A DNA stretch of 64,000 bases, taken from an uncultured Pirellulales bacterium. Lineage in GTDB: Bacteria; Planctomycetota; Phycisphaerae; Sedimentisphaerales; SM23-30. Positions within the stretch are counted from its first letter, which is position 1; each line of letters opens with the position of its first letter. Below the pieces are notes generated by a model. The model saw nothing but the letters and a program-made list of their open reading frames with translations, did no database searches and had not been told where the DNA came from. Of the stretch, positions 1 to 64,000 are shown piece after piece. The DNA lies in assembly GCA_964580995.1 (NCBI GenBank), contig CAZOMV010000001.1:42840-106839 (forward strand), written 5' to 3'. A program made the translations under genes and the position numbers.

Positions 1-31
1 CGTTTCCAGGAATATAAGGAGTTAATTTCTT

Positions 32-1243
32 ATGGTTATTGAAAAAGCAGCTATTTTACCAGATGGCTGGAAAACAACGATTATCAGTTCACTGGATCAG
101 GTAGAAATTGTTCGGCCGATTTGGAAGAAAATGCAGGCAGAAGAACCATATCCGGTCATCAATGCGGATATTGATCGTTATCTTTCTGTCCTTCAGGCGT
201 TGGAGGACAAAGCCTGTCCATTAATCGTTCTTCTGGAACGGAATGACCAGCCCCGGGCTATGATTATCGGACGACGGGAAAAACACATTGTGCCCATACG
301 GGTGGGATATAAAATCTTGTTTAAGCCAAAACTCGACTGTTTGGCTGTTGTTTATGGTGGTATTCTGGGCCAGCCCGACGAACAGATCAATTCTGTGTTA
401 GTTGTGGAATTGATGAGGTTATTGAAGCGGAGAACCGTAGATGCTGTTTATTTCAATCATTTATGTGTGGACTCGATCTTTTATAAACAGATATGCAAAA
501 TCCCTAATTTCCTAGTGCGCAATCATTTTCCCTTGATCCAACTGCATTGGCGGGTAAATATATCTAAAAGTAAAGGTGTGGAGGAATTTTATGCATCACT
601 TTCTCAAAATCACAGGAAACATATAAGGAAATATTTTCGGATTCTTGAGGAAACATACAAAGGTAATGTGGATTTCCGTTGTTACCGTAAACCTGACGAT
701 GTGGCACAGGTCTGTAAAGATGTAGCTTATATCTCCCAAAGGACTTACCAACATGGATTAGGAGTTGGTTTTACAGAGGATTCTCAGAATAGTAACTTAT
801 TACGAGCTGCTGCTGAGAAAGGGTGGCTGCGAGCTTATATTCTATATATAAATGAAAATCCCGTCGCCTTTGAATTGGCTTTAAAATATAATAATATTTG
901 TTTTGGTGAAACAGCAGGGTATGATCCTAAATGGGGCAAATATAATGTTGGTACAATTACACAAATAAAAATACTGGAATCTGTATGTAATGAACAGGAT
1001 GTCGATTATTATGATTTTGGTTTGGGACATGCTGATTATAAACAACGACTTGGTAATAAATCTTGGCAAGAAGCAGCGTTAACTTATTTATTTGCATGTA
1101 GACCTTATCCACTTGTTATAAATACCTTAAATGCAATGAATTCCGGATTTGTATTGGGATTAACATGGTTGCTTCTGAAGACCAAGATCTTTTTGTTAAT
1201 TAAGCGGATATGGCGAAGAAATTTACAGAAAATAAACGGATGA
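32..1243 (+). CDS. FemAB/CelD(BcsL)-like GNAT-fold acyltransferase
   Basis: 403-aa ORF with an AAGGAG SD upstream. The C-terminal half (GYDPKWGKYNVGT...YYDFGLGHADYKQRLG) resembles the CelD/FemAB-like acetyltransferase family by eye. Paralogue of the next ORF. Confidence 0.65.
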   Translation: MVIEKAAILPDGWKTTIISSLDQVEIVRPIWKKMQAEEPYPVINADIDRYLSVLQALEDKACPLIVLLERNDQPRAMIIGRREKHIVPIRVGYKILFKPKLDCLAVVYGGILGQPDEQINSVLVVELMRLLKRRTVDAVYFNHLCVDSIFYKQICKIPNFLVRNHFPLIQLHWRVNISKSKGVEEFYASLSQNHRKHIRKYFRILEETYKGNVDFRCYRKPDDVAQVCKDVAYISQRTYQHGLGVGFTEDSQNSNLLRAAAEKGWLRAYILYINENPVAFELALKYNNICFGETAGYDPKWGKYNVGTITQIKILESVCNEQDVDYYDFGLGHADYKQRLGNKSWQEAALTYLFACRPYPLVINTLNAMNSGFVLGLTWLLLKTKIFLLIKRIWRRNLQKING

Positions 1244-1279
1244 AGAGATAGAGTATGTCATTTTGAGGAATTAGAGAAA

Positions 1280-2443
1280 ATGTTTGATAATGACCATACA
1301 ATTAAGGAAATGCACTACCAGGTTGAAGTTGCCAGAGTAGAAACGTATCAGAAGTTATCCAGAGACTGGAACGATCTTTTTTCAGTTGCAACGGATGCCC
1401 CTCCTTATTTAAGCTTTCCTTGGGTGGATTCATTCATTTGTCATCAGCATATCCGCGGTGAAGTATGTATCATTATAGTTCGTATGGGGGAAAAAATAGT
1501 AGCTCTTTTACCTCTAGCTATTCGGAAAGTATGGGGTATAAAGATTGCCGAACCAATAGGTACCGGTGAGCCCTCGTATTTAGGGTTATTACTCGATCCC
1601 GATCATATCTCTGCCGTTGATACTCTGATTGGTTATATTATTGAAAATAAAATATTTGATTCTTATTGTACAAGTGATTTATCATCAGAGGATAATGCGA
1701 CGAGTTTATTACTTAAGGGTTTTGAAAAAAATAAATTTCATTCATTTTATTGTAAAAGAAATCCTTGCTATTTTATTAAGTTGGAAACTGACTTTAACAA
1801 TTATTTACAACACAACAAATCATCCCGCTCGAGGCAAAACTTGCGAAATCAGGAGAAGAAGGTTTTTTCCTCGGGTCAAGTTGAAATTCAACGGTATCGG
1901 GGTAATGAGATTACGGAAGAAGTACATCGCCGTTGTATGCTTTTGCAGAAAGAAAGCTGGATGAATCGTCGGGGGGCAGCGGTTCTAGGACAAAAGTTTT
2001 ATCGGCATCTTTTTTTAACCATGTCACAAATGGGGTACGGCCATGCCTGGTTAATGACAATTGATGGCCAAGACGCTGCTTTTGGATATGCGTTGATTGA
2101 TAAAAATAAACTATTTTATGAGTGGACTGCTTTTCATATGAAATACACCCCAAAGCTTTCTGTTGGCCGTGTATTGTTGCTCAATCTAATTCGCGACGCC
2201 TGTACAGAAAGGATTGATCATTTTGATTTTGGTCACGGGTATGGAGAATATAAAGCATTTTTTGCGACGGGTTCATATTGGGTAAGTCGTGTAATTGCTG
2301 GCCGGGGTATTAAGGGGTATGTTCCTGTTTTAGTGTATGGTACAATATGGAAAGCTTACCAAAACGAGTTAATTCGATCTGTGTATAAGAGGATTAAAAT
2401 GTTATGGGCGTATTTCAATCCCAAACGAGCTTCTTTTAATTGA
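1280..2443 (+). CDS. FemAB/CelD(BcsL)-like GNAT-fold acyltransferase (second copy)
   Basis: 387-aa ORF. Same architecture as the previous ORF (FYEWTAFHMKY...DHFDFGHGYGEYKAFF). Confidence 0.65.
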   Translation: MFDNDHTIKEMHYQVEVARVETYQKLSRDWNDLFSVATDAPPYLSFPWVDSFICHQHIRGEVCIIIVRMGEKIVALLPLAIRKVWGIKIAEPIGTGEPSYLGLLLDPDHISAVDTLIGYIIENKIFDSYCTSDLSSEDNATSLLLKGFEKNKFHSFYCKRNPCYFIKLETDFNNYLQHNKSSRSRQNLRNQEKKVFSSGQVEIQRYRGNEITEEVHRRCMLLQKESWMNRRGAAVLGQKFYRHLFLTMSQMGYGHAWLMTIDGQDAAFGYALIDKNKLFYEWTAFHMKYTPKLSVGRVLLLNLIRDACTERIDHFDFGHGYGEYKAFFATGSYWVSRVIAGRGIKGYVPVLVYGTIWKAYQNELIRSVYKRIKMLWAYFNPKRASFN

Positions 2444-2508
2444 AAATAACACGCCAAGTGTGAGGTAATGTATTAATATTTTATGGAATGTAGTACAAGT
2501 TTAGCTGA

Positions 2509-3168
2509 ATGGTATACAAGATGCAAATATTTCTCAAGGAAATAGGTAAGAATGTTATAGTCCGCAGGGCGACATTTGATGATATTGACCGTCTGTGTAA
2601 AATATCCAAAGAGTGTTTTCAGAATGATATACAGGATCAGGGTTTGCTATTTATAGCCCGTAAATGGTGGCAGCTACGCATAAATTCAGCCGAGATTGAA
2701 ATAGGGGTAGTTGAAATTGACAATCAAGTGTGCGCTTTTTGTATAATCGTTTTAAATGAGCATCAATGGAAAAAACAAATCCAAAAAAAGAAAATATTAA
2801 AAATACTTTCAATACTTTCATTGTGTAGGCACCTATCTTTATGCAGATTATTTATAATTAAATTATCAAGAAAGATATCTTCTTTTTTCGCTGGTAAAGA
2901 GGAGAATGTAAGTATTAGGACTTTACCCAGAGAAAGAATCAGGATCGAACCTATTGCGGTGGCAAAACGGAATCGCAAATGTGGTCTTGCGAAATTGCTT
3001 TTGCGATGGGCGGAGAATAGGGCATTTGAATCGAATAGAAGGACTATTTGGCTTACTGTGGACAAAAGCAATTATTCTGCCCAATGCCTTTACGAATCTT
3101 TAGGGTATCAACTATTTATGACAACAAAATACCAAGGTTTTTATATGAAACAGGTTGAAAAAAAGTAA
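2509..3168 (+). CDS. GNAT family N-acetyltransferase
   Basis: 219-aa ORF with an acetyl-CoA loop-like RNRKCGLAKLLL and a C-terminal NYSAQCLYESLGY motif. The start may be the ATG at 2521. Confidence 0.6.
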   Translation: MVYKMQIFLKEIGKNVIVRRATFDDIDRLCKISKECFQNDIQDQGLLFIARKWWQLRINSAEIEIGVVEIDNQVCAFCIIVLNEHQWKKQIQKKKILKILSILSLCRHLSLCRLFIIKLSRKISSFFAGKEENVSIRTLPRERIRIEPIAVAKRNRKCGLAKLLLRWAENRAFESNRRTIWLTVDKSNYSAQCLYESLGYQLFMTTKYQGFYMKQVEKK

Positions 3169-3294
3169 AATTGGACAGTGTGGAAAATATACAGGCAGGT
3201 GGTCGTACATTTTGATCCAGAATGGCCATAGCCGGTTGGGTTGGGTAGATGGTTTTTAATGAGATGTGACATATTCTGTGACGGTAAGAATTAA

Positions 3295-4017
3295 ATGTTT
3301 GTTGCTTCCTGGTACATTTATTTTCTCCTTTTGTTTTTTGTACTTTTCGTGTATTTTGTTCTCCCGTGGTTTTGTAGCCGCTGCCAAAGGAGAACCCTGG
3401 CCGCCAAAGCAAAAGTTAATAGAGTATTGGTCTTAAGTATAGATGATGGTCCCGGATGTAGGCTGACACCAAAGATATTGGATATTCTGGCCGAGAACGG
3501 TATCAAAGGATGTTTTTTTCTTTTAGGAAAAAATATTGATGGCCGTGAGGCACTTGTCCGTCGAATTGTAGTAGAGGGGCATGAGATAGGTTCGCATGGA
3601 TACGATCATCTTCATGCTTGGAGAGTTTGTCCTTGGAAGTGCATACAAGATATCAAAAAAAGCTGGCAGGTTATTGACGGTGCCCTTGGAATTCAGCGAG
3701 GCGTATATCCTTTTCGACCGCCTTATGGAAAACTCAACCTTGTAACACTGCTATATCTTTGGTATAAGCGAGTACCTATTGTTTTCTGGACAGTGGATAG
3801 CAACGATACCCGTGATTGGAACAACGACCAAAATTCCTTAGAGATATTGGCAAAGCAATTGGATCATGGGGGTGTTCTTCTGGTACACGATTTTGACCGT
3901 TCCACAAATCAATGTGAACAGTATGTTCTTGATGTGATAAAATTGGCCATTGATATAGCCCAAAAGAATAATCTTAAGATGGTCACCCAGTTTATGCTAA
4001 AAGATAAGTCTTCATGA
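3295..4017 (+). CDS. Polysaccharide deacetylase (NodB homology domain), N-terminal TM anchor
   Basis: Carries the NodB motifs LSIDDGP and GSHGYDH, plus a hydrophobic N-terminus. Confidence 0.8.
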   Translation: MFVASWYIYFLLLFFVLFVYFVLPWFCSRCQRRTLAAKAKVNRVLVLSIDDGPGCRLTPKILDILAENGIKGCFFLLGKNIDGREALVRRIVVEGHEIGSHGYDHLHAWRVCPWKCIQDIKKSWQVIDGALGIQRGVYPFRPPYGKLNLVTLLYLWYKRVPIVFWTVDSNDTRDWNNDQNSLEILAKQLDHGGVLLVHDFDRSTNQCEQYVLDVIKLAIDIAQKNNLKMVTQFMLKDKSS

Positions 4018-4979
4018 ATATACTCGATGTCTCTATCATTATCGTCAACTGGAACACCCGGGATATCCTGCGGGATTGTCTGCGTTCGGTGTATAATCAA
4101 ACACATAATATTAAATTTGAAGTAATTGTTGTGGATAATGCCTCTGCCGATGGCTCGGCGGAGATGGTTAAGTCCGAGTTTCCGCAGGTGATTTTGATCA
4201 AAAACCAGGAAAACCGCGGATTTGCCGCTGCCAATAATCAGGGAATGAAAATTGCAAAAGGGCGTTATATCCTGTTGCTTAATAGCGATACTGTTGTTCT
4301 GGATGGGGCGATACAAAAGACGGTTGCATTTGCAGATCAACATTCGGAAACTGCTGTGGTAGGGTGCAAAGTATTAAATCCGGACAAGACTCTTCAGCCA
4401 ACTTGCTTTATGTTTCCATCTATTTTGAATTTATTTTTATCCAGTACCTACTTATATAAATTATTCCCTAAAAGCCGTTTCTTCGGTCGCGAACGGATGA
4501 CTTGGTGGGATCGAAACGATGTCCGTGAGGTTGCTGTTGTAACCGGTTGTTTTATGCTGGTGCGGCGTGAAGCTATAGAAAAGATAGGATTAATGGATGA
4601 ATCCTACTTTATGTATGCGGAAGAAACCGACTGGTGCTATCGGTTTCTAAAGAATGGTTGGAAAACCCTTTTTTTCCCAAATGCGAATATTATTCACTTG
4701 GGGGGGCAAAGCAGCAAGCAGGTACAAATAAAATCTATAATTCAGCTTCGCCTGGGGATACTTCAATTTATTTGCAAGAACAGGAACACGGTTTATTTTT
4801 GGCTTTCCGGAGTTCTAATTTCGCTATTTTTTTTATTTCGCATCCCCTTGTGGTTATTGATGAGAATTGTAAAACCTGTTGATTGCGATAATCGAAATCG
4901 AGTTAAAGCCTATTTATCAGGATGGTATCGAGTAATAAAAGCAACCTTTAACCCTAAGCCGGAGAATTTTAAGTCATGA
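4014..4979 (+). CDS. Glycosyltransferase family 2
   Basis: VSIIIVNWNTRD...VVDNASADGS...LLLNSDT are GT2 signatures. There is a 4-nt overlap with the upstream gene. Confidence 0.85.
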   Translation: MNILDVSIIIVNWNTRDILRDCLRSVYNQTHNIKFEVIVVDNASADGSAEMVKSEFPQVILIKNQENRGFAAANNQGMKIAKGRYILLLNSDTVVLDGAIQKTVAFADQHSETAVVGCKVLNPDKTLQPTCFMFPSILNLFLSSTYLYKLFPKSRFFGRERMTWWDRNDVREVAVVTGCFMLVRREAIEKIGLMDESYFMYAEETDWCYRFLKNGWKTLFFPNANIIHLGGQSSKQVQIKSIIQLRLGILQFICKNRNTVYFWLSGVLISLFFLFRIPLWLLMRIVKPVDCDNRNRVKAYLSGWYRVIKATFNPKPENFKS

Positions 4980-6328
4980 ATTTTAAAGTTATGGCGCAAG
5001 GGGGTGTCAATCTGATTATTCGTAGATATATGGGGCCATTCTGGTATCGCAGAAGATGGCTGGAAAAAACCCAATGGTGGAGTCAGCAGGAATTGGAATC
5101 GCTCCAACTAATTCTGCTTAAACGGTTAATTTCACACGCATATAAAACTGTGCCGTATTATCGGATACTGATGGATAAACTGAAAATCAGAGTCGAGAAT
5201 ATAAAAACGCTTGATGATATAAAAATGTTTCCTGTGTTTACGAAAGAGAGTGCATTGAAAGCGGGTAATTCTATTGTTTCCAACAAATACCCTTCCTGGT
5301 TACTTCGAAAAACCCACACCAGTGGGACTACGGGAACTCCTTTAATGCTCCGCAGAGATATTTTTTCGATCGAAAATGAACATGCCTTTGTCAGACGTCA
5401 GTGGGATTGGGCCGGATTAGGTATTAATGATCGATGTGCTTATCTCAAAGGTAGGGTACTTGGGGAAAAAGACACAAAGAGTGGTCGTCTTTATGCGTAT
5501 GATCCAATCATGAAAGAATTACATTTGTCTACCTTTCATCTAACGTATAAAACGGCTAAAGAATACGCAGATATAATTAGTAGTTACGGTATAAAAGGCC
5601 TTGTGGGTTATCCATCTGCTGTTAATATACTCGCCAGAGGGTGTTTAGATTCAGGGATTAAACTAAAGTTTCAGTCGGTACTGGTTACTTCTGAGATACT
5701 CACCCAATCAACTAGAGATATAATTAGTAGAGCATTTGATTGTAAGGTATACGATTTTTATGGATCTGCCGAACGGGTAAGCTATATCCATACCTGCGAT
5801 TACGGAAGTTATCATATAGTACCGGAGTACGGCCTTCTGGAACTAATTCCAATTGAGAACAATAAGGATGGAGAATGTAGGTTAATTGCTACTGGTTTCT
5901 GGAACATGGCGATGCCGTTAATTAGATATGATACCGAAGATCTTGTGTATCCTTCCAATGAAACTTGCCAATGCGGTAGGGCATTCCCGGTGATCAAATC
6001 TATTATTGGTAGAGAAGGTGATGTTATTATCACACCTTCTGGCAAAGAGCTAGGTGTGTGCATTATTTCTTATATTGTATATGTTTTGTGTGGCGTCAAT
6101 AACATTATTGAAAGTCAAATCATCCAGGATAATCAAGATCATATTATAATTAACTATGTGCCTGATCAGAAATTCACTTCGGAAGACTTGTCGGAATTTA
6201 AGAATCGTTTAGCCAAATATTTACCAAATGACTTAAAGTTTACTCTACAAAAAGTAGATTCGGTTCAAAAAACAAATGCAGGAAAAATCAAGCCTGTTAT
6301 ATCCTTAATCAGTGGAATGGGAAAATGA
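4976..6328 (+). CDS. Adenylate-forming enzyme, phenylacetate-CoA ligase / CapK-like family
   Basis: TSGTTGTP AMP-binding motif, 450 aa, and a C-terminal KTNAGKIKP lysine motif. Translationally coupled to the GT2. Confidence 0.7.
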   Translation: MNFKVMAQGGVNLIIRRYMGPFWYRRRWLEKTQWWSQQELESLQLILLKRLISHAYKTVPYYRILMDKLKIRVENIKTLDDIKMFPVFTKESALKAGNSIVSNKYPSWLLRKTHTSGTTGTPLMLRRDIFSIENEHAFVRRQWDWAGLGINDRCAYLKGRVLGEKDTKSGRLYAYDPIMKELHLSTFHLTYKTAKEYADIISSYGIKGLVGYPSAVNILARGCLDSGIKLKFQSVLVTSEILTQSTRDIISRAFDCKVYDFYGSAERVSYIHTCDYGSYHIVPEYGLLELIPIENNKDGECRLIATGFWNMAMPLIRYDTEDLVYPSNETCQCGRAFPVIKSIIGREGDVIITPSGKELGVCIISYIVYVLCGVNNIIESQIIQDNQDHIIINYVPDQKFTSEDLSEFKNRLAKYLPNDLKFTLQKVDSVQKTNAGKIKPVISLISGMGK

Positions 6329-6600
6329 TTTTATTTTTGGCTCTTCTGAACAATTTGTGGGTAAATAAATTCAGCGAATTTAACTCAGCAAAATCGTTCG
6401 GGGCCCAGACTGCCAAATTGCCCCCCGTTAGTCCCAATTTGCCAGTCTGCCCAAGCGATTTTGCTGAGAATATCAAGCTGAATTTATTTGAACTAAAAAA
6501 ATATCAATAGAAAACGCCATACGTCATTATGAGTCAATAGGTTACGAGCGAAGCCTCCTAAATTCACCCACAAATTCTTTTGAAGAGGCAATAAAATATG
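6326..6600. repeat. Nested imperfect inverted repeat (about 275 nt palindromic element, MITE- or structured-RNA-like)
   Basis: Inner arms 6363-6420 and 6435-6489 are reverse complements with a few mismatches (aaataaattcagc...ctcagcaaaatcg...cagactgccaaattg). Outer arms 6326-6362 and 6566-6600 pair at about 75%. A 76-nt unpaired insert lies at 6490-6565. Confidence 0.7.
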
Positions 6601-6751
6601 CATCCAATGGATTCGCTTGTATCATAAGGTAGTATAAAAACAAATAGTTTCTTGAAGGGCCGTAGAATGTGAATTTTTAGTGGTTTAAGGTAAATCCTAT
6701 GGGCAATTTTGAAAAATAAAGCCAACATTATGACTGATTAAGAGCCAATAG

Positions 6752-7381
6752 ATGTTAAGATTCCTTGTAATATTAGTATATAAATATCTTAAGAAAAGAA
6801 AAATCCAGGATTTATTCGCGAAACTAATAGCCAGACTTGAAGGTGGGGAGATGTATTCAAAGACAATTCGCGAGATATATAGAAAATATCATGGCATTGA
6901 TGTCGGAAAGTATAGTTATGGTTGTTTTTTCAATGATAGCATAAGGCCTGGTGTAACAATTGGCCGTTATTGTTCAATTTCCAAGAATGTTTCCATTATG
7001 GATGCAAACCATCCTCTCCACCATAAATCAACCCATCCCTTTTTTTATGAACCAAACTATAAATACGTAAAAGAATCTTATGTTCAGCATATACCAATTA
7101 TAATTGAGAATGATGTATGGATCGGAAAAAACAGCATTATAGTACCCAATGTTAGGAAAATTGGAAATGGGGCGGTAATTGCGGCGGGGGCGGTAGTTAC
7201 TAAAGATGTTCCGAGTTATGCCATCGTAGCAGGTAACCCAGCTAAAGTTATTCGCTTTAGATTTCAACAAGAGGTTATTGATAAACTACAGAAAGAGCAG
7301 TGGTGGCAATATGACATCGAAAATTTAGTGCCAGATATCACAAAGTTTACACACTTCGAAGAGTATATTTGTTCTGATTAA
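6752..7381 (+). CDS. Hexapeptide-repeat (XAT/CatB-related) O-acetyltransferase
   Basis: [15 protein letters not shown] plus left-handed beta-helix repeats ([11 protein letters not shown].., [13 protein letters not shown]). Confidence 0.8.
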
Positions 7382-7390
7382 GTATATCTA

Positions 7391-8311
7391 ATGGAAATAA
7401 AAGATTTAACTTCAAATTATGTAATTGTTACTCCAGCTTATAACGAAGAAAAATACATTCGTCAAGCAATTGACAGTGTGCTTGCTCAAACTATTCAGCC
7501 GTTATTATGGGTAATTGTGGATGACAGTTCAATGGATCAGACTGCGGATATTATAAAGCGTTATGCTGCTAAATATCCATGGATTCGCTATGTATATAGA
7601 AAAAAAGAAAGCAACCAGAGTTACTATGCCAGTAATGTTTATGCAATATTTAAAGGATTAAAAGAAATAGAATTATCAGATTATGATTATCTGGCGATTT
7701 TGGATGCCGATATCGAATTACCTGCTAATTATTATGAGGAAATATTTAAGCTATTTACTCAAGACAAGCGGTTGGGTATTGCGTCGGGTCATTGTATGGA
7801 TCGAGTTGGGGATATATTAAAAAAAGGATTATACGATTGGAGGTCAGCGCCTAAAAATGTTATGGTTTTTCGTAGGCAATGTTATGAGGATATAGGTGGC
7901 TTCATTCCTTTAAAATATGCTGGAGAAGATACTTGTGCCTGTTTTATGGCACGAATGAAAGGTTGGACAACCTGGGCCACAACAAATCTGATGGTGATTC
8001 ATAATAAGCCAATGGGTACAGGTCATGTTAATAGTCGGATTAAAATTCGCTTTCGGCAAGGTCTCGGAGAGTATTTTTTAGCAACTCACCCATTATTTAT
8101 GCTTTTAAAATCATTGAGACGCTGTGTAAAAGAGCCTCCGTATTTTACTGGAGGATTGGCACTTTTGACCGGATTTGTTTATGCTCATTTTATAGGCCAG
8201 AAACGACAAATCTCAGATGAACTTGTGAAATATATTCGAAAAGAGCAACTTAGGCGTATATTTAGGGGAAATCAAGTTCCGGTTGAATTTGAGATAAAGA
8301 CGGAAATATGA
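7391..8311 (+). CDS. Glycosyltransferase family 2
   Basis: VIVTPAYNEEKYI...VIVDDSSMDQT...ILDADI are GT2 signatures. Confidence 0.8.
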   Translation: MEIKDLTSNYVIVTPAYNEEKYIRQAIDSVLAQTIQPLLWVIVDDSSMDQTADIIKRYAAKYPWIRYVYRKKESNQSYYASNVYAIFKGLKEIELSDYDYLAILDADIELPANYYEEIFKLFTQDKRLGIASGHCMDRVGDILKKGLYDWRSAPKNVMVFRRQCYEDIGGFIPLKYAGEDTCACFMARMKGWTTWATTNLMVIHNKPMGTGHVNSRIKIRFRQGLGEYFLATHPLFMLLKSLRRCVKEPPYFTGGLALLTGFVYAHFIGQKRQISDELVKYIRKEQLRRIFRGNQVPVEFEIKTEI

Positions 8312-8766
8312 ACAACCGAAAATTTTGCCTGGTAGCCTCTGCCGGCGGTCATATTACACAATTACTTAAACTGGCAGATTGCTGGAGCGGCTGTGAGGCG
8401 GTGGGGATTACAACTACGGAAGTGGTTCGGGCGAAACTAGAGCAATTCGGTCCGGTATATGTTCTCGGTGAGTCGAATCGTGAACATCTCCTCCGGGTGA
8501 TCCGGCAGATATTTCGCTGTTATCAAATTCTGTGTAAGGAAAAACCAAGTGTAATAATCAGTACCGGCGCTGCTGTTGGTTGTATTGCCTGTTTTCTCGG
8601 CAAATTCCTTGGTGCAAAAGTTATCTGGATTGACAGTATTACCAATGTGGAAAGATTGTCGCTTTCCGGCAGGATGGTACGTTATATTGCAGATCTGTTT
8701 TTAGTACAATGGCCGGAGTTGGCAACAAAATATAAAAGAGTTGAGTATGCGGGGGCGGTGATATGA
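8308..8766 (+). CDS. Alg14-like membrane-anchoring subunit of a split glycosyltransferase (PssD/Cps14F-like)
   Basis: 152 aa with LVASAGGHITQLLKL and a GAAVG motif. ATGA overlap with the upstream GT2, and 4-nt overlap with the Alg13-like partner. Confidence 0.65.
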   Translation: MNNRKFCLVASAGGHITQLLKLADCWSGCEAVGITTTEVVRAKLEQFGPVYVLGESNREHLLRVIRQIFRCYQILCKEKPSVIISTGAAVGCIACFLGKFLGAKVIWIDSITNVERLSLSGRMVRYIADLFLVQWPELATKYKRVEYAGAVI

Positions 8767-9242
8767 TCTTTCTTACTGTGGGAACGCAATTCCCTTTTGA
8801 CCGGTTGGTAAAAGAAGTGGATCAGGCAGTTGATCGTGGGTTGGTGGGCGATGAAATCTTTGCCCAAATCGGCCAAAGCAGTTATCAACCGCGCAATTTT
8901 CCGGCGGTTTCAACACTGGACAAACACGCTTTTGATGGTAAATTTCGGCAGGCTTCTGCTATCATCAGCCATGCCGGGATGGGTTCGATTACTATGGCGC
9001 TGGAATACCAGAAGCCGATGCTGGTCATGCCCCGCCGCAAGAAATTCCATGAGGTCGTGAACGATCATCAGATCAGTATCGCCAAAGAATATGAAAAGTC
9101 CGGTTATATCCTGGTTGCCTATTCCGAAGCTGAATTAGCCGATAAACTTGCTGATTTGAAAACATTCATCCCGAAAAGACGAGTGGCCCAGCCGGAAGCG
9201 GTAGTCAGGCGGATAAAAGATTATCTTGGTTCATTAGGTTGA
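8763..9242 (+). CDS. Alg13-like catalytic subunit (Glyco_tran_28 C-terminal domain; PssE/Cps14G-like)
   Basis: MIFLTVGTQFPFDRL...ISHAGMGSI is typical of the MurG/Alg13 C-terminal domain. Confidence 0.7.
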   Translation: MIFLTVGTQFPFDRLVKEVDQAVDRGLVGDEIFAQIGQSSYQPRNFPAVSTLDKHAFDGKFRQASAIISHAGMGSITMALEYQKPMLVMPRRKKFHEVVNDHQISIAKEYEKSGYILVAYSEAELADKLADLKTFIPKRRVAQPEAVVRRIKDYLGSLG

Positions 9243-9329
9243 GATTCCTACTCTATGAATGTTTGTAAAAATTGTCGGTGGCATATCTGATGGAATAATG
9301 GTTCTATCCCGATAACCCTAGAGGTCCCC

Positions 9330-10442
9330 ATGAAAAAACTAATCCACGTGGCGGGTGCCCGCCCGAATTTTGTAAAGATTGCCAGTATCATCAAAGCCTG
9401 CCAGGCTCGCCCGGAGCTAGACAATCTGCTGGTTCATACCGGTCAGCATTACAGTCCCCAGATGAGCGATTCTTTCTTCTGCGACCTGGGCATCCCGCAG
9501 CCGGATATCAATCTGGAGGTTGGCTCCGGCTCGCACGCCCAGCAGACGGCGGAGATCATGAAGCGGTTCGAGCCGGTCCTGCTGGAGCATCAGCCGGACG
9601 CGGTGTTGGTGGTGGGCGATGTGAATTCCACCGTGGCGTGCGTCTTGACGGCGGTGAAGCTGGGGATCCAAACGATCCATGTCGAGGCGGGCCTGCGCAG
9701 CCATGACCGGACTATGCCCGAGGAAATCAACCGGGTCGTGACCGACGCCATCAGCGACATCCTGTTTGTGACCGAACAAAGCGGCCTCGATAATCTGGTG
9801 CGGGAAGGCGTCGCCAGAGAGAAGATTCACCTGGTGGGCAATGTGATGATCGATACGCTGCTTCAGAACCGGGCGAAAGCCGATCAATCCCGGATTCGGG
9901 AAACACTCGGCCTGACCCAGGGTGAATTTGCGGTGATTACCATGCACCGTCCCTCCAATGTCGATAATCACCAGGTGTTCGGCCGGATTCTCGATGCCTT
10001 TGAGGTCATCCAGCGGGACATGAAAATGGTCTTTCCGGTCCACCCCCGGACCCTCAAAAACATGCAGTCGAACGGACTCTATGCCCGGATCAAGAGCCTG
10101 CCCAACTTTGTGCTGGCCGAACCGCTGGGGTATCTGGATTTCCTGAAACTGATGGCGGACGCCAGTATCATTATTACCGATTCCGGCGGGATCCAGGAGG
10201 AATCCACCATCCTGGGTATCCCCTGCCTGACGGTCCGCGAGAATACCGAGCGGCCCGTTACCATTACCAGCGGGACCAATCAACTGGTCGGGGTCCAGCC
10301 GGAAAATATCCTTGCCGGCTATCGCAAGGCCCGTGCGGGAGAAATCCCGGCCCGGGTGCCGCCGCTCTGGGACGGCAAGGCGGCCGAGCGGATCGCGAGG
10401 ATCCTGGCGGATATGCCGGACCGCCATGTTGCCAAAGGATAA
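9330..10442 (+). CDS. wecB: UDP-N-acetylglucosamine 2-epimerase (non-hydrolysing)
   Basis: Full-length match by eye: HVAGARPNFVKIA, HTGQHY, VHVEAGLRS, TDSGGIQEE. Confidence 0.92.
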   Translation: MKKLIHVAGARPNFVKIASIIKACQARPELDNLLVHTGQHYSPQMSDSFFCDLGIPQPDINLEVGSGSHAQQTAEIMKRFEPVLLEHQPDAVLVVGDVNSTVACVLTAVKLGIQTIHVEAGLRSHDRTMPEEINRVVTDAISDILFVTEQSGLDNLVREGVAREKIHLVGNVMIDTLLQNRAKADQSRIRETLGLTQGEFAVITMHRPSNVDNHQVFGRILDAFEVIQRDMKMVFPVHPRTLKNMQSNGLYARIKSLPNFVLAEPLGYLDFLKLMADASIIITDSGGIQEESTILGIPCLTVRENTERPVTITSGTNQLVGVQPENILAGYRKARAGEIPARVPPLWDGKAAERIARILADMPDRHVAKG

Positions 10443-10478
10443 ATAAGACGCCAGCGTCAAAAGCTCGTCGTCCCCTTG

Positions 10479-10745
10479 TTATCTATCCAAGATATTCATG
10501 CCCTTGAGAGGCATGGTGCCATGATGGACCGCATAGTGACATTCCCGGCAGAGTGTCAGAAGGTTATTTTCCGTATTATCTCCTCCCTGTGATCTAGGCT
10601 TAATGTGATGCATCTGGAGATGACGGTGGCTGCCGCAGAGCTGGCAGGTGAATTCATCCCGCCAGAGGATTTCGATCATAATCTCCTTCTGACGCCAGCG
10701 ATACTGGGTAGGATCGGTGTTCCGGAATGTCTTGTGTCTTCTCAT
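10479..10745 (-). CDS. HNH endonuclease
   Basis: 88 aa with CQLCG...HHIKPRSQGGDNTENNLLTLCRECHYAVHH. 4-nt overlap with the upstream ORF. Confidence 0.85.
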   Translation of the reverse strand: MRRHKTFRNTDPTQYRWRQKEIMIEILWRDEFTCQLCGSHRHLQMHHIKPRSQGGDNTENNLLTLCRECHYAVHHGTMPLKGMNILDR

Positions 10746-11344
10746 GGGCGAGCCTTGGTGGATGGATCCAATCCGATCCCAGCCAGATAATCGGCCGCGA
10801 TCAGCTCGATGGCGTAGGTTTCACTTTCGGAATCTGTCTCCAGGTTGACGGCCTTGATGGCTTGGTTGATGACTACCCACTGGGAAGGAGAAAAAAACCA
10901 TACTTTGCGTATGGTCTGGGCTTCCGGATCGGCTGGTTGCCCCAGCGCTATGGCAACTTGTCTTTTGACTTCTTTGAGCGGCAGATCCTCCTGAATGGTC
11001 TTTGAGACGAGCCTCTTGGCCTGCTCGGCATTGTCCAAACGAAAAATCTCCAGCCCCTTGGAAATATCGAGCTTGGCGACCTTCTGGGCAGGGATGTTGA
11101 ATTTTTTGGCCTTGCGGACCATGCAGATCAGATAATTGGCCCAGCGCGGACTGACCCCCAGGCGGTCTTCCACATAGCGTTGGAAGTTAGGAAATCCCAA
11201 CTCCCGATAGGCCAGAGACAACTGGATTTCGGAGAGCACCTGGCCCATCTGGAGCCAGTTACGACAAACCTGGTCTTTGATACGCATGACTTCCTGGTCC
11301 AGTTTCCGGGCTTGTTCTGAAGGTTGAGGTGGTTTGGCTGACAT
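10742..11344 (-). CDS. Hypothetical HTH protein (DUF3102/ParB-HTH-like by eye), phage/plasmid-type
   Basis: 200 aa. An N-terminal coiled segment is followed by W-x-MGQVL...GF-x-FQRYVEDRLGVSPRWANYLICMV. The assignment is tentative. Confidence 0.4.
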   Translation of the reverse strand: MSAKPPQPSEQARKLDQEVMRIKDQVCRNWLQMGQVLSEIQLSLAYRELGFPNFQRYVEDRLGVSPRWANYLICMVRKAKKFNIPAQKVAKLDISKGLEIFRLDNAEQAKRLVSKTIQEDLPLKEVKRQVAIALGQPADPEAQTIRKVWFFSPSQWVVINQAIKAVNLETDSESETYAIELIAADYLAGIGLDPSTKARP

Positions 11345-11386
11345 TTTCCATCGGTCTCATAAAAGGGAATTATCGCATGGGCTGTT

Positions 11387-12157
11387 TTAGGTGGCCATTG
11401 CGGTTGTCGGTTCGGTGGCCTGTTCGGCATCGAAGGTCTGTTGGATGTCCGCGAGTCCGTAGCGACGCAGAAGGCCTTTGAGTTGGCGGTGCCGTGCCGA
11501 GGTTTTGGAGATCCACTGTGGATCGCTGAAACGGGCCACGTAGTACGCAAAGCTTCGCCCCTGGAAGAGTTGCGAGGACAATGTGATGCTGCAGTCGAAC
11601 AGGTCATTCTTGCCGGCGTTGATGACCTCCTGGCACATGGAAAGGAACTGACGGGCCGAGCGCAGGGAGTGGCCCTTGAGGCTGATCCAGAACGGCAATT
11701 CATCTTCTTCCAGAATGCCCAGAAAGCTCCAGGTCTCCTGGCACAAGGGCGAACAACGGCGGCCGTCATAGAACCGCCAGGCCGCCAGCGGGCATTCGGG
11801 AACGAACCAGCCGTCACTGTTCCAGTGACCACAGGTTTCCGCCTTGGGCTTTTCGATGATATCCATGGGCCGGCGGCCATCATTGCTCTTGCAGGCAGGC
11901 AAAATGTCCTGGCCGTCTTCGAAGTAGACCCGTCCCCGCCGCCACAGGAGGATGTTGGCCCGGAGGCTCTGGTATTCCTGGCCGGAAAAGGTATTGCGGA
12001 AGAAGCCCGGCTGCAGGCCCAGCCGGCTGTTGGGCTGATTAAGCATAAAACGCCGGATGACTAGGTCACTTTCGTGCAATCGGTCGCCAGATGCCTTGCT
12101 CTTCATGGTTTTCTGTCCGTTATTTTTGGGTGACTGGTTCTTGTTTGGCTTTTTCAT
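11387..12157 (-). CDS. Hypothetical Cys-rich protein (no family recognised)
   Basis: 256-aa ORF in an operon between the nuclease and the HTH gene, with 8 Cys clustered in the central region. Overlapping ORFs on other frames are judged spurious. Confidence 0.5.
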   Translation of the reverse strand: MKKPNKNQSPKNNGQKTMKSKASGDRLHESDLVIRRFMLNQPNSRLGLQPGFFRNTFSGQEYQSLRANILLWRRGRVYFEDGQDILPACKSNDGRRPMDIIEKPKAETCGHWNSDGWFVPECPLAAWRFYDGRRCSPLCQETWSFLGILEEDELPFWISLKGHSLRSARQFLSMCQEVINAGKNDLFDCSITLSSQLFQGRSFAYYVARFSDPQWISKTSARHRQLKGLLRRYGLADIQQTFDAEQATEPTTAMAT

Positions 12158-12217
12158 GGTTTTGCTCGCTTTCTTTTTGTCTTGGTTTACAACATGTTTC
12201 CTGGAAAGTTGCGTACT

Positions 12218-13132
12218 TTAAACGACCTTTTTGAGTGCCGGTGTCGGCAGATTCTCCTGTTTGACCCTGAAATTGGTGCCGCAGGCGTATCTGTACGGAC
12301 ACGCCTCGCAGCCGCCGTACAGCGACGACGGGTTCCAGAAAAATCCGCCCGCCCGGATGGCGGCAATGATGCGGGCTATGGCCTGGGCACCTTCCACCAG
12401 GTGATCACTGGTGACCGGGATGCAAATCCGAGGATCGCCGCGTAGATCGCCGGCTTGATATTTGCTGCCGTCGCCGTGCCGACCGGCTCGCTTGTAGGGA
12501 ATCAGATTGACAAGCTTGTACAGCACGCAGTTTTGCAGGTAGCCCGGCAGGATGTCTTTGGCCGGCCGCCATTGGTCATCTACGAAGACCTCCCCGGTTA
12601 CGGCACACCAGCAGTACAGGCAGAGTTGAATGTTTCGTTGGAGGCTGGACAGCGCTGGCAAGGTGGCGCTGGTTTTGAATTCATAGATCTCATACCCGCT
12701 CCCGTCGGCGGCAGGCCGAACCTGGTCAATGATGCCCTCGACGGTGTACTCGCGGCCTGAGCGGCTGCGGAGGACACCCCGGACGGGCAGTTCGGCAAAA
12801 AGGATGCTGGATTCATGCTCCTTCTCGACGTAGTTTTCCATGGCCATACGCCAGTCCTGGTATTCCCGGTCGATCTCCTCGGTTGTGGCGTTAATGGGTG
12901 GGCCGGTGCGGCTGATTTCCTCGGTCCAGATATCCTCGAACAGCAACTGCCAGCTATTCCAGAGTCCTTCTTCGTGGAGGCAACGGATGATGCGGTGGAT
13001 GGCGGCACCGCGGGTTTGGCTGAGGCTGCGGAACTGGGGTTCGGTCCCCTGGAGTTTCAGCAGCAGGGCCTGGGGACAGGCCAGATAGTCATTGATTTGC
13101 GATTGACGGTAAGGGCCTTCGAGTCGTACCAT
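12218..13132 (-). CDS. PD-(D/E)XK nuclease, Cas4/RecB-like with C-terminal Fe-S cysteine cluster
   Basis: Motifs GIIDQV, EIYEFKT (D...ExK), QLCLYCW (QxxxY) and CEACPYRYAC (CX2CX5C), plus an N-terminal Cys (YLACPQ). I prefer the ATG at 13132, preceded by AAGGAGA, over the TTG at 13195. Confidence 0.75.
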   Translation of the reverse strand: MVRLEGPYRQSQINDYLACPQALLLKLQGTEPQFRSLSQTRGAAIHRIIRCLHEEGLWNSWQLLFEDIWTEEISRTGPPINATTEEIDREYQDWRMAMENYVEKEHESSILFAELPVRGVLRSRSGREYTVEGIIDQVRPAADGSGYEIYEFKTSATLPALSSLQRNIQLCLYCWCAVTGEVFVDDQWRPAKDILPGYLQNCVLYKLVNLIPYKRAGRHGDGSKYQAGDLRGDPRICIPVTSDHLVEGAQAIARIIAAIRAGGFFWNPSSLYGGCEACPYRYACGTNFRVKQENLPTPALKKVV

Positions 13133-13325
13133 AATAATTCTCCTTTTCTTTTCGACTGCAAAGTTTGCAATTGACGTTTCATAAATCCTTGACAATAAAA
13201 CATTTAAAAATTAAACGAATATGCTTTTTCCAATGGAGCCTGAAGCATTTTGCTGAAATAGAAAGTCAAATATTCTCACAATTTTTTCCTTCAAAAATCA
13301 GTAGCTAAAAATAACTGACATATTA

Positions 13326-13353
13326 AATATATACTGTGAGTTACATTTGTCAA
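13326..13353 (-). promoter_or_regulatory. Candidate sigma70 promoter for the nuclease operon (TTGACA-16-TATATT)
   Basis: On the minus strand, TTGACA lies at 13353-13348 and TATATT at 13331-13326, within an AT-rich divergent intergenic region. Confidence 0.35.
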
Positions 13354-13389
13354 ATAAAAAATGTTAAAAATAATTACTTTTTGATATTA

Positions 13390-13418
13390 TTGACTTATCC
13401 GTCGTTATAGGCTACATT
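13390..13418 (+). promoter_or_regulatory. Candidate sigma70 promoter for the repressor gene (TTGACT-17-TACATT)
   Basis: TTGACT at 13390-13395 and TACATT at 13413-13418. The -10 element overlaps the palindrome TACATttaacATGTA (13413-13427). Confidence 0.4.
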
Positions 13419-13458
13419 TAACATGTACTTCTCATAACCCGGTGACAGGAGATTACCA

Positions 13459-14085
13459 ATCAAGGATGAGCTATCCGAAAATCTGAAGAGGCTCAGGAAG
13501 TATAAAGGCCTCACCCAAAACGACTTGGCTGACCAAGTTGGCTGCACCCGTGCTTATATTAGTCGCTTGGAAAGTGGCGATTGCGCGGCATCGATGTCCG
13601 TTTTGGAAAAGCTCTCTGAGGTTCTGGAAGTATCTTTTCCGGAATTGTTTGGTCCCTCCGAGGCTAGTTCAAGTTTGACCGGAGATTCGGCAAAGACGGT
13701 CATTCTCAATGATCCTGCCTTGCCCAGTTTGGTTTCCCCTCTTAACAGGGAAGCAGGTCGCGATGGTTTCCAGATGCCCAGCCTCCAGGCCCGTGATTCC
13801 TTTGCTCTCTATCTGCCGGACGACTCGATGGCCCCGGAGTTTGCCCGGGGTGATTTGGTGGTTTTTTCCCACAGCCGCTCGCCGGCCGATGGGGACGCCT
13901 GCCTGGTCGAGGATGGCCAGGGGCAGATTCTCTTTCGCACCGTATGGGCCTTGCCGGGAGGGGGCTGGGGCCTTAAGGCCAGCCATCCCCGGTATGAGCC
14001 GCTGGTGGTCAAGGGCAAAGGCGTAAAGCTCTGGCCGGCAATAGGGCATTGGCGGAAGCTGGGAGAAAAACGCCGGCGGTCATAA
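13459..14085 (+). CDS. XRE-HTH + S24 peptidase (LexA/CI-like) repressor; start codon unresolved or frameshifted
   Basis: The HTH (LSENLKRLRKYKGLTQNDLADQVGCTRAYISRLESG) begins upstream of the first in-frame TTG (13525). S24 motifs are present: LPDDSMAPEFARGDLVVF and a downstream Lys. No ATG, GTG or TTG lies in frame between the stop at 13435 and the HTH. Confidence 0.75.
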   Translation: MKDELSENLKRLRKYKGLTQNDLADQVGCTRAYISRLESGDCAASMSVLEKLSEVLEVSFPELFGPSEASSSLTGDSAKTVILNDPALPSLVSPLNREAGRDGFQMPSLQARDSFALYLPDDSMAPEFARGDLVVFSHSRSPADGDACLVEDGQGQILFRTVWALPGGGWGLKASHPRYEPLVVKGKGVKLWPAIGHWRKLGEKRRRS

Positions 14086-14291
14086 GTCTCAGACGAAAAA
14101 AAGGATACAGCATCCAAACCGCAGGACTCGGTTAATTTTTTTGCAATAAAAATTATTTCTCTTATTACGATCTGGCTTGCCAGTTTATAATAGATAATAG
14201 AGAAGTTTTTTCGGTCGGCGAACGGACGAAGCGGAAATCTTGGGATCGGGATAGGTGGTTACGCCGGCGCTAAGGAAAAGGAGTAGCACGA

Positions 14292-14834
14292 ATGATTTCG
14301 GAAAGGCAATTGAAAGCAAACCGGAGCAATGCGATGGCGTCCACGGGCCCGAAAACCGCATCCGGCAAAGAGAAGGTCTCTCAAAACGCCCGCAAGCACG
14401 GCCTGCTGTCCCAGCATGTCGTCATCTGTGATGAAAGCCAGGCCCAGTTTAACCGCTTTCGCCAGGAGCTGCTCGACCAACTGGAGCCGGTCGGGTCCCT
14501 GGAGGAAGTCCTGGCCGACCGGCTTGCCGCTTCTGTCTGGCGGCTCCATCGGGTCGGGCGCATTGAGGTGGAATTGTTGCAGGATATTTATTTGAGCGAA
14601 ATCAGGTCCGGAAGCGATAAAGACTCTGAGCTCCCCACCTTGGGCGAAGCGATACGTTCCGATTTGGTTAATCAGAGCACGCTGTCCAAGTTTCATCGGT
14701 ATGAAGCCCATATCGAACGAGGTCTTTTCCGCACTCTGCACGAGCTGCAGCGGCTCCAGGCCGCCCGCAAGGGCCAGCCGGTAACGGCGCCCGCAGTCCT
14801 CGATATCGATGTCACGGGCATACCGGAAGAGTAA
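14292..14834 (+). CDS. Conserved hypothetical protein (N-terminal ANRxNAxxSTGPKTxxGKxxxSxNAxKHGL motif)
   Basis: 180 aa with a GGAG SD upstream. I recall the N-terminal motif from uncharacterised proteins of several soil and aquatic phyla. The equal-length antisense ORF is judged spurious. Confidence 0.5.
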   Translation: MISERQLKANRSNAMASTGPKTASGKEKVSQNARKHGLLSQHVVICDESQAQFNRFRQELLDQLEPVGSLEEVLADRLAASVWRLHRVGRIEVELLQDIYLSEIRSGSDKDSELPTLGEAIRSDLVNQSTLSKFHRYEAHIERGLFRTLHELQRLQAARKGQPVTAPAVLDIDVTGIPEE

Positions 14835-15110
14835 AGAAATATTCATAAATATTTGATAATAAATTACTTATATTGACTTTGGAAGCTAGAGATAGGTGGC
14901 AGGTCTTTTCCGATTCAAGGTACGAGCGCCGTTTTACCCGCTGGTAAAAACAGGTGGTTTCCGGTGTGGATAACCAGCCACCACAGCGATGGACGCCGAT
15001 CCAAAAATTACCAAACAAACCCATTTGCGAAGTCAGGTATTCTTCTGTTGTCTGACACCGTAGATTACCGAGAACAGAACTTATCACACATCGGGTACTA
15101 CTTGTAAAAG

Positions 15111-17147
15111 ATGGCTCATCAATCCCATAATATTACGAATATCCAGGCGATCATCCTGGCCGGCCGGTCGGATTTCGGGCGGCGGCCTTTGCCGTCGCGG
15201 TTACCGCCGGCCCTGTGGCCGGTAGGGGGGCAGCCGGTCTTGGAGCGGCTGCTGCGGCATCTGGACTGCTGCGGGATCAGGCAGATCTCGATCTGCGGCA
15301 ACAGCGACGGGGCTATCCTGCGTCAGGCGGTAGAACGCATGGATGGGATCCGGGCGGCAGTGCGGTTTTCGCCGGAAATTTTGCCGCTGGGGCCGGCCGG
15401 TGTGATCGTCCGGACCGTTCAGCAGGCCCCGCATTCCCTGATCCTGCTGTGCAATGCCTGTACGGCCTGTCCGCCGGACCTGCGTTTTCTCATACAGGAG
15501 CATCAAAAGGCCCGAGCGGCCATGACTGTGGCCCTTAACCCCAAAGCCGCTGTCCTTAGTTCAACCGAGGCCGCCGATCTCTATCTGCTGGAACCGACGG
15601 TCCTGGAACAGATCCCCCGGGCCGGTTACTGTGATATTAAGGAAACCTTGATCCCGGCCCTGCTGCGGGCCGGCAAAACCGTACATGCCGTCCGGCTCCC
15701 CCAGCCGGTCGGCAATTTCCGCACCTGGTCCGGCTACCTGCGGGCTATGGCGGATTATCTGGAACAGCACCAACCCGACCAACCCGGCCAACCCGACCAA
15801 CCCGACCGGCCCGGCAAAAACTTCTCCGCCCCCCAGTCCCAAGCTCGCGATGGGGTCTGGGTCAGTCCGCGGGCGGAAGTCCATCCCAGTGCCCGGCTGT
15901 ACGGACCGGTTCTGGTCATGGAGGGTGCAATGGTCGCGGCCGACGCGGTCCTGGTCGGCCCGTGTATCCTCGAAAAAAATGCCGCCGTTGGTCCCGGCAG
16001 CCTGCTAACCGGCAGTGTGCTCTGGCCGGAGGCCCGGATCGGCAGCGGCTCTCAGGTGCGGGACTGTGTCGTGGAACACCAGGCGGTAGTGCCGGATGGA
16101 AAAATTCGGGAGGAACAAATGGTACAAGTAGAGCGAAAAGGTGTTTTACCCCAATGGATCAACCGGGCGGCCGAAAATATGAATAAAAAGATAAACAAGA
16201 TTTTCTCGCTGCCGCCGGAGGTAAAAGACGCAAAGGGTCTGAAACCACTGTACGGGATTCCATCGGGTGCGTTCAGCCGTTCCCGCTGGCCCCTCCTTTG
16301 GGTGGTTCCGGTCCTGCTGGCCTTTCTGTGGTCCCACTGGCCGACCCTGACGGACCTCTGGAAAATCTGGATGCAGAGCGATGAGTATTCCTGCGGACTG
16401 CTGGTCCCCTTCATGGCTATTTATATCGTCTGGTCCCGGCGGGGCCAGTTGGCCCAGTGTCTCTCCCATCCTTCCTGGTGGGGCTTGGCGGCCTTCCTGG
16501 CTGCCCAAAGCCTGCGGTATTTTGGCTTGTTTTTCATGTACGGTTCCGCGGAGCGGCTTTCCCTGGTGGCCAGTATCGCCGCCCTGGTGTGGTTCCTGTT
16601 CGGCGGGGCGGTATTCCGTAAATTGATTCCCATATTTATCTTTCTGGGCCTGATGCTGCCCTTACCCAAAACGCTGGAGGCCGCCATCACTATGCCTTTG
16701 CAGAGTATGGCCACCACCTCCGCGGGCTTCTGTCTGGAAATGATCGGCTATGATATCCGGATCGAAGGCAACATCATCCATCTGGGCCAGACCACCGTGG
16801 CGGTGGCGGAAGCCTGCAACGGCCTGCGGATGGTCACCTCCTTCTTCGTGATCAGCGGGCTGGTAATCCTGCTGGTGAACCGCCGCTGGTGGGAGAAAGG
16901 GATCCTGCTGCTCTCGGTTCTGCCGATCGCCCTGTTATGTAATACGATTCGTCTGGCGATTACCTCCATCGCCTTTACCATACTCAAGGGGGAAAAATGG
17001 GAACAACTGTTTCATGATTTCGGGGGCTATGCCATGATGCCGCTGGCGCTGGCGCTGGTGGTTCTGGAATTGTGGATACTCAAAAAAATCTTTACCGTGC
17101 CTGATGAAGAAACCAATCAGGAAATCCTGATTACCTCTGCCAGGTAA
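15111..17147 (+). CDS. Fusion protein: nucleotidyltransferase-like + left-handed beta-helix N-terminal module, C-terminal exosortase (EpsH/Xrt family)
   Basis: The C-terminal roughly 290 aa carry exosortase hallmarks: DEYSCGLLVP, AVAEACNGLRM (Cys-x-G-x-R), LCNTIRLA and FHDFGGYAMM, with multiple TM segments. The N-terminal roughly 380 aa resemble sugar-1-P nucleotidyltransferase (IILAGRSDFGRRPL...) followed by hexapeptide repeats. It is a single uninterrupted frame. Confidence 0.8.
   Translation: MAHQSHNITNIQAIILAGRSDFGRRPLPSRLPPALWPVGGQPVLERLLRHLDCCGIRQISICGNSDGAILRQAVERMDGIRAAVRFSPEILPLGPAGVIVRTVQQAPHSLILLCNACTACPPDLRFLIQEHQKARAAMTVALNPKAAVLSSTEAADLYLLEPTVLEQIPRAGYCDIKETLIPALLRAGKTVHAVRLPQPVGNFRTWSGYLRAMADYLEQHQPDQPGQPDQPDRPGKNFSAPQSQARDGVWVSPRAEVHPSARLYGPVLVMEGAMVAADAVLVGPCILEKNAAVGPGSLLTGSVLWPEARIGSGSQVRDCVVEHQAVVPDGKIREEQMVQVERKGVLPQWINRAAENMNKKINKIFSLPPEVKDAKGLKPLYGIPSGAFSRSRWPLLWVVPVLLAFLWSHWPTLTDLWKIWMQSDEYSCGLLVPFMAIYIVWSRRGQLAQCLSHPSWWGLAAFLAAQSLRYFGLFFMYGSAERLSLVASIAALVWFLFGGAVFRKLIPIFIFLGLMLPLPKTLEAAITMPLQSMATTSAGFCLEMIGYDIRIEGNIIHLGQTTVAVAEACNGLRMVTSFFVISGLVILLVNRRWWEKGILLLSVLPIALLCNTIRLAITSIAFTILKGEKWEQLFHDFGGYAMMPLALALVVLELWILKKIFTVPDEETNQEILITSAR
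15771..15815 (+). repeat. 9-nt tandem repeat (caacccgac x about 5) encoding a QPDQPGQPDQPDRPG linker
   Basis: Read directly from the sequence. It lies between the nucleotidyltransferase-like and LbH parts. Confidence 0.9.
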
Positions 17148-17148
17148 A

Positions 17149-17176
17149 TAACCTCCATTTTGCAAAACCTTACTAA
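17149..17176. repeat. Copy 1 of conserved motif with palindromic TTTTGCAAAA core
   Basis: taacctccaTTTTGCAAAAccttactaa lies between the exosortase stop and the BY-kinase start. Confidence 0.6.
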
Positions 17177-17217
17177 TTCATTCAGATCAGGAACTATTGA
17201 AAGGGAGAAATAAAACC

Positions 17218-19533
17218 ATGGATCATGTAACCAAATATAATCCCCAGGCGTACCCTACGGATTATCCATCTTTGGAAGGCCCTGCCGGCTCTGCCGCACC
17301 ATCCCCGCTGGGGGTGCTGCGTGCCCTAAGCCGCCGCTGGTATATCGTTTTGCTGACTTTTGTGTTGCTGGCTGGGGCGGGCCTGCCGGCGGTCTGGTTT
17401 CTGGTGAAGCCGAAATATCAAGCCGCCGCCGCGATTCGGGTGGCCCCGATCATCCCCAGTATCCTCTTCAGTGACAAGGATTCGGAAGGGGTCATTCCGA
17501 TGTACGAAAGTTTCATGAATACCCAGGCCGATATTATCGTCAGCGACCAGGTGGTGCAGCGGGTGGCGGATGAGCTGGGGGATAAAAAGCTCTCTTTGTT
17601 TGAGGAAAACGATCTGATTGCCCGTTACATTACTAAAAAAGAAGTCAAGACCATCAATCCCGTGGTGGCCCTCAAGCAGGCGGTCCAGGACGGAGTGATT
17701 GCGGTCATACCCGGCCGCAAAAGCGAGCTGATCAAGATTACCATGGATAGCCTCAATGCCAGAGAAGCCGAGCAGGTGGTGGATGCCTTTGTCCGGGCCT
17801 ATATGAACATCGAAGGTTCCCGCTCTGCCCAGGGAGGCAATCAGAATATCGAGGTTCTGGAAAACGAACGCAAGGTGATCCAGGAGAAAATTCAGCGGCA
17901 GCAGGAAACGATCCGGAAAATGGGGGAGGAATATGGCACGATCGCCCTGACCGGCCGGCAGGATATGATGCTGGCCCGGGTTTCTGACCTGCGCCAGCAG
18001 TTGACCCAGATCGAATCGAGGAAACTGGCCTTGCAGTCGCTGGTCCAGCTTTCCGAACAGACCAAGGGCCAGACTATTCTGCCGGAGAAACTTTTGGAAC
18101 GGCGTTATGATTTTATTAATAGCGATCCCACCTTACAAATGCTGACCCAGCGGGTGGCCCAGCTCGAAGAGAGCCTGGTAATGGCCGAGCAGACCCTGGC
18201 CCCGACCAATCCGGAAATCCAGGAGCAAACGAAGATTTTAGAGGCTTTTAAGGAACGGGCCAAAAAACAGCGCGAGGATCTGGAAAAAACCTTCGATGAC
18301 ATGGTAGCCAAGGAGCTTACCGAGAACAGCCAGATGCAACTGGATAAGGCAAAGGCCGAACTGGAACAGATTGTCGTGCAGGAGAATATCCTGCGGGATA
18401 ATCTGGCCAAGGAAAATGCCGACACCATTGAAGTGGGGCGGAAACAATTGGCGATCCAGGAACAGCAGGACCAGCTGGCCATGAATCAGGAATTGTATGA
18501 AACGATCCGCCGCCGCATCCAGGAATTGGAGGTGGAGCGGAAACGGCCCGCCCGCATTTCGGTGGCCTTTAATGCCTCCAGCATGCCCATGCCGAGTAAG
18601 CGGATCAAACTCCTGGCTGCCGTACTGTTCGGGGCCCTGGCCGGCGGGATGTTCCTGGCCTTCTTACGCGACAAGGCCGATAAAAACATGTACACCCCGG
18701 AGGATATTGTTCGCTCGATTGGGGTGGCCGTGGTGGGTACCACGACTGCTCAAATGAACCAGAAAGACAAAGCGGCGGCCCGCCAGCAGATCGTCAGTGA
18801 TTATCAAACCATCCGCTCCAACCTGCGATTGCTCAGCGACGGCCGGATCCCCAAAATCCTGGTGGTCACCAGTCCGGGGATGGGGGAAGGGAAAACCACC
18901 CTGTCCACCAACCTGGCCTTGAGTCTGGCCCAGGCCGGCGATAAAGTTCTGCTGATCGACGGGGATTTACGCAAGCCGGATATCGCCCGTTTATTGAAAC
19001 TGCCGGAGTGTTTCTGGGGCTTGCAGGATGTCTTGCTGGGCTTGCGGAAGTGGGAAGAGGCCATCCATACCCTTCCCGAAAGCGGTTTGCAGGTAATGAT
19101 TGCCGACCGGCGAAATAATGGCCAGGCCATAGAGCAGCTTTCAAGACCGGAGACCGCGGATATTATCCGGCAGATCAGTCAGAAATACGATCATGTGATT
19201 ATTGATACGCCTCCGGTCCTGGCTATTCCGGATGCCTTGCAATGGTCAAGAATCGCCGATGCCGTGGTTATCAGCAGTTTGTCGGGTCGGTCCAACCGTG
19301 CGGAGTTGCAGGAAACCTTTCAGCGGCTCTCCCAGATCCATGCCCGGATCCTGGGGAATGTTCTTGCCAATGTGCCGTTCCGCCACAGCTACAGTCGGTA
19401 TGGATATGGCTATGGGTATGGACACGGCGATAACAACCAGACCCCTCCTGACGACAAACAAATCGATATGAGACAACTGATGCTCTTACTCCAACCGCAA
19501 GAGCAGAATTCGGATGCTCCGGTTTCCCGATAG
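17218..19533 (+). CDS. Polysaccharide chain-length determinant (Wzz/GumC-like) fused to BY-type tyrosine autokinase
   Basis: Two TM segments flank a long coiled periplasmic region. Walker A SPGMGEGKTT, A' LIDGDLRKP and B VIIDTPP are present, with a C-terminal Tyr cluster SYSRYGYGYGYGHG. The ATG at 17218 follows AAGGGAGA; the track's ORF starts at the TTG at 17197. Confidence 0.88.
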   Translation: MDHVTKYNPQAYPTDYPSLEGPAGSAAPSPLGVLRALSRRWYIVLLTFVLLAGAGLPAVWFLVKPKYQAAAAIRVAPIIPSILFSDKDSEGVIPMYESFMNTQADIIVSDQVVQRVADELGDKKLSLFEENDLIARYITKKEVKTINPVVALKQAVQDGVIAVIPGRKSELIKITMDSLNAREAEQVVDAFVRAYMNIEGSRSAQGGNQNIEVLENERKVIQEKIQRQQETIRKMGEEYGTIALTGRQDMMLARVSDLRQQLTQIESRKLALQSLVQLSEQTKGQTILPEKLLERRYDFINSDPTLQMLTQRVAQLEESLVMAEQTLAPTNPEIQEQTKILEAFKERAKKQREDLEKTFDDMVAKELTENSQMQLDKAKAELEQIVVQENILRDNLAKENADTIEVGRKQLAIQEQQDQLAMNQELYETIRRRIQELEVERKRPARISVAFNASSMPMPSKRIKLLAAVLFGALAGGMFLAFLRDKADKNMYTPEDIVRSIGVAVVGTTTAQMNQKDKAAARQQIVSDYQTIRSNLRLLSDGRIPKILVVTSPGMGEGKTTLSTNLALSLAQAGDKVLLIDGDLRKPDIARLLKLPECFWGLQDVLLGLRKWEEAIHTLPESGLQVMIADRRNNGQAIEQLSRPETADIIRQISQKYDHVIIDTPPVLAIPDALQWSRIADAVVISSLSGRSNRAELQETFQRLSQIHARILGNVLANVPFRHSYSRYGYGYGYGHGDNNQTPPDDKQIDMRQLMLLLQPQEQNSDAPVSR

Positions 19534-21226
19534 CCAAACGTCTTGTCCAATGCAGCAAATTGTAATTCATAGAAAAGATTTCCCTGAATCCCCCAGTGGT
19601 ATCCTGCGCACGGTTTTGTCCAGTGAATCCCTGGCCGCCCTGACTCTGGCGGGTCTTCGAAAACTGCATTCTCTGGATGGTTTCCCCAAGAACCCTCTTT
19701 TTGTAATACCTCGGCAATGGCAGGGCAAACCCGTCTCGGATCAAGCCCGAATTCAATATTACGAGCAAACGATACCTGTTATGCCGCCGGGGAGAAAGCA
19801 CGGGAAAACCGGCCCCTGGCAGATCATCACCAATGGCCGTTATGTTACGGATATCGATGCCCAATGGCTTTTTGATATGGTCAATGATTTGGATGCTCCG
19901 GTGCTGGCGGTCCAGGCCGATTCGGAACTAACCGCCTTCCGGGAAAAAATACGTTTTACTTCCCAGGGTACGATCGCGGGTTTCCGCCGCTGGTATGCGG
20001 ATACGGCCAAAGAATGTGCCGTGCCGGCGGATTGGCCGCCGCATTTTCTGGTGAAGGCCGATATCCTTCCGAAATTGCTGGTGGATGGAACCCTTCCCCT
20101 GCATTTCTCCGAGGTTGTATCCCGGTGTACCGCCCAGTCCTTGCCCCTGCGCAGTATTCGGCTGGCTGGTGTTACGCTGGATCTGGAAACCGAGGAAGGT
20201 TTTCTTGCCTTGATCGATCATTACTTCAGGACTGCCTGGCCGAAAATAGCGCGGCGAATTCCCTCGCCTCCGGCAAACCAGGCAAACATAGACGATTCGG
20301 TGCGTATCTTCGGTAATGTCTGGATCGGTCAGGAGGTGTGCATTCGTCCCGGGGTCATACTCATTGGTCCGGCGGTGATTGGGGATCGGGTGGAACTGGG
20401 CGCGGGTGTTACTATCCAATCCTCCGTAGTAGGCCCCGGCCTTACGGTGCCTGAAAACTATTTTATAAAGAACCGGGTCCTTACCCGAGATCTCCCCGTC
20501 GGGGATAAACTCTCCCCAGCTTCTCCGGTACGGGGATCCCGCCGATTTCACCTTCTCGCCCGGGCGTTTAACCAAAAAAAACGGCAGGATACCTTTCGTA
20601 CCTGGCCCCGCATTTCCTATGCCGCTATCGGGAAACCCGTGCTTGATAGGGCGGCGGCCCTGCTGATCCTCCTGCTCTTTGTCCCTGTTCTTCCGTTTAT
20701 AGCCCTGGCCGTGAAACTTTCCTCACCCGGGCCGGTCTTTTTCCGGCACAAGCGGCAGGGATTGCACGGGAAAGAGTTCGGCTGCCTGAAATTCCGTACC
20801 ATGATCCAGGGGGCGGACGATCTCCAGCGAAAACTCCGCAAGATCAGCCAGGTGGACGGCCCCCAGTTCAAAATAGACGATGATCCGCGGGTCAGCCCGG
20901 TCGGAAAATTTCTGCGGGATACCTATCTGGATGAGATTCCGCAATTTTTCAATGTTCTGCTGGGCCAGATGAGCCTGATCGGCCCCCGGCCCTCCCCGGT
21001 CCCGGAAAATACCTTGTGCCCACCCTGGCGCGATGCGCGGTTATCCGTGCGGCCGGGTGTCACCGGTCTCTGGCAGATATGCCGTACCCGCCAGGACGGG
21101 CAGGATTTTCAGGAGTGGATCCATTACGATATAAAATATGTCAAAAATCTCTCCTTCCGTCTGGATGGGTGGATTTTTTGGCAGACCGTCAAAAAAATGG
21201 TCAAAGAATTTGCCCGGCAATTCTGA
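19514..21226 (+). CDS. Priming sugar transferase (bacterial sugar transferase/WbaP-EpsB type) with a long N-terminal extension containing an LbH domain
   Basis: C-terminal motifs: PGPVFFRHKRQGLHGKEFGCLKFRTM...DEIPQFFNVLLGQMSLIGPRP. N-terminal hexapeptide repeats: VRIFGNVWIGQEVCIRPGVILIGPAVIGDRVELGAGVTIQSSVVGPG. Alternative ATG at 19550. Confidence 0.85.
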   Translation: MLRFPDSQTSCPMQQIVIHRKDFPESPSGILRTVLSSESLAALTLAGLRKLHSLDGFPKNPLFVIPRQWQGKPVSDQARIQYYEQTIPVMPPGRKHGKTGPWQIITNGRYVTDIDAQWLFDMVNDLDAPVLAVQADSELTAFREKIRFTSQGTIAGFRRWYADTAKECAVPADWPPHFLVKADILPKLLVDGTLPLHFSEVVSRCTAQSLPLRSIRLAGVTLDLETEEGFLALIDHYFRTAWPKIARRIPSPPANQANIDDSVRIFGNVWIGQEVCIRPGVILIGPAVIGDRVELGAGVTIQSSVVGPGLTVPENYFIKNRVLTRDLPVGDKLSPASPVRGSRRFHLLARAFNQKKRQDTFRTWPRISYAAIGKPVLDRAAALLILLLFVPVLPFIALAVKLSSPGPVFFRHKRQGLHGKEFGCLKFRTMIQGADDLQRKLRKISQVDGPQFKIDDDPRVSPVGKFLRDTYLDEIPQFFNVLLGQMSLIGPRPSPVPENTLCPPWRDARLSVRPGVTGLWQICRTRQDGQDFQEWIHYDIKYVKNLSFRLDGWIFWQTVKKMVKEFARQF

Positions 21227-21274
21227 AAAACAAGCGATTGGAAAAATTTTACTCATAGAATAGCGAGGTTTGTT

Positions 21275-24200
21275 ATGGCCAAAAGGCGCTTGAATTGGAA
21301 ATTTGTAATAGTACTGGTCCTGGCTTTCGCGGTGCTCGGAGTTACCGCCTATGCCCTGCGGCAGTGGAACCGCAGCCGCCGGGCGGTAAAGGCACTCGAG
21401 TTGGGTACGAAAATGTATGAAGAGGGAAACTGGGAACAGGCAGCCCAGAATCTGGGACGCTGTATTTCCGTTATGCCGGACAATGTTCCCATATTAATGA
21501 AATATGCCGATGCCCAACTGAATATCCGGCCGTTGAAGCAGGCCCATATTCAGCAGGCCATCGGGGCCTACCGGCAGGTGATACGTGTGGATAAAAGCAA
21601 TACCGAAGCGGCGGAAAAACTGGTGGATATCTATTTGCAGATGAATGTCCCGACCGAGGCGGAGTTTATCGTGCGGGAGTCGCTCAAAACCAGTGATACC
21701 CCCGGTTTTCGCCGCCGGCTGGCCGTGGCCCTGATTCAGCAGCGGAAGTTTCAGGAAGCGGCGGCGGAATTAACGGGGATCATCGAAAAATACCCGCAGG
21801 AAATTCTGGCCTATGAAATCATGGGACAACTGGCCCAGCAGCGGCCGCAGGATGTTTCTACTCCCTCCGAAACCTACTTCCAGAATGCCGTCAAGAACAA
21901 TCCGGAATTACCCTATGCCTATATCATCCGGGCTTCGTATTATCTGCGGCAACAGGACCGGGACCGGGCACAAGCGGACCTGGCGGCGGCGGAGAAAATG
22001 AACCTGTCCGATCCGCAGGTGAAGATGCGTTTGATTCAGGAATACATTCTGTTAAACGATCTGGAAAAGGCGAAAGGATTGCTCTCGGAACTGCAAGCGG
22101 AAAATCCAAAAGACCCTGCCTTGTGGCAAGCCTGGTCCCAGCTTGCCCTGCGCTCCGGTTCGAAGGAGGAGATGGTGCGGGTTGCCCAGGAGGGAGTACA
22201 GGCGCTGGACACCCGGAAATGGGATTTTCTGCCCACCGCGATTGATTTGCTGTTCCAGGCGGAGCAGCGGGATCAGGCTCTTCCCTATATGGAGATGCTG
22301 CGGGAAAAAGAAGTATTCCCGGCCGTCCTGGCCTACTTTGATGGTGTCAACGCCTCCCTGCAAAATCAGGACTACCAGGCGATTCAGTATTGGCGGCAGG
22401 CCCTGCAGTTGGGGAACAATTCGGCCCAGTTGCGGTTTCGGCTGGCGGATGCCCTGGAACGAACAGGCAACCTGCCGGAGGCTCTCCAGCAGCTACGGAC
22501 TCTGGTGACTGAGCAGCCGGATTCGTATCAGGCGCACTGGCAATACGCCCAAATGCTGAGCCGGGCGGGCAAATGGACCGAGGCGGCCGAACAGGTGCAG
22601 TTGGCACAGCAGATCACACCGGATCGCCTGGATGCCGTTATTTTGGCCATCCAAATCAAAATGCAAATCTTACTGCAGGGTGGATTGGAACCCGGTGATC
22701 CGCAGTGGCAGACGCTGGCCCAGCAATTGCAACAGGTAAAACAGGCCGCTCCGGAATCGCAAGCCGTGCAACTGGCGGATTTTCGGCTGGCGGTGATTTT
22801 ACAGCAGTATGACCGGGCAAAAACTATCCTGGAGGACATGAAACAAGCGGATCCTGCCAGTATTCAGGTGGCTATGGCCCAACTGGAATTGCTGAGCAGC
22901 CAGGGCCAGACCGAGCAACTCGAACCTGCTTTGCGAACCATCGTTCAGGAGCATCCCCAATCCCTGCCCCCCGTCAAAGCCCTGGCGAGTTTATTGTTCC
23001 AACAGGGCAACCAGGCCGCCGGAGAAAAGGTGATTCAGGAGGCACGGGGCCGCATCAATTCCACGCAGGCCCAGCGGGAACTGGGAATGTTGCTGGCGGA
23101 TTTATACCGCTCTCAGGATAAAAAGGATCAGGCCGCTGCCGTACTGAAGGAACTGTCCGGCCAATTGCCCCAGGATATTTCCATCCTGCGGCAGATGCTG
23201 AATGATAAGCTGAATGATAAGCTGAATGATAAGCTGAATGATAAGCTGAATGATAAAGAGACCCGGGATAACCTTTCCCAGGCACAGGATCTGGTGGACA
23301 AGATTAAAAAACTGGAAGGCCAGGACGGCTGGCAATGGCGCTACGAGCAGGCAAAACTTTGGCTTGGCAGCCAGGATTTTTCGTCCAATTATGCCGCTAC
23401 GGTTTCCCTGTTAAAAGAAAATCTGCAAGCCCGTCCGGATGATAATGCCAGCCGAATTCTATTGGCGACCGCCTATGAACAGGCGGGCGACCAGCAATTG
23501 GCGCTTTCCACCTACCGGGAGGCATACAATCGTTCCCCGCGGGATTTGACGGTCATCGTGCCGACGGTGGCCGCCCTCAATAAAGCCGGGGAATTCAATG
23601 AGGCCAATGAAATACTCAATCGTACCGCCCAGCAGAAATTTAACCATCCGATTCTCTCTACGCTTCGTTTTCAAAATTATATCGGTCTGGGAGAACTGGA
23701 CTCCGGTGTGAACATTCTGCAGGATTTGCTCAAAGACGATCCCGCTAACCAGAAAATCCGTCTCCAGATCGCCTTGCTGAAAATGCAGCAGGAAAAATGG
23801 CAGGAGGCGGAAACCCTGCTGAATCAGTTGCGAACGGATACCCCCGATTCGCTGCCGGTGCTGGCGGCCCTTATCGAATTGCGCATTAAACAGGGACAGT
23901 CTGAAGAGGCTATCCGGTTCAGCAACGAACTGGTTGAAAAACAAAAGGATGCCACTGCCTATCTGGTGCGGGCCCAGACCTATGCGATGCTCCAAAAACC
24001 GGATCTGGCGGAAAAAGATTTCCAGCAGGCGGTGGCTCTGGACCCTGCCAATGTGGATACCCAGATCCTCCTGTGCGAATTTTACCGGTCCCAGGGGAAA
24101 GGACCCCAGGCTATCGCCGCCATGGAAAAAGTTCTGTCCCAGGAACCGGACAACCTGAGAGCTAAAAAACTGGCCATCACCCTTTTGAGGAGTTCTCCGG

Positions 24201-25492
24201 ATTCCCAGCAGGCCCTTCGAGGAAAAACGCTGCTGGAGACAACCCTGGCGGCGAATCCCGAGGATGTGGAATTGCGCCTGTACAAGACCTCATCTCTGTT
24301 GGCTGCCGGCACCCAGCCGGCCATTGTCGAGGCAACCGCCATCTTGCAGAAGATTACCGAAGACCATCCGGAATCGGCGGACGGCTGGCGGCTTCTGGGA
24401 GAACTGGCCTTCCAGCAGGGGCAGCCCGACAAGGGGATTGGTCTGGCGTTGCGGGGTCTGGCTTCCTCTCCCAACCATAAAGAACTTCTTCTGCTCAAGG
24501 CCCGCTGCGAAGGGTATCAAACCCCTTCTTTGGCGATTCCTACCCTGAGCAACTTGCATCAATTGTATCCGAAGGATGCGGACATTACCTTATCCCTGGC
24601 CCGTGTCCAGATGATCTCCGGCAGTCCCGATCAGGCGATCACCCTCCTCGAAAAGGAACTGGCCGCCTGTCAGGAGTCCGACCGCCGCAATCTTACGATC
24701 GCCCTCTGGGAGGCCAGATATCACAACGGGGATACGGAGAATGCCTTGCAGCAGTTGGATGCCATGGCCACCGCCGAACCGGACAATCCCATTCCTCTGC
24801 TGACCCAGGCCCGCTTGCTGCGGGAGGATCAGAAGGGGGACGAACTGGCGGCCAAAGCAGTCCGGTGGTATGAGTCCAGTCCAAAAGGAGCGGAGTTGTT
24901 GCTGACGATTACCAACGAACTGAGGGCCGCTGCGGGGGAAAGGAATCTCAAAACCGCCGAGCAAATTCTGCGGTTTTTGCTGAGTAAAGAACCTGCCCAG
25001 GCCGTTGCGGTCGAGTCCCTGGCAACCCTGTTAAATTCCCTGAACCGGATTGACGAATCGGCGGAATTGTACCAAAGGCTTCTCGATCTTACCCCCGATA
25101 ATGCCATCGCCATCAACAATCTTGCCTGGATTCTGAGCGAATATCAGAATAAATACCAGGAGGCCCTGGCGCTGGCCCAGCGGGGCCTGCAGCTCAAACC
25201 GGATTATCTGGATCTGATGGATACCCGCGGCGTCATTTATTCCCGGCTGGGGGAATACGACAAAGCCATTCTCGACTTCAATAAATGTATTGAGTTGTAT
25301 CCGGCCCAGTCGCAGGGAATTGTGGGGTCCTATCTTCATCTGGGCCGGGCTTTGGCCGCTCTGGGGCAAAAACAGGAAGCCTTGCAAAAGATACAGCAGG
25401 CATTGGAATTAAATAAAACCAATGGTGGGTTATCTCCAGGGGATGTTACAGGAGCTCAACAATTGTGCGATAAACTATCGCAGGGAGAATGA
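21275..25492 (+). CDS. Giant TPR-repeat protein with N-terminal membrane anchor (PrsT-like, PEP-CTERM-locus TPR protein)
   Basis: 1405 aa. The N-terminus has a TM segment (WKFVIVLVLAFAVLGVTAYAL), and TPR-like A/L/Y/Q-rich 34-aa periodicity runs throughout. Confidence 0.85.
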   Translation: MAKRRLNWKFVIVLVLAFAVLGVTAYALRQWNRSRRAVKALELGTKMYEEGNWEQAAQNLGRCISVMPDNVPILMKYADAQLNIRPLKQAHIQQAIGAYRQVIRVDKSNTEAAEKLVDIYLQMNVPTEAEFIVRESLKTSDTPGFRRRLAVALIQQRKFQEAAAELTGIIEKYPQEILAYEIMGQLAQQRPQDVSTPSETYFQNAVKNNPELPYAYIIRASYYLRQQDRDRAQADLAAAEKMNLSDPQVKMRLIQEYILLNDLEKAKGLLSELQAENPKDPALWQAWSQLALRSGSKEEMVRVAQEGVQALDTRKWDFLPTAIDLLFQAEQRDQALPYMEMLREKEVFPAVLAYFDGVNASLQNQDYQAIQYWRQALQLGNNSAQLRFRLADALERTGNLPEALQQLRTLVTEQPDSYQAHWQYAQMLSRAGKWTEAAEQVQLAQQITPDRLDAVILAIQIKMQILLQGGLEPGDPQWQTLAQQLQQVKQAAPESQAVQLADFRLAVILQQYDRAKTILEDMKQADPASIQVAMAQLELLSSQGQTEQLEPALRTIVQEHPQSLPPVKALASLLFQQGNQAAGEKVIQEARGRINSTQAQRELGMLLADLYRSQDKKDQAAAVLKELSGQLPQDISILRQMLNDKLNDKLNDKLNDKLNDKETRDNLSQAQDLVDKIKKLEGQDGWQWRYEQAKLWLGSQDFSSNYAATVSLLKENLQARPDDNASRILLATAYEQAGDQQLALSTYREAYNRSPRDLTVIVPTVAALNKAGEFNEANEILNRTAQQKFNHPILSTLRFQNYIGLGELDSGVNILQDLLKDDPANQKIRLQIALLKMQQEKWQEAETLLNQLRTDTPDSLPVLAALIELRIKQGQSEEAIRFSNELVEKQKDATAYLVRAQTYAMLQKPDLAEKDFQQAVALDPANVDTQILLCEFYRSQGKGPQAIAAMEKVLSQEPDNLRAKKLAITLLRSSPDSQQALRGKTLLETTLAANPEDVELRLYKTSSLLAAGTQPAIVEATAILQKITEDHPESADGWRLLGELAFQQGQPDKGIGLALRGLASSPNHKELLLLKARCEGYQTPSLAIPTLSNLHQLYPKDADITLSLARVQMISGSPDQAITLLEKELAACQESDRRNLTIALWEARYHNGDTENALQQLDAMATAEPDNPIPLLTQARLLREDQKGDELAAKAVRWYESSPKGAELLLTITNELRAAAGERNLKTAEQILRFLLSKEPAQAVAVESLATLLNSLNRIDESAELYQRLLDLTPDNAIAINNLAWILSEYQNKYQEALALAQRGLQLKPDYLDLMDTRGVIYSRLGEYDKAILDFNKCIELYPAQSQGIVGSYLHLGRALAALGQKQEALQKIQQALELNKTNGGLSPGDVTGAQQLCDKLSQGE
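23198..23257 (+). repeat. Perfect 12-nt tandem repeat x5 (ctgaatgataag) encoding (LNDK)5
   Basis: Read directly. The last unit ends in aaa instead of aag. Confidence 0.95.
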
Positions 25493-25830
25493 GTATGACC
25501 CAATTCCGCCATCACCTACCAAACAATCCCTTTTCCCAGGAATCGGCCCCCAAGCAACCTCAGATCTCGTTGCTCACCGAAAAACAATGGGCGCAGGTAA
25601 AAAAACGCTTCAAGATGACACCCAGAGAATACCAGATCGCCCGGCTCGTATGCAGCGGTATGGGAAACGAAGAAATCGCGGAAAAATTACAGGTAATGCT
25701 GGGTACGGTGAAAACCCATATCCGGAATATCTATCGCAAAACCTGGGTTAATAACAAAATTTCCATGCTCTTGCGATTTGCCGAAGAAACCCCGGAAATA
25801 GATATTGTCTCACAAGATGTTCGCTGTTAA
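25489..25830 (+). CDS. LuxR/GerE-type HTH transcriptional regulator (EpsA-like position)
   Basis: TPREYQIARLVCSGMGNEEIAEKLQVMLGTVKTHIRNIYRK. ATGA overlap with the TPR gene. Confidence 0.8.
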   Translation: MSMTQFRHHLPNNPFSQESAPKQPQISLLTEKQWAQVKKRFKMTPREYQIARLVCSGMGNEEIAEKLQVMLGTVKTHIRNIYRKTWVNNKISMLLRFAEETPEIDIVSQDVRC

Positions 25831-25849
25831 TAAAACCAGCGGTTCTCCC

Positions 25850-26695
25850 TCAGTTTTTGGGGGTCCCCACTAACCTTCCCTTTTCCCGGAGAGGCTGGTT
25901 TCGCCACTCTCCAATCCCATCCCACCACAGGGATATCCAATCGATGGCAGGCTCTGTGCCGCAAGTTTTTCGCAGATGCTCCCGCGCCATCTTGTGAAGC
26001 TGCTGCATGCAGTCCAGCCCTCCCATCTGCCAGGCCTGCACCCCAATATCAACCACTTCACCCTCTCTTTCCTGCACCTCATTTCCATTCTCCAAAATCA
26101 GCTCGGTAAGCTTACAGGAGAGAGGCTCCAGCTTTTTCTGGTAGTCGCTCTGCAATTCTTTTTCCTCCAGGTCAATCTGTTGCAGTAAAAGCTGCTTCTG
26201 CTGCTGTTCTTTTTCCTTTTCCCGGCGGGCCGCTTCCAGGCGTTCTTTGCGGAGCCGTCGGCTGGCTGGCAGGGTAGTTTCGATCAGGCCCAGAGTGGGA
26301 TCAAGAAGGATCCAGACCACAAACGTCGCACCTATGGAGCCATAGGAAATCCCCAGCAGGCACTGGGTGATATCATTCATGCCGATGATTCCCGCTATCC
26401 CTGCCAGACCGCCCAATAAAGGGGTCATGTAATAGAATACGATATAATATTCCGTGCTGGTCAGCGGATGTTCCAATTTGATGATCTGGCTTCTTGAGGA
26501 AGACCGGTAAATCGCGACCAGATACAGGCTCACCACCAGGAAAAACAGGACTGCCGATTGGCCCGATAAGGAAAAAATCACCCACCACTGCACCCCCGCC
26601 TGGCGCAGGGCCAGGATCAGGATATAACCGACACACAGCCCAAACCAGACGGTGTTAAGCAGGTGAATCAATTTTAGAAAACGCTGTTTTTCCAT
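25850..26695 (-). CDS. Membrane protein with C-terminal coiled-coil/cytoplasmic domain, unknown function
   Basis: 281 aa with about 5 hydrophobic segments followed by an E/K/Q-rich coil (RKERLEAARREKEKEQQQKQLLLQQ). A perfect consensus promoter lies upstream. Confidence 0.55.
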   Translation of the reverse strand: MEKQRFLKLIHLLNTVWFGLCVGYILILALRQAGVQWWVIFSLSGQSAVLFFLVVSLYLVAIYRSSSRSQIIKLEHPLTSTEYYIVFYYMTPLLGGLAGIAGIIGMNDITQCLLGISYGSIGATFVVWILLDPTLGLIETTLPASRRLRKERLEAARREKEKEQQQKQLLLQQIDLEEKELQSDYQKKLEPLSCKLTELILENGNEVQEREGEVVDIGVQAWQMGGLDCMQQLHKMAREHLRKTCGTEPAIDWISLWWDGIGEWRNQPLREKGRLVGTPKN

Positions 26696-26730
26696 GGACA
26701 GATATTGCCTTACCGATTAGCACAACCTAA

Positions 26731-26759
26731 ATTATACTAATTCCTGCGTGATTTGTCAA
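26731..26759 (-). promoter_or_regulatory. Consensus sigma70 promoter (TTGACA-17-TATAAT)
   Basis: On the minus strand, TTGACA lies at 26759-26754 and TATAAT at 26736-26731, about 35 nt upstream of the ATG at 26695. Confidence 0.6.
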
Positions 26760-26785
26760 GAATTTAGTTTTGTGGAAAGGTACCA

Positions 26786-29089
26786 TTAGGGAACCATATC
26801 CGACTGATCGAACGTATCAAACCGGATGCCGAAGGTTACCGGTTCGGATTGCCAGCCGATCGTGGCATTTTTTACCAGAATCTTGAACGTGCAATTGACC
26901 AGATCCAGGATGGCCTGATCCACATAAGATACCGACGAGTTCACCAGGGTTTCGGGTCTTTTGTACACGTATTTGGTTCCATTCGGAATGAGTCCTTCGC
27001 TGCCGGCCGGGATGATGGCTTCAAAAGATCCCCATTGGACGATTACCTCCTGTCCGGTCAGGTCGGTCAGGGGGTCTTCCACCGCCATAGCTCCGATAAC
27101 CAGCAGGGAGTCCGAATTCGTAATGGAATTTTTCCCCGGTTTGTATTGGTATTTTTCTACCCGGACCGAATCCGTATGCCCAAACAGAAACTGGAAAGGA
27201 ACATATTTTTTTTGATTGAGGATATCCTCCCCGACGATCGAGGCGGATTGATAATAACTGCCGATCTCGATTTCCACGGGTACGGGAGCCTGTAATCCCG
27301 ATAGATTGATTTGTTTGGCGGTGATGGAAAAGGTATCTTTTACCAAATCCAGGTTCAGAGAGGTTATCCCGCCGGTTTCATTTTTCCCGAATTTCCGCTT
27401 GTATGAATAGAGGGGTTTTTTGGCATTCTTGGTAAACAGATCCGAATTGGTATCAATGGTTTCTTCAAAAGTCCCATCCTGAAGGATCAGGCGGACCACA
27501 ATTTCTGCATGGTTCAAATATTGCTCCGCGATATGAATTCGCCCCATCATGGCGAAAGAGTCTGACTGGGTTGGCCGCGTTCGATCCGGATTTACCTTGC
27601 CGGCTTTCACCGCCAGCTTGGAGACTTGCAGATCGCCGGATTCGTAGGCGCCCATATCAATGACATCATGGCTGATACGATTGGCACCGGCCAGATCAAA
27701 GTCATAATCAACCATCAGGCTGGTATTGCCCTGATCTACGCAGGGGGAACTGTCCAGGAGCCGGTAATCCCCATCCGTCCAAAAATCATCGGTAAGGTCC
27801 TCCGAGGTGCCGTTGGTGTTCCGGTATCCCTCTTGCACAAAATACGGGTCCGCATCGAGGTTGGTGCTGGTATCCCAGTTCAGGGTACAGCCGGTTTCCA
27901 GGTAAATGCCCGTGGGACTCCCCGACTGGTCCTGTCCGATCTCTACATCGCTATAGGAAATGGTCAGTACGGATTCGGTGCCGATTGCCATTTCCGCTCC
28001 CTGCCCGCCGGTATAGTGGATCTGATTGTTCCAAAAGATACAGTTGGTAATGCTGGCTTCGGTGGTATTCCAGCTGCGAATCCCACCGCCATACCAGGCG
28101 GCGGTATTGGCACTGACCGTACAATTGGTTATGGTAAGGAGACTGTCGGAGGTGTATATGCCGCCCCCAAAACTGTCAGCCGTGTTCCCGATCACCGTTG
28201 AGTTGATGATTTGGGCGGAGCTGGAATCGCAATAGATGCCCCCTCCCTGATTTTCAGAGATATTACCGTTTACCATACTGCTTACAATCTTCAGATTGCT
28301 GCTGCTTTCACAGCAGATTCCTCCCCCCCGGTAACTGTCCGGAGTCAGGTTATTCCGGATGGTACAATTCCGAATCTCCAGGTTGCTTTGGTAACCATAA
28401 ATACCGCCGCCGTCATTGGCGGTATTTTCGCGGATGACACAATTTTCGATAACCGGATCGGCATAATCGCACGCGATCCCGCCCCCTTTCCCCTGGCTGG
28501 AATTGAGTTCAATTATACAATTGCGGATGGTCGGACTGCTGTTCACGCAATACATCCCGCCTCCCCAGCCAAATCCATGCGTAATCGTGAATCCATCCAC
28601 CACCGAGTTCGTCTCCAGATAAAAGGCCCGATGGGGATCGGAGAGGCTGCCTTCCGGATCGAGAATGCAGGCATCCGGTCCATTTTTGCTTTGCACCGTG
28701 ATTTCTTTGCCCAGAAAAACAATATCACGATTCCCCGATCCCGTATAAGTGCCATCGGCCACCAGGATCGTGTCTTGATCCGCCGCCATCTCAATCGCCG
28801 CCTGAATGGTCATTTTGGGGCCGACCGTGCCATTCTGAAACGTCGCGGAACTCCCATCCCAAAGATCGTCGCCGGTAACGGCGTTGACGTAATATACAGA
28901 TGCCTTGGTAGTACCAATGGAAAAAAAGAGTATCCAAATAATATATAGGGCCGTTTTCTTCAATAATATATGTTCCTTACTGGTACGCCAGCCTAACCTC
29001 ATTTTTGTTAAACGCCAGTAATTTATTATCGGGCGTTGTAATCCAGATTCTTTAGTTCTAGTTCTGGCGATTCCAAAAAGTAGGGCCAT
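26786..29089 (-). CDS. Secreted right-handed parallel beta-helix protein with Pmp-like GGGI repeats
   Basis: Many repeats of GGGIY/GGGIA/GGGIC ... N(C/S)T(I/V). Signal-peptide-like MRLGWRTSKEHILLKKTALYIIWILFFSIGTTKA begins at the internal ATG at 29002, the likely true start. No PEP-CTERM tail. Confidence 0.75.
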   Translation of the reverse strand: MALLFGIARTRTKESGLQRPIINYWRLTKMRLGWRTSKEHILLKKTALYIIWILFFSIGTTKASVYYVNAVTGDDLWDGSSATFQNGTVGPKMTIQAAIEMAADQDTILVADGTYTGSGNRDIVFLGKEITVQSKNGPDACILDPEGSLSDPHRAFYLETNSVVDGFTITHGFGWGGGMYCVNSSPTIRNCIIELNSSQGKGGGIACDYADPVIENCVIRENTANDGGGIYGYQSNLEIRNCTIRNNLTPDSYRGGGICCESSSNLKIVSSMVNGNISENQGGGIYCDSSSAQIINSTVIGNTADSFGGGIYTSDSLLTITNCTVSANTAAWYGGGIRSWNTTEASITNCIFWNNQIHYTGGQGAEMAIGTESVLTISYSDVEIGQDQSGSPTGIYLETGCTLNWDTSTNLDADPYFVQEGYRNTNGTSEDLTDDFWTDGDYRLLDSSPCVDQGNTSLMVDYDFDLAGANRISHDVIDMGAYESGDLQVSKLAVKAGKVNPDRTRPTQSDSFAMMGRIHIAEQYLNHAEIVVRLILQDGTFEETIDTNSDLFTKNAKKPLYSYKRKFGKNETGGITSLNLDLVKDTFSITAKQINLSGLQAPVPVEIEIGSYYQSASIVGEDILNQKKYVPFQFLFGHTDSVRVEKYQYKPGKNSITNSDSLLVIGAMAVEDPLTDLTGQEVIVQWGSFEAIIPAGSEGLIPNGTKYVYKRPETLVNSSVSYVDQAILDLVNCTFKILVKNATIGWQSEPVTFGIRFDTFDQSDMVP
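28992..29021. repeat. Copy 2 (diverged) of the CTAACCT...TTTTGCAAAA motif
   Basis: cctaacctcatttttgttaaacgccagtaa overlaps the probable ATG (29002-29000, minus strand) of the beta-helix gene. Confidence 0.4.
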
Positions 29090-29228
29090 ATTAAGAAGCC
29101 TTTGGCGATGGAAAACGCTATTTGCTTCCCGCCAAATGGATTTCTTTAAAATGACCGCCCTTCCGAGTTGCGATATAAATACCTGCCTAAATTGTAGTTA
29201 GATTCCAAAAGATAAAAATTCTGCCTCC

Positions 29229-29257
29229 TTGACAAAACTCGATAAGATCGATTAAAT
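29229..29257 (+). promoter_or_regulatory. Candidate sigma70 promoter (TTGACA-17-TTAAAT)
   Basis: TTGACA at 29229-29234 and TTAAAT at 29252-29257, upstream of the Wza-like gene. Confidence 0.4.
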
Positions 29258-29326
29258 TGCCGATATAGATAAAGTCTTTCCCAGTGGTTCGCTGTTACAG
29301 ATTTACCGTATAATAAGGAGTCGCAT

Positions 29327-30064
29327 ATGAAGCCAGCCCGCCTGTTGCTGCTGCTGAGTTTATTGATGGTTCTTGCCGGTTTTTCCGGTTGTTTTTCTTC
29401 TTCCGCAAAAGATATTGAGGCTTTTGTCAAACCCTACCAGCAGGATGTGACGGCCGAACAGTATGTTTTGCAGCCGCCGGATGAAATTGAAATCCATTCC
29501 GCCAAAATACCGGAAATCAACCTCCAGCGTCAGCGAATCCGTCCGGATGGCCGGGTGGCCTTCGAAAATCTGGGGGTATTTAAGGTAGCTGGCAAAACCC
29601 CGGAAATGGTCTCGGATATGCTGCAGGAGAAAGCGGTCACACTCTATTCCCTGAAAGGGGACGATCCCATCGAGGTCCGGGTTACGGTTTTCAAAAGCAA
29701 AGTGTATTATGTAGTGGGAGAAGTGCGTACCCCCGGTCCCAAGGTTTTTACCGGACGCGATACCCCCTTGACCGCGATTGCCGAAGCCAATCCGGAGGTT
29801 ACCGGCTGGACGGATAGAATCCAGGTGGTCCGGCCTTCGGTGGATCCGAATGTCAAACCGAAAATATTTGAAATTAAATATAAAGACATGATCAAGCGTG
29901 GAGATACCAGCAAGAATGTGCTCTTGCAGGAAGGGGACATTATATATGTACCGCCGACCCCGCTGGCGGCCGTTGCCATGGTCATTGCGGAGTTTGTACG
30001 CCCGATCGGTGCAGCCCTTTCTCCGGTCAGCCAGGTATATTATCTTCAAAGAATGGGAGAATAA
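29327..30064 (+). CDS. Polysaccharide export lipoprotein (Wza-like: Poly_export + SLBB)
   Basis: Lipobox LAGFSGC. Also PDEIEIH...QRIRPDGRV and a soluble-ligand-binding beta-grasp (SLBB)-like LLQEGDIIYVP. Confidence 0.85.
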   Translation: MKPARLLLLLSLLMVLAGFSGCFSSSAKDIEAFVKPYQQDVTAEQYVLQPPDEIEIHSAKIPEINLQRQRIRPDGRVAFENLGVFKVAGKTPEMVSDMLQEKAVTLYSLKGDDPIEVRVTVFKSKVYYVVGEVRTPGPKVFTGRDTPLTAIAEANPEVTGWTDRIQVVRPSVDPNVKPKIFEIKYKDMIKRGDTSKNVLLQEGDIIYVPPTPLAAVAMVIAEFVRPIGAALSPVSQVYYLQRMGE

Positions 30065-30157
30065 ATAGTTCCAAAACCGCATAAGGATAAGGATCGGAGA
30101 ATAAAAGATCAGGCAGTTCTGACCGGCATAATCGAGCTGGTTTTAGTACTGGCCGGA

Positions 30158-30766
30158 GTGGTGGTGTTGCGGTTTTTTCTGAACAGGGTATTCCCTGTTC
30201 ACTGGCACTGGTGGGCTTGTCCGGTCCTTTGGGTAGTTGCGGCAGGAATTCCCACGATCCTGGGCGGCCGCAGCCGGCAGGATTTAGGATTACATCTTAC
30301 CCGGATCGGCTTTTCCCTCAAAATCCTCGCGATTACCTGTCTGATGATTTTCCCGGTCACGTATGTCGGTTTGTATCTCTTGAAGCTGCTGGGCCTCGCA
30401 TGGGAACCTCTGTCCGGAATCCCGCCGGATGCCTGGCTTTTCTGGCTTTTGTATCAATTTCTCTATGTCGCCGTGGCCGAAGAATTATTTTTCCGCGGTT
30501 ATATCCTCGGTTTACTCCTGCGGTTCCGTACGAATCTTTCCCTCAGGCGGCCTGGCGTATGGCAGGGAATGAGTATTTTGATCTCTGCCTTGGTTTTTGC
30601 CCTGTTTCATGTCATGCAAGGTGGGGGGGTGGTATCCGTATTGACGTTTTTCCCCGCCCTGGTTCTCGGCTGGCTGTTGGTACGTACCCGCTCCCTGGTG
30701 GCTCCCATTTTGTTCCACGGTCTGGCCAATACCTTCTATGCCCTGGTCGCAACTCTGCTGTCTTGA
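30158..30766 (+). CDS. CPBP (CAAX/Abi) family intramembrane glutamic protease
   Basis: Motifs AEELFFRGY, FALFH and FHGLANT, with multiple TM segments. GTG start. Confidence 0.8.
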   Translation: MVVLRFFLNRVFPVHWHWWACPVLWVVAAGIPTILGGRSRQDLGLHLTRIGFSLKILAITCLMIFPVTYVGLYLLKLLGLAWEPLSGIPPDAWLFWLLYQFLYVAVAEELFFRGYILGLLLRFRTNLSLRRPGVWQGMSILISALVFALFHVMQGGGVVSVLTFFPALVLGWLLVRTRSLVAPILFHGLANTFYALVATLLS

Positions 30767-30783
30767 TGAGCATCTGCTCCTGA

Positions 30784-31812
30784 CTAGCGGCCGGAATACA
30801 TCTGCTCGTAATATTTTTCGTAATCGCCGGAAACTACATGGCCCAGCCATTCCGGATGGGATAAATACCAGTCGATGGTTTTTTCAATGCCCTGTTCAAA
30901 ATGTACGGAAGGACTCCACCCCAGCTCCGTCATGATCCGGGTCGCATCAATGGCATATCTTCGGTCGTGACCCGGACGGTCCTTTACATGCCGGATCAGG
31001 CTCTTCGGCTTTTGTAATCTCTCCAGAATGATTCCGATCACTTCCAGATTCGTCTTTTCATTACAGCCGCCGATATTGTAAATCTCTCCCGCCCGGCCTC
31101 CGGTTAAAACCTTCCATACCGCCGTGCAGTGATCATACACATACAGCCAGTCCCGGACATACAGCCCATCCCCATAAACCGGCAGCTCCTTGTCATGCAG
31201 GGCGTTGTGAATCATCAGCGGCAGCATCTTCTCCGGAAACTGATATGGCCCGTAATTATTGGAGCAGCGGGTAATATTATAACGCAGCCCCCAGGTATGC
31301 CCGAACGCCCGCACCAGATGGTCCGCCGCCGCCTTGCTGGCCGAGTAGGGGGAATTGGGCTGGATGGGGCTGTTCTCGGTAAATTTCCCCTCCGTCCCCA
31401 GCGAGCCATACACCTCATCCGTGGATACCTGTACATATTTCTCCACCCCGTGGTCCCGTGCCGCTTCCAGCAGTTTCAGCGTCCCCGTGACATTGGTGTC
31501 AATAAATACGCTCGGTCCTTCCAGGGAACGGTCCACATGGCTTTCCGCCGCGAAGTGTACGATCGCATCAATGGCGTGTTCCTTTAAAAGTTTTCCTATT
31601 AACTCCCCGTTGCAGATGTCTCCCTTTACAAAGATATGGTTCGGATGATCCAGAAACCCTTCCAGATTTTCCAGGTTCCCCGCATAGGTGAGCTTGTCGA
31701 GATTGACCACCCGGTAATCACGATGTTCCTGCAAAACCATCTGTACAAAGTTGCTGCCGATAAATCCAGCCCCGCCGGTTACTAATAGATTCCTCATATT
31801 TTCCTCATACAT
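30784..31812 (-). CDS. rfbB: dTDP-glucose 4,6-dehydratase
   Basis: LVTGGAGFIGSNF, YSASKAA, and full-length similarity by eye. Confidence 0.95.
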   Translation of the reverse strand: MYEENMRNLLVTGGAGFIGSNFVQMVLQEHRDYRVVNLDKLTYAGNLENLEGFLDHPNHIFVKGDICNGELIGKLLKEHAIDAIVHFAAESHVDRSLEGPSVFIDTNVTGTLKLLEAARDHGVEKYVQVSTDEVYGSLGTEGKFTENSPIQPNSPYSASKAAADHLVRAFGHTWGLRYNITRCSNNYGPYQFPEKMLPLMIHNALHDKELPVYGDGLYVRDWLYVYDHCTAVWKVLTGGRAGEIYNIGGCNEKTNLEVIGIILERLQKPKSLIRHVKDRPGHDRRYAIDATRIMTELGWSPSVHFEQGIEKTIDWYLSHPEWLGHVVSGDYEKYYEQMYSGR

Positions 31813-32656
31813 TCTTTAAAAATTGTTCCAAAGGTACCTGCCACGGCTGGATGGCCTCCTCCAGCACCGACTTGATTTTACGGCAATCAAAACAACTGTT
31901 CAGAGGCCGGGCCGCCGCACACGGAAATTCACTGGTTTTACAGCGGACCAGCGAAACAGCCATCCCCAGCTTCCCAAAAACAAACTCCGCCATCTCATAG
32001 CGGCTCACATACCCACCACTGGCAAAATGAAACAAACCTTCCTCTCGCTTTTCCATTAAATTGCATATCGCCTGCGCCGCCTCGGTCGTGGCGGTGGGGG
32101 AACCGATCTGGTCCTCCACCACTTTGAGTTCCGGATTCTTCCCAGCCAGCGAAATCAGCTTGCTGACGAAATTCGTGCCGCCGGTGCCATACGTCCACTG
32201 CACCCGCAACCGGCAATGCCGGCAGCCGCTTTCCACCAGGAGCCGCTCCCCCATCCATTTGCTCCTGCCGTACACGCTGATCGGGTTCGGCGGGTCGGTT
32301 TCGTCATACGGGCCGTCCTTGGTCCCGTCAAAAACGAAATCCGTACTGATATGCAGAACCCATTTCCCCGCCTCTTTTGCCATCCGGCCCAGCCGTCCCA
32401 CCGCTTCCCCATTCACCTGATAGGCCGCCTCCGCCTCGCTTTCCGCCTTTTCCACATTGGTATAAGCTGCGCAGTTCACGATTACTTCATAATCGTTCAT
32501 AACCATCCGGAGGTGGTCCGGGTTGCAGATGTCGAATTCCGGCCGGTCGAAAACCGCGATATTCCACCCTTTTTTTTCACAGAATATGGCCAAATCCCTC
32601 CCCAGCATCCCCCTGCCTCCCAAAATGGCAACAGTAGAAATGTTTTTTTTCATCAC
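31805..32656 (-). CDS. rfbD: dTDP-4-dehydrorhamnose reductase
   Basis: ILGGRGMLG...AAYTNVEKAE...YGRSK; operon position. Confidence 0.9.
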   Translation of the reverse strand: MMKKNISTVAILGGRGMLGRDLAIFCEKKGWNIAVFDRPEFDICNPDHLRMVMNDYEVIVNCAAYTNVEKAESEAEAAYQVNGEAVGRLGRMAKEAGKWVLHISTDFVFDGTKDGPYDETDPPNPISVYGRSKWMGERLLVESGCRHCRLRVQWTYGTGGTNFVSKLISLAGKNPELKVVEDQIGSPTATTEAAQAICNLMEKREEGLFHFASGGYVSRYEMAEFVFGKLGMAVSLVRCKTSEFPCAAARPLNSCFDCRKIKSVLEEAIQPWQVPLEQFLKNV

Positions 32657-33213
32657 ACCTTCTTAAAATGCGGCAGCCGGGCGGCTGGAATATCTTTGAG
32701 CCTTGTATAAGCGGCATCCTTGGCTGACAAAATAGGCTCCCGGATCGGCCAGGCGATGCCAATATCCGGATCGTTCCAGAGTACCCCGTTCTCTGCCGAA
32801 TGACTATAATAATCGGTACATTTATACGAAAAAATCACCGTTTCACTCACAACCGCAAAACCATGAGCAAAACCGGCCGGGATATACAATTGCCGGTGAT
32901 TCTGCTCGGATAGTTCCACCGACACCCAGTCCCCAAAGGTCGGGCTGCCGACCCGGATATCCACCGCCACATCAAAAACCGCCCCCTGTAAAACCTGGAT
33001 CAGCTTGCCTTGGGCCTGGGGATTTTGAAAATGCAGGCCCCGCAACACTCCTCTTTGGGAAAACGAAACATTGTCCTGGACAAAATCTTCCGTCAGCCCC
33101 ATCTCCTGATACCGCCGTCGGCTCCACGTTTCAAAAAAACAGCCGCGCTGGTCGGAAAAAACATCCGGCTCAAAAATCCTGACCCCGGTCAATTTCGTCT
33201 GGATCACCTGCAT
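32653..33213 (-). CDS. rfbC: dTDP-4-dehydrorhamnose 3,5-epimerase
   Basis: FSDQRGCFFETW...RGLHFQ...GFAHGF. Confidence 0.95.
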   Translation of the reverse strand: MQVIQTKLTGVRIFEPDVFSDQRGCFFETWSRRRYQEMGLTEDFVQDNVSFSQRGVLRGLHFQNPQAQGKLIQVLQGAVFDVAVDIRVGSPTFGDWVSVELSEQNHRQLYIPAGFAHGFAVVSETVIFSYKCTDYYSHSAENGVLWNDPDIGIAWPIREPILSAKDAAYTRLKDIPAARLPHFKKV

Positions 33214-34091
33214 TATACTTTGCCCTCGATCAGCGACAGCAAATACTGTCCGTAATTATTTTTGGCCAGCGGCTCTGCCAGCTTCAGTACCTGCCGGGCG
33301 TCAATCAGCCCCATGTGCCAGGCAATTTCCTCCGGACAGGCAATCTTCAGCCCCTGCCGCTGTTCCACGATCTGGACAAAGTTAGAGGCCTGCAGCATCG
33401 CATCCACCGTCCCGGTGTCCAGCCAGGCCGTCCCGCGCCCCAGCAGCTTCACTTTTAATTGCCCCTGCTTGAGGTACATGGCATTCACATCGGTAATTTC
33501 CAGCTCCCCCCGCGCCGACGGTTTGATCCGGGCTGCAATCTCCGTAATCTGGGAATCATAAAAATACAATCCTACCGCCGCAAAGGAGGATTTGGGTTGG
33601 GCCGGCTTTTCCTCAACCGAAATCACCTTTCCCTGGCCGTCAAATTCGATCACTCCGTAACGCTGCGGGTCTTTTACCTTATAGCCGAAAATAGTGGCTC
33701 CGGATGTCTGGCCAGCCGCATTCTGCAGGGTTTGTGCCAGCCCCTGGCCGTAAAATATATTGTCACCCAGAATCAAACAGGCCGGGCCGCCGGCGAGAAA
33801 ATCCCTGCCGATAATAAAAGCCTGGGCCAGCCCTTCCGGCCGGGGCTGCTGGGCATACTGCAGATGAATTCCCCACTGGCTGCCGTCCCCCAGCAGCCGC
33901 TGATAGAGTCCGATATCCTCCGGCGTACTGATAACCAATATCTCCCGAATCCCCGCCAGCATCAGCGTAGTCAGGGGGTAATAAATCATCGGTTTGTCAT
34001 ATACCGATAACAACTGCTTGCTTACCACCTGGGTAACCGGATACAAACGCGTGCCGCTGCCGCCTGCCAGAATAATGCCTTTTAAAACCAT
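33213..34091 (-). CDS. rfbA: Glucose-1-phosphate thymidylyltransferase
   Basis: [15 protein letters not shown]...LGDNIFYG...GTAWLDTGT. Confidence 0.95.
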
Positions 34092-34189
34092 GAACTCTTC
34101 TCCTAACGAAACGAATCCAACTGGATTAACCTAACTATAATATCGAATACTATTTAAGTCAAGAATGCAATATTTTGTTTCGCTATGTC

Positions 34190-35701
34190 TCATAACCGAA
34201 AAACCGCATATTGTTCATAGGGGGCCGGAAGCCTGGGAATGATGGGAGCACAGGTAATCGCCAGAGAATCAAGCAGAGGAGAACCCTGTTTACATATCAG
34301 CCACCGGGCCCCGCTTTTGTCCCGCAGCATTTGGTATTGTTCCTGGGTATATTCATCCCGTACCAAGAGAGTCATTCGGGGTTTCATAACATACCCCATT
34401 AGTTGATAATCATTATCGTGGATTTCAACCATAACGGATTCATCCTGCGGAATCGGTTCAAACATCCGGGCCAGTGTGGTCCGCAATATTTTCTCCTCGA
34501 TTCCTTGCTGGTGTAATCTCCACACCAGGGGCAGATCCATTATTATCAAAACAACTATACTCCCCACCAGCAGCATCCGTTTTGTGCTTTTTGACGGGAG
34601 CCAGCCAATTTTGTGGAAACCAATCGCAGCGCCAGCCAATACGGGCGGTATTGTCACCAGCAGATAACGGAATTGATTCTGGACCATAACGACGGTGATA
34701 AAATGCAGAAACAGAAGAAACGCGAATCCATGTCCGATCCGCCGCTCGATTGAGGATTTCTTTTTGAAAAATAGCACAACGGCCAGAACCGCCAGCAGGT
34801 TGAAAGGGGCATAAAAAACCTGTTCGGAAATATGGGAGGGAAAAAGATGATGCAAAAGATTATATGCGAATTTCCCTGCCATTCCTTGCCACTGGATAGG
34901 CATAGGGGAGAGGGTAAAATAATTGTACATATTATCGGTGACGCCGGGGACCGCGTTATTGAGCAGGCCGCTCCAGGAAATGGGTAAACTCTCCGGAAAC
35001 AGAAAGTGTTGGCCCGCCGCCGCCGCCACTGCCGCCGCCAATAAGGCTGCCGCCTGTACTATAGTATTTTTGCGAACCGGCCGATTCTGCCATAGATAAG
35101 CCGCGGGCAGCAAAAATAACGGGATAATATAGGTGGACCGGCAATAGAAGGCGCCCAGGATAGCCGCCGCCAGTAAAATCCAAAATCTCCGTTTCGTCAT
35201 CGCCCACCCATAGGCCAGCATCCCCAACGCCACAAAAGGCGCGATAGTCGCTTCCGCCAGCGGCTGGGCGGTCAGCCAGAGCGTCAGGGGAAGCAGCAGA
35301 TACACCGAATATGCCCACACGGCCAGATGGATTCCGGTAATCCTGGCCACCAGGACGGCGATCAGGGCGGCGGTGAAAAGGGTGGCCAGAACATTGGTGA
35401 TAACCCACCCTGCATAAGAACCTGTGATCCAGGCCGCCGGCAGTACCAGATACAGATTCAGGATGTTATGGATGAAATAGGGCTTCTCCTGCCCTGTCAG
35501 CATCACCTGGGCCGGAAATAGGTTATTCGTAACCGGTGGGCCGCCCTGCAACAGGGTCTCCACATCGGCCAGATACCAGTATTGATCGGACCCCCGGCAA
35601 TCCGTGGCCGCCAGTATCACCAGAAATAGAAAAACCGCCGTCACTCCTAGTAAAGCTATGAGTGCGGTTTTATCGTTTCTTTCTGACAGTCTGTTCATCA
35701 A
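34190..35701 (-). CDS. GT-C fold membrane glycosyltransferase (ArnT/PMT-like, GT39/83-type)
   Basis: 503 aa with about 11-12 TM segments, an early acidic/aromatic loop (SDQYWYLAD) and a C-terminal soluble domain. The family call rests on topology and context. Confidence 0.55.
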   Translation of the reverse strand: MMNRLSERNDKTALIALLGVTAVFLFLVILAATDCRGSDQYWYLADVETLLQGGPPVTNNLFPAQVMLTGQEKPYFIHNILNLYLVLPAAWITGSYAGWVITNVLATLFTAALIAVLVARITGIHLAVWAYSVYLLLPLTLWLTAQPLAEATIAPFVALGMLAYGWAMTKRRFWILLAAAILGAFYCRSTYIIPLFLLPAAYLWQNRPVRKNTIVQAAALLAAAVAAAAGQHFLFPESLPISWSGLLNNAVPGVTDNMYNYFTLSPMPIQWQGMAGKFAYNLLHHLFPSHISEQVFYAPFNLLAVLAVVLFFKKKSSIERRIGHGFAFLLFLHFITVVMVQNQFRYLLVTIPPVLAGAAIGFHKIGWLPSKSTKRMLLVGSIVVLIIMDLPLVWRLHQQGIEEKILRTTLARMFEPIPQDESVMVEIHDNDYQLMGYVMKPRMTLLVRDEYTQEQYQMLRDKSGARWLICKQGSPLLDSLAITCAPIIPRLPAPYEQYAVFRL

Positions 35702-35768
35702 AGTGTACCGAACTTGAATTTTCGTTTATCTTTTTCAATCCCGGCTGCTTGCCAGCCGGATTCTTAAC

Positions 35769-36923
35769 TCAATAAAATTGCATTACGGTTTCGATGATTT
35801 TCTCCTGCTCTTCCCGGGTCAACGTAGTAAAAAGGGGCAACCGAATCAATCGGCTGCTGATATCCTCGCTTACCGGGCAGGATGCGGTTTTGCCTGCGGC
35901 TTTTCTGCCCATCTCCGAAAGGTGCAGTGGCAGGTAATGGAACACCGCATAAATCCCGTGCGACCGCAGGTGGGCAATCATCGCCTGTCGATCGGCATGG
36001 GTTGGCATGATCAGATAAAACAAATGGGATGGATGTTCGCAAGAATCCGGTATGACGGGCAATCGTACGTTATGCTCTCCAGCCCAGGTATGCAATTGGG
36101 CATAATAACGCTCCCAGATCCTTCGGCGCGACTGCTGGATTTGGTCGCAAACTTCCAGTTGGGCGTACAAAAACCCGGCCAGCAGATCCGTCGGCAGATA
36201 ACTGGAACCAATATCCATCCAGGTGTACTTGTTTACTTCCCCACGGAATAACTGGCTGCGATTGGTGCCTTTTTCCCGTATGATTTCCGCCCGTTCAATG
36301 TATTGAGGGTCATTAATCAGCAGTGCCCCGCCTTCCCCGCAGGTGATATTTTTGGTTTCGTGAAAACTCAGGGTCGCCAGGCAGCCAAAGGTGCCCAAAG
36401 GCCGGCCCTTATATTTTCCGAATAATCCGTGGGCATTATCTTCCACCACAGCCACACGATGCCGGCCGGCAATCTCCAGGATCACATCCATCTCGCATCC
36501 CACGCCTGCGTAGTGAACCGGCACAATCGCTTTGGTCCGGGGTGAGATACAGCCCTCCAGCCGGGTTTCATCCAGATTCAGGGTATCCGGTCGGATATCA
36601 ATAAATACCGGGCGGGCCTGATGTAGGGCAAAGGCATTGGCGGTCGAGACAAATGTAAACGAGGGAATAATCACCTCATCTCCCGGTTGAATATTCAGCA
36701 GCAGGGCCGACATCTCCAGCGCATGGGTACAGGAAGTGGTCAGAAACACCTTGCGCACCCCCAATTCCCTTTCCAGAAATTCATGGCACCGGCGCGTAAA
36801 CGGCCCATCTCCGGAAATATGCCCGCCGGCGACCGCTTCCGCCATATAGGCCAGTTCCCTGCCTTCCAGGGCCGCACGGTTAAAAGGGATCATTGGCTTA
36901 GACATAGAACGCCCTCCTTGCAT
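35769..36923 (-). CDS. dTDP-4-amino-4,6-dideoxy-hexose transaminase (WecE/DegT family, PLP-dependent)
   Basis: MIPFNRAALEGRELAYMAEAVAGGHISGDGPFTRRCHEFLE closely resembles the WecE N-terminus. SFHETKN is the PLP lysine motif. The likely start is the ATG at 36905. Confidence 0.88.
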   Translation of the reverse strand: MQGGRSMSKPMIPFNRAALEGRELAYMAEAVAGGHISGDGPFTRRCHEFLERELGVRKVFLTTSCTHALEMSALLLNIQPGDEVIIPSFTFVSTANAFALHQARPVFIDIRPDTLNLDETRLEGCISPRTKAIVPVHYAGVGCEMDVILEIAGRHRVAVVEDNAHGLFGKYKGRPLGTFGCLATLSFHETKNITCGEGGALLINDPQYIERAEIIREKGTNRSQLFRGEVNKYTWMDIGSSYLPTDLLAGFLYAQLEVCDQIQQSRRRIWERYYAQLHTWAGEHNVRLPVIPDSCEHPSHLFYLIMPTHADRQAMIAHLRSHGIYAVFHYLPLHLSEMGRKAAGKTASCPVSEDISSRLIRLPLFTTLTREEQEKIIETVMQFY

Positions 36924-36974
36924 AAACCGGCCCTTTCCGCCGTTTTTTTTGATTATTCATAATTCTCACCGGCA

Positions 36975-37910
36975 TCAGAGTTCCTTCTCCCGAATCAAAT
37001 ATTGGGGGCCGCTGTAGAATCCCTGTAAAATCCGGTGCAGGTATTCCATTGTGAGCCAGAGGGAAAGAATAATAAAACCGGAAAACAGCGGCAGCAGAAT
37101 AAACACCCATTTCCAGCCGGTTTCCATGCTGGCCGCCGTTTCGGGCCGCAGCCGGTAATAAACGCCCATTCCCAGACTCAAGCCGATACTGCTTAGCCCC
37201 AGCAGCAGCAGGCATTTCAACGGCAGCTCGCTGTGATAAATAAGCCCGTGCAGAAACTGCCGCAGCAGGATTCGCAGGTTATACGTGGACTGCCCGTTTT
37301 GCCGCTCATGATGATCCACGGTTACCATGCCGGTTTTTTCGGCTACCTGCAGGGCCAGCAAAGCCACAATGGGATGGGGAGTATGAAATTGCAGAATATG
37401 CTCCACAATTTGTTTTTTCATAATCTGGACGTTGCTGATCCGGATGGGGGTGGAACGTGTGGCCGAAGGTAAAACCGCCCGGCTGAAAATCCGGCTGCAC
37501 CAGTTTCTCAGCCGCGAATGTTTTTTCTCGCGGGGAATCCCAAAAACCAGGTCCAGATTCTTGACCGTGATGGCTTCTATGAGCTTGGGGATTTCCTCCG
37601 GCGGATTCTGCAGGTCATCATCGATCGTAATGATATAATCACCCGACGCGAAGGAAAATCCGCACATCAGGGCATTATGCTGGCCATAGTTCCGCACCAG
37701 CCGGATGATCTTCACCCTCGGATCACGCTGCCGCAGCGATTGCATCACTTCCCAACTGCCGTCGCCGCCGGCATCCTCCACGAGGATTAATTCATAATCC
37801 GCTTCTATCCCGGCAAAGGTTTGATCGATACGCTCATACAATTCGACTAGTGTCTTGGCACTTCGATAAACCGGAACCACAATGGAATAGAGAGGTTTAC
37901 AAGTAGTCAT
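36975..37910 (-). CDS. Polyprenyl-phosphate glycosyltransferase (GT2, ArnC/GtrB-like) with two C-terminal TM helices
   Basis: YSIVVPVYRS...LVEDAGGDGS...RNYGQHNALMCG...IDDDLQNPPEEIPKL. Confidence 0.85.
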   Translation of the reverse strand: MTTCKPLYSIVVPVYRSAKTLVELYERIDQTFAGIEADYELILVEDAGGDGSWEVMQSLRQRDPRVKIIRLVRNYGQHNALMCGFSFASGDYIITIDDDLQNPPEEIPKLIEAITVKNLDLVFGIPREKKHSRLRNWCSRIFSRAVLPSATRSTPIRISNVQIMKKQIVEHILQFHTPHPIVALLALQVAEKTGMVTVDHHERQNGQSTYNLRILLRQFLHGLIYHSELPLKCLLLLGLSSIGLSLGMGVYYRLRPETAASMETGWKWVFILLPLFSGFIILSLWLTMEYLHRILQGFYSGPQYLIREKEL

Positions 37911-37915
37911 TGGCG

Positions 37916-38671
37916 CTATGGTTGTCCCCCATGTATTTCTGTAGATGCCTGCCTTTCAATTTTTGTGCTCAGCATATACCGGCGGGCCTCTTTCACTCCC
38001 ACATTTAGTATCAGGTCAATCACGCTAACCTCGTGAATAAAAGGAGGGCAAAAAAGCTGGCGATATTCGGGATACCCGCTGTAATCCATCCAGACAACCC
38101 GGATTCCTCCTGCGGTAAACAGCGGCTCATTGATATACGGCCGGGCTGTTGGGCCGGATAGAAACTCCGCCGCCCCGACCTGCTGGCACAAATCCACCAC
38201 CCGCTCGATTCTCCCTTCCGGCAAACGATAGTCCCGGGACCAGGACAGCGTCGTCCCGATCCCCAGCAAGCCGCAAAGGGCCGTCAAAAAACGATAATTA
38301 ATTTCACTGAGATATTTCTCACGAGTGGTCAGATACAAATCCTCGAAAAAATCCTTATAGTCCGAAAAATACGCGGCCCGGGCATAATTCACCTCGATCG
38401 ACCGCCAGTGTTTTCTCGGCCAGGAGTGATCCGCTGCCTCCACATCCTGTATCTTTTGCTGCAGCGACTTTTGCAAAACGGGGATGGTCAGCCACTGGGT
38501 TCCATCCCGGGTCTTGATCCGGTTCCGGTTTCTCCAGTTATATCGATTGAACTGCACATCGTCGTAAAGCACAAAATGATCGACCAGGGCAATCAGATCA
38601 AAGTACCCTTTCCACGGGATATAATTGGACTGAACTATGGCTATCCGTTTGCCGCTCATTTCCCATCTCAT
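37916..38671 (-). CDS. WbqC-family protein (uncharacterised, LPS/O-antigen cluster associated)
   Basis: IAIVQSNYIPWKGYFDLI is typical of the WbqC-like N-terminus. Confidence 0.7.
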   Translation of the reverse strand: MRWEMSGKRIAIVQSNYIPWKGYFDLIALVDHFVLYDDVQFNRYNWRNRNRIKTRDGTQWLTIPVLQKSLQQKIQDVEAADHSWPRKHWRSIEVNYARAAYFSDYKDFFEDLYLTTREKYLSEINYRFLTALCGLLGIGTTLSWSRDYRLPEGRIERVVDLCQQVGAAEFLSGPTARPYINEPLFTAGGIRVVWMDYSGYPEYRQLFCPPFIHEVSVIDLILNVGVKEARRYMLSTKIERQASTEIHGGQP

Positions 38672-39035
38672 CCTTCCACACCAGGATCTAAAATTACTCT
38701 CTCGGAAAAGCGTGTGCCGCCTGATTTAATATCGACCGTATCACCTGATAAATTCTTAACTTATCATACAATTTTCGGTTTCCTTTTTCAAGAGTCTGCT
38801 TTTCGGTTATTTTTCCCCCTCCTGCTTTCTCTTTACACGAACCTTGACCCACTCATAACCAATACATCCTCTGCGAAGTCCCATAACCAATAGAAATTGC
38901 TTTACCCTAACCATCTCAATAAACAGATATTTGGGATGTCCCCCGGCCAGAACTTCTCCCCGGCCATCCTGCTGACATATCATTTCCCCCAAACAAATCC
39001 TGCAATTTCCAGCCAATCCTTACTGGGAGGCCTTT

Positions 39036-40076
39036 TTACGGCTCAAGCTCCGCCAGCCAATAGTGGACGAAGATGGCGACGTCTTCCAGATCGACTTCGC
39101 CGCTATGATTCAGATCCGCCCCGCCGCACCAGTTGTTCGACTCTTCACAGCCGGTCTCTAACCACTGAACACTGAAATCGGTTAGATCAGAAAGATCCGT
39201 GGAACAGTCCTCGGTGAGAGGATTGGGATTAGGGTCATACCAAATCTTGATGTCCGGATTATTGTTTAAAATGGAAGGTATAATTTCACAATATACATCC
39301 GGCAGGAATGATTCTTCACCCGGGTTTTTCCACAAATACAGGGTCGTCAGTTGGGTCAGTTCCGCGATCTCCACCGGCAGCGTGTGGAATTGATTATACG
39401 ACAAATACAGTTTAGTCAGATTGGCCAGTTTTCCGGTCTCTTCCGGCAGAATGGTTAAGTGATTGGATTCCAGGCTCAGCCATCCCAGGCTGGTCAAATT
39501 CCCGATCTCTTCCGGCACACTGCTTAGCTGGTTGTCCGCCAGATTCAGCCGGGTAAGGCTGGTTAGATTCCCGATCTCTGCCGGCAGACTGGTCAGTTGA
39601 TTGTAAGACAAAATCAGATTGGTGAGGCTGGCCAGATTCCCGATTTCCGCTGGCAGACTGGTCAGTTGATTGCTGGCCAGGTTCAGCGTTGTCAGATGGC
39701 TCAGATTTCCAATCTCTGCCGGCAGACTGGCCAGTTGGTTTCCCCCCAATCCGATCTCCGTCAGTTGATTCAGGTTCCCGATTTCTGCCGGTAAACTGCT
39801 TAGCAGATTAAAATTCAAGCTCAGGGTTTGTAGATTGACCGCATATCCAATCCCGGTAATATCCGTGATCCCCTGATTATTTGCTGCCAGATTGTTCAGG
39901 CCCAGCATATCCGTATCGGTAATGGCTGTGGGTGCGGGAATACCTAACTCCCCGCGAACGGCATTTTCAAAGTTGGGATCGGCAAAGGGAGTTACCTCCA
40001 CCGCCGTTGCCATATTGACAAAATGGAATACGATACACCCCCAGCAAACGGCAATATGAATACGATGAATTTTCAT
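39036..40076 (-). CDS. Secreted leucine-rich-repeat protein with C-terminal dockerin/EF-hand-like module
   Basis: About 9 tandem 23-aa LRRs (LTSLPAEIGNLxxLTxLxLxxNQ) and the C-terminal GGADLNHSGEVDLEDVAIFVHYWL. The N-terminus is hydrophobic. Confidence 0.85.
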   Translation of the reverse strand: MKIHRIHIAVCWGCIVFHFVNMATAVEVTPFADPNFENAVRGELGIPAPTAITDTDMLGLNNLAANNQGITDITGIGYAVNLQTLSLNFNLLSSLPAEIGNLNQLTEIGLGGNQLASLPAEIGNLSHLTTLNLASNQLTSLPAEIGNLASLTNLILSYNQLTSLPAEIGNLTSLTRLNLADNQLSSVPEEIGNLTSLGWLSLESNHLTILPEETGKLANLTKLYLSYNQFHTLPVEIAELTQLTTLYLWKNPGEESFLPDVYCEIIPSILNNNPDIKIWYDPNPNPLTEDCSTDLSDLTDFSVQWLETGCEESNNWCGGADLNHSGEVDLEDVAIFVHYWLAELEP

Positions 40077-40098
40077 GTTACTTTTTTTCTTTCCAAAC

Positions 40099-40137
40099 TA
40101 TGCCTAACCTCGATTTTGCAAAACTTCAGTTAAGATT
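40099..40137. repeat. Copy 3 of conserved motif with TTTTGCAAAA core
   Basis: tatgcctaacctcgaTTTTGCAAAActtcagttaagatt lies 23 nt upstream (gene sense) of the LRR gene ATG. By my alignment it differs from copy 4 at only a few positions (one indel). Confidence 0.75.
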
Positions 40138-40440
40138 GCCCACCAATCATATAAGTATAGCTAATAATACGCTTTTTGTCAAAAATTTCCCGCATGATCC
40201 CCCATTTCAACACTGCTATGGTACCACCCCTATTCGTTCGGATTTCAATAGTTATGGGAATTAGACGCCTCCAGCATGGTTTATAATGTTTTGGCAACGG
40301 CAATGATTCGGTTTTTATCGGACCGGAGTAGAACGACCGATATTTCCTGGTTCTTTCGCATAAAGAAGAATCTGGAAATTTCATAGGCAAAAACGATCTA
40401 TTGCATATAATAAAATCGGCTATGCCGAGGTATTGCAGTT

Positions 40441-41649
40441 ATGAAGTTTATAACCGGTATAATGATCGCGATTTGCCTGACCATCCTGAGTGGTTGCCGG
40501 AACAGGGTCTGTACCGGATTGGATAATGTCAATTCCTGCCGGTCGGTCTTTGAGAATAAACGGGTGGGTATCATCACCAACCATACCGCCTGTAACCGGG
40601 AAGGAAAATTCATTTTCGATATATTTCAAGAAATGAAGCAGGTTCAGGTTACCGCTCTTTTCACCCCCGAGCATGGTATGAAAGGCCTCGTCAAAGAGGG
40701 GGAGGAGATCGGCGATCAACAGGAGCCTCAGTACGGTGTTCCCATTTATAGTCTGTATGGGGAAAACCGCAAGCCGACACCGGAAATGCTGAAAGAGGTG
40801 GATGTCCTGGTCTTTGATATTCAGGATGTGGGGGCCCGTTTTTATACCTACATTTCCACAATGGCCCTGGCGATGGAGGCGGCGGCGGAAAAAGGCATCC
40901 AGTTTGTGGTGCTGGACCGGCCCAATCCGATTGGGGGCAAGCAGGTGCAGGGGAATGTCCTGGACCCGGCCTTTGCCACCTTTGTCGGTTTGTACCCGAT
41001 TGCCACCCGGCATGGCATGACGGCCGGTGAGCTGGCAAAGATGTTTAACGGGCAGGGATGGTTGGCAGGTTCTGTGCGGGCGGAGCTTCTGGTGATACCG
41101 ATGAGCGGCTATAAACGTTCCAACTGGTACGATCAGACAGAACTGGCGTTTATCAAACCTTCCCCGAACATACCGGACCTGCAGACGGCGGCGGTCTATC
41201 CGGGGATGTGTCTGCTGGAAGGGACGAATGTGTCGGAGGGCCGGGGAACGGATACACCGTTTCTGCAATTCGGCGCGCCGTGGATTGATGCGGAGCAATT
41301 GACGGCGGAATTGAATCACCTGCCTCTGGCGGGCTTGAAATTCGAGGCGGCTGCGTTCACACCGGCTTCGTCCAAATTCCAGGATGAAAAATGTTGGGGC
41401 GCACGAATTCTCGTGACCGACCGGGAGGAAATGGACCCCTGCTGGAGCGGGATTCTGATAGTGGCTACTCTGTATCGAATGTATCCTGACCGGTTTGCCT
41501 GGCACGAAAACCATTTTGACCGGCTTTGCGGCACCGACCGGGTCAGGAAAGCGATTATGGAACACCAGCCGCTGGGGGATTTAAAAGCGGACTGGCAAAA
41601 GGAAATCACCGAATTCAAGCAGCTACGGGCAAACTATTTGTTATATTGA
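40441..41649 (+). CDS. namZ: DUF1343 family exo-beta-N-acetylmuramidase (NamZ-like) lipoprotein
   Basis: Lipobox LSGC, then GIITNHTA, LFTPEHG, VFDIQDVGARFYTYISTM. Confidence 0.85.
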   Translation: MKFITGIMIAICLTILSGCRNRVCTGLDNVNSCRSVFENKRVGIITNHTACNREGKFIFDIFQEMKQVQVTALFTPEHGMKGLVKEGEEIGDQQEPQYGVPIYSLYGENRKPTPEMLKEVDVLVFDIQDVGARFYTYISTMALAMEAAAEKGIQFVVLDRPNPIGGKQVQGNVLDPAFATFVGLYPIATRHGMTAGELAKMFNGQGWLAGSVRAELLVIPMSGYKRSNWYDQTELAFIKPSPNIPDLQTAAVYPGMCLLEGTNVSEGRGTDTPFLQFGAPWIDAEQLTAELNHLPLAGLKFEAAAFTPASSKFQDEKCWGARILVTDREEMDPCWSGILIVATLYRMYPDRFAWHENHFDRLCGTDRVRKAIMEHQPLGDLKADWQKEITEFKQLRANYLLY

Positions 41650-41666
41650 TAGAGAGCGGATACCCC

Positions 41667-43409
41667 TCAATCGGTTTTCGGGCTGTGCTCTTCCACCACC
41701 AGTGCCACGGGGGAAGGAACCGGCTGATTTTGTTCGCGGAGTTTTTCCACCCTTTCCATAGCCTCAAAGAGCAGCAGGCAGGACTGCTCGTAGCTTTTGC
41801 CGGTCAGTTCGCGGATCAGCCGAGTGCCGCGGTCAATCAGTTTCTTGTTGCTGGGCCAGACCCAGACCATCGCGTTGCCCTGAATGCGTCCCATCTTTGC
41901 CATGGTGGCGGTGGAAAGGGTATTCAAGGTGAGCTTGACCGCCAGATGATGCCACAGATTCAGAGGCGAGGGGCGAAGACGGCAGGGAAAATGGAAAAAG
42001 TGCTGGCCATTCGGCGTCAGCGGCTCATCGCCGATAAAAACCGTCAGGTAATGCCGGTAGCCGGACAAAGAAGAGAAAACTGCCTTTTCCAGAAGGCGGT
42101 GGTCATCCGTACCCGCGGCAATGGCAATCAAGGCGGAATCGGGCGCCTCGGTGCAGGAGGAATCCGGCTCCCTGCCGATGGGGAACTTGCAGATTGCCGT
42201 CCTGTCAAGGGCCGGCGGATTGGCCCGCAAATTTTGCGGGGCGTTTAACTGATCATACACCCGGCGGTCCCAGCTCAGCCCCCGCGGCGGTCGGGCAAAA
42301 ACCCGCTCCCAGCTTTGCTCCGTCGGATAGAAGGGGTTTTTCACAAACGCCCAGGAACGCGGCGAGGTATGGTCCTCTTTCGTTCTGAACGGCGGCAGGG
42401 TAAACGTCGGGGAACGTTCGGTGGTATCGGTCAGGACGTCCAGCAGACAGGAATCCGCCAGATAGGTAATCAGCCCGCCCTGCTGATAGATGCCGGCCTC
42501 GAAAGCGATCCATTCTGCCAGATTCTGAACCGAGGTATCGCTGCCCAGATCCCGGAGAAGTTCACTAAAATTTTGCACGGTATCCGCCCCGCCCCGTTCT
42601 GGAAATTCTCCCGCCAGACCGCTGCCGTGCAGAAACTTTAACAAGGCAGTCTCCAATGCCGTTCCAACTACCAGCAGTTCAATCGTAACCGCCTGCATCC
42701 GCGTGGAACCCATCACCGCCATCGGCCCCGTGGCCAGTTCCAGCTTGCGAATCCGGCCTTCTTCCATCACTTCACGGGAACGTTGCACCTGCCGCTCCAG
42801 CAGGTCGGTCGGATTATTATAAACAAAAAAGACCTCCGCCCCCCGTTCCAGAGCTTCCCAGGCGGAGCCGATCACAAAAGGAGTCTCCCCGCCCTCGGTA
42901 ATGGCAACCACCACATCCACTGCCTGTACCCCCGCCTGGGCCAACTGGTATCGTCCGAAGGCCGGAAAATCCTCAAAACCTTCCACGGATTTTATTAACG
43001 CGAAATCGCCCCCCGCCATAACACTGATAACCAAATCCTCCCAACCCGGATCGACCGGCGCGGCTGGCCGGAACTGCTGCCAGAATCGCCGCCAGGCCGC
43101 CTCCAGCAGGATACTCAAGCGGCCGGTAGCGCCGCACCCGGTAAAAAAGATGCGGCGGCGGTTTTCAATGGCTTTTCGCAGGGCGGCAACCAGTTCCTGA
43201 TACACTTCACTCTCGAACACCCGCCGGGCAACCGGGATAATGTCCTCGTCCACGGAGAACAGCATCCGCACCGCTGCCGCCAGGTCACCGGCGGCGGCCC
43301 GGCTGAGCTGCCTGGTTTTGGGGTGCGCGGCCTCCGTCGTCAGGCTTCCCAGCCGGAAGGCCTGTTCCGACTCGACAAACTGTTTGGCTCTTTCTTCTGC
43401 GGTCGTCAT
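41667..43409 (-). CDS. Double-SIS-domain protein of the MurQ/GCKR (glucokinase-regulator-like) family
   Basis: 580 aa, roughly twice the MurQ length. LTTEAAHPKTRQLS and FFTGCGATGRLS motifs in the N-terminal half. Confidence 0.65.
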   Translation of the reverse strand: MTTAEERAKQFVESEQAFRLGSLTTEAAHPKTRQLSRAAAGDLAAAVRMLFSVDEDIIPVARRVFESEVYQELVAALRKAIENRRRIFFTGCGATGRLSILLEAAWRRFWQQFRPAAPVDPGWEDLVISVMAGGDFALIKSVEGFEDFPAFGRYQLAQAGVQAVDVVVAITEGGETPFVIGSAWEALERGAEVFFVYNNPTDLLERQVQRSREVMEEGRIRKLELATGPMAVMGSTRMQAVTIELLVVGTALETALLKFLHGSGLAGEFPERGGADTVQNFSELLRDLGSDTSVQNLAEWIAFEAGIYQQGGLITYLADSCLLDVLTDTTERSPTFTLPPFRTKEDHTSPRSWAFVKNPFYPTEQSWERVFARPPRGLSWDRRVYDQLNAPQNLRANPPALDRTAICKFPIGREPDSSCTEAPDSALIAIAAGTDDHRLLEKAVFSSLSGYRHYLTVFIGDEPLTPNGQHFFHFPCRLRPSPLNLWHHLAVKLTLNTLSTATMAKMGRIQGNAMVWVWPSNKKLIDRGTRLIRELTGKSYEQSCLLLFEAMERVEKLREQNQPVPSPVALVVEEHSPKTD

Positions 43410-43454
43410 GTAACAATCTTTCGTTTAACAACTCTTTACCAAGATTTGGAGAAT

Positions 43455-43483
43455 AGTATAGAAACAGGCCGCCGGTTTGTAAA
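43455..43483 (-). promoter_or_regulatory. Candidate sigma70 promoter (TTTACA-17-TATACT) for the GCKR-like gene
   Basis: On the minus strand, TTTACA lies at 43483-43478 and TATACT at 43460-43455. Confidence 0.45.
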
Positions 43484-43500
43484 TTTTTTCTTTCCCGCCA

Positions 43501-43529
43501 TTGCCGGGGAAACTCGCCGGCAGTATAAT
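43501..43529 (+). promoter_or_regulatory. Candidate sigma70 promoter (TTGCCG-17-TATAAT) for the anmK-murQ-SSS operon
   Basis: TTGCCG at 43501-43506 and TATAAT at 43524-43529. Confidence 0.5.
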
Positions 43530-43570
43530 GCCAGCCATCTGAACCATTACGAAAAACCGGTTGTTCATGG

Positions 43571-44758
43571 ATGACGATGAAAGATATGCTTAGCAGGATG
43601 GCGAAAAAAGCACGATTGCGGGTAGCCGGATTAATGTCCGGCACCAGCGCCGACGGTGTGGATGCGGCGATAGTCGATATTAACAACAAAGGAGTTATCC
43701 TGCGGGCGTTTGCTACCTATCCATATTCCCGTTCCCTGCGTCAGAAGATTTTTGCGCTGTTTGATCCGGCGGCCGCCCGGCTGGAGGATCTTTGCTCCCT
43801 GAATTTTATCCTGGGTGAGGTCTTTGCCCGGTCCGTCATCCAATTATGCCATCAAGCCAAAATTCCCCTGGATTCTCTCGACCTGATCGGTTCCCACGGC
43901 CAGACGATTTACCATGATCCCCAAGGAGTCCGTTATCAAAAGCGTTTGCTTCGTTCTACCCTGCAGATTGGCGAACCGTCGGTGATTGCCTATCGGACCG
44001 GGATCACCACCATTGCCGATTTCCGGGTGAAAGACGTGGCGGCCGGCGGCCAGGGCGCCCCGCTGGTTCCCTATGCGGATTATTTCCTTTTCAGGCATAA
44101 GCACCGCATCCGGGCCATTCAGAATATCGGCGGTATCGCCAATGTCACCTATCTGCCGGCCGGAGGAAAAATCCAGGATATTATTGCCTTCGATACCGGC
44201 CCGGGAAATATGGTTATCGACCGCATCATGGAACGGCTCAGCGGTGGGAAAAAGAAATTTGACCAGTCCGGCCGGCTGGCGGCCGCAGGCGTGGTAGATA
44301 AAGCCCTGCTAAAAAGATTACTGAAACACCCTTATTTCCATCGTATTCCCCCGAAAACCACCGGCCGGGAGGTATTCGGTGCAAGTTTCAGCGACTGCCT
44401 CTATCAGCAGGTCTTGAAAAATCAAATCACCCCTGCCGATTTGGTCGCAACCGTGACCGCCTTAACGGCCCACACGATAGCAGAGGCTTACCAAAAATTC
44501 CTCCCCGCACTGCCCGATGAAATGATTCTCTGCGGCGGCGGCGCTCACAATCGGACCCTGGCGGGGATGCTGCACGATTGCCTGCCGATGGTAAAGATGG
44601 TCCCGATGGAGGAGTATGGCATCGGCGTGGACGCCAAAGAGGCGGTGTCCTTTGCGATTCTTGCCTGGGCGGCTATCCGGAGCCTGCCGAATAATGTCCC
44701 TTCCGCCACCGGTGCGGAACAGCCGGTCATTCTGGGAAAGATAGTGCCTGCCCTATGA
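43571..44758 (+). CDS. anmK: Anhydro-N-acetylmuramic acid kinase
   Basis: GLMSGTSADGVDAAIV, GSHGQTI, DTGPGN. Confidence 0.9.
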   Translation: MTMKDMLSRMAKKARLRVAGLMSGTSADGVDAAIVDINNKGVILRAFATYPYSRSLRQKIFALFDPAAARLEDLCSLNFILGEVFARSVIQLCHQAKIPLDSLDLIGSHGQTIYHDPQGVRYQKRLLRSTLQIGEPSVIAYRTGITTIADFRVKDVAAGGQGAPLVPYADYFLFRHKHRIRAIQNIGGIANVTYLPAGGKIQDIIAFDTGPGNMVIDRIMERLSGGKKKFDQSGRLAAAGVVDKALLKRLLKHPYFHRIPPKTTGREVFGASFSDCLYQQVLKNQITPADLVATVTALTAHTIAEAYQKFLPALPDEMILCGGGAHNRTLAGMLHDCLPMVKMVPMEEYGIGVDAKEAVSFAILAWAAIRSLPNNVPSATGAEQPVILGKIVPAL

Positions 44759-45657
44759 AGCCAAAAGTATTACCCACCACGGAAAAACGCAACCACAAAA
44801 GCCGGAACATCGACCGGCTGGCCACGGAAAAAATCGTGCGGCTGATTAATGCCGAGGACCAGCGGGTCGCCCCTGCCGTCCGCCGGGAAAGCCGCCGGAT
44901 CGCCGCGGCGATAGACATCATCGTCGATCGGATGCGGAAAAAGGGACGTCTTTTTTATGTCGGGGCGGGGACCAGCGGCCGGCTGGGCGTATTGGACGCC
45001 TCGGAATGTCCGCCGACCTTTGGGACCCATCCGGCCCTGGTGCAGGGCATCATCGCCGGCGGCCGAAAAGCTCTGGTCCGGGCGGTGGAGGGCGCGGAAG
45101 ATTCTCAGGAAAACGGCGGCAAAGCCATCGACCGGAAAAAGGTAAAGCCCGCCGATGTGGTGGTGGGGATAGCCGCTTGCGGTTTGACCCCCTTTGTACT
45201 AGGCGCCTTGCAGCGGGCCGCGGAGCGGAAAGCCGCCACGATATTCATTACCTGCGCGCCGGAGAATGTCAAGAAAGTATCCGCCGACCTCATCATCAAT
45301 CCGGTGGTCGGGCCGGAAGTGATTACCGGCTCCACCCGGATGAAGGCGGGCACCGCCACCAAGCTGGTGCTGAACACCCTTACTACCGGGACCATGATTA
45401 AGCTGGGCAAGGTCTATGGGAATCTCATGGTGGATTTGCGGGCCACCAACCAGAAACTGCGGGACCGTTCCGTCCGCATCGTCCGGGAACTGACCGGTCT
45501 GAGGCGGCCGGCGGCGGAGAAACTGCTGGCCCGCGCCGGGGGAAAAGTAAAGGCTGCCATCGTCATGTATTTTCGGGATGTGGATCTGGATGAAGCACTG
45601 GCCATACTGGAGCAGGGGAATCAATCTCTCCGTTATGCCATAGGGGAAACGCCATGA
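44755..45657 (+). CDS. murQ: N-acetylmuramic acid 6-phosphate etherase
   Basis: TEKRNHKSRNID, FYVGAGTSGRLGVLDASECPPTFG, GSTRMKAGTATK. 4-nt overlaps on both sides. Confidence 0.92.
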   Translation: MKPKVLPTTEKRNHKSRNIDRLATEKIVRLINAEDQRVAPAVRRESRRIAAAIDIIVDRMRKKGRLFYVGAGTSGRLGVLDASECPPTFGTHPALVQGIIAGGRKALVRAVEGAEDSQENGGKAIDRKKVKPADVVVGIAACGLTPFVLGALQRAAERKAATIFITCAPENVKKVSADLIINPVVGPEVITGSTRMKAGTATKLVLNTLTTGTMIKLGKVYGNLMVDLRATNQKLRDRSVRIVRELTGLRRPAAEKLLARAGGKVKAAIVMYFRDVDLDEALAILEQGNQSLRYAIGETP

Positions 45658-47141
45658 TGGCTTTTTCCTCCCCGCCTTCGCTGCTGGCGTCTTTGAGCCT
45701 CCTGGATCTGGCCATAGTCGGGTTTGCGGTGGTGCTGCTGCTGGCGATTTCCTATATTTTCGGCCGGGAAGAAAAGGACACGAATGACTTCTTTCTCGGC
45801 GGCCGGAAGGTGCCCGGCATCGTGGCCTGCCTGTCTTTCGTCGCGACCGAGATCAGCGCCCTGACCATCATCGGCTTTCCCCATACCGCCTTCAGCGAAA
45901 ACTGGCAATGGGTGCAGTTTTTTATCGGCTCCGCCCTTTCGCGGGTTGTGGTGGCCTTTTTATTCATCCCGGCCTTTTATAAATACCACTGCACCAGTAT
46001 CTATGAATTTCTGGGCCACCGTTTCGGCCGGGAGACGCAATACACCGGTTCCATCTATTTCTTCGTGACCCGGCTGCTTGCCTCCGGCGTGCGTCTGTAT
46101 GCCACCTGTCTGGGAGTGATGGTTATCATGGGCTGGTCTCTTCACTCTACCATTCTCCTGTTTACATTCGTAAGTATTCTTTTTATCGCCTTCGGGGGAA
46201 TCAAGGCGGTGGTATGGGCCGGTACCTGGCAGGCGATATTTTTTGTTCTGGCCGCCCTGGCCCTCATCATCTATCTGATAATGCACATCCACGGCGGGAT
46301 CACCGAGGCCTATCAGGTCGCCAGCCAGGCCAGCCGTTTGAGTATGTTCAATTTTCGCTTTGAGCTGAACAATCCCACCACCTTCTGGGCCGGCACCGCC
46401 AACGGCTTTTTTGTGGGTCTGACAGCCTTCGGCACCGATCAGGAAATGGTCCAGCGGCTGCTGACGGTGGAAACGCGGAAAATCAGCCAGCGGACGATTC
46501 TTTCCACCATCTTGACCGTCCTACCGGTGTACTGGATGTATCTCCTGGTCGGGACCCTGCTGTTTGTCTATTTTCAGCAGAATCCCGCCCTGCCGCTGCC
46601 GTCGGAAGAAAAGGAAATCCTGCCGTTTTTTGCCACCCATTATCTTCCCTCCGGTTTAAAGGGCCTGATCCTGGGTGCCATTATCATGGCCAGCATCGAT
46701 TCCCCCTTAAGCTCCCTGACCTCCTCTTTCGTCAGCGACATTTACCGGCCGCTCATCCGGAAAAACGCCGGCGAAAAACATTATCTGCTCATCTCCCGGC
46801 TCAGCGTGGTATGTTTCGGGGTGCTGCTGGCCGGCATCGCTTTTTTGTGTACCCCCGTGCAAAATATCCTCTGGTTTGCCTTTCAAATCCTCTCCATCAC
46901 CGGCGGCCCGATGCTGGGCGTGTTCCTTCTGGGTTTACTGACCAAAAAGAAGGTCAATCGGATCAATATTTTTACCATGCTCTTCAGCACCGCCGTAACC
47001 ATTCCGCTGTTGATCCTGATCAATAATAACCAACTGGAACTGGCCTGGAGCTGGCTGATTGTCATTGGTACCGCCCTGACTTTCCTGGGTAGTTATGTAT
47101 CCGCCCTGATGATTGAAAAAAAGACGGTGAGTAATCCATAA
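45654..47141 (+). CDS. Sodium:solute symporter (SSS) family transporter
   Basis: 495 aa with about 13 TM segments, FLGGRKVPG near the N-terminus and GTDQEMVQRLL. Translationally coupled to murQ. Confidence 0.85.
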   Translation: MMAFSSPPSLLASLSLLDLAIVGFAVVLLLAISYIFGREEKDTNDFFLGGRKVPGIVACLSFVATEISALTIIGFPHTAFSENWQWVQFFIGSALSRVVVAFLFIPAFYKYHCTSIYEFLGHRFGRETQYTGSIYFFVTRLLASGVRLYATCLGVMVIMGWSLHSTILLFTFVSILFIAFGGIKAVVWAGTWQAIFFVLAALALIIYLIMHIHGGITEAYQVASQASRLSMFNFRFELNNPTTFWAGTANGFFVGLTAFGTDQEMVQRLLTVETRKISQRTILSTILTVLPVYWMYLLVGTLLFVYFQQNPALPLPSEEKEILPFFATHYLPSGLKGLILGAIIMASIDSPLSSLTSSFVSDIYRPLIRKNAGEKHYLLISRLSVVCFGVLLAGIAFLCTPVQNILWFAFQILSITGGPMLGVFLLGLLTKKKVNRINIFTMLFSTAVTIPLLILINNNQLELAWSWLIVIGTALTFLGSYVSALMIEKKTVSNP

Positions 47142-47349
47142 CGGATAACTATTTCATTTATCACAGATTAGAGACAGGCAAAAAGGCAGGCCTTGCCTGG
47201 GGGCGAGAGCCTCTTTCTCACGCCGCGGTGCTAGCCGCACGGCAGATCGATGCGGACATTTTCCTCTTCGACGCTCCCGCTGTTCGCAGAACCGCTGCGA
47301 AGCCAAGAGACTTTCACTTATGGATCACATTTACCGGTTTGACACCTGA

Positions 47350-48018
47350 TTACCTGGTTTTCTGCATTCCGGTAGAATTTCGAAATACTCGAATGCGAGT
47401 AAATGCCAAAGAGAAGATCAGAAGTCCCATGCTGCCCGGTTCCGGAACGATGGAAACGACCAGTTTGTCCATGGCACCCTGATTCCAGCCGATATAGGTC
47501 GGTTCTCCCTGAAAACGGGAATAAAGAGAAACGGTTGCCAGATCGGTAAAACTGCTGTCAAAATAAAACGTTTGAAAATCATTGATGGGGCCGGCTCCGT
47601 CAATGATTCCATCCAGCAGAAAAGTGGCCCGGACCAGTTTGCCATCGGTTTTGGTCCCATCGAATCTTATCTGTAAGATATCTCCGGCAAAAACCGTACT
47701 GTATTCCGACAGATCCACCTGCTCCAATCGGAAAGGGGAACCATCGGTCGTAGTAAAAGTGGCGACATTACTGACATGGGCGGTACCATTGTTCGGCCGA
47801 GCGGTGGATACCTGCGGGTCAGTATGGAAGATCTTGACATAGTCGGGGAATGTCGGCTTTCAGAATATGAAACCCTTCTCCGTCCACGAATTGATGCTTT
47901 TCGATCCGCCCGGTAGCGAAGGAGGATCGAAGGTGATCGTTATTGCGCCGGCTGGATGTGACAGACCGCCGATACCGATCGTAAGAACGACTGCGAACAG
48001 AATCCGATTCATTTTCAT
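47350..48018 (-). pseudogene. PEP-CTERM-anchored secreted protein interrupted by one in-frame TGA (47862-47860)
   Basis: The signal peptide MKMNRILFAVVLTIGIGGLSHPAGA (ATG at 48018, AAGGAG SD) and the C-terminal VPEPGSMGLLIFSLAFTRIR sorting signal are in the same frame. The 44 codons between the TGA and the track's next start are open. Confidence 0.7.
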
Positions 48019-48034
48019 GTCTCCTTTGGCTGAT

Positions 48035-48080
48035 AAAAAACCCGGCGCAGAACAAGACCCTCTCGCTCTCTCACCGGGTT
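48035..48080 (-). terminator. Leader hairpin plus U-tract (attenuator-like), copy A
   Basis: In minus sense: AACCCGGTGAGAGAG-13nt-TTCTGCGCCGGGTTTTTT. It sits between the promoter (48111-48139) and the SD/ATG of the PEP-CTERM gene. Confidence 0.55.
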
Positions 48081-48110
48081 TCATTTCTCAGTAATTCCCT
48101 TTATCCGGTT

Positions 48111-48139
48111 ACTGTATCCGAAACGGAAAAGGATGTCAA
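48111..48139 (-). promoter_or_regulatory. Candidate sigma70 promoter (TTGACA-17-TACAGT)
   Basis: On the minus strand, TTGACA lies at 48139-48134 and TACAGT at 48116-48111. Confidence 0.55.
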
Positions 48140-48227
48140 GATAATTTTTTGGCCCCTTCTGCCTCGCCAGGCCGGTAACGGTGCCAAACAGCGAGAAAAA
48201 AACAGGCAAAAAAATTGAATTTACTGA

Positions 48228-48256
48228 TTGACGATTGGATCGGTTTTTGGTATTCT
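48228..48256 (+). promoter_or_regulatory. Candidate sigma70 promoter (TTGACG-17-TATTCT)
   Basis: TTGACG at 48228-48233 and TATTCT at 48251-48256. Confidence 0.5.
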
Positions 48257-48310
48257 ATTTTTAGTCTGTGGCGGGTAGTAACCACAGAGAGGATTTTCGC
48301 TTAACAACAG

Positions 48311-48356
48311 AACCCGGTGAGAGAGACAGGATGTCTTTCTGCGCCGGGTTTCTTAT
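48311..48356 (+). terminator. Leader hairpin plus U-rich tract (attenuator-like), copy B
   Basis: AACCCGGTGAGAGAG-11nt-TTCTGCGCCGGGTTTCTTAT. Both 15-nt arms are identical to copy A and the loop differs. Confidence 0.5.
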
Positions 48357-48502
48357 TTGCCCAGTGGGCAGAAGGAAGGAAAAATGAAAATCACATGAAT
48401 AATGATCTGTTTTTTACAAGTCCGAAGTTGTCTGGTCTGCTTATCTTATTTTGATTTTTGCATAAATTCTTATAGGTCGATAACGTAGAGGAGAAACTAA
48501 AT

Positions 48503-49636
48503 ATGAAATATCCAATAGTAAAGATATGCTTGCTATTCAGTTTGTTATCCGCTGATTTGTGTTATTCTTATGAGATCATCAACCTTACACAAGATTTGTC
48601 TTCCTACAATCGGAATCCAAAGTCAGACGGAAATATGGTCGCCTGGGAAACGAATTCGGGTATTTATTTCTATAATGGAAATTCCAGTCAATGCATCAGC
48701 AGCTTTTTTAGTTATTTGGGCGGCATAAGTGGCGATCATGTTGCTTTTAATAGTGGCAGTTCGTGGTCTTCTAATCCATATCACTATTACAATGGAACCA
48801 CAAGCCCATTGTTGGTTGACAGTTTGCACCATTCTCCGCCAGATGTTTGCGGGGATCTTGTTGCCTGGCAAGGAAAAGGCACTTCAGCGCAAACGGATTA
48901 TGAAGTATTAATGTTCGATGGCCAGCAGGTAAAGCAATTAACCAATGATAATTATGAGGACTTTCATGTAAGGGTAGGCGATGGGATCATCACATGGACA
49001 AAAAGAGTTCCCCAGCCCAGCGGATTTTCAAAAAGAATACTTTACAAATACGATGTCGCTTCCGATACCACGGAAGTATTAGGGGAAGGATTTCTGAAAA
49101 TTGATGGACGAACTTGTGCCTGGGGAGAAGGATCTACTATCCAAGTCAATGATGACTCAGGAACATGGCAACTTACAGAATCACCTATTCCCAGCATGCA
49201 TTTAAACATGTCGGTCATTGACATTTCTGGTTCCTATATAGCATGGGCCGAAAATAATATGTTTGACGACACTACCTCTATCAAAATTTATGATGGCCAA
49301 GAAATACATATTTTTATGGAAAATATAAATTTGGATAAGATTACAGCGTGTCGCGTTGATAATGGAAAAATAGCCTGGATTGATAACGATTCTTCCAGTT
49401 TATTCTTTCAAGATCTTGCAACCGGCTATACAGAGCTGATAGCCTCTGGAGATATGATGAGTTTAAATTTTAGTGATAACAATATTGTTTGGGAGCAACA
49501 TCAAAATAATAGATACGATATCATGATGGTGACCATCCCCGAACCCGCTACCCTTTCCCTACTTGCTTTTGGAACGATGCTGGCAACTGGAAGGAGAAGA
49601 ATCAGGATAATGAGATCCAATAACGGACTCTTGTAA
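48503..49636 (+). CDS. PEP-CTERM-anchored secreted protein (unknown beta-rich ectodomain)
   Basis: Signal peptide MKYPIVKICLLFSLLSADLCYS. C-terminal IPEPATLSLLAFGTMLATGRRR. AT-rich gene. Confidence 0.8.
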   Translation: MKYPIVKICLLFSLLSADLCYSYEIINLTQDLSSYNRNPKSDGNMVAWETNSGIYFYNGNSSQCISSFFSYLGGISGDHVAFNSGSSWSSNPYHYYNGTTSPLLVDSLHHSPPDVCGDLVAWQGKGTSAQTDYEVLMFDGQQVKQLTNDNYEDFHVRVGDGIITWTKRVPQPSGFSKRILYKYDVASDTTEVLGEGFLKIDGRTCAWGEGSTIQVNDDSGTWQLTESPIPSMHLNMSVIDISGSYIAWAENNMFDDTTSIKIYDGQEIHIFMENINLDKITACRVDNGKIAWIDNDSSSLFFQDLATGYTELIASGDMMSLNFSDNNIVWEQHQNNRYDIMMVTIPEPATLSLLAFGTMLATGRRRIRIMRSNNGLL

Positions 49637-49723
49637 TTCATAACTCGTAACTCGTAATTTCTTCCGGTAATTCATAATTTCTTCTTTCACCATGAAGGAT
49701 TCGTATTACAATAATACCTTGCT

Positions 49724-50260
49724 GTGGAAAGGTTCTTTAATATGGATCTACATACTATCTTTGAAACCAAACGACTTATTTTACGCCCCATGAATAGGAA
49801 CGATGCGAAAGACCTTTTTTCTTATTTGAATGATCCGGAAGTAATGCGATTCGAAAATTCCGGCGTTTTGACATATACACAGATAAAAACCTTTCTAGAG
49901 GAAAAACAAAAGAAGATTATGCAGGATATGCTCCCTCTTGGCACAAGAGCGGTAGTCCTTAAAGAAAGTGGAAATATGATAGGTGAATGCACCTTACATC
50001 ATCTTAAATATGTGGAGGGGCATCCTGTGGAGATTTCGTATAAAATTAACCGCCATTACTGGAATAATGGCTATGCCACGGAAGCGGCAAAATGCCTGAT
50101 GGATCACGGTTATAAGGATCTAAAAATATCTGAAATGGTAGCGGCTATTCATCCTTTAAATTTGGCCTCCATGAGAGTAGCAGAGAAATTAGGATTTACC
50201 TATACGCGTGATATTGAATGGCCCCAGCAAGGGATGGTAAGATTATATTCTTGGGAATAA
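49724..50260 (+). CDS. GNAT N-acetyltransferase (RimJ/RimL-like)
   Basis: TKRLILRPMNRNDAKDLFSY...YWNNGYATEAAK. Likely ATG at 49742. Confidence 0.8.
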   Translation: MERFFNMDLHTIFETKRLILRPMNRNDAKDLFSYLNDPEVMRFENSGVLTYTQIKTFLEEKQKKIMQDMLPLGTRAVVLKESGNMIGECTLHHLKYVEGHPVEISYKINRHYWNNGYATEAAKCLMDHGYKDLKISEMVAAIHPLNLASMRVAEKLGFTYTRDIEWPQQGMVRLYSWE

Positions 50261-50264
50261 AACG

Positions 50265-50810
50265 ATGAATCGAAACATACGAAAAAAAACAAAACAATCG
50301 GAAATTTCCGACAAGGAATGTTGTGACCTTGGCAGACAGGTGTCCGGAGTCAAAGCCGTTCGGATGGTTTCTCCTGCCGAGGTGGTAACGGCTCCCTGGG
50401 TTCGGCTGAAATGCCAGTTTGGTTGTGGAGGCTACGGCCAGTGCCTGGTCTGCCCGCCGTTTACGCCAACCCCTGACCAGATGCGTATGGTTTTGGATTC
50501 GTATCGCCGGGCGATTTTGATTCATTTCGATGCGAAAACCAGTGTGAAAGCCGCTATTGCCGATCTGGAGCGGACCATCTTCCTGCGTGGGGCCTGGAAA
50601 GCCTTTGGGCTGGGAGGGGGGCCTTGCCATTTCTGCCGGACGTGTGAACTGCAAACCAAAGAGTGCCGCCACCCGGATCAGGCCCGGCCTTCCATGGAGG
50701 CGTGCGGGATTGATGTCTTCTCCACCGTCCGGAAAGCCGGCCTGCCCATCGAAGTGATTCGAACCCGGCGGCAGTGCCCGAACTATTACGGATTGATATT
50801 GGTGGAGTAA
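50265..50810 (+). CDS. DUF2284 predicted metal-binding protein
   Basis: CQFGCGGYGQCLVCPP and a second Cys cluster CHFCRTC...C. Confidence 0.7.
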   Translation: MNRNIRKKTKQSEISDKECCDLGRQVSGVKAVRMVSPAEVVTAPWVRLKCQFGCGGYGQCLVCPPFTPTPDQMRMVLDSYRRAILIHFDAKTSVKAAIADLERTIFLRGAWKAFGLGGGPCHFCRTCELQTKECRHPDQARPSMEACGIDVFSTVRKAGLPIEVIRTRRQCPNYYGLILVE

Positions 50811-50822
50811 AATTTCAATGTA

Positions 50823-51872
50823 TTAAAACAGGGTCTCTTCGCTGTCTGTTGGCGTGATTTTGGCTTTGTGGGGATTGGCTTTCATTTTCAGGTGATGATA
50901 CGCGGCGTCGGCAGCTACCCGGCCCTGGCGGGTGCGGGTAACAAAACCGATCTGCAGCAAATACGGCTCGACGACATCTTCCAGGGTGTCCCGCTCCTCG
51001 CCCAGGGTGGCGGCCAGCGCCTCAATGCCGGCCGGGCCGCCGTGGTAGGTGGTGATCAGGCTTTTCAGAAACGCCCGGTCCAACTGATCCAGACCCAATT
51101 CGTCAATTTCTTCAATCCGCAGGGCAGCTTGTGCAGCTTCCATGGTTAGTATCTTATATTGATGTACCTGGGCGTAATCGCGGACCCGGCGGAGCAGCCG
51201 GTTGGCAATTCGAGGAGTGCCCCGGCTGCAGCGGCTGATCAGGTCGTAGGTTTCTTCTTCGCATCGGATATCCAGCAGCCGGGCGGCACGCTGCAAGCAC
51301 TGTTTCAAATGCTCCTGCGACCAGAATTCCAGATGATGCTGGATACCGAACCGGGCCCGCAGCGGTGCGGTGATCAAACCGGCACGGGTGGTGGCCCCAA
51401 TCAGGGTGAACGGCTGGAGCGGGATATTGATCGTCTTGGCGTGCATGCCGCTATCGACGGTGAAATCAACCTTGAAGTCTTCCATGGCCGGGTAAATGAA
51501 TTCTTCCACCACGGCCGGCAGCCGGTGAATTTCGTCGATAAACAGGACATCGCCGCGTTGTAAATTGGTCAGGATTCCCATCAGGTCGCCCGGTCGGATC
51601 AGGGCCGGGCCGCTGGTCGCTTTGAGATGGCTGCCCATTTCGTTGGCGATGACGTGGGCGATCGTGGTCTTGCCCAGGCCGGGCGGGCCGTGCAGCAGAA
51701 TGTGTTCGGTGGGTTCGCCTCGCTGTTTGGCGGCCTGCAGCGCGATTTGGATTTTCTCCAAAAGCTTTTCCTGGCCGATACAATCCTCGATGCTTTGTGG
51801 CCGCAGAGTCAGATCGTATCGATTTTCTTCGAAATCCTTTTCCGTGGCATCAATGATTCGTTCGCGTGCCAT
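50823..51872 (-). CDS. ruvB: Holliday junction branch-migration helicase RuvB
   Basis: LHGPPGLGKTT, DEIHRL, and full-length similarity by eye. Confidence 0.97.
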   Translation of the reverse strand: MARERIIDATEKDFEENRYDLTLRPQSIEDCIGQEKLLEKIQIALQAAKQRGEPTEHILLHGPPGLGKTTIAHVIANEMGSHLKATSGPALIRPGDLMGILTNLQRGDVLFIDEIHRLPAVVEEFIYPAMEDFKVDFTVDSGMHAKTINIPLQPFTLIGATTRAGLITAPLRARFGIQHHLEFWSQEHLKQCLQRAARLLDIRCEEETYDLISRCSRGTPRIANRLLRRVRDYAQVHQYKILTMEAAQAALRIEEIDELGLDQLDRAFLKSLITTYHGGPAGIEALAATLGEERDTLEDVVEPYLLQIGFVTRTRQGRVAADAAYHHLKMKANPHKAKITPTDSEETLF

Positions 51873-51880
51873 ATCGTTCC

Positions 51881-52516
51881 TTATCGGCCTCCGGCTTTCA
51901 GGCGATACACGGCCTGGACCAGGGCGTCCGTGGTCTTGATGGTTTCATCGGATTTGACAATTCGTCCGATGAACTCCTCTGCATCGCTGCGCCGTTCGCC
52001 CAGTTGCAGCAGGATTTCCAGGGCTTCCTGCTCAATGGCGGTCAGCGGCTTTTTCGCGGCGCCAGCGGTCGCCGAGGCGGCCAGGGCGAAATCACCCATT
52101 TTCCCTTTTAACTCCGCCACCACCTGTTCTGCTGTACGCTTGCCGATCTCCGGCAGTGTCGTCAACATTTTGGTATCGCCGTTTTCGATGCAATAGGCGA
52201 TATCCGCCAGGGGCTTGGCCAGGGCTTTCAGGGCTTTGCGAATCCCGATCCCTTTGACGGTAATGAATCGCTGAAAGAAAATTTTGTCATCCTTTTGCGG
52301 AAAGCCGATGATGCGGGGGATCAGATTGCCTCCGACACTGCTGCCTTCATAATATTCCAGGCAATAGAGCGTGATATTGCGATTGATTTTCTCCGACAGA
52401 TTGCTGACGGTGTAACCGGGCACCATGAGTTCATAGGCCAGCCCGCCTACTTCCAGCAGCACGGTGTTATGGCCGGTGTCCAGTTCAACCAGAGTGCCTG
52501 TGATTCGACCGATCAT
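51881..52516 (-). CDS. ruvA: Holliday junction DNA-binding protein RuvA
   Basis: MIGRITGTL..., HhH motifs LPEIGKRTAEQVV; operon position. Confidence 0.92.
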   Translation of the reverse strand: MIGRITGTLVELDTGHNTVLLEVGGLAYELMVPGYTVSNLSEKINRNITLYCLEYYEGSSVGGNLIPRIIGFPQKDDKIFFQRFITVKGIGIRKALKALAKPLADIAYCIENGDTKMLTTLPEIGKRTAEQVVAELKGKMGDFALAASATAGAAKKPLTAIEQEALEILLQLGERRSDAEEFIGRIVKSDETIKTTDALVQAVYRLKAGGR

Positions 52517-53007
52517 AAAGCAGCGACCTCCCGATTTTTTTCATTTAGGCAGCACATGGCTATGGCCAGGGCGTCGGCCAGGTCAGCCGGCCTGGGGATC
52601 CGCGCCAGGTGGAGCTGCGAAGTCACCGCTCGCTGGATTTGTTCCTTGCTGGCCCGGCCCTGGCCGGTAATCGATTTTTTCACCCGCGTGGCGGCATAAT
52701 CCAGCACCTCGATCCCCTGCTCGGCGGCGGCCAGCAGGAACATCCCGCGCGCATGTCCCATCAGAATCGCGGTACGCGGATGTTTATAATGGGCGTATAA
52801 TTCTTCCACAGCCATAAGTTCGGGTTGATTCTCCTGCAAAATCGACCGGATATCCTGATGGATTTGCCGTAGCCGTTTTTCCAGCGGCAGCTGGGTGTCG
52901 GCCCGGATCACACCGGCATCCAGAATTTTCACGTCGTGGCGAATCTGCTCGATAACCGCGTATCCACTTACCTGCAAGCCCGGATCAACTCCTATTACTT
53001 TCATCAT
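52513..53007 (-). CDS. ruvC: Crossover junction endodeoxyribonuclease RuvC
   Basis: VIGVDPGLQVSGYAV...AVEELY...DLADALAIA. Confidence 0.95.
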   Translation of the reverse strand: MMKVIGVDPGLQVSGYAVIEQIRHDVKILDAGVIRADTQLPLEKRLRQIHQDIRSILQENQPELMAVEELYAHYKHPRTAILMGHARGMFLLAAAEQGIEVLDYAATRVKKSITGQGRASKEQIQRAVTSQLHLARIPRPADLADALAIAMCCLNEKNREVAAL

Positions 53008-53025
53008 CCATGACCATTCTTGGGA

Positions 53026-54537
53026 TTATTCTTTATGCCAGTCCGTGCTGCCGTCGGGCCGGTCTTCCAGGACGATGTGGATCTGTTTGAGCCGGCTGCG
53101 AATCATATCGGCCAGGGCAAAATTTTTGTCTTTCCTCGCTCCCGCCCGCATTTCGATGAACAGTTCCATTAACTGACCGGACAAAATATCTCCACTCGCA
53201 ACGGATTTTTCAATCGGCTCATGGAGCAAACCCAGAATCTGCCCCAACTGAGTTATCATACGGGCGCCTTCCAGGGCCAAAGTCAGACACTCTTTGTTGG
53301 CGTGGGTTTCCAGCCGCTGCTGATCGATATACCGATTGATGGAATTGCATAATTCATAGAGAACCGCGATGGCCCCGGCCGTGTTAAAATCATCGTCCAG
53401 CGTTTCCAGATAGTGCAACTGGGCCCCGTTGATCTCATCCTTGAAGGCTTTGTCCTCGTCACTGCGGGCCAGTTCCTCCATCGCCGCCACCGAACACTTG
53501 GTGCAGTACACCTCTTCCTGGCTCAAACGGGCAACCCGCTCCAGCAGCCGGTAAATATTCGTCATGCCTTTCAGCACCGACTGGATGGCATCGTCCGAAA
53601 AATCAATCGGGCGGCGATAGTGTGTGCTCAAGAGGAAAAAGCGAATCGCCTGGGGCGGGTATTCTTCCAGCAGTTCCTTGATCGGCTTGATATTCCCCAG
53701 CGACTTGCTCATCTTCTCGTTTTTCCATTCGCCGCCGGCCGCCTTGGTCCGCACCCGCGTCAGGCCGTTATGCAGCCAGTATTTGGCGAACGGCTTGCCG
53801 GTAGCGGTGACCGACTGGGCCACTTCGTTTTCATGGTGCGGGAAGACCAGGTCCATGCCGCCCCCGTGAATGTCAAACGTCTCCCCCAGATAATGCATGC
53901 TCATGGCCGAACATTCGATATGCCAGCCGGGCCGCCCGCGCCCCCAGGGAGAGTCCCATCCGACTTCCGAGTCGCCGGCTGCCTTCCACAAGGCAAAATC
54001 GCCGGAATTGCGCTTGCCGCTCCCGGCCAGTTGCCGGGTTCCTTCCGCCTGATCCTCGCTTTTCCGGTTGGACAGGCAGCCGTAGTTGGGGCAGCGGCTG
54101 ATGTCAAAATACACATCGCCATTTACTTCATACGCCGCCCCGTTCTCGCCCAGCCGCTGGATCAATTCGATAATATGGCTGATATGTTCGGTAGCACGGG
54201 GAAAGATATCGATACTGTCCACACCCAGTTTGTCCAGGGCCTCAAAATATCCCTTGCTTACCTGCTGGGCCAGCTCATTCATGCTGATACCCAGCCGTTG
54301 CGATTCGAGGATAATTTTGTCGTCCACGTCCGTAATATTGACCACCAGCTTGACATGGTAGCCTTTGTAAACCAGGTATTTTTTCAGGGCATCGAAAATG
54401 ACCGGACCTACTGCGTGGCCGATATGGCTGTCTTTGTACACCGTCGGTCCGCAGACATAGATACCCACCTTACCTGGTTCGATCGGCTCAAAAAGTTCCT
54501 TTTGATTAGTTAATGTGTTGTATAGCCGTAAAGCCAT
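53026..54537 (-). CDS. cysS: Cysteine--tRNA ligase
   Basis: CGPTVYKDSHIGHA (HIGH), KMSKSLGN (KMSKS), WHIECSAM. Confidence 0.97.
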   Translation of the reverse strand: MALRLYNTLTNQKELFEPIEPGKVGIYVCGPTVYKDSHIGHAVGPVIFDALKKYLVYKGYHVKLVVNITDVDDKIILESQRLGISMNELAQQVSKGYFEALDKLGVDSIDIFPRATEHISHIIELIQRLGENGAAYEVNGDVYFDISRCPNYGCLSNRKSEDQAEGTRQLAGSGKRNSGDFALWKAAGDSEVGWDSPWGRGRPGWHIECSAMSMHYLGETFDIHGGGMDLVFPHHENEVAQSVTATGKPFAKYWLHNGLTRVRTKAAGGEWKNEKMSKSLGNIKPIKELLEEYPPQAIRFFLLSTHYRRPIDFSDDAIQSVLKGMTNIYRLLERVARLSQEEVYCTKCSVAAMEELARSDEDKAFKDEINGAQLHYLETLDDDFNTAGAIAVLYELCNSINRYIDQQRLETHANKECLTLALEGARMITQLGQILGLLHEPIEKSVASGDILSGQLMELFIEMRAGARKDKNFALADMIRSRLKQIHIVLEDRPDGSTDWHKE

Positions 54538-54552
54538 ATTTCAACCACCTTT

Positions 54553-55065
54553 TTATTTGTTTTTACGCAAGGCTGCCACAGCCTGGCATGCAATGGCCTG
54601 GCCGGTTCCGATTTCTCCAAGCCCTTCATTGGTCTTGGCCTTTATATTCACCGCGTTCACATCCAGATTCAAGAGTTTTGCCAGATTTTCACGCATTTTC
54701 AGTTTATAATCCTTCAGTTTCGGCCGCTCCGCCAGAATCGTCGCATCGATATTAACCGGTGCATAGCCCTGCTGATGGACCAGAGCCAGGCTCTGCCGCA
54801 GCAATTGCCCGCTGTCGATCCCTTGATAAGCCGGTTCGGTATCGGGAAACTGCTCACCAATATCCGGCAGGCCGACAGCTCCCAACAGGGCGTCAATAAC
54901 GGCATGGAACACCACATCCGCATCGCTATGGCCTATAAGTCCTTTATCCGACGGGATTTGCACTCCGGCCAAAACCAGCCTGCCGCCCGGACCCAGCCGG
55001 TGCAGGTCATAACCTTGCCCTATCCGATCTATGCTCATGCTATCCTTCAAAAACGCTAATTTCAA
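54553..55065 (-). CDS. ispF: 2-C-methyl-D-erythritol 2,4-cyclodiphosphate synthase
   Basis: RIGQGYDLHRL...GHSDADVVFHA. The start may be the ATG at 55038. Confidence 0.95.
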   Translation of the reverse strand: MKLAFLKDSMSIDRIGQGYDLHRLGPGGRLVLAGVQIPSDKGLIGHSDADVVFHAVIDALLGAVGLPDIGEQFPDTEPAYQGIDSGQLLRQSLALVHQQGYAPVNIDATILAERPKLKDYKLKMRENLAKLLNLDVNAVNIKAKTNEGLGEIGTGQAIACQAVAALRKNK

Positions 55066-55457
55066 GCCGGATCAAGAGTAACAAAAAACAACGTAAAAGC
55101 AACCCCCTTGTTTTAACCCGGCTGGCGGTATGGAAAATACCATTAAACCGACCGCTTCTGCCTCTTGGCGGCTATGAATTTCCTTTTGCCCGGCGGTCTG
55201 CCGCGGGGGGAAACCGGTGTTCCCTGCAACCGAGCCGAAATCCCCTTTAAAACGACCTCTCCTCCAATCAGGACGATTGGTTGTAGGCCGGTTTGGGTAT
55301 CAACGGCTTGGAAGCATTTCAAGAAGAAACGCATAAGGATCCCCATAAGTTGCCTAAAAAGCAAGGTTTATGACTTTTCGTGGCCGTAGGGACTTTTTTG
55401 TGCTTGTCTTGATGTGCTACATATTGTATCGTTAGTAGGTACTAAGGTTTTGCATAG

Positions 55458-55496
55458 TATGCCTAACCTTCATTTTGCAAAACTTCAGTAAGTATT
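55458..55496. repeat. Copy 4 of conserved motif with TTTTGCAAAA core
   Basis: tatgcctaaccttcaTTTTGCAAAActtcagtaagtatt lies in the 537-nt ispF/FGE divergent intergenic region. Confidence 0.75.
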
Positions 55497-55602
55497 GAAA
55501 TCGACACAATATTCGGAGAAAAGCGGATATGTAAAACTTTAAGCCAAAGGGGAGTTACCTATATAATAAAAGTAAATATTTTTTATTTAGGGTAAGGGTA
55601 CT

Positions 55603-57486
55603 TTGAAAACGAAGACCAAAAGGGAAGCAGTCAAACAAAATTCATGCATTCGGAGTAATTTTTCCATGGAACAGAAAATTTCATTTTTAGGACGATGGCG
55701 GGTGTCATTTTTGGCGAGTATGGTATCCTTTTGTTTTTTGATGAGTTTTGCTTCGCCGGCTATGGCGGAATGGCAGAACGGCATTGGCGATTTAACCTAT
55801 GACTTGACGGAGTCGCTCTCCATATGGGATATCAGCGGATCGTATTCGGATGCTATTGCTACGGGAGGAATCGAGCTCGATTATGTAATTACCCAGGATG
55901 GGCGTGGGAAATTAACGGGTACCGGAAATGCCAGCACGTCGATGGGGGGTGTTGATCTTGATTTTCCAGTGGAGGTAAAGGGAACCGTAACGGTAAAGAA
56001 GGGCGTTACCTGGGTCAAGATGACTCTGAATGGGAAAGGAACGGCTTTATACGAAGGCAAATTGAAAAATTATATTTTTTCCGAGAAAGTGAAAGCGCAG
56101 GTCGATCCGAATAGCCAAACGCTCATGGGAACTGCCCAGGTGCGCGTATCGGCTCTGGGACATACGCAAAAAGCAACCGAAATCTTTGAGAAATCGTTGC
56201 CGGAGGATATGGACGGAGCGTCCCTGCTGAGCCTGAGTTGTGCTGCCAACGGTAAGAAAATAGGGGGGACGGCAGATATGACGCTATCCAATGGGGAAAG
56301 CTACGGGTTTTCCGTGAGCGGGAAATACAATGCCAAGACCGATGCCTGTACCCTTTCATTAAAAGGGAACACCCGGGGCCCCCGGCTGAAGCTCAAAGTG
56401 GATGGCAGCGATGGCAACATCAATATTCTAGTAGGAAAGGTGGCAGGGCAAAAATTGATCGGTTATAACATCCTGCCGGCCAGCGGCGATCCCAATGAGA
56501 ATTTACCCGCGGATATGGTTCACATCCCCGCAGGGACATTTTCAATGGGGGATTCGTTTGCGGAAGGGAATCCGGACGAACTGCCGGTTCGTGCGGTAAC
56601 GTTGGATGCCTTCGCGATGGGTAAATATGAGATCACCAATGGGCAGTACTGTACGTATCTGAATTCAGCCCTCGCCCAAGGCTTGATTGCCGTGACCGGC
56701 GGCGTGGTGTATCAGGCGGAAACCGGGACCAGTTTTCCGTATTGTGATACGTCAGCATTTAATACCCTCAGCCAGATTGCCTACGAGAGCGGGGTCTTTA
56801 CGGTGCGTACCAAGGGGGGCCGCGATATGGCGGAGGATCCGATGGTAATGGTCAGTTGGTACGGGGCGGCGGCCTATTGCAACTGGCGGAGCCAGCAGGA
56901 AGATCGCCCGTTGTGTTATGATCCAAACACGTGGAGTTGTGATTTCAGTCAAATGGGCTATCGCCTGGCAACGGAAGCGGAATGGGAATATGCATCACGC
57001 GGCGGCTTGACCGGCAAACGTTTCCCGTGGGGGGATACCATTTCTCAAACGCAGGCCGATTTTTACAGCAGTTCTTCCTATGATTATGATGTCAGCTCGG
57101 TCAAGGATCAATTTCACTTCCTCTGGAACGATGAAGATTATCCTGCTACCGCGCCGGTGGGTTTTTTTGATGGTGGGATCAAATACAAGTCAAATTATCA
57201 TTGGGCAGGCAGCGTCGCCAGCTATCAAACAGCCGATGGCCGCAATCCATACGGTCTATTTGATATGGCAGGCAATGTCTTTGAGTGGTGCAATGACTGG
57301 TATGATGGGTATGGTTCCACCCCGCAGACCAATCCCACCGGCCCTGCTAGTGGAACGAATTGTGTTCTGCGCGGCGGCAGTTGGAACAGCACGGCCGTCG
57401 TCTGCCGCGTGGCGTACCGCATCAACTATATTCCGTCCAACCGGGGCGTCAGCTACGGTTTTCGGTTGGTCCTGGATTTTCAGTAA
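55603..57486 (+). CDS. Secreted protein: unknown N-terminal domain + C-terminal formylglycine-generating-enzyme (FGE/SUMF1) fold domain
   Basis: C-terminal motifs: MVHIPAGTFSMGD, VSWYGAAAYCNW, YRLATEAEWEYASRGG, GNVFEWCNDWY, LRGGSW. The signal peptide starts at the internal MEQKISFLG...SPAMA (ATG at about 55666). Confidence 0.8.
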   Translation: MKTKTKREAVKQNSCIRSNFSMEQKISFLGRWRVSFLASMVSFCFLMSFASPAMAEWQNGIGDLTYDLTESLSIWDISGSYSDAIATGGIELDYVITQDGRGKLTGTGNASTSMGGVDLDFPVEVKGTVTVKKGVTWVKMTLNGKGTALYEGKLKNYIFSEKVKAQVDPNSQTLMGTAQVRVSALGHTQKATEIFEKSLPEDMDGASLLSLSCAANGKKIGGTADMTLSNGESYGFSVSGKYNAKTDACTLSLKGNTRGPRLKLKVDGSDGNINILVGKVAGQKLIGYNILPASGDPNENLPADMVHIPAGTFSMGDSFAEGNPDELPVRAVTLDAFAMGKYEITNGQYCTYLNSALAQGLIAVTGGVVYQAETGTSFPYCDTSAFNTLSQIAYESGVFTVRTKGGRDMAEDPMVMVSWYGAAAYCNWRSQQEDRPLCYDPNTWSCDFSQMGYRLATEAEWEYASRGGLTGKRFPWGDTISQTQADFYSSSSYDYDVSSVKDQFHFLWNDEDYPATAPVGFFDGGIKYKSNYHWAGSVASYQTADGRNPYGLFDMAGNVFEWCNDWYDGYGSTPQTNPTGPASGTNCVLRGGSWNSTAVVCRVAYRINYIPSNRGVSYGFRLVLDFQ

Positions 57487-57760
57487 TCCTTTGCTCTTTT
57501 CCCCTATAAGCAGTACATGGGGTTTACTGAAAAAGTCACAAATTGGACGGAACCGCCAAAAGTCGTTATTGGCTTCCAAAAACGGTTCTGGCTCCCCAAT
57601 AACCAGGGGACAACGAGCGTTTGACGCTGGCGTCAATTTTACCTGAAAAACGCGGTGGAAAATAGAATCCCTTCTTATGGGATTTCCTTTTGCCCCCTGG
57701 CGAATACGAGGTTAAAATAAAGTTGATATTTGTTACTTCATGGCAGGCTGATGTTTATGG

Positions 57761-58099
57761 ATGGAAAGAATAAAAACAGGAAAAGGTATGACGCATATCA
57801 TAGAGCAAAATAAACAAAAACTGATCGATATATGCCGAAAGTATCATGTCAATACACTGGATGTGTTCGGCTCTGCGGCAACCGGTGACTTTGATGAACG
57901 CACCAGTGATATCGATTTATTGGTCGAATTCGATAGTTCGGTGGGGACGAACCGTTTTGATAATTATTTTGCCTTGCTGGAGGAGTTAAAGAGCCTTTTT
58001 CAGCGCCCGGTTGATCTGGTTGAACCGGGAGGGCTTAGGAATCCTTATTTTATTGATTCGGTCAATGACACCAGGAGAACGATCTATGCCGCTTCGTAA
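57761..58099 (+). CDS. mntA: Nucleotidyltransferase-fold antitoxin (MntA-like)
   Basis: VFGSAATGDFDERTSDIDLLVEF. Likely ATG at 57788. It overlaps the downstream HEPN gene by 14 nt. Confidence 0.8.
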   Translation: MERIKTGKGMTHIIEQNKQKLIDICRKYHVNTLDVFGSAATGDFDERTSDIDLLVEFDSSVGTNRFDNYFALLEELKSLFQRPVDLVEPGGLRNPYFIDSVNDTRRTIYAAS

Positions 58100-58421
58100 C
58101 CCCCAAAAGTATCTTTACGATATTGTGGACTGTTGCGAATTTATCCTGGATTTTACCAAAGGGAAAACCGTTGAGGACTATAAAAAGGATAGAATGTTCC
58201 GGTCTGCCCTGGAGAGGGAATTGCAAATTATTGGGGAGGCAATGCTTCAGCTCCATAATTCCAACCCGGAGTCTGCAAAGAAAATAGCTCAACATCGCAA
58301 TATTATTGGTTTTCGGCATGTTCTGGTTCATGGGTATGACAGCCTGGATCCCGATACCGTTTGGAATGTGGTTGAGACAAAGTTGGATGATCTCCTTAAA
58401 CAGGCAAAACAACTGCTTTGA
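58086..58421 (+). CDS. hepT: HEPN-domain toxin (DUF86, HepT-like)
   Basis: RxxxxH motif in IGFRHVLVHGY. 111 aa from the ATG at 58086. Confidence 0.8.
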   Translation: MPLRNPQKYLYDIVDCCEFILDFTKGKTVEDYKKDRMFRSALERELQIIGEAMLQLHNSNPESAKKIAQHRNIIGFRHVLVHGYDSLDPDTVWNVVETKLDDLLKQAKQLL

Positions 58422-58581
58422 GAGGGGATAAGAGGGGATGAGGGGGCCACAAGATAACATAAACTTTTGCGCAATTCTGAACGATGATATATAAATGGAT
58501 TCTTTACTTGGCAGTAAAGATCGGTTATCATAATAAATTACATAAATTTTTGCGTTTGAAATACTTAGAGATGCGGAGACG

Positions 58582-59274
58582 GTGATGACAAACTATGAAA
58601 GTTTTGCCCAGGAAACCTGGCGGGTCTTCCGGATTATGGCGGAATTTGTGGAAGGCTTCGATGAACTGAGCAAGCTGGGACCAGCGGTTTCCATCTTTGG
58701 CTCTGCCCGAACGAAAGCGGATAGCCCATATTACATTCTGGCTGAACATACTGCGGCACAATTAGTTAAGGCAGGATACGCCATTATCACCGGCGGCGGT
58801 CCCGGCATTATGGAAGCCGCCAATAAAGGGGCCTACCAGCAGGGCGGACGCAGCGTCGGGCTGAATATCCAGATCCCGGAAGAACAGGTTGCCAATAAGT
58901 TTCAAAATCTTTCGCTGGATTTCCGTTATTTTTTCGCCCGTAAAATGATGTTTACCAAATATGCTCATGCCTTTGTCATTTTTCCAGGCGGATTCGGCAC
59001 GATGGATGAGTTTTTTGAGGCCCTGACCCTGATCCAGACCCTGAAAATGTCGCGGTTCCCCGTTATTCTGGTGGGGGTCCGTTTCTGGCAGGGCCTGCTG
59101 GACTGGATTAAAAATTCGATGCTCCGGGAAGGTTGTATCCGCAAAGAGGACATGGATCTCTATATGTTGACCGATGATGCGGACGAAATTCTGGATATCA
59201 TCGAAAAATCCGAAGGGAAAAAATGGGTGGAGCCTTCCGGTGTCGTCACGTACCGGAACAACCATGCCAAGTAA
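58582..59274 (+). CDS. LOG-family (TIGR00730-type) nucleotide 5'-monophosphate nucleosidase
   Basis: ITGGGPGIMEAANKGA and PGGFGTMDEFFE motifs. Confidence 0.85.
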   Translation: MMTNYESFAQETWRVFRIMAEFVEGFDELSKLGPAVSIFGSARTKADSPYYILAEHTAAQLVKAGYAIITGGGPGIMEAANKGAYQQGGRSVGLNIQIPEEQVANKFQNLSLDFRYFFARKMMFTKYAHAFVIFPGGFGTMDEFFEALTLIQTLKMSRFPVILVGVRFWQGLLDWIKNSMLREGCIRKEDMDLYMLTDDADEILDIIEKSEGKKWVEPSGVVTYRNNHAK

Positions 59275-59280
59275 AATGGT

Positions 59281-59308
59281 TCTTGGTAGGGTGGGTTCTT
59301 AACCCACC
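59281..59308 (+). repeat. REP-like 28-nt element, copy 1 (tcttggtagggtgggttcttaacccacc)
   Basis: Exact 28-nt match to 60197-60224. It contains an 8-bp stem (GGTGGGTT ctt AACCCACC). A related unit, TGGTAGGGT plus a hairpin (gtcggcaacttgcttgccgac), follows at 59312-59340. Confidence 0.9.
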
Positions 59309-59382
59309 AGAATGGTAGGGTCGGCAACTTGCTTGCCGACGCGGTTTATTTTTAAAACCCCGCCCGTAAGAGCGGGGGTAAT

Positions 59383-60132
59383 TTGGATGTATTTATAAGG
59401 TTTAGTATGGATATCTTTCCCGCGATAGATTTACGGGCCGGCAAATGTGTGCGGCTTTTGCAAGGAGATTACGATCGGCAGATTGATTACCGGGATAATC
59501 CCCTCGCTCAGGCCCAGGATTTTGAAGCCGATGGAGCCGAATGGCTCCATGTGGTGGATCTCGATGGCGCCCTGCATGGCTCGATGCAGAATCTGGCGGT
59601 GATCAAAAAGATCGTCTCTGCGACCCATTTGAAAGTCCAGGTTGGCGGCGGTATCCGCGAGGAATCGGTAATTGCGGAACTGCTGGAAAACGGGGTAAAG
59701 CAGGTGGTGGTGGGAACCCGGGCGTTAGAGGATATTCAGTGGTTTGAGCATCTGGCGAAAAAACACGATTTTGCCCATCGGATGGTTTTGGGGCTGGATG
59801 CCCGGGATGGCCGGATCGCGACTCGCGGCTGGACTCAGAGCGGAAAAGCCACCGTATTGGAAATGGCGGCATTGGTCAACAAATGGCCGCTGGCGGCCAT
59901 CGTCTATACCGATATCGCCTGTGACGGGATGCTCAAAGGCCCGAATATTGAGATGACCCGCCAGCTTGCCCAGAGCTGTTCCGTCCCCGTCATCGCTTCC
60001 GGCGGGGTCGGCTGCCTGACCGATATCGAAAATCTGGCCCAACTCCCCCTCCGCGGCATCATTGTCGGCCGGGCTTTATACGAAGGTAAATTCACCATGA
60101 AAGAAGCACTCACCGCCGTTGAAACGGCATAG
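59383..60132 (+). CDS. hisA: 1-(5-phosphoribosyl)-5-[(5-phosphoribosylamino)methylideneamino]imidazole-4-carboxamide isomerase
   Basis: IFPAIDLRAGKCVRL, VGGGIR, ASGGV. Likely ATG at 59407. Confidence 0.93.
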   Translation: MDVFIRFSMDIFPAIDLRAGKCVRLLQGDYDRQIDYRDNPLAQAQDFEADGAEWLHVVDLDGALHGSMQNLAVIKKIVSATHLKVQVGGGIREESVIAELLENGVKQVVVGTRALEDIQWFEHLAKKHDFAHRMVLGLDARDGRIATRGWTQSGKATVLEMAALVNKWPLAAIVYTDIACDGMLKGPNIEMTRQLAQSCSVPVIASGGVGCLTDIENLAQLPLRGIIVGRALYEGKFTMKEALTAVETA

Positions 60133-60196
60133 TAAGGTGTTTAACTGGGTTGCATATCCGGGTATCGTAATTGTGCCACGGCCATTCTGGCCGTGC

Positions 60197-60224
60197 TCTT
60201 GGTAGGGTGGGTTCTTAACCCACC
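60197..60224 (+). repeat. REP-like 28-nt element, copy 2
   Basis: Exact direct repeat of 59281-59308, preceded by another hairpin (cacggccattctggccgtg). Confidence 0.9.
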
Positions 60225-60317
60225 GTCCTTTCTCATCGCCTTGGCGCCTTCGCGGGCAAAAATATTATATCTCCTGCCAAGGCGGAAAGGAAAGAAGTGT
60301 TTAACGGAAATATATAA

Positions 60318-60776
60318 ATAGAAACTGAAATTTATAAAAAAATAGTTGGTTACGAGAAGCTGGTCGAAATATTTGGACATTGGCCCTCTTTCCATGATGC
60401 GGAAATTATTACTATTTCCTTAAATCGAAGCGGAGAAGATAAAGGGGCAGGCCCCGCGGCTTTGATAAAAGTACATGTTTTCCAAATGGGACCGGACCAG
60501 GAAAATGGTGGAAAAGAATTTGTTTTTCAATGTCATACCGTGGTTACTTTCCGGTTTGCCAATATAAAGAATCTGGAACTCTGGGATTTCAATAATCAAA
60601 ATGTAATCTTTAGTTTGAATATTTCTGAAAAAAAGGATGAAGAAAGAAAAACACATGTTTTTAACGTACATTTTGCATCGAGCTATGGTGCAGGTTGTTC
60701 TTTTGAATGTAATAGCATAGAAATTGTTGATTTAGAAAAAGGAATTCCTTTATATAGTGTATATAATGAGGGGTAG
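60318..60776 (+). CDS. Imm50-like polymorphic-toxin immunity protein, orphan, no canonical start codon
   Basis: The open frame after TAA (60315-17) reads ...EKLVEIFGHWPSFHDAEIITISL...IKVHVFQM...VVTFRFANIKNLELWDFNNQNVIF. From memory this matches the Imm50 pattern (FGxWPSFHDAE, hVFEM, FNxQN). The first canonical start (TTG at 60462) would delete the conserved N-terminus. The segment is very AT-rich. Confidence 0.55.
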   Translation: METEIYKKIVGYEKLVEIFGHWPSFHDAEIITISLNRSGEDKGAGPAALIKVHVFQMGPDQENGGKEFVFQCHTVVTFRFANIKNLELWDFNNQNVIFSLNISEKKDEERKTHVFNVHFASSYGAGCSFECNSIEIVDLEKGIPLYSVYNEG

Positions 60777-60812
60777 TGATTCGTTTGATATAATCACGAA
60801 TATGGAAATCCT

Positions 60813-61262
60813 ATGCGAGCCGTAATCCAAAGAGTATCAAATGCCAAAGTGGAAGTGGACGGTCGGACTGTCGGCGTGATTGAAGGGGGGCTGGTGGTGT
60901 ATTTGAGCATCGGCAAAGAGGACACCCTCGATGATGTCGTCTTCATGGCTGAAAAAATCATCAACCTGCGTATTTTCGCCGATCTGGAAGGAAAGATGAA
61001 CCTGAGTGTCCAGGATGTCAGTGGGGCGATACTGCTGATCAGCCAGTTCACTCTGCATGGCGATTGCCGCAAGGGCCGCCGCCCCGGCTTCGACCAGTCC
61101 GCCCCGCCCGAGCTGGCCCGCCGGTTGTATGAACAAACCATTGATTTAATCCGCCAGCAGGGTATAAAGGTGGAAACTGGCACCTTCGCCGCTCACATGC
61201 ACGTAACAAGCACCAACGACGGCCCCGTAACATTCCTGCTCGACAGCAAACGGCTCTTTTAA
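60813..61262 (+). CDS. dtd: D-aminoacyl-tRNA deacylase
   Basis: MRAVIQRV...SQFTLHGD...GRRPGF. Confidence 0.95.
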   Translation: MRAVIQRVSNAKVEVDGRTVGVIEGGLVVYLSIGKEDTLDDVVFMAEKIINLRIFADLEGKMNLSVQDVSGAILLISQFTLHGDCRKGRRPGFDQSAPPELARRLYEQTIDLIRQQGIKVETGTFAAHMHVTSTNDGPVTFLLDSKRLF

Positions 61263-61271
61263 GGAATAAAA

Positions 61272-62810
61272 ATGACCTATTTGGCGGTTCCCATTTGTGC
61301 AAAAGACCAACAGGAAGTATCAAAGGCAATCGAGCAGGTCCGCACCGCTGGTGCCGAACTGCTGGAACTGCGCCTCGATTTTCTCGCTACCCCAACTCCC
61401 GAAACCATTCGCCAGCTTGTCACCGAAGCGGAAAAATCCAACCTGCCCATCATCGCCACCTGCCGCCCAGCCTGGGAAGGGGGCCAATACCCCGCCGACG
61501 AGCCATCCCGCGAGGCAATCCTTACTACCGCCGCCCGCGCCGGGGCTGACTATGTCGATATCGAACTGATCGCCCTGGAACAAAACCAAATCCATCGCGA
61601 GAACATACTCACCGATACCAACACCAAACTCATCGTCAGCAGCCACGATTTCCGCGAAAAACCTGCCGACCTCGCTGGCCGCTGGCGGCGCATCCAGCGG
61701 CAAAATCCCGACATCGGCAAGCTGGTGTACATGGCCAACCGCATCACCGACAATTTCGCCGCCCTGGATTTACTGCACGAGAATCCCGGCTCCATCATCC
61801 TGACTATGGGCGAGGCCGGCCAGCTCGGCCGACTGCTCGCCAAAAAGCTGGGCGGCTTCCTCACCTTCGCCAGCCTCACCTCCGGTGCCGAGTCCGCCCC
61901 CGGGCAGATTACGGCCCGCCAGATGCTGGACACCTTCCGCTGGCCCGCCGTCAGCGCCGCCACCCGCCTTTACGGCGTCATCGGCTGCCCCGTGGCCCAT
62001 TCGATGAGTCCGGCTATCCATAACGCGGCCTTTGCGGAAACGGGGTATAATGGCATTTACCTGCCGCTGCGGGTAGAAGACACCCCGGATGAGTTTGACC
62101 GTTTTATCGAGGGAATAACCGATCGAAGTTGGCTGGATTTTCACGGCTTGAGCGTCACCATCCCGCACAAACACCATGCCCTGGCGTTTGCGAAAAAACA
62201 GGGCGGTTTTCTCGAACCGTTAGCGGAGAAGATCGGAGCGGTCAATACGCTGATTCTGAATAAAAATGGGCTGTGGAAGGGCTATAATACCGATTATGCC
62301 GGGGCGATGCAGGCGTTATCGGAGGTGCTGGGATTGGAAAGGCCTGATTTTTGCGGAATGCCTGCCGCGGTGATCGGGGCGGGCGGGGTCGCGCGGGCGA
62401 TGGTGGCGGGTTTGACCGATACCGGCGCTCAGGTGACGATTATCAATCGCACGGTAGAAAAGGCCCGGCAACTGGCAGGTGAATTCGGCTGCCGGTGGTC
62501 TGCTTTGCAGGACCTGAACCGCCTGGATGCCCGGTTGGTGGTCAACTGCACCAGTATCGGTATGCTGCCGGATGTTGCCGGTATGCCGCTGCCTGCCGGA
62601 TTGCTGCGAAAGGACATGCTGGTATTCGATACGGTTTATAATCCCATGGATACCATGCTGTTACGGCAAGCCCGGCAGGCGGGGGCGAAAACCGTAGATG
62701 GGGTCAGCATGTTTGTCAACCAGGCGGCGATTCAGTTTGAGCTTTTTACCGGCCAGCCGGCCCCAGCGGCCTTAATGCGGCAGGTGGTAATAAACCGATT
62801 GCGGCAATAA
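61272..62810 (+). CDS. aroDE: Bifunctional 3-dehydroquinate dehydratase (type I) / shikimate 5-dehydrogenase
   Basis: The N-terminal half is AroD-like (ELRLDFL, SSHDF). The C-terminal half is AroE-like (YGVIGCPVAHSMSPAIHNAAF, NTDY, GAGGVARA). Confidence 0.9.
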   Translation: MTYLAVPICAKDQQEVSKAIEQVRTAGAELLELRLDFLATPTPETIRQLVTEAEKSNLPIIATCRPAWEGGQYPADEPSREAILTTAARAGADYVDIELIALEQNQIHRENILTDTNTKLIVSSHDFREKPADLAGRWRRIQRQNPDIGKLVYMANRITDNFAALDLLHENPGSIILTMGEAGQLGRLLAKKLGGFLTFASLTSGAESAPGQITARQMLDTFRWPAVSAATRLYGVIGCPVAHSMSPAIHNAAFAETGYNGIYLPLRVEDTPDEFDRFIEGITDRSWLDFHGLSVTIPHKHHALAFAKKQGGFLEPLAEKIGAVNTLILNKNGLWKGYNTDYAGAMQALSEVLGLERPDFCGMPAAVIGAGGVARAMVAGLTDTGAQVTIINRTVEKARQLAGEFGCRWSALQDLNRLDARLVVNCTSIGMLPDVAGMPLPAGLLRKDMLVFDTVYNPMDTMLLRQARQAGAKTVDGVSMFVNQAAIQFELFTGQPAPAALMRQVVINRLRQ

Positions 62811-62862
62811 TATGCCGGATCCGGTGGAATTGTGGGTATTGCCAATCAGGTCGGATAGGGGA

Positions 62863-62891
62863 TTGACCATCCTAAATTTTCATGGTATAAT
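62863..62891 (+). promoter_or_regulatory. Near-consensus sigma70 promoter with extended -10 (TTGACC-17-TATAAT; the last three spacer bases are TGG)
   Basis: TTGACC at 62863-62868, TGG at 62883-85, TATAAT at 62886-62891. About 64 nt upstream of the next ATG. Confidence 0.6.
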
Positions 62892-62954
62892 AAATTATAG
62901 CCGATCAAGTAGATAACGTTCGATTCCGGGCGTGAATGAGAATGGAGAAATGAG

Positions 62955-63677
62955 ATGTCAGGTAAATTTTATCAGAATCCTGCCGTGAGTGGTATTGTCG
63001 AACGTCAAATGCGGATGTGGGAATTGGCTAGGGAAAGTGAGCCGGTCCGCTTGAGCGACGGGCGCGAGATTGACTATATTACCATCAGCCGGGAACTGGG
63101 CAGCGGGGGGGAGGAAATAGGGCAACTATTAGCGGACCTGATGAAATGGAACATGTACGACAAGGATATTTTGAATTACCTGGCCGAAGATATGAATGTT
63201 CACAAAAGCGTAGTCGAATGCGTGGACGAACGGACTACCAACTGGATTGATGACTGGATTGAGTCTCTTTTTGCGACGGATTCCTCCCGTCATGTCGATC
63301 AGTTAAGTTATTGCCGCCATCTGACGCGGGTCTTGCTGGTAATCAGCAAGCTGGGGCAGGCGATTATCATCGGCCGGGCCGCAGGCCTGCTCCTGCCGCG
63401 GGAACGGGGGCTGAGCGTGCGGGTTACAGCCCCGTTCGAGGTTCGGTGCCAGCGGTATGCGGGCCAGCATAATATCTCCCTGAAACAGGCCCACTCAGCC
63501 GTCCAGAAAGCGGATAAAAAACAGATTCAGTTTGTCCGGGATTATCTGGACAAGGATATTCACGACCCCAGATATTATGATATCGTTTTCAATACCGGCA
63601 AACTGGTACCGCAGTCGGTTGCCAAACTTATCTGGAGGGCTTTCGATCAGCGGAAGCTGGCCGAACAGAAAAAGTAG
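62955..63677 (+). CDS. Cytidylate-kinase-like family protein (P-loop, unknown function)
   Basis: YITISRELGSGGEEIGQLLA is typical of the cytidylate-kinase-like family. Confidence 0.7.
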   Translation: MSGKFYQNPAVSGIVERQMRMWELARESEPVRLSDGREIDYITISRELGSGGEEIGQLLADLMKWNMYDKDILNYLAEDMNVHKSVVECVDERTTNWIDDWIESLFATDSSRHVDQLSYCRHLTRVLLVISKLGQAIIIGRAAGLLLPRERGLSVRVTAPFEVRCQRYAGQHNISLKQAHSAVQKADKKQIQFVRDYLDKDIHDPRYYDIVFNTGKLVPQSVAKLIWRAFDQRKLAEQKK

Positions 63678-63702
63678 TCGTTCCGAACCAATCGCGGGGA
63701 AA

Positions 63703-64000
63703 TTATTTGACGAACAACCAGTATTGCGCCAGAATAATCAGGTCGGCAAGTGAGATATTGCCATCCGGCGGAGTAGATAGATCAGCCTGGGGATTCCAGA
63801 GCGGTTCTCCCGATTGCGTATCCCAGGCCGCCGCCATCACCGCGAAATCGCCTAAATCCACGTCACCGTCTTCATCAATATCCGGCGCAAACGGAGCGAT
63901 GCTGACATCGTCGATACGCCACGATACGGCTGAGCTGGATTGATAGGAACCATCCGCGGAAAAACGCAGGGCGAAAAAAGGACTCCAGCCGTTGGCTGGT
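63703..64000 (-). CDS. 3' end of a secreted protein with C-terminal dockerin/EF-hand-like module (partial; continues beyond the window)
   Basis: Manual minus-strand translation gives ...DIDEDGDVDLGDFAVMAAAWDTQSGEPLWNPQADLSTPPDGNISLADLIILAQYWLFVK*, with TAA at 63705-63703. It is open to the window edge and absent from the ORF track because it has no qualifying start (its only in-frame Met leaves a product under 60 aa). Confidence 0.55.
   Translation of the reverse strand, partial: PANGWSPFFALRFSADGSYQSSSAVSWRIDDVSIAPFAPDIDEDGDVDLGDFAVMAAAWDTQSGEPLWNPQADLSTPPDGNISLADLIILAQYWLFVK

Follow-up and report, generated by a model that had tools for sequence, protein, structure and literature searches.

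A conserved six-gene cassette of phage-type nuclease genes and a divergent CI-like repressor in polysaccharide loci of Planctomycetota

Results

The window, a 64,000-nucleotide stretch of contig CAZOMV010000001.1 from an uncultured Pirellulales bacterium, carries an EPS/exosortase locus in which an initial annotation placed, between wecB and the exosortase gene, a tightly spaced minus-strand operon of four genes and a divergently transcribed repressor gene. ORF listing returns all five reading frames at those positions, with a 4-nt overlap between the stop of the gene for a 200-amino acid protein (p200) and the start of the HNH gene, and gaps of 42 and 60 nt between the remaining operon genes. 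What that description missed is a sixth conserved gene, p180 (14292..14834, plus strand), which lies outside its coordinates, beyond the repressor. The conserved cassette comprises this gene, the operon, which encodes a pair of nucleases and a pair of DNA-binding proteins, and the repressor gene that faces the operon. GC measurement bears out the impression of a host-like composition. The annotation had also seen no integrase, capsid, terminase or att repeats; we found no phage structural genes within ~20 kb, no direct or inverted repeats flanking the cassette and, in a tRNA search, no tRNA.

The HNH endonuclease (10479..10745, minus strand; 88 aa) was named correctly from the outset, given its Pfam HNH match (E 2.8e-12; 47 bits, cut-off 21.4). 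Its gene is present in every cassette, is fused to the p200 homologue in one related locus (L001), and has a dN/dS of 0.105 in comparison with L008, the closest relative of the window. For p200 (10742..11344, minus strand), the earlier label "DUF3102/ParB-HTH-like" stands in its second half. The DUF3102 assignment is unsupported, since p200 has no Pfam match at all, but the AlphaFold model (pLDDT 78.7) superposes on the helix-turn-helix (HTH) DNA-binding domains of ParB and Noc (Foldseek probability 1.0, rmsd ~3 Å over ~105 residues) and identifies p200 as a ParB-type HTH DNA-binding protein. It also matches phrog_17202 (E 2e-14) and a protein of Vibrio phage PG28 (hhalign probability 96.5%), whose gene adjoins RecA and resolvase genes.

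The next gene encodes p256 (11387..12157, minus strand), a beta-rich protein of 256 aa that had been described as Cys-rich and of no recognizable family. Four Cys residues (Cys89/109/122/139) are indeed invariant in the orthologue alignment (A1), and p256 has no sequence match in Pfam, NCBIfam, PADLOC or PDB. A distant kinship has now been found, however. A family-profile search collected 585 relatives, those tested matching PF23977 and phrog_5686, and the structural model, of medium confidence only (pLDDT 68.6), has 48 viral matches in BFVD at E<=1e-3 and weakly resembles an RPA70-type OB fold with zinc and phiC31 gp3. By profile and by fold, p256 forms an outlying lineage within the phage Pam3_Gp34 (PF23977) superfamily, exemplified by gp64 and gp57 of Gordonia phages Amore2 and Demosthenes and gp34 of cyanophage Pam3, although p256 itself falls below the Pfam model and, unlike that family, has the four invariant Cys. 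The relatives in the Gordonia phages and Pam3 have helicase, DnaQ, clamp, RusA and Gam-like genes as neighbors; downstream of an outgroup relative comes a full ParB gene. We expect that p256 probably binds DNA as a partner of the exonuclease encoded upstream.

That exonuclease (12218..13132, minus strand) most likely starts at ATG 13132 rather than TTG 13195, because AAGGAG lies upstream and the resulting 304 aa equal the length of all orthologues. It matches PDDEXK_1 (E 4.9e-17), and an N-terminal Cys19, D136, E151-x-K153, Q169..Y173 and C275-x2-C278-x5-C284 are invariant in 10 orthologues, in agreement with its description as a Cas4/RecB-like nuclease with a CX2CX5C motif. The nuclease fold, catalytic motifs and four-Cys cluster are shared with CRISPR-associated Cas4, but the protein scores 21.9 on TIGR00372 against a cut-off of 65 and is far longer than the ~180 aa of Cas4 models; inspection of ORFs, repeats and neighborhood revealed no cas genes or repeat array near the cassette. 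We refer to it as a Cas4/AddB-type Fe-S PD-(D/E)XK exonuclease. Each of the operon proteins has distant relatives in phage replication/recombination modules.

On the plus strand, the repressor (13459..14085) combines HTH_3 with an S24-like C-terminal domain (Pfam Peptidase_S24). Its listed ORF (TTG 13525) leaves out helix 1 of the HTH. From 13438 onward the frame is open, without ATG, GTG or TTG, and AGGAG at 13447-13451 is followed after 7 nt by ATC 13459, a probable non-canonical start. The domains and the divergent orientation agree with the proposed CI/LexA-type HTH and S24 autopeptidase architecture, but autopeptidase activity is questionable. All seven orthologues have Arg in place of the catalytic Lys, two of the seven have Ala in place of the Ser, and no conserved Ala-Gly cleavage site is seen in the orthologue alignment (A4) or the alignment with LexA. 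Since the Lys is replaced in all seven, RecA-type SOS self-cleavage is doubtful, and so is the idea that the cassette is SOS-inducible through LexA-type cleavage. The repressor is also the least conserved cassette protein (40-50% identity) and is exchanged between otherwise similar cassettes: L003 and L026 have cores 84-89% identical but repressors only 57% identical, with dS of 1.39 for the repressor versus 0.41. Beyond it, a terminator-like hairpin (14117-14133) precedes a separate promoter-like region for p180, and p180 homologues adjoin the repressor in L001, L003, L009, L016 (two copies), L017, L026 and L033.

Repressor and exonuclease genes are separated by 326 nt (13133-13458), a region earlier estimated at ~325 nt, AT-rich and with back-to-back promoters. 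All of this is borne out: GC content in 13001-13500 is 38% versus 53-59% in the genes, a sigma-70-type promoter (TTGACA-16-TATATT, 11/12 matches; 13326..13353, minus strand) points toward the nuclease operon, and a promoter-like site toward the repressor (13347..13374, plus strand; 10/12 matches) has a -35 element that overlaps that of the operon promoter. A further promoter-like site (9/12 matches) lies at 13390-13418. Candidate operators form a 14-nt inverted pair, 86% complementary (13318-13331 and 13413-13426), and in every related locus a CTTGAC-N17-TATAAT-like promoter facing the operon is bracketed by inverted repeats of locus-specific sequence. Repressor and operators vary between loci much as phage immunity types do.

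A conserved palindrome, ATTGCAAACTTTGCAGT (13155..13171, minus strand; core TGCAAACTTTGCA at 13157-13169), lies 9 nt upstream of the operon Shine-Dalgarno sequence (13140-13145). It occurs once in the window and is found, among others, in L003, L006 (two copies), L008, L009, L011 and L033. DNA homology between the window and L008 spans exactly the interval from palindrome to HNH stop codon; these two features delimit the conserved operon block, the palindrome being its left edge. ParB, Noc and KorB proteins bind sites like this 17-bp palindrome beside a promoter, and we regard it as a candidate p200 binding site. Unlike those proteins, p200 lacks the N-terminal CTPase domain and has an HNH nuclease as its coupled or fused partner, and the cassette has no partition ATPase.

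The cassette recurs as a unit with the same gene order in ~13 independent contexts within Planctomycetota, with amino-acid identities of 42-90%; near-clonal carriers are excluded, as identities extend over 42-67%. Clear polysaccharide genes are present in 11 of these contexts, so that the embedding in an EPS/exosortase locus is not only real but nearly general, and none of the contexts has a capsid, portal, large-terminase or integrase gene. The cassette is under purifying selection and kept intact, all four operon genes being constrained (dN/dS 0.10-0.22 in close pairs). One could still see an inert fragment of a decayed prophage that is in the locus by chance: all its genes are phage-type, the window repressor has no canonical start codon, and two versions have decayed, L018 to mere cassette remnants and L027 to a form in which a small-terminase gene takes the place of most of the exonuclease gene as well as of the repressor. 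Conservation of the unit, the dN/dS values and intact catalytic residues largely refute this reading, which we judge highly improbable; independent decay, moreover, would not leave identical boundaries. The recurrence and the selection instead support the first impression of a domesticated module rather than an intact prophage, and selection together with a near-constant polysaccharide setting speaks against decaying prophage scrap.

That constant location, and the resemblance of the repressor HTH to SinR and restriction-modification controller (C) proteins, might point to a regulatory device, in which the CI/SinR-like repressor and the ParB-like protein control polysaccharide genes and the nucleases are passengers. 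This seems very unlikely, given that operators and palindrome were found only inside the cassette and that constraint on the nucleases equals that on the DNA-binding proteins.

The flanks bear on a different alternative. Past the HNH stop codon the flanking sequence changes at once, even where the cassettes themselves are 85-90% identical; the neighboring GT28C (Glyco_tran_28_C) and Alg14 genes are only 54-58% identical. The operon is always directed toward the glycosyltransferase-rich side, with exosortase, export or locus-edge genes on the repressor side, and in the window GC content drops from ~55% elsewhere to 33-45% in the glycosyltransferase block next to the cassette. In L009, p256'-p200-HNH is duplicated around an inserted gene. 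The cassette might accordingly be a recombination engine of the EPS locus, which would make and process DNA breaks where it borders the variable, glycosyltransferase-rich region and thereby help incoming or paralogous DNA to supplant polysaccharide genes (serotype switching), and an exonuclease with a DNA-binding partner is the layout of a phage recombination system. We consider this unlikely: p256 is not recognizable as a RecT, Red-beta, ERF or Rad52 annealing protein, the palindrome has no second copy in the window to serve as a repeated target elsewhere in the locus, and any gene in a hypervariable locus is equally expected to have variable flanks. At the same boundary, a truncated copy of a short dispersed, REP-like repeat (10447..10482, plus strand) abuts the cassette, its repeat homology ending at the HNH stop. 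Contig depth rises from ~7.5 in the flanks to 235 in the repeat, at least 30 further contig contexts carry on with TGGGGAGCCAGAGCTGTTTTTGGAAGTCAA, and a second, full copy lies at 57599-57634 (minus strand).

Sharp boundaries and variable flanks on both sides would also suit a selfish element, that is, a minimal mobile or addictive cassette or phage-satellite remnant whose toxic nucleases are unleashed by repressor loss and which spreads between EPS loci by homologous recombination or with phage help. The diversifying repressors and operators fit such an element, as do the small-terminase gene recombined into L027 and partial extra copies in one metagenome-assembled genome (L009, L015). The p180 family, with 493 relatives and widespread in the PVC superphylum (Planctomycetota, Verrucomicrobiota, Chlamydiota), is mobile-element-associated, relatives elsewhere lying beside large terminase and integrase genes or beside an HTH_17 (excisionase-type HTH) gene. 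Yet the cassette has no integrase, transposase, replication or packaging gene and no terminal repeats, no copy turned up outside polysaccharide loci, in IMG/VR or among GenBank phages, and addiction would account for selection on the repressor, not for dN/dS of 0.1-0.2 on all four operon genes. This reading, too, we hold to be rather improbable.

Discussion

The cassette recalls early recombination operons under a CI-type repressor, such as lambda Red exo-bet-gam and recET with racR in the E. coli Rac prophage. Common to both are a divergent CI-like repressor and early operon and, as predicted here, a 5'-3' exonuclease with a DNA-binding partner, chromosomal retention without structural genes, and silence until derepression. 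The cassette differs in that its exonuclease is of the Cas4/AddB type, not lambda Exo or RecE, its partner p256 belongs to none of the RecT, Red-beta or ERF families, it further encodes a ParB-type HTH protein and an HNH nuclease, and the whole is conserved across deeply diverged genomes and tied to polysaccharide loci. Its gene combination occurs in no sequenced phage. Repressor-gated anti-phage systems and restriction-modification C proteins likewise place a small HTH regulator beside nuclease genes; C.BclI and C.AhdI are among the best PDB sequence matches of the repressor HTH. The cassette, however, has neither a methyltransferase nor a CapP-type protease. A scan for defense systems, suggested with the first description, matched no PADLOC model as a system, giving only generic HNH and Cas4 matches for the effector genes and weak capH and control-protein matches.

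The explanation that we tentatively favor, at somewhat less than an even chance, is a phage-derived module for DNA cutting and resection, gated by a repressor, long retained in the EPS locus and perhaps engaged in conflict with phages or incoming DNA. A phage-derived early-region cassette would have become a long-term, selected resident of the EPS/exosortase locus in a Planctomycetota clade. One part, p180 and the CI-like repressor, would confer immunity, the repressor binding the locus-specific inverted repeats around the strong sigma-70-type promoter and keeping the operon silent. The other, the operon beginning at the palindrome, would process DNA. Because p200 and HNH are translationally coupled here and fused in L001, we suggest that they act jointly as a site-directed nicking or cutting enzyme, p200 probably recognizing the palindrome. 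The exonuclease would then resect 5' ends and p256 bind the resulting DNA. Derepression by a signal, probably not RecA-driven self-cleavage, would lead to DNA cutting and resection.

Several observations count against this favored explanation. The palindrome is absent from L001 and L016, two cassette lineages, and so is not indispensable; the decay of L018 and L027 indicates that cassette loss is tolerated; p256 has a model of limited confidence and no characterized relative; the window repressor lacks a canonical start; and a defense role by itself does not explain the near-exclusive EPS-locus address. The most likely role would be conflict with phages or incoming DNA, as superinfection immunity and/or nuclease defense. 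If so, the EPS variable region would be a genome hotspot for phage interaction as well as gene transfer.

Results

The genes that the initial annotation took for a repressor-controlled nuclease module are kept as a unit in other genomes. We recovered the genomic contexts of relatives of p256 and p200 (a 256-aa four-Cys protein and a 200-aa protein with a ParB-type HTH) and scanned them with the proteins of the window. A repressor gene diverging from an operon of exonuclease, p256, p200 and HNH genes, in that order, is found again in about 13 independent contexts. These come from MAGs and metagenome contigs, mostly labelled Planctomycetota or Planctomycetaceae, together with one complete Phycisphaerales chromosome (L001) and two MAG records labelled Anaerolineales (L011 and L012), and their cassettes share 42% to 90% amino-acid identity with that of the window. 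The five reading frames annotated at the outset were found where they had been placed, but the gene count was one short, a sixth conserved gene (p180) having been missed.

Between the window and its closest relative, L008, dN/dS is 0.13-0.17 for the exonuclease, p256 and p200 genes and 0.105 for the HNH gene (dS 0.3-0.6); between the related loci L003 and L026 it is 0.14-0.22 for the same three genes and 0.52 for HNH (dS 0.41-0.51). Some copies have decayed. Only remnants are left in L018, and in L027 a small-terminase (Terminase_2) gene at 5611-6422 has taken the place of the repressor gene and of the exonuclease gene save for its last 37 codons, leaving p256, p200 and HNH intact, a hint of recombination between the cassette and unknown phages that carry a homologous module. 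In a Planctomycetaceae MAG (L009), p256'-p200-HNH is directly duplicated at 8913-10200 and 11794-13080 around an AAA_14/DUF4143 gene (identities of 91% and 72% for the copies). This duplication and further p256 fragments at contig ends of the same MAG (L009 1-140 = 8714-8853; L015) indicate that it holds several partial cassette copies. Thus, the cassette can be lost or rearranged, as L018, L027 and L009 attest, but its usual state, judged by dN/dS and the catalytic residues, is intact and constrained. We regard the idea that it is an inert remnant as highly improbable, and the idea that it is a selfish, addictive or mobile element as rather unlikely.

Both nucleases proposed from the first reading were borne out. 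The exonuclease matches Pfam PDDEXK_1 (63.1 bits, cut-off 22, E 4.9e-17), and in an alignment of 10 orthologues the residues D136, E151-x-K153 and Q169...Y173, as well as an N-terminal Cys19 and the CX2CX5C motif C275-x2-C278-x5-C284, do not vary. By sequence, this is a Cas4/AddB-type nuclease signature with a putative four-Cys Fe-S cluster. Orthologues are 303-308 aa long without exception and an AAGGAG lies 7 nt before ATG 13132, so we place the start there (304 aa) rather than at TTG 13195. A CRISPR-associated Cas4 was ruled out (TIGR00372, 21.9 against a cut-off of 65), and no cas genes or CRISPR arrays were found around the cassette of the window or in the related loci. The 88-aa HNH endonuclease (10479-10745, minus strand) scores 47 bits against a Pfam HNH cut-off of 21.4 (E 2.8e-12), and its translation shows CQLCG...HHIKP...N...CRECH, the beta-beta-alpha-metal pattern CxxC...HH...N...CxxCH. 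Its gene is found in every related locus, although gene callers overlooked it in some, and in L001 it is fused to p200.

p200 (10742-11344) has no match in Pfam or NCBIfam. Its AlphaFold model (pLDDT 78.7) superposes on ParB/Noc DNA-binding domains with a Foldseek probability of 1.0 (rmsd 2.8-4.1 A over about 105 residues against 6y93, 6sdk and 7bnr), a likeness of fold only, given that Pfam HTH_ParB does not match. The ParB-type HTH of the first description thus holds, while its DUF3102 label, for which Pfam gives no match, does not. No match to ParB_N, the N-terminal ParB/Srx CTP-binding domain, was found at E<=0.1, and the N-terminus of the model is one long helix. A protein of Vibrio phage PG28 that adjoins RecA and a junction resolvase is homologous to it (hhalign probability 96.5%); gp63 of Gordonia phage Amore2 is not (0.3). 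The 63 relatives of p200 are distributed like those of p256.

p256 (11387-12157) had been described as belonging to no recognisable family, and indeed has no direct match in Pfam, NCBIfam, PADLOC or PDB sequences. Its Cys residues 89, 109, 122 and 139 do not vary among orthologues, and just 41 close relatives, each about 255 aa, exist among 5.8 billion proteins. Searching 1.84 billion representative proteins with a profile of the family retrieves 585 of them at E<=1e-3. p256 itself does not match PF23977 (Pam3_Gp34) at E<=0.1; all 10 distant profile relatives tested do (E 1e-13 to 7e-5; 7 of them above the 27-bit cut-off), and 9 of these 10 match phrog_5686 and/or phrog_2402, both of unassigned function. 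For the p256 model (pLDDT 68.6), BFVD gives 48 matches at E<=1e-3, all of them uncharacterised viral proteins, while the PDB gives only weak ones, to zinc-containing OB folds of the RPA70 type (E about 0.01) and to phiC31 gp3 (TM 0.35-0.40). A recombination directionality factor of the gp3 type was rejected (hhalign probability 0.4; gp3 matches PF18897, p256 does not), as were an annealing protein (no RecT/Red-beta, ERF, Rad52 or Sak4 match in Pfam, PHROG, NCBIfam or PDB) and the "rubredoxin-type fold protein" of PG28 (0.3). Relatives of p256 adjoin helicase, DnaQ, sliding-clamp and RusA genes in Gordonia phages, gp34 of cyanophage Pam3 has a Gam-like nuclease inhibitor on one side and a helicase on the other, and a full-length ParB gene follows the nearest p256 outgroup.

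p180 (14292-14834, 180 aa) has homologues beside the repressor gene, on the same strand, in most related loci. It has no recognised domain in Pfam, PHROG, PADLOC or NCBIfam. Its family, with 493 matches across the PVC superphylum, shares the motifs ANRxNAxxSTGPxTxxGK..NAxKHGL (N-terminal) and RYEAHIER..LHELQRLQ (C-terminal), and relatives elsewhere adjoin large terminase and integrase genes, or an HTH_17 gene. As a side observation, relatives such as those at L022 7001-7579 and L023 7001-7540 are widespread in PVC bacteria without annotation, and in other genomes they immediately follow a large terminase gene or have HTH_17 and primase-like genes close by. Homology to the small terminase of L027 was rejected (hhalign probability 0.3). 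The homologues of an ORF antisense to p180 (14259-14846) are only antisense images of p180 homologues, and we take it, like other long overlapping ORFs on other frames or strands (e.g. 11128-11883 and 11441-12064), for an artefact of high GC content.

The repressor matches Peptidase_S24 (35.1 bits, cut-off 23.3) and HTH_3 (31.2, cut-off 23). The listed ORF (TTG 13525) lacks the first HTH helix, which is encoded upstream in frame. This frame is open from 13438, with no ATG, GTG or TTG before the HTH (13438-13525); an AGGAG at 13447-13451 precedes, by 7 nt, an ATC at 13459 that is probably a non-canonical start. A nearby out-of-frame ATG at 13466 yields just MSYPKI and a stop, and contigs from four metagenome runs contain no sequence variants at the start. 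The two domains of the CI/LexA-type repressor first proposed are present; the self-cleaving dyad and cleavage site of an autopeptidase are not kept. The nucleophilic Ser (in DDSM) occurs in five of seven orthologues, with Ala in L011 and L016, and the position aligned with K156 of E. coli LexA is Arg in all seven, in whose linkers no Ala-Gly site is conserved. These features speak against SOS induction in its classical form, as had been suggested. The repressor is probably not a LexA-type self-cleaver, and since dyad and site are not conserved, its S24-like domain more likely serves dimerisation or sensing. It is also the least conserved protein of the cassette (40-50% identity to the window). 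L003 and L026 share 84-89% identity in the core proteins and only 57% in the repressor, whose dS is 1.39 versus 0.41; by sequence, cassettes that are otherwise alike have traded repressors, as is typical of phage immunity types.

The AT-rich region between repressor and operon, estimated initially at about 325 nt, measures 326 nt and carries the expected back-to-back promoter-like sites, whose -35 elements overlap. We compared the divergent regions of eight loci by eye. Each has a CTTGAC-N17-TATAAT-like promoter toward the nuclease operon, flanked on both sides by inverted repeats of locus-specific sequence. Just upstream of the operon ribosome-binding site lies a palindrome (13155-13171 in the window, where it occurs once) whose core, TGCAAACTTTGCA, is invariant. 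Most lineages have it, and some have it twice, with one copy on either side of the repressor gene in L011/L065 and L033; L001 and L016 lack it. Changes at its outer positions are uncompensated, which suits a DNA site bound by protein better than an RNA hairpin. The conserved ParB-type HTH protein of the cassette is p200, and we therefore infer that p200 and the palindrome are a candidate pair. A metagenome scan for the palindrome with a Shine-Dalgarno sequence (AAGGAG) gave 47 matches, with a gene start behind the site in the 9 cassette loci alone; the rest look like chance, and among sites with AAGGAG a wider regulon (e.g. a host LexA box) is unsupported. Separately, four unrelated metagenome contigs (L035, L041, L045 and L070) carry tandem arrays of 45-nt period whose unit holds the 13-mer TGCAAACTTTGCA, with no cassette genes nearby.

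DNA homology between the window and L008 begins about 20 nt before the palindrome and ends at the HNH stop codon, beyond which the sequences are unrelated; no motif common to the loci was found downstream of the HNH gene. Together with the swapping of repressors, these limits indicate that the operon is a discrete, sharp-edged block and the immunity module separately exchangeable. When contigs of four rock-metagenome runs were mapped there, the 36 nt that separate the wecB and HNH stops (10447-10482, plus strand) were found in at least 30 other contig contexts, with a depth of 235 versus about 7.5 in the flanks. Other copies continue into a conserved stretch absent here; a second copy, at 57599-57634 (minus strand), has the full form GACGCCAGCGTCAAAMGCTCGTYGTCCCCTKGTTATTGGGGAGCCAGA... 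In the cassette-side copy the break coincides with the HNH stop codon and falls within the loop of a small TCCCC...GGGGA hairpin. In our reading this is a REP-like (repetitive extragenic palindrome-like) element broken off at the edge of the cassette, which adds to the signs that the HNH end may be a recombination junction. Neither the other cassette loci nor viral contigs contain the repeat, and it shows neither significant RNA structure (fold z-scores -1.5 and -0.9) nor an Rfam match. At 57761-58421 of the window, two small overlapping ORFs (112 and 136 aa) resemble, by their translation, a nucleotidyltransferase/HEPN (DUF86-type) toxin-antitoxin pair.

On one side of the cassette the window encodes acetyltransferases, a deacetylase, glycosyltransferases, Alg14/Glyco_tran_28_C and wecB, and on the other an exosortase with a nucleotidyltransferase-like domain, a Wzz/kinase, a priming sugar transferase, a large TPR protein, Poly_export and rmlABCD. 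Clear polysaccharide genes lie within a few kb in 11 of about 13 contexts with readable flanks. They include wecB, glycosyltransferases, Wzy, Poly_export, exosortase/EpsI, PGA_cap, CapK and deacetylases, as well as FemAB-like acetyltransferases, pyruvyl transferase and a NusG paralogue; L011 is flanked by sulfate-activation genes, and other contexts have flanks too short to read. Although the individual neighbours vary, the cassette always has the same polarity, with the glycosyltransferase-rich part on its HNH side and exosortase, export or locus-edge genes on its repressor/p180 side. In L008, the GT28C (Glyco_tran_28_C) and Alg14 genes beside HNH are 54-58% identical to those of the window, compared with 85-90% for the cassette. 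The glycosyltransferase/acetyltransferase block of the window (1-9300) has 33-45% GC versus 52-64% in the rest of the locus and about 55% elsewhere, with the shift at the start of wecB (about 9330), which suggests recent acquisition of these polysaccharide genes. The constant polarity and the sharp, variable junction on the HNH side would suit a cassette that acts as a recombination engine for variable polysaccharide genes, a reading we nonetheless consider fairly unlikely.

Two further observations concern the neighbourhood. The exosortase of the window (15111-17147; EpsH-type, residues about 400-667) has an N-terminal domain of about 380 aa, nucleotidyltransferase-like with hexapeptide repeats, and falls below the cut-off of every named subtype (best XrtD, 161.6 bits versus 400). 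In L003, an AAA_14/DUF4143 gene and an AbiEii gene (1865-4206) lie a few kb from the cassette within the polysaccharide locus, showing that defence-type and mobile-element-type genes share its neighbourhood.

As first reported, no integrase, capsid or terminase gene was found near the cassette, nor a portal or tail gene, within about 20 kb; terminal repeats, att sites and tRNA genes are likewise absent around it, and the whole window contains no Rfam family. A search for RNA runs containing the stretch found none. The related loci have no prophage structural or integration genes save the lone small-terminase gene of L027. An intact or recent prophage was rejected for want of integrase, structural genes, att repeats and a tRNA target, and a PICI-like satellite because only the repressor-like part is present, with no integrase, replication initiator/primase or packaging-redirection genes. 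PADLOC-DB 2.0 gave generic HNH, Cas4 and HTH matches, none for p200, p256 or p180, and no match at the level of a system; no known anti-phage defence system fits the gene set. A direct search of IMG/VR found no p256 relatives, and tblastn against GenBank phages found neither p256 nor the exonuclease. From the relatives of its proteins, the genes of the cassette appear to originate from phage replication/recombination modules.

Discussion

We identified what is very probably a phage-derived early region, consisting of an immunity module and a DNA-processing operon, that selection maintains in the polysaccharide loci of a Planctomycetota clade. The conserved gene order, dN/dS and lack of structural genes agree with the initial view of a retained module rather than an intact prophage. 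A repressor-controlled phage recombination or nuclease module kept in a chromosome is an already known kind; the composition of the cassette, its deep conservation as a six-gene unit and its tie to polysaccharide loci are new. Full-text searches of the published literature (exosortase/HNH/prophage; PF23977; Cas4-like/HNH/ParB-like/satellite) found no description of it, and the founding paper on PEP-CTERM/EpsH mentions no nuclease, repressor or phage gene.

The domains suggest how the cassette could work. The repressor would silence the strong operon promoter. On induction, p200 and HNH, for which the fusion in L001 and a 4-nt overlap in the window lead us to propose coupling, would cut or nick a specific site; the Cas4-type exonuclease would resect the cut DNA, and p256 could bind the product of resection. 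Conflict with phages or incoming DNA, as superinfection immunity and/or nuclease defence, is the role we rank highest, if tentatively, given the immunity-type diversification of the repressor and the evidence in L027 of recombination with phage DNA.

Few parts of bacterial genomes are as variable or as exposed to phages as the surface-polysaccharide loci, and to our knowledge the turnover of their gene content is understood in only a few model pathogens. The boldest reading, which strikes us as distinctly unlikely, is that the cassette is a domesticated, repressor-gated break and recombination engine integral to Planctomycetota polysaccharide loci or else a wholly new defence system travelling with them. 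For diversification, a ParB-HTH-guided HNH cut, Cas4-type resection and a new DNA-binding partner would act at the glycosyltransferase edge. If true, this would be a dedicated diversification machine for a cell-surface locus, allowing the wholesale swap of surface-polysaccharide genes.

The cassette, as we read it, ties nuclease and DNA-binding genes of phage origin, under selection, to the polysaccharide loci of a whole poorly studied phylum. As a module for defence or superinfection immunity, it would add a new system, some of whose parts come from two families with no assigned function (p256 and p180); as a driver of recombination, it would represent a new mechanism of serotype diversification. 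Either way, the PF23977 superfamily and the pairing of a ParB-type HTH with an HNH nuclease would gain a first functional context.

Follow-up and report, generated by a model that had tools for sequence, protein, structure and literature searches.

The window analyzed here, a stretch of 64,000 nt of planctomycetal DNA, carries an EPS locus in which an exosortase gene and the gene of a priming phosphoglycosyltransferase (PGT) each begin with a nucleotidyltransferase-like (NT) domain and a left-handed beta-helix (LbH) (Table 1). The exosortase fusion starts with ATG and is read through 678 codons, which agrees with the single uninterrupted frame joining two parts that had been reported in a preliminary description of this DNA. 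All motifs quoted there are found, namely ILAGRSDFGRRPL (aa 15-27), SDEYSCGLLVP (423-433), EACNGLRM (567-574), CNTIRLA (610-616), FHDFGGY (634-640), and MNKKINK at Met357 (nt 16179). The gene encoding the Wzz-type chain-length determinant fused to a BY-tyrosine autokinase (Wzz-BYK) separates the two fusion genes and runs 20 nt into the second of them. A promoter and terminator scan of positions 14000-26800 gave no signal above shuffled expectation.

Table 1. Genes and domains of the exosortase/EPS locus, with positions in the window.
Feature	Position (nt)	Strand	Basis
Fusion ORF, 678 aa: pseudo-nucleotidyltransferase (as judged from sequence) + LbH + linker + exosortase	15111..17147	+	
NT-like domain (GMPP/eIF2B-type, Rossmann-like), aa ~11-220	15141..15770	+	AlphaFold, Foldseek, profile vs PDB, column counts (90 homologs)
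Interdomain loop, disordered, aa 221-246	15771..15848	+	
LbH (hexapeptide), aa ~247-332, non-catalytic GMPPB_C / eIF2B LbH type	15849..16106	+	Pfam, Foldseek, profile vs PDB
Linker, variable, basic, aa ~333-392	16107..16286	+	
Polytopic exosortase domain, aa ~393-660	16287..17090	+	HMM, invariant residues in 90/90 homologs
Wzz-type chain-length determinant fused to BY-tyrosine autokinase, 778 aa; cytoplasmic kinase domain aa ~530-778	17197..19533	+	
Second fusion, 570 aa: NT-like (aa ~14-241) + LbH (~254-331) + monotopic PGT catalytic domain Bac_transf (374-564)	19514..21226	+	
Giant TPR protein, 1405 aa, PrsT-like	21275..25492	+	TIGR02917, 296 bits, below cut-off 312
Wza-like polysaccharide export protein	29327..30064	+	Sub-threshold match to XrtA/PEP-CTERM export protein model
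Upstream EPS genes: polysaccharide deacetylase, GT2s, AMP-ligase, hexapeptide acetyltransferase, PssD/PssE-type GT pair, WecB epimerase	3295..10442	+	
Candidate substrate: beta-propeller protein, C-terminal PEP-CTERM signal (TIPEP + TM + RRR)	48503..49636	+	TIGR02595, 20.3 bits, cut-off 16

The exosortase domain

The C-terminal part of the fusion had been described as a canonical exosortase, an assignment borne out by PF09721 (Exosortase_EpsH; 191 bits vs cut-off 25.7; aa 403-656, E=3e-56), by the generic NCBIfam exosortase model TIGR02602 (131.9 bits vs 105.55), and by the TIGR04178 signature (54.8 bits vs 23). The putative catalytic triad Cys569, Arg614, and His635 is intact and invariant in 90/90 homologs. 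Based on these models, the triad, and the PEP-CTERM/EPS context, the protein classifies as an exosortase with predicted proteolytic/transpeptidase activity. None of the named NCBIfam subclasses reaches its cut-off (XrtD 161.6/400, XrtW 142.7/425, XrtA 132.5/208, and XrtV 106/313 bits). The family, widespread among Phycisphaerae, amounts to an exosortase subclass without a name; current NCBIfam models label it only as generic exosortase.

The exosortase fusions described by Haft 2006 (PMC1569441) have a C-terminal EpsI-like region or are CAAX-protease-like, so that, as previously noted, none of these types involves an NDP-sugar-enzyme-like domain. Literature searches pairing exosortases with nucleotidyltransferases, pyrophosphorylases, hexapeptide proteins, or Phycisphaerae yielded nothing relevant, and no description of an NT+LbH-exosortase fusion was found.

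Fold and catalytic residues of the N-terminal module

Single-sequence searches left the NT domain below cut-off in both Pfam (NTP_transf_3, 21.2 bits vs 27) and NCBIfam (man1P_GTase_Rv, 63 bits vs 440); for the LbH, Hexapep_GlmU passed (26.5 bits, cut-off 23.3), and Pfam LbH_EIF2B and Hexapep also matched. Many homologs have precomputed PF00483 matches, and PF25087 (GMPPB_C) is also present among them. The family profile searched against PDB sequences matched tlr0611 (E=3e-27), a GDP-mannose pyrophosphorylase-type enzyme (E=9e-25), and eIF2B-epsilon (E=6e-21). Foldseek comparison of the AlphaFold model, in which pLDDT is ~75-90 for the NT domain and ~45-65 (low confidence) for the LbH, retrieved 8x7s (E=2e-14) and GMPPA/GMPPB 7d72 (E~1e-12) over ~330-350 aligned columns; the matches between E=1e-14 and 1e-9 comprised tlr0611, GMPPA/GMPPB, VTC1, VTC1-KJC2, GlmU, and eIF2B gamma/epsilon. 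The N-module therefore has the GDP-mannose pyrophosphorylase/eIF2B fold, a Rossmann-like NT domain followed by an LbH, and the earlier nucleotidyltransferase and LbH assignment holds, by family profile and Foldseek, for the first ~340 aa.

Catalytic residues were assigned by profile alignment to GMPP-type enzymes and by column counts over 90 homologs. The family carries the signature ILAGxRDFGRCPL...LWPV, GTAG, GYCDIKE. The G-x-G-T-R loop is replaced by x-D21-F22-G23 (D21 in 76/90, F22 in 84/90, and G23 in 83/90 homologs), which extends to the whole family the degenerate glycine loop noted earlier in the window protein. The column of the catalytic lysine (P-K-x-L motif; column 33) contains T45 R12 P11 A9 V6 I2 and never K, and that of the Mg-binding aspartate (column 117) contains S/G/N/A and never D; the second aspartate column (205) has D in only 50/90 homologs and T in the window protein. 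Between the two HMM domains, a stretch of ~30 residues (~149-179 in the targets), which we take to be the segment containing the EKP motif for sugar-phosphate binding, has no counterpart in the N-module. Retained are R24, adjacent to the lost catalytic arginine (77/90), and the invariant or nearly invariant residues of GTAG (G94/A96/G97) and GYCDIKE (G172, D175, K177, E178).

Since the canonical catalytic residues are lost family-wide, the N-module is, judged by its sequence, a catalytically dead pseudoenzyme; their loss, together with that of the sugar-phosphate segment, supports the non-catalytic role proposed before. A canonical NDP-sugar pocket is unlikely because the phosphate-binding loop, the catalytic lysine, the Mg-binding aspartate, and the sugar-phosphate segment are all gone. 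An acyltransferase function of the LbH is also unlikely: it spans only ~85 aa, its Pfam matches include the non-catalytic eIF2B-type LbH, and the homologs carry GMPPB_C. With a mean identity of 44%, against 14% in the linker, the NT domain is clearly under purifying selection. The linker (median 58 aa in the homolog alignment) contains the non-conserved Met357. The loop at aa 221-246 contains a Q-P-D/G repeat that is specific to the window and stems from a tandem repeat of 9 bp in the DNA (15769-15807).

Distribution of the fusion and gene order

Full-length proteins of the same architecture form ~95 protein clusters (37-57% identity), and the fusion is present in the best 80 loci from species-representative genomes, which derive from independent assemblies and include closed MAG chromosomes. 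The carriers belong to Planctomycetota, mostly Phycisphaerae/Sedimentisphaerales MAGs. Paired sequences number several hundred, from 393 genome loci and additional metagenomic pairs. The regex-based sorting of 150 representative matches by architecture is crude and was used only qualitatively. This full-length recurrence excludes chance and mis-assembly, and thereby answers the concern, raised in the preliminary description, that the fusion had been created by assembly. The separate internal start suggested at Met357 did not hold up as a conserved feature, since the position is Met in only 9/90 homologs.

Gene order 3' of the exosortase fusion is highly conserved: Wzz-BYK follows directly in 71/71 loci, the PGT fusion is present in 63/64 (in L071, the exception, no PGT fusion lies next to the exosortase fusion), and 55/56 loci have the TPR protein. 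The most distant homologs share the same order. Two loci (L083 and L084) represent a split form, in which the exosortase gene stands on its own and is immediately preceded by a free NT-LbH gene; in L084, the 133-nt spacer contains stops in all frames. In five others (L086-88, L091-92), a free-standing NT-LbH homolog occupies the same slot before Wzz-BYK, LbH-PGT, and Wza, and no exosortase was found within the 10-21 kb examined. This evolutionary series of split and free-standing forms links the module first of all with the BYK/PGT pair.

A second module on the priming phosphoglycosyltransferase

The NT+LbH module on the PGT, two genes downstream of the exosortase fusion, had been missed in the preliminary description. 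The catalytic domain of this protein is recognized by Bac_transf (PF02397; 199.8 bits vs cut-off 27, aa 374-564); the full-length WbaP/WcaJ/EPS_sugtrans models stay under their cut-offs because the catalytic domain alone matches. Its AlphaFold model matches the same NT+LbH structures as the exosortase fusion, and Pfam LbH_EIF2B matches both fusion proteins of the window.

The two N-modules share ~16-21% identity. Pairwise BLASTP aligned the LbH alone (21% identity, E=4e-5), and profile-profile comparison was therefore needed for homology of the NT domains; hhalign aligned the two profiles with 99.0% probability (E=2.5e-18, 228 columns, aa 78-328 vs 76-330) in near-identical register. The PGT-fused module is without any P-loop. 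By these sequence comparisons, the two modules are homologous, and both look inactive.

Discussion

The prediction of exosortases dates from 2006 and was based on how strictly they co-occur with PEP-CTERM proteins and EPS loci (Haft 2006, PMC1569441). Questions raised about them concern the attachment target, whether the enzyme acts as a one-step transpeptidase, and the reason for the tie to polysaccharide (Haft 2006, PMC1569441; Haft 2023 preprint). We hypothesize, rating the chances as about even, that the N-module is a docking and/or regulatory domain that couples PEP-CTERM sorting to EPS initiation, with the PGT module as its partner. The exosortase would be an active PEP-CTERM-cleaving cysteine protease/transpeptidase bearing the dead NT+LbH module on its cytoplasmic N-terminus, and this module would serve in protein-protein docking and/or regulation rather than as an enzyme. 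It would dock onto the homologous dead module of the PGT, perhaps along with the Wzz/BY-kinase whose gene separates the two, so that PEP-CTERM processing would be physically coupled to the start site of the lipid-linked EPS repeat unit. The homologous PGT-fused module and the free-standing homologs in the same operon slot point to coupling with the EPS-initiation machinery, i.e., to protein-protein coupling rather than, or besides, metabolite sensing.

Mutual binding of the two modules, which share only ~16-21% identity, is deduced from analogy and synteny; co-occurrence in an operon would also be expected for proteins merely acting in the same pathway. The low model confidence for the LbH of the exosortase fusion and the absence of an adjacent PGT fusion in L071 likewise weigh against docking. 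Pyrophosphorylase-like pseudoenzymes acting as regulatory or assembly subunits include GMPPA, eIF2B gamma/epsilon, KJC, and GlgD. GMPPA-GMPPB, eIF2B gamma-epsilon, and VTC1-KJC2 are the precedents for hetero-oligomers formed through the same NT and LbH domains. eIF2B gamma and epsilon are non-catalytic pyrophosphorylase-like + LbH proteins that heterodimerize through both domains (PMC3318697), and in GMPPA/GMPPB the non-catalytic paralogue regulates its partner (PMC11228364); GMPPA is not mentioned in PMC9956253. There is also a precedent for a partner protein that interacts with the initiating PGT and thereby regulates EPS synthesis (PMC12802240). More tentatively, and on balance doubtfully, the two dead modules and the BY-kinase may assemble in the cytoplasm into a heteromeric clamp by which the exosortase is docked onto the PGT, with cleavage of PEP-CTERM proteins taking place where undecaprenyl-phosphate-linked glycan synthesis begins. 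If so, the lipid-linked glycan or EPS of the partner pathway would possibly be the acceptor for exosortase substrates.

The conserved residues admit another explanation, put forward in the preliminary description, which we consider unlikely: the dead NT+LbH module might bind a nucleotide or NDP-sugar and act in cis as a metabolite sensor that allosterically gates the exosortase by EPS-precursor supply, with no need for the PGT module. The near-invariance of GYCDIKE and of GTAG, a nucleotide-contacting motif, could reflect a conserved small-molecule pocket, the purifying selection on the NT domain is in line with it, and GMPPA offers a precedent in binding GDP-mannose (PMC11228364). However, the elements lost from the module are those for binding phosphate, Mg, and sugar-phosphate as well as the catalytic lysine, and a sensor leaves unexplained both the homologous PGT-fused module in 63/64 loci and the free-standing homologs with no exosortase found nearby. 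Sensing and docking are compatible, not exclusive. A still active enzyme, which would rely on non-canonical residues to produce an NDP-sugar or for nucleotidyl or acyl transfer and would channel its product to the pathway, is very unlikely; an intact fold, PF00483 scores in many homologs, and the retention of R24 would suit it, but none of the 90 homologs has K in the catalytic lysine column or D in that of the Mg-binding aspartate, the EKP-containing segment is deleted, the LbH fits the non-catalytic eIF2B/GMPPB_C models better than acyltransferase ones, and the PGT-fused paralogue has no P-loop.

LbH domains commonly self-associate, and GlmU and ST0452-type enzymes, both among the structural matches, form trimers. 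The modules might accordingly be homo-oligomerization scaffolds that di- or trimerize the exosortase and, independently, the PGT, without cross-talk. Such a role would suit two modules that are only distantly similar, but hetero-association explains more simply the strict co-occurrence and conserved order of both fusions, as well as the pairs of free NT-LbH and LbH-PGT in other lineages; we regard the scaffold as quite unlikely. That an error in assembly or sequencing made one frame of two neighboring genes, or that the exosortase is translated from Met357, is almost certainly wrong: a few relatives do have split versions, but the ~95 clusters and best 80 loci, closed MAG chromosomes included, carry the full-length fusion, which rules out an assembly or gene-calling artefact, and Met357 is rarely kept.

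Under the docking and/or regulatory reading, a soluble, expressible exosortase module with a homologous PGT counterpart provides a handle on the link between exosortases and glycans, and with the natural split and free-standing versions the existence of a physical exosortase-PGT(-kinase) complex can be tested directly. The family would also add a bacterial, membrane-tethered case to the pyrophosphorylase-like pseudoenzymes that serve as regulatory or assembly subunits.

Comparison with known systems

Like XrtA-type loci (Haft 2006, PMC1569441), the window encodes an eight-TM EpsH-type exosortase with a Cys/Arg/His triad in an EPS setting that comprises a chain-length determinant/tyrosine kinase, a PF02397 sugar transferase, a PrsT-like TPR protein, a Wza-like exporter, a polysaccharide deacetylase, and glycosyltransferases, with PEP-CTERM substrates in the genome. 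In contrast to XrtA, its exosortase has a ~390-aa cytoplasmic N-terminal extension and reaches neither the XrtA cut-off (132 vs 208 bits) nor that of any other named Xrt model. The PGT differs from that usual in XrtA-type loci in having the NT+LbH module instead of an N-terminal TM/Rossmann region. WbaP/WcaJ-type Lg-PGTs with accessory domains likewise have a canonical Bac_transf catalytic domain, whereas the accessory domain here is a putative NT+LbH pseudoenzyme of a kind that the exosortase also carries.

With GMPPA/GMPPB and plant VTC1/KJC2, the N-module shares the two-domain NT + LbH fold (Foldseek E~1e-12). In GMPPA/GMPPB, the inactive paralogue acts as regulator of the related protein with which it is paired (PMC11228364), whereas both paralogues of the window look inactive, both are fused to membrane enzymes, and the sugar-phosphate segment is deleted. 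The resemblance to eIF2B gamma/epsilon, expressed in the LbH_EIF2B matches of both proteins and in the profile match to eIF2B-epsilon (E=6e-21), is to a eukaryotic soluble translation factor without a membrane partner or polysaccharide context, whereas the two modules described here are joined to membrane enzymes of an EPS locus.

The exosortase fusion and its recurrence

The exosortase fusion is encoded by one ATG-initiated ORF of 678 codons, which bears out the uninterrupted frame joining two parts claimed in the preliminary description and contains all motifs quoted there. Exosortase_EpsH (Pfam) matches strongly at aa 403–656 (E=3e-56), and the score against the generic NCBIfam exosortase model TIGR02602 (131.9) passes its cut-off of 105.55. 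The alternative of a named exosortase subclass found no support, no Xrt model in NCBIfam passing its cut-off (XrtD 162/400, XrtW 143/425, XrtA 132/208). C569, R614, and H635 are each kept in 90/90 full-length homologs, and the exosortase part is presumably active. Single-sequence HMMs are weak on the N-terminal part (NTP_transf_3, 21 bits, cut-off 27; Hexapep_GlmU, 26.5, cut-off 23.3).

A search of 5.8 billion proteins yielded ~95 clusters sharing this ~640–680-aa architecture at 37–57% identity, all from Sedimentisphaerales, Phycisphaerales, and Planctomycetota MAGs and named, if at all, only 'exosortase'. Scanning one genome per GTDB species gave 393 related stretches. Every one of the best 80 is a full-length fusion, with closed MAG chromosomes among their sources; the fusion is real. 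The linker (aa 333–392) is variable (mean identity 14%, median length 58 aa), and Met357, earlier put forward as a separate start, is kept in only 9/90 homologs, so there is no conserved second start.

Two MAGs carry the whole cassette twice on different contigs (L015 and L050, VRUL01...; L012 and L077, DAOWID01...), which suggests duplicated sorting/EPS systems within single genomes. Cassette contigs from many TPA MAGs (among them L003, L007, and L010) are often labelled 'uncultured Pirellulales', and one (L025) 'Lentimicrobiaceae'; better-curated ones are Phycisphaerae/Sedimentisphaerales. The Pirellulales and Lentimicrobiaceae labels may be placeholders or stem from binning errors.

Fold and degeneration of the N-terminal module

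In an AlphaFold model built from the family alignment, pLDDT was ~75–90 for the nucleotidyltransferase-like (NT) domain and ~80–90 for the exosortase, and weaker for the left-handed beta-helix (LbH). Foldseek matches to the PDB span ~330–350 columns. They comprise tlr0611 (8x7s, E=2e-14) and, at E~1e-12, the complex of human GMPPA and GMPPB (7d72), together with VTC1 and VTC1-KJC2 from Arabidopsis, GlmU, and eIF2B gamma/epsilon. When PDB sequences were searched with a profile built only from the N-module (NT plus LbH), it retrieved tlr0611 (E=3e-27), the GMPP-type enzyme 7whr (9e-25), and eIF2B-epsilon (6e-21), and both searches confirm the NT and LbH resemblance first noticed in the sequence.

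Catalytic columns were taken from the profile-PDB alignments and residues counted over the 90 full-length homologs. The glycine loop, already described as degenerate in the window protein, is so family-wide, with D21 (76/90), F22 (84/90), and G23 (83/90) at the G-x-G-T-R position. The catalytic Lys column holds T/R/P/A/V (K in 0/90), the first Mg-binding Asp column S/G/N/A (D in 0/90), and the second Asp column D in only 50/90 (T in the window protein). In addition, ~30 target-enzyme residues lying between the two HMM domains are without a counterpart; in this enzyme family, that segment carries the (V/F)EKP sugar-phosphate motif. GTAG (G94, A96, G97) and the family-specific GYCDIKE (G172, D175, K177, E178) are invariant or nearly so. 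Because canonical catalytic positions are replaced or missing, the alignment identifies the N-module as a conserved pseudoenzyme on the exosortase. It should be cytoplasmic, since the protein lacks a signal peptide and the linker before the first TM helix is basic. In the NT-LbH loop, a 9-bp tandem repeat (15769–15807; ACCAACCCG, 4.3 copies) encodes a QPDQPGQPDQPD insert missing from aligned homologs, hence a recent window-specific expansion of a disordered loop.

A second fusion in a conserved operon

The exosortase fusion is the first gene of a tight operon (see table), whose priming phosphoglycosyltransferase (PGT) is also a fusion: Bac_transf matches only aa 374–564, and an LbH occupies aa 254–331, almost matching the LbH of the exosortase fusion in position. 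Its AlphaFold model, confident at aa 14–241 and the LbH, matches the same NT+LbH structures (ST0452, tlr0611, GMPPA/B, ADP-glucose pyrophosphorylase, eIF2B), although its NT part has no P-loop at all. The two N-modules align profile to profile in near-identical register (probability 99.0%, E=2.5e-18, 228 columns). The PGT-fusion family is large and restricted to the taxa of the exosortase fusion. Another NT-LbH-Bac_transf fusion, the metagenomic P0096 (561 aa), scores well on PF00483 in its NT domain (94 bits) but also lacks the canonical Lys (LPAPLVPI), and may show the PGT-fused module part-way through its degeneration.

Features of the window around the exosortase fusion
Feature	Coordinates	Strand	Remarks
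PD-(D/E)XK nuclease	12218–13195	-	in 10742–14846 block
HTH + S24 LexA-like repressor	13525–14085	+	in 10742–14846 block
180-aa protein, no assigned family	14292–14834	+	in 10742–14846 block
Exosortase fusion	15111–17147	+	
Wzz chain-length determinant fused to BY-tyrosine kinase (Wzz-BYK)	17197–19533		
PGT fusion	19514–21226		20-nt overlap with Wzz-BYK gene
PrsT-like TPR protein, 1405 aa	21275–25492		
281-aa protein: N-terminal TM helices, charged coiled-coil tail	25850–26695	-	
767-aa parallel beta-helix protein: Chlamydia-PMP repeats, 'choice-of-anchor Q'	26786–29089	-	just past cassette
Wza-like exporter	29327–30064		downstream of operon
CPBP/CAAX-type intramembrane protease, myxosortase-like	30158–30766	+	adjoins Wza-like exporter
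ORF with PEP-CTERM-type tail, resembles QFxxD PEP-CTERM family	47350–47859	-	
ORF with PEP-CTERM-type tail	48503–49636	+	divergent to 47350–47859

Upstream EPS genes encode a deacetylase, GT2s, an AMP-ligase, an acetyltransferase, a PssD/PssE pair, and WecB. Among loci with sufficient downstream DNA, the exosortase fusion is followed by Wzz-BYK in 71/71, the PGT fusion in 63/64, and the TPR gene in 55/56, and the order is kept even in the most distant homologs. The sole one of these loci in which the PGT fusion does not follow (L071; CP070675.1, 10001–13381) continues with a shorter, 451-aa Wzz-like protein in which no kinase part was detected, and then unrelated ORFs.

The 10742–14846 block lies between EPS glycosyltransferase genes and the exosortase fusion; it looks like an insertion, as in two related loci (L001, L002) an Alg14/GT28_C pair stands immediately 5' of the fusion. 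The 281-aa protein gave no family match; L002, L056, and L081 have similar genes close to the cassette. The 767-aa protein has no recognisable PEP-CTERM tail. The ORF at 48503–49636, ~30 kb away on the downstream side, passes the PEP-CTERM model; the QFxxD-like ORF has no start codon within the stretch examined and may be a fragment or part of a longer gene. The CPBP/CAAX-type protease scores below cut-off (Mrt_core, 80.6 bits, cut-off 100; TIGR03008 pepcterm_CAAX, 33.6 bits) and may serve the system as a further processing enzyme, because EpsH-CAAX protease fusions have been described (Haft 2006, PMC1569441).

Free-standing modules

An exhaustive N-module profile search returned 718 cluster representatives at E<1e-30, many of ~320–370 aa. 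P0218 (locus L084) and P0217 (L083), free-standing modules with the DFGRC/GY(C/F)D(I/V)KE signature, are each encoded immediately 5' of a separate exosortase gene; the 133-nt spacer in L084 holds stops in every frame and marks a genuine split, and the L083 split could be a single frameshift. In two lineages of a more distant group with a 'GVHxW' loop (L086-88, L091-92), the free module stands directly 5' of Wzz-BYK, LbH-PGT, and Wza, and the 10–21 kb of sequence covered there showed no exosortase. Synteny and these free forms show that the constant companions of the N-module are the kinase and the PGT fusion; its fusion with the exosortase seems to have come later, across the Phycisphaerae.

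Proposed role of the paired modules

Mutual binding of eIF2B gamma and epsilon requires both the pyrophosphorylase-like and LbH domains (PMC3318697), and GMPPA, a paralogue without catalytic activity, binds GDP-mannose and acts as a regulator of GMPPB (PMC11228364). NT+LbH proteins recurrently form active/inactive or inactive/inactive paralogue pairs through these domains. On this analogy, the paired homologous modules, and the near-obligate synteny, we propose that the N-modules of the exosortase and PGT hetero-associate at the cytoplasmic face. Such binding would hold the exosortase at the priming PGT, and probably at the kinase encoded between them, and would couple PEP-CTERM sorting to EPS initiation.

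Three other roles compete with this one. A ligand sensor acting in cis, the precursor sensing suggested in the preliminary description, seems unlikely, pure homo-oligomerisation by the N-module somewhat more so, and residual enzymology highly improbable.

Comparison with known systems

Exosortase fusions described previously involve a C-terminal EpsI-like region or a CAAX-protease-like part (Haft 2006, PMC1569441), and our literature search found no report tying an exosortase to a nucleotidyltransferase, pyrophosphorylase, or hexapeptide module; since the fusion proteins and their Pfam hits are already in databases, the architecture has been visible but uninterpreted. The exosortase acceptor and the reason for the tie to EPS synthesis are still given as unknown (Haft 2023 preprint), and the fusion family makes both the exosortase-EPS link and the acceptor question a tractable interaction experiment. 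In its workings the system in the window resembles an XrtA-type PEP-CTERM/EPS locus (Haft 2006, PMC1569441), but its exosortase falls below every named subclass cut-off.

Follow-up and report, generated by a model that had tools for sequence, protein, structure and literature searches.

PEP-CTERM/exosortase sorting is widespread among environmental bacteria. To our knowledge, regulation of PEP-CTERM genes is known only for Proteobacteria (a sigma-54 site and PrsK/PrsR), and almost no riboregulation has been described for the Planctomycetota. Processive antitermination operates at polysaccharide and surface-structure loci, as exemplified by RfaH/ops, the LoaP leader hairpin, Bacteroides UpxY, and the Bacillus EAR RNA. 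The proteobacterial PEP-CTERM upstream site consists of an activator box and a sigma-54 -24/-12 promoter and belongs to the PrsK/PrsR/PrsT system, and further regulatory motifs outside the Proteobacteria remain to be found (Haft et al. 2006, PMC1569441). Promoter-proximal intrinsic terminators (attenuators) of bacterial 5' leaders have been surveyed by premature-terminator analysis (PMC2965389). Additionally, stem-loops for selective RNA processing and stabilisation are described for the Ruminiclostridium cellulolyticum cip-cel operon (PMC10311766).

Here, two hairpins are described from a 64,000-nucleotide stretch of a Sedimentisphaerales genome (the window). Both hairpins, termed P1, belong to a lineage-specific family of structured 5'-leader RNAs and are copies of a conserved, hitherto uncatalogued RNA leader element composed of a long hairpin and a run of U. 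In comparison to the leader attenuators of PMC2965389, P1 leaders share the GC-based hairpin and U-tract between promoter and ribosome binding site (RBS), as well as the recurrence before functionally related genes. They differ in that no sensor in cis was seen, be it an aptamer, a leader peptide, a T-box, or an antiterminator hairpin of the RAT/ANTAR type, and in that the putative terminator stem is itself the conserved part, both in primary sequence and in its fixed internal loop. Similarly, P1 resembles the site of Haft et al. in that both are non-coding, conserved, and situated in the long regions ahead of PEP-CTERM operons, most of which have a single gene, and in covering part of the cargo set. 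However, the latter is a DNA site, whereas P1 is a hairpin in the transcript from a sigma-70-type promoter; the two have no sequence likeness, and P1 occurs only in one Sedimentisphaerales family and before only about 10% of cargo genes.

Hairpins in two divergent PEP-CTERM leaders

The original prediction placed mirror-image hairpins before two divergent PEP-CTERM genes, and both copies are indeed present, each downstream of a sigma-70-type promoter (Table 1). The arms AACCCGGTGAGAGAG...TTCTGCGCCGGGTT have two occurrences in the window, at 48039-48080 on the minus strand (copy A) and at 48311-48350 on the plus strand (copy B); exact 15-nt and 14-nt arms were found twice, with none expected from 100 dinucleotide shuffles. 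A promoter scan returned exactly the two back-to-back promoters that had been named. The 3' sides were also as claimed, with six T, AAGGAG, and ATGAAAATG following copy A, and with TCTTATTT, TGCCCAgTGGGCA, and AAGGAAGGAAAAATG following copy B, where a 4-codon frame lies at 48384-48398 and the present start at 48503. The sequencing runs found to contain this stretch are all DNA runs, from rock and other metagenomes. DNA contigs confirm the window sequence, and the in-frame TGA of gene A is identical among contigs from three sequencing runs.

Table 1. Features of the two divergent leaders and their genes, in window coordinates
Feature	Position	Strand	Details
Gene A	47350..48018	-	signal peptide and PEP-CTERM tail; one in-frame TGA, 47860-47862
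Shine-Dalgarno AAGGAG (48021-48026) and start ATG (48016-48018), gene A	48016..48026	-	
U-tract abutting P1 copy A	48035..48040	-	six T
P1 hairpin copy A	48039..48081	-	lower stem AAACCCGGUG/CGCCGGGUUU, internal loop AG/G
P1 copy A, apical part	within 48039..48081	-	upper stem AGAGCGAGA/UCUUGUUCU, loop GGG
Sigma-70-type promoter, leader A	48111..48139	-	TTGACA-17-TACAGT, 10/12 matches (promoter scan)
GGTGCCAAACAGCG motif, between both promoters	48180..48193	+	also upstream of three or four other leader copies
Sigma-70-type promoter, leader B	48228..48256	+	TTGACG-17-TATTCT, TG preceding -10
P0, 5'-proximal hairpin, leader B	48266..48287	+	CUGUGG-N10-CCACAG, then AGAGGAUUUU
P1 hairpin copy B	48310..48350	+	GAACCCGGUG/CGCCGGGUU(U), bulged G
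P1 copy B, apical part	within 48310..48350	+	upper stem AGAGAGACA/UGUCUUUCU, loop GGA
U-tract copy B, interrupted, UUUCUUAUUU	48349..48358	+	6 U in 8
P2, small GC hairpin between U-tract and RBS	48358..48370	+	UGCCC-AGU-GGGCA
RBS GAAGGAAGGAAAAA and ATGAAAATCACATGA, original start of leader B gene; 4-codon relic	48371..48398	+	
Gene B, PEP-CTERM protein with own RBS	48503..49636	+	377 aa; PF07589 20.5 bits (cut-off 20.7)

Both window copies fold as 19-20 bp hairpins with 3-nt loops and a small internal loop or bulge, and the leader pieces reach -34.2 and -43.6 kcal/mol (z -4.0 and -5.6). The covariance model scores copy A at 75.3 bits (R1) and 66.2 bits (R2), and copy B at 67.9 and 62.2 bits, respectively. 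The "loops" of 13 and 11 nt that had been proposed do differ between the copies, but they are mostly paired in the folds rather than unpaired, and their apical pairs carry compensatory differences (CGAGA/UCUUG versus ACA/UGU). A simple terminator scan called neither window copy. This is attributed to the rules of the scan, which disallow an internal loop and start the tail where the A-U-extended stem ends.

Around P1, the two leaders are less alike. A hairpin at the P0 position is found in most copies of the family with differing sequence, and P2 is found in about half of the family and is missing from the rest, including copy A; across the family, P2 shows compensating changes (GCCC/GGGC, GCUC/GAGC, GCCU/AGGC, and GCCG/CGGC). 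For the 4-codon frame, which had been read as either a relic or a leader ORF, the former holds and the latter does not: it is the relic of an original start codon, which aligns with ATGAAAATGAAT in copy A and ATGAAAGG in the C22 copy. Gene B sits in an AT-rich island (GC 0.34-0.44) that starts directly after this relic. The GGTGCCAAACAGCG motif was rejected as a general operator, having only 4-5 intergenic copies, all within paralogous cassettes, and may merely reflect shared ancestry of promoter cassettes.

Distribution of the element

The source genome is a metagenome-assembled genome from rock metagenomes, and no cultured relative carries the element. Further copies, which the original prediction had asked for, are present: the covariance model found 9 intact copies plus decayed ones in the genome itself and approximately 29 further copies among 24 other family genomes, 10 of which carry the element, so that it is spread over 9 of the 18 genera (its own included) and 11 of 25 genomes. 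None of 176 other genomes of the order has it by the same model. An exact-pattern scan of 185,579 species returned only 3 stretches, which were assigned to three genomes of the same family (G009, G001, and G021). A pattern scan of metagenomes added 41 distinct copies; GAGAGAG, TCTGCGCYGG, and TTTTT were fixed by this search pattern, and therefore this set cannot show their conservation. For the CCAG...CTGG variants in it, the pattern left the 5' side free. Searches of Rfam gave no family match at E up to 10 for the window piece or up to 1 for eight other copies, and permissive thresholds yielded only chance-level matches to eukaryotic or viral families.

Several copies depart from the full layout. 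For instance, C48, C44, and the middle C22 copy have lost the 3' arm, and C30 and C167 lack the U-tract. All of these still precede intact genes with an RBS, and loss of either part before intact genes fits a negative element. In the C22 tandem PEP-CTERM array, P1 copies lie between the genes and have no promoter of their own.

Covariation, terminator shape, and position

Alignment of 77 distinct homologues reveals covariation in the stem, in agreement with the original prediction of a selected RNA structure, and the changes in other copies preserve the stem, as opposed to random decay. Paired cells amount to 84.6%, versus 78.4% in shuffles and 49-61% in slid controls, and there are 102 double-change cells versus 49.6 in shuffles, a value reached by 0 of 500 shuffles. 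Pair 16-91, for instance, is GC in 49 sequences and AU in 24, and pair 11-94 is CG in 40, AU in 16, GU in 4, and GC in 2. In the P1 consensus, CCGGYG and the AG/G internal loop are followed by an upper stem of (GA)n/(UC)n and by a tip that varies from 3 to ~40 nt, with a median of 16 pairs and -23.6 kcal/mol for the hairpin. Across genera, no recognisable resemblance is left in the flanks, P0, and tips, but P1, the U-tract, and their position are kept.

The predicted order of promoter, stem, and RBS with the shape of a terminator was borne out in the window and in the homologues. Of 73 distinct copies, 70 (about 95%) have at least 5 U among the 8 nt that follow the hairpin, and a stable GC-based hairpin with an adjoining U-rich tract is the form of an intrinsic terminator. 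Family promoters (TTGACN-17/18-TAnnnT) lie 55-75 nt upstream of the hairpin in most copies, the linker between P0 and P1 is short and A/U-rich (15-25 nt), and the RBS and AUG follow 20-40 nt downstream of the U-tract. P1 therefore occupies the place of an attenuator, between the transcription start, as positioned from the promoters, and the RBS. In this genome, hairpins of P1 strength followed by U7 are 7-12 times more common just after long ORFs than inside them (73 versus 10; 48 versus 4). Only about 2-3% of long ORFs here have a strong canonical terminator behind them, so the degree of reliance on intrinsic termination is uncertain. The interrupted U-tract of copy B, the poor tract of the C22:52666 copy (UUGGUUAU), and the miss by the terminator scan were counted against the terminator reading.

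Downstream genes

The element is always oriented toward a secreted-protein gene, and all downstream products have signal peptides. PEP-CTERM genes account for 5 of 9 downstream genes in the genome itself, 17 of 27 in relatives, and 20 of 25 in metagenomes. They make up approximately 1.3% of this genome's genes, on a rough estimate of ~4,400 genes; the association with exosortase cargo that had been suggested is thus a strong enrichment. The suggested specificity for such cargo did not hold, as FGE-sulfatase and dockerin-like secreted proteins carry the element too, and only about 10% of the ~58 PEP-CTERM genes of the genome have it.

Searches for regulators and rejected identities

Leader folds and comparison across copies gave no conserved alternative partner for either P1 arm. 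The 3' side of P0 (CAGAGAGG) pairs with the 3' arm in leader B and not in other copies, and was rejected as a conserved cis antiterminator. A genome search for arm mimics that could act as trans partners returned only further P1 variants and noise, and none of the candidate regulators tried in 25 genomes had a matching phyletic pattern. A specialised NusG paralogue, which in this genome lies at C35:372-920 and adjoins a priming sugar transferase-like gene, occurs in 24 of the 25 genomes, as does CsrA, in both cases including P1-negative ones; neither was retained as the factor. A second CsrA paralogue is present in 4 genomes only, all P1-positive (4/11 versus 0/14), and is a weak lead. ANTAR searches had no matches in the 25 genomes, although the same search was also matchless in control genomes; no ANTAR tandem hexaloop or RAT hairpins were seen in the leaders. 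A tblastn search with E. coli Hfq found nothing, which is a weak negative.

Several other identities were rejected. A leader-peptide attenuator does not fit, in that start codons before P1 are not conserved, frames differ among copies, and tip lengths differ by non-multiples of 3 (13 versus 11 nt in the window). Similarly, P1 frames differ among copies, contrary to a coding sequence, and the variation in arm spacing from 3 to ~40 nt argues against a double-stranded DNA operator. REP or MITE repeats have terminal inverted repeats, target duplications, and many copies with no set relation to genes; here there are ~10 copies per genome, each pointing to a gene start 20-40 nt further on and with flanks that are not repeated. 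Integron attC sites follow cassettes that lack promoters and are imperfect palindromes bounded by R''/R' boxes (RYYYAAC...GTTRRRY); here the ends are ..TGAACCCGG / CCGGGTTTTTT, GTT is followed by T rather than purines, and the units have their own promoters. The sigma-54 PEP-CTERM site (-24 GG / -12 GC) was not recovered either: the promoters are of the -35/-10 type, and the sole TGGCAC-like string (48180-48193 read in reverse) lacks a TTGC at the distance required. Finally, a promoter inside or after P1 was dismissed, since no -35 can be placed and 20-40 nt are left before the start codon.

Proposed function and alternatives

The function proposed for P1 is read from the anatomy of the leaders. 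Transcripts would begin at the strong sigma-70-type promoter and pass through the variable P0 and the short A/U-rich linker into P1 at about +45 to +65, with U6-8 following at once, often P2, and then a strong RBS and the start codon. P1 and its U-tract would act as an intrinsic terminator that halts most transcripts ahead of the gene, such that expression would require read-through. Since there is no conserved alternative fold, aptamer, or leader peptide in cis, and yet the primary sequence of the stem is conserved, we infer a trans-acting read-through factor, although the conservation could have other causes. Such a factor may recognise the emerging purine-rich 5' arm or the internal loop, or may render RNA polymerase termination-resistant. 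In tandem arrays, the same P1 unit lies between cargo genes and might there grade the expression of downstream copies. Overall, the preferred reading, with about an even chance of being correct, is a promoter-proximal intrinsic terminator whose read-through is aided by a trans factor. It is possible, if doubtful, that P1 is more specifically the RNA operator of a dedicated antitermination or RNA-binding regulator that reads the purine-rich 5' arm and AG/G loop, as a one-step switch for a regulon of exosortase cargo and secreted surface proteins.

Alternatively, P1 and P2 could be RNA processing and stability elements that set transcript stoichiometry: cleavage in the A/U-rich spacer would leave an upstream RNA whose 3' end is guarded by P1 and a cargo mRNA whose 5' end is guarded by P2 (or P1). 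The promoterless P1 copies between tandem genes in the C22 array, the P2 hairpin that about half of the copies have directly ahead of the RBS, and the generality of 5' hairpins (P0) would suit this, and such a role is described for stem-loops between secreted surface-complex genes of the cip-cel operon (PMC10311766), to which the C22 array may be compared. Unlike those stem-loops, most P1 copies lie in monocistronic leaders right behind a promoter, with nothing upstream for a 3'-end protector, and are sequence-conserved, which stabiliser hairpins do not require; their conserved U-tract is superfluous for a pure stabiliser, and P2 is missing from half of the family, all of which makes this reading unlikely. 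It is distinctly unlikely that promoter, P0, linker, and P1 instead form an sRNA gene, whose abundant trans-acting RNA of ~100 nt would leave the cargo to incidental read-through. The layout is that of classical base-pairing sRNAs (promoter, 5' hairpin, A/U-rich strand, and terminator with U tail) and each genome has several copies, but the single-stranded linker, the expected seed site, is not conserved between genera, the orientation is always toward a secreted-protein gene, and the Hfq search result counts weakly against it. Moreover, the gap of 20-40 nt between P1 and the start codon is too small for another promoter, and therefore the cargo gene depends on the leader transcript.

A mainly translational role would have the anti-SD-like 3' arm (UUUCUCUGCGCC) pair with either the SD-like 5' arm or the RBS (GCAGAAAGG / YUGGUG), thereby unmasking or masking the latter. 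Computed folds with a blocked 5' arm do show the 3' arm and U-tract pairing with the RBS region in several copies (9 bp between UCUUUCUGC and GCAGAAGGA in copy B; also L015, L007, and L027), and the RBS is free in minimum-free-energy folds with P1 formed. However, pairing between a purine-rich RBS and a pyrimidine-rich arm is trivial, the 3' arm and the RBS show no demonstrable covariation, P1 is very stable and forms first during transcription, the logic would be odd (no termination but a masked RBS), and the U-tract would be left unexplained; this role is accordingly judged very improbable. Very little credence can be given to a functionless relic, in which the promoter-leader cassette was copied along with duplicating cargo genes, the window pair is a recent local inverted duplication, and stems decay slowly merely through pairing. 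Copies A and B are each other's closest relatives, with identical arms, several copies are decayed, gene A has an in-frame stop, and the original gene behind leader B was replaced. Against this stand the retention of P1, the U-tract, and their position despite diverged flanks across 9 genera with RuvB protein identities of only 72-80% (loci L041-L048, taken as family members), the compensatory changes in the stem, and the strict orientation and gene class. Small aptamers such as preQ1-I and guanidine-III exist, and the leaders have the general layout of a transcriptional riboswitch, with P0 and the linker as a small aptamer and P1 as the expression platform that had been suggested for it. Yet some copies have no P0, and where it occurs its sequence, loop, and length vary, the linker of 15-25 nt is not conserved, no alternative pairing with the P1 arms is conserved, and Rfam had no match. 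Since no conserved aptamer, leader peptide, or cis antiterminator is present, a riboswitch is barely credible.

By analogy, the proposed terminator with factor-assisted read-through may be likened to processive antitermination systems, in which leader signals let terminators be read through at surface-polymer loci; a NusG paralogue is encoded in the genome. However, those systems serve long operons and have a recruitment signal apart from the terminators, whereas here each unit consists of one short gene and it is the terminator-like hairpin that is conserved as the signal.

Significance

P1 is a concrete RNA-level cis element for part of the PEP-CTERM cargo in Planctomycetota. Its reach is narrow, as the element is confined to one uncultured family. 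The covariance model of 77 sequences is usable for RNA family libraries and for the annotation of leaders. If true, a P1 operator would do at the RNA level what sigma-54 control through PrsK/PrsR does for PEP-CTERM genes in Proteobacteria.

The leader pair and its present cargo

The stretch between the divergent PEP-CTERM genes reads as originally predicted, with arms, promoters and hairpin senses all re-found, and it is identical in three independent contig sets from the source study. A promoter scan of 47800-48600 returns exactly two sites, and each hairpin has the sense of the gene that it faces. The supposed loops have the predicted lengths of 13 and 11 nt, but folding shows them to be largely paired. 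In copy A, an AG/G internal loop separates a base of 11 bp from an upper stem of 9 bp capped by a GGG loop (leader piece -34.2 kcal/mol, z -4.0), and copy B forms 18 pairs with a single bulged G and a GGA loop (-43.6 kcal/mol, z -5.6). The differences between them are compensating pairs, CGAGA/UCUUG versus ACA/UGU.

Features of the leader pair and its surroundings (window positions)
Feature	Position	Strand	Remark
AACCCGGTGAGAGAG-N-TTCTGCGCCGGGTT, copy A	48039-48080	-	0 expected by chance
AACCCGGTGAGAGAG-N-TTCTGCGCCGGGTT, copy B	48311-48350	+	0 expected by chance
TTGACA-17-TACAGT	48139-48111	-	promoter scan
TTGACG-17-TATTCT	48228-48256	+	promoter scan
In-frame TGA	47860-47862	-	splits gene A
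GGTGCCAAACAGCG	48180-48193		between both divergent promoters
AT-rich island	48390-50260		GC 0.34-0.44 vs 0.49-0.58 in flanks
PEP-CTERM gene (gene B)	48503-49636	+	in island; own RBS
GNAT-like gene	49724-50260		in island

Because the two copies share arms that depart from the genome consensus GAGYAGAGAGAG...UUUCUCUG, they are taken to derive from one cassette that was duplicated locally in inverted orientation; judging from the sequence, their tips have since diverged via compensating changes. Neither leader serves an intact original gene today. The PEP-CTERM gene behind leader A (gene A) is split by a TGA, which reads the same in contigs from three of the source study's sequencing runs and is therefore no one-off assembly error; it may mark either a pseudogene or recoding. 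The original start codon behind leader B persists as ATGAAAATCACATGA, and the AT-rich island that starts directly after it looks like acquired DNA replacing the original cargo gene. Since the original start survives and an island with a different gene follows, the 4-codon ORF, proposed as either a relic or a leader ORF, is a relic and encodes no leader peptide. The sequence GGTGCCAAACAGCG occurs again 25-70 nt upstream of the -35 in leader copies on contig C41 (2 or 3) and, diverged, on C25, and this recurrence could reflect either a shared upstream site or just shared ancestry.

A family of leaders

The leader element is a family, beyond a local duplication. Further copies in the source genome (5.48 Mb, 174 contigs; the window is C1:42840-106839), for which a search had been proposed, were found by a profile built from three copies and then by a covariance model of the conserved long hairpin P1 (R1), which recovers nine intact copies. 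Decayed copies that keep the 5' arm and have lost the 3' arm lie at C48:22892, near 18900 on C44, and in the middle spacer of a three-gene array on C22. A P1 variant that has no U-tract is present in two identical copies (C30:30289 (+) and C167:3732 (-)); its base covaries and still pairs (CCCGCGG/GCGGG), making it a natural "terminator-less" allele and a useful control.

Parts of the leader unit, 5' to 3'
Part	Description
(a) Promoter	near-consensus TTGACN-17/18-TAnnnT
(b) P0, 5'-proximal hairpin	begins few nt past -10; sequence varies by copy
(c) Linker	A/U-rich, ending ~AAAWRUWUA
(d) P1 base	(A)ACCSRG-YG / CG-CYGGKU
(d) P1 internal loop	AG (5' side) / G (3' side), conserved
(d) P1 upper stem	(GA)n / (UC)n
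(d) P1 tip	freely variable, 3-nt loop up to 40-nt nested hairpin
(e) U-tract	U6-8, mostly UUUUUUUAU
(f) P2, small hairpin before RBS	GC hairpin with compensating changes; ~half of copies
(g) RBS and start	long RBS GAAAGGUKGUGG or AAGGAG; AUG 20-40 nt past U-tract

Copy B has every part of this unit and copy A is without P0 and P2. The P0 stems include CUGUGG/CCACAG, GUGCAG/CUGCAC, CCGAGG/CCUUGG and CUGAAGC/GCUUCAG, and a GGGA/GGAGG-like string often lies 3' of them.

Across the family, a second P1 model built from 32 sequences (R2) has matches in 11 of 25 available genomes, the source genome included, and in 9 of 18 genera; it gives none at E <= 1e-4 in 176 genomes from the rest of the order. 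Scanning for the exact pattern with one genome per species (185,579 species) yielded three stretches, all in three genomes of the same family, and a looser pattern yielded 52 loci in JGI metagenomes, 46 of which match R2 (41 distinct sequences). RuvB relatives, all of them MAGs, assign the source genome to Planctomycetota, Phycisphaerae, Sedimentisphaerales. In one relative (locus L137, G021:C172, ~170-330 of the reversed locus), only the ~15 terminal codons of a PEP-CTERM tail (LLGLGGLTLLRRRRK-stop) stand directly after a promoter and an intact P1; the cargo gene has apparently lost its body by deletion, and an intact PEP-CTERM gene lies farther downstream.

All downstream products start with a signal peptide. 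PEP-CTERM genes follow five of the nine intact copies in the source genome (gene A, gene B, two genes of the C22 array, and one on C43), encoding beta-propeller/NHL-like proteins with PF07589 at or near cut-off. Against ~58 PEP-CTERM ORFs genome-wide (about 1.3% if the genome has 4,400 genes, as estimated), this is a very strong enrichment (estimated binomial p near 1e-7); the element stands on only about one-tenth of the PEP-CTERM cargo genes. Proteins with an FGE-sulfatase domain and dockerin-like N-termini are encoded behind the copies on C5 and C25 (intact), C48 (decayed) and C30 (U-tract-less), and one copy each precedes a >1,300-aa repeat protein and a 128-aa secreted protein. A PEP-CTERM end is found in 17 of 27 complete downstream ORFs from relatives and in 20 of 25 from metagenome contigs.

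A second, unrelated conserved leader precedes ~17 other PEP-CTERM genes of the source genome, a paralogous ~240-aa family (e.g., on C9, C14, C24 (three), C59, C69, C74, C85, C86, C106, C119, and C141). It has a GC hairpin, CCAGCCCGG..CCGGGCTGG, a full anti-16S match, GAAAGGAGGTGATG, ~110 nt upstream of the start, and, further 3', CTTTATGTGTGTG and then a hairpin, TTGACAAAGCGAGGAGCTTGTCAA, directly before GGAGGAA-ATGAAAATGAAGAAA. This may be an mRNA-stabiliser-type leader.

Selection on the stem

For 77 distinct sequences, covariation was assessed in an alignment fitted to the model itself, in which standard pairs fill 84.6% of cells versus 78.4% in shuffles and 49-61% with the partner slid. 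Both sides have changed in 102 cells versus 49.6 in shuffles, a value reached by 0 of 500. Pair 16-91 is GC in 49 sequences, AU in 24, GU in 2 and unpaired in 2; pair 11-94 is CG in 40, AU in 16, GU in 4, GC in 2 and UA in 1. The whole-genome set alone (32 sequences) gives the same picture. The metagenome sequences were collected with a pattern fixing GAGAGAG, TCTGCGCYGG and TTTTT; the 5' partner of Y, unfixed by that pattern, tracks Y (CCAG with CTGG, CCGG with CCGG), with exceptions in 2-3 sequences. Primary-sequence conservation of the P1 arms is far above the need for pairing, while P0, linker, tip and promoter spacers are beyond alignment between genera, suggesting that a factor or an alternative pairing reads the sequence.

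Mechanism

P1 lies between promoter and RBS and is shaped like an intrinsic terminator, with medians of 16 bp and -23.6 kcal/mol and at least five U of eight in 70 of 73 copies. In the 110 nt that follow long ORFs of the source genome, equally strong hairpins with U7 are 7-12 times as common as inside the ORFs, so these signals sit where transcription should stop. Naturally occurring copies that lack the 3' arm or the U-tract are still upstream of intact genes, as expected for a negative element. The attenuator architecture originally suggested thus holds in structure, but a known sensor class is absent. Among the leaders compared, no conserved aptamer was found, which argues against the riboswitch idea, nor was a cis antiterminator; no leader ORF was found either, as the reading frames across P1 vary between copies and the differences in tip length are not multiples of three. 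P1 would then be a promoter-proximal terminator that needs a trans factor to be read through; such a factor might act by recognising the internal loop or the purine-rich 5' arm, or else by modifying the polymerase. P1 may alternatively have a translational role: when pairing of the 5' arm is blocked in silico, the 3' arm, which is anti-SD-like, is predicted to pair with the RBS in several copies, although this pairing is without covariation support.

For the terminator reading, two candidate trans factors are leads only. A NusG paralogue (182 aa; C35:372-920 (-)), divergent from a polyprenyl-phosphate sugar transferase-like (priming) gene, occurs in 24 of the 25 family genomes examined and is thus unspecific to the element; one copy in nearly every genome makes an RfaH/UpxY-like regulator of a polysaccharide locus plausible. 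CsrA is near-universal in the family. A second, diverged CsrA paralogue (C5:89032-89253 (-), adjoining a sigma-70-family gene and DUF2934-like small proteins) occurs only in the source genome, G002, G016 and G021, all of which carry P1 (4/11 versus 0/14 genomes).

The proteobacterial sigma-54 PEP-CTERM site (PMC1569441) has the gene class in common with this element and nothing else, and that study explicitly left other PEP-CTERM upstream regions unexplained. By structural criteria, the element putatively works like a leader terminator (attenuator), a known kind; it has no match in Rfam 15 and is confined to one uncultured family.
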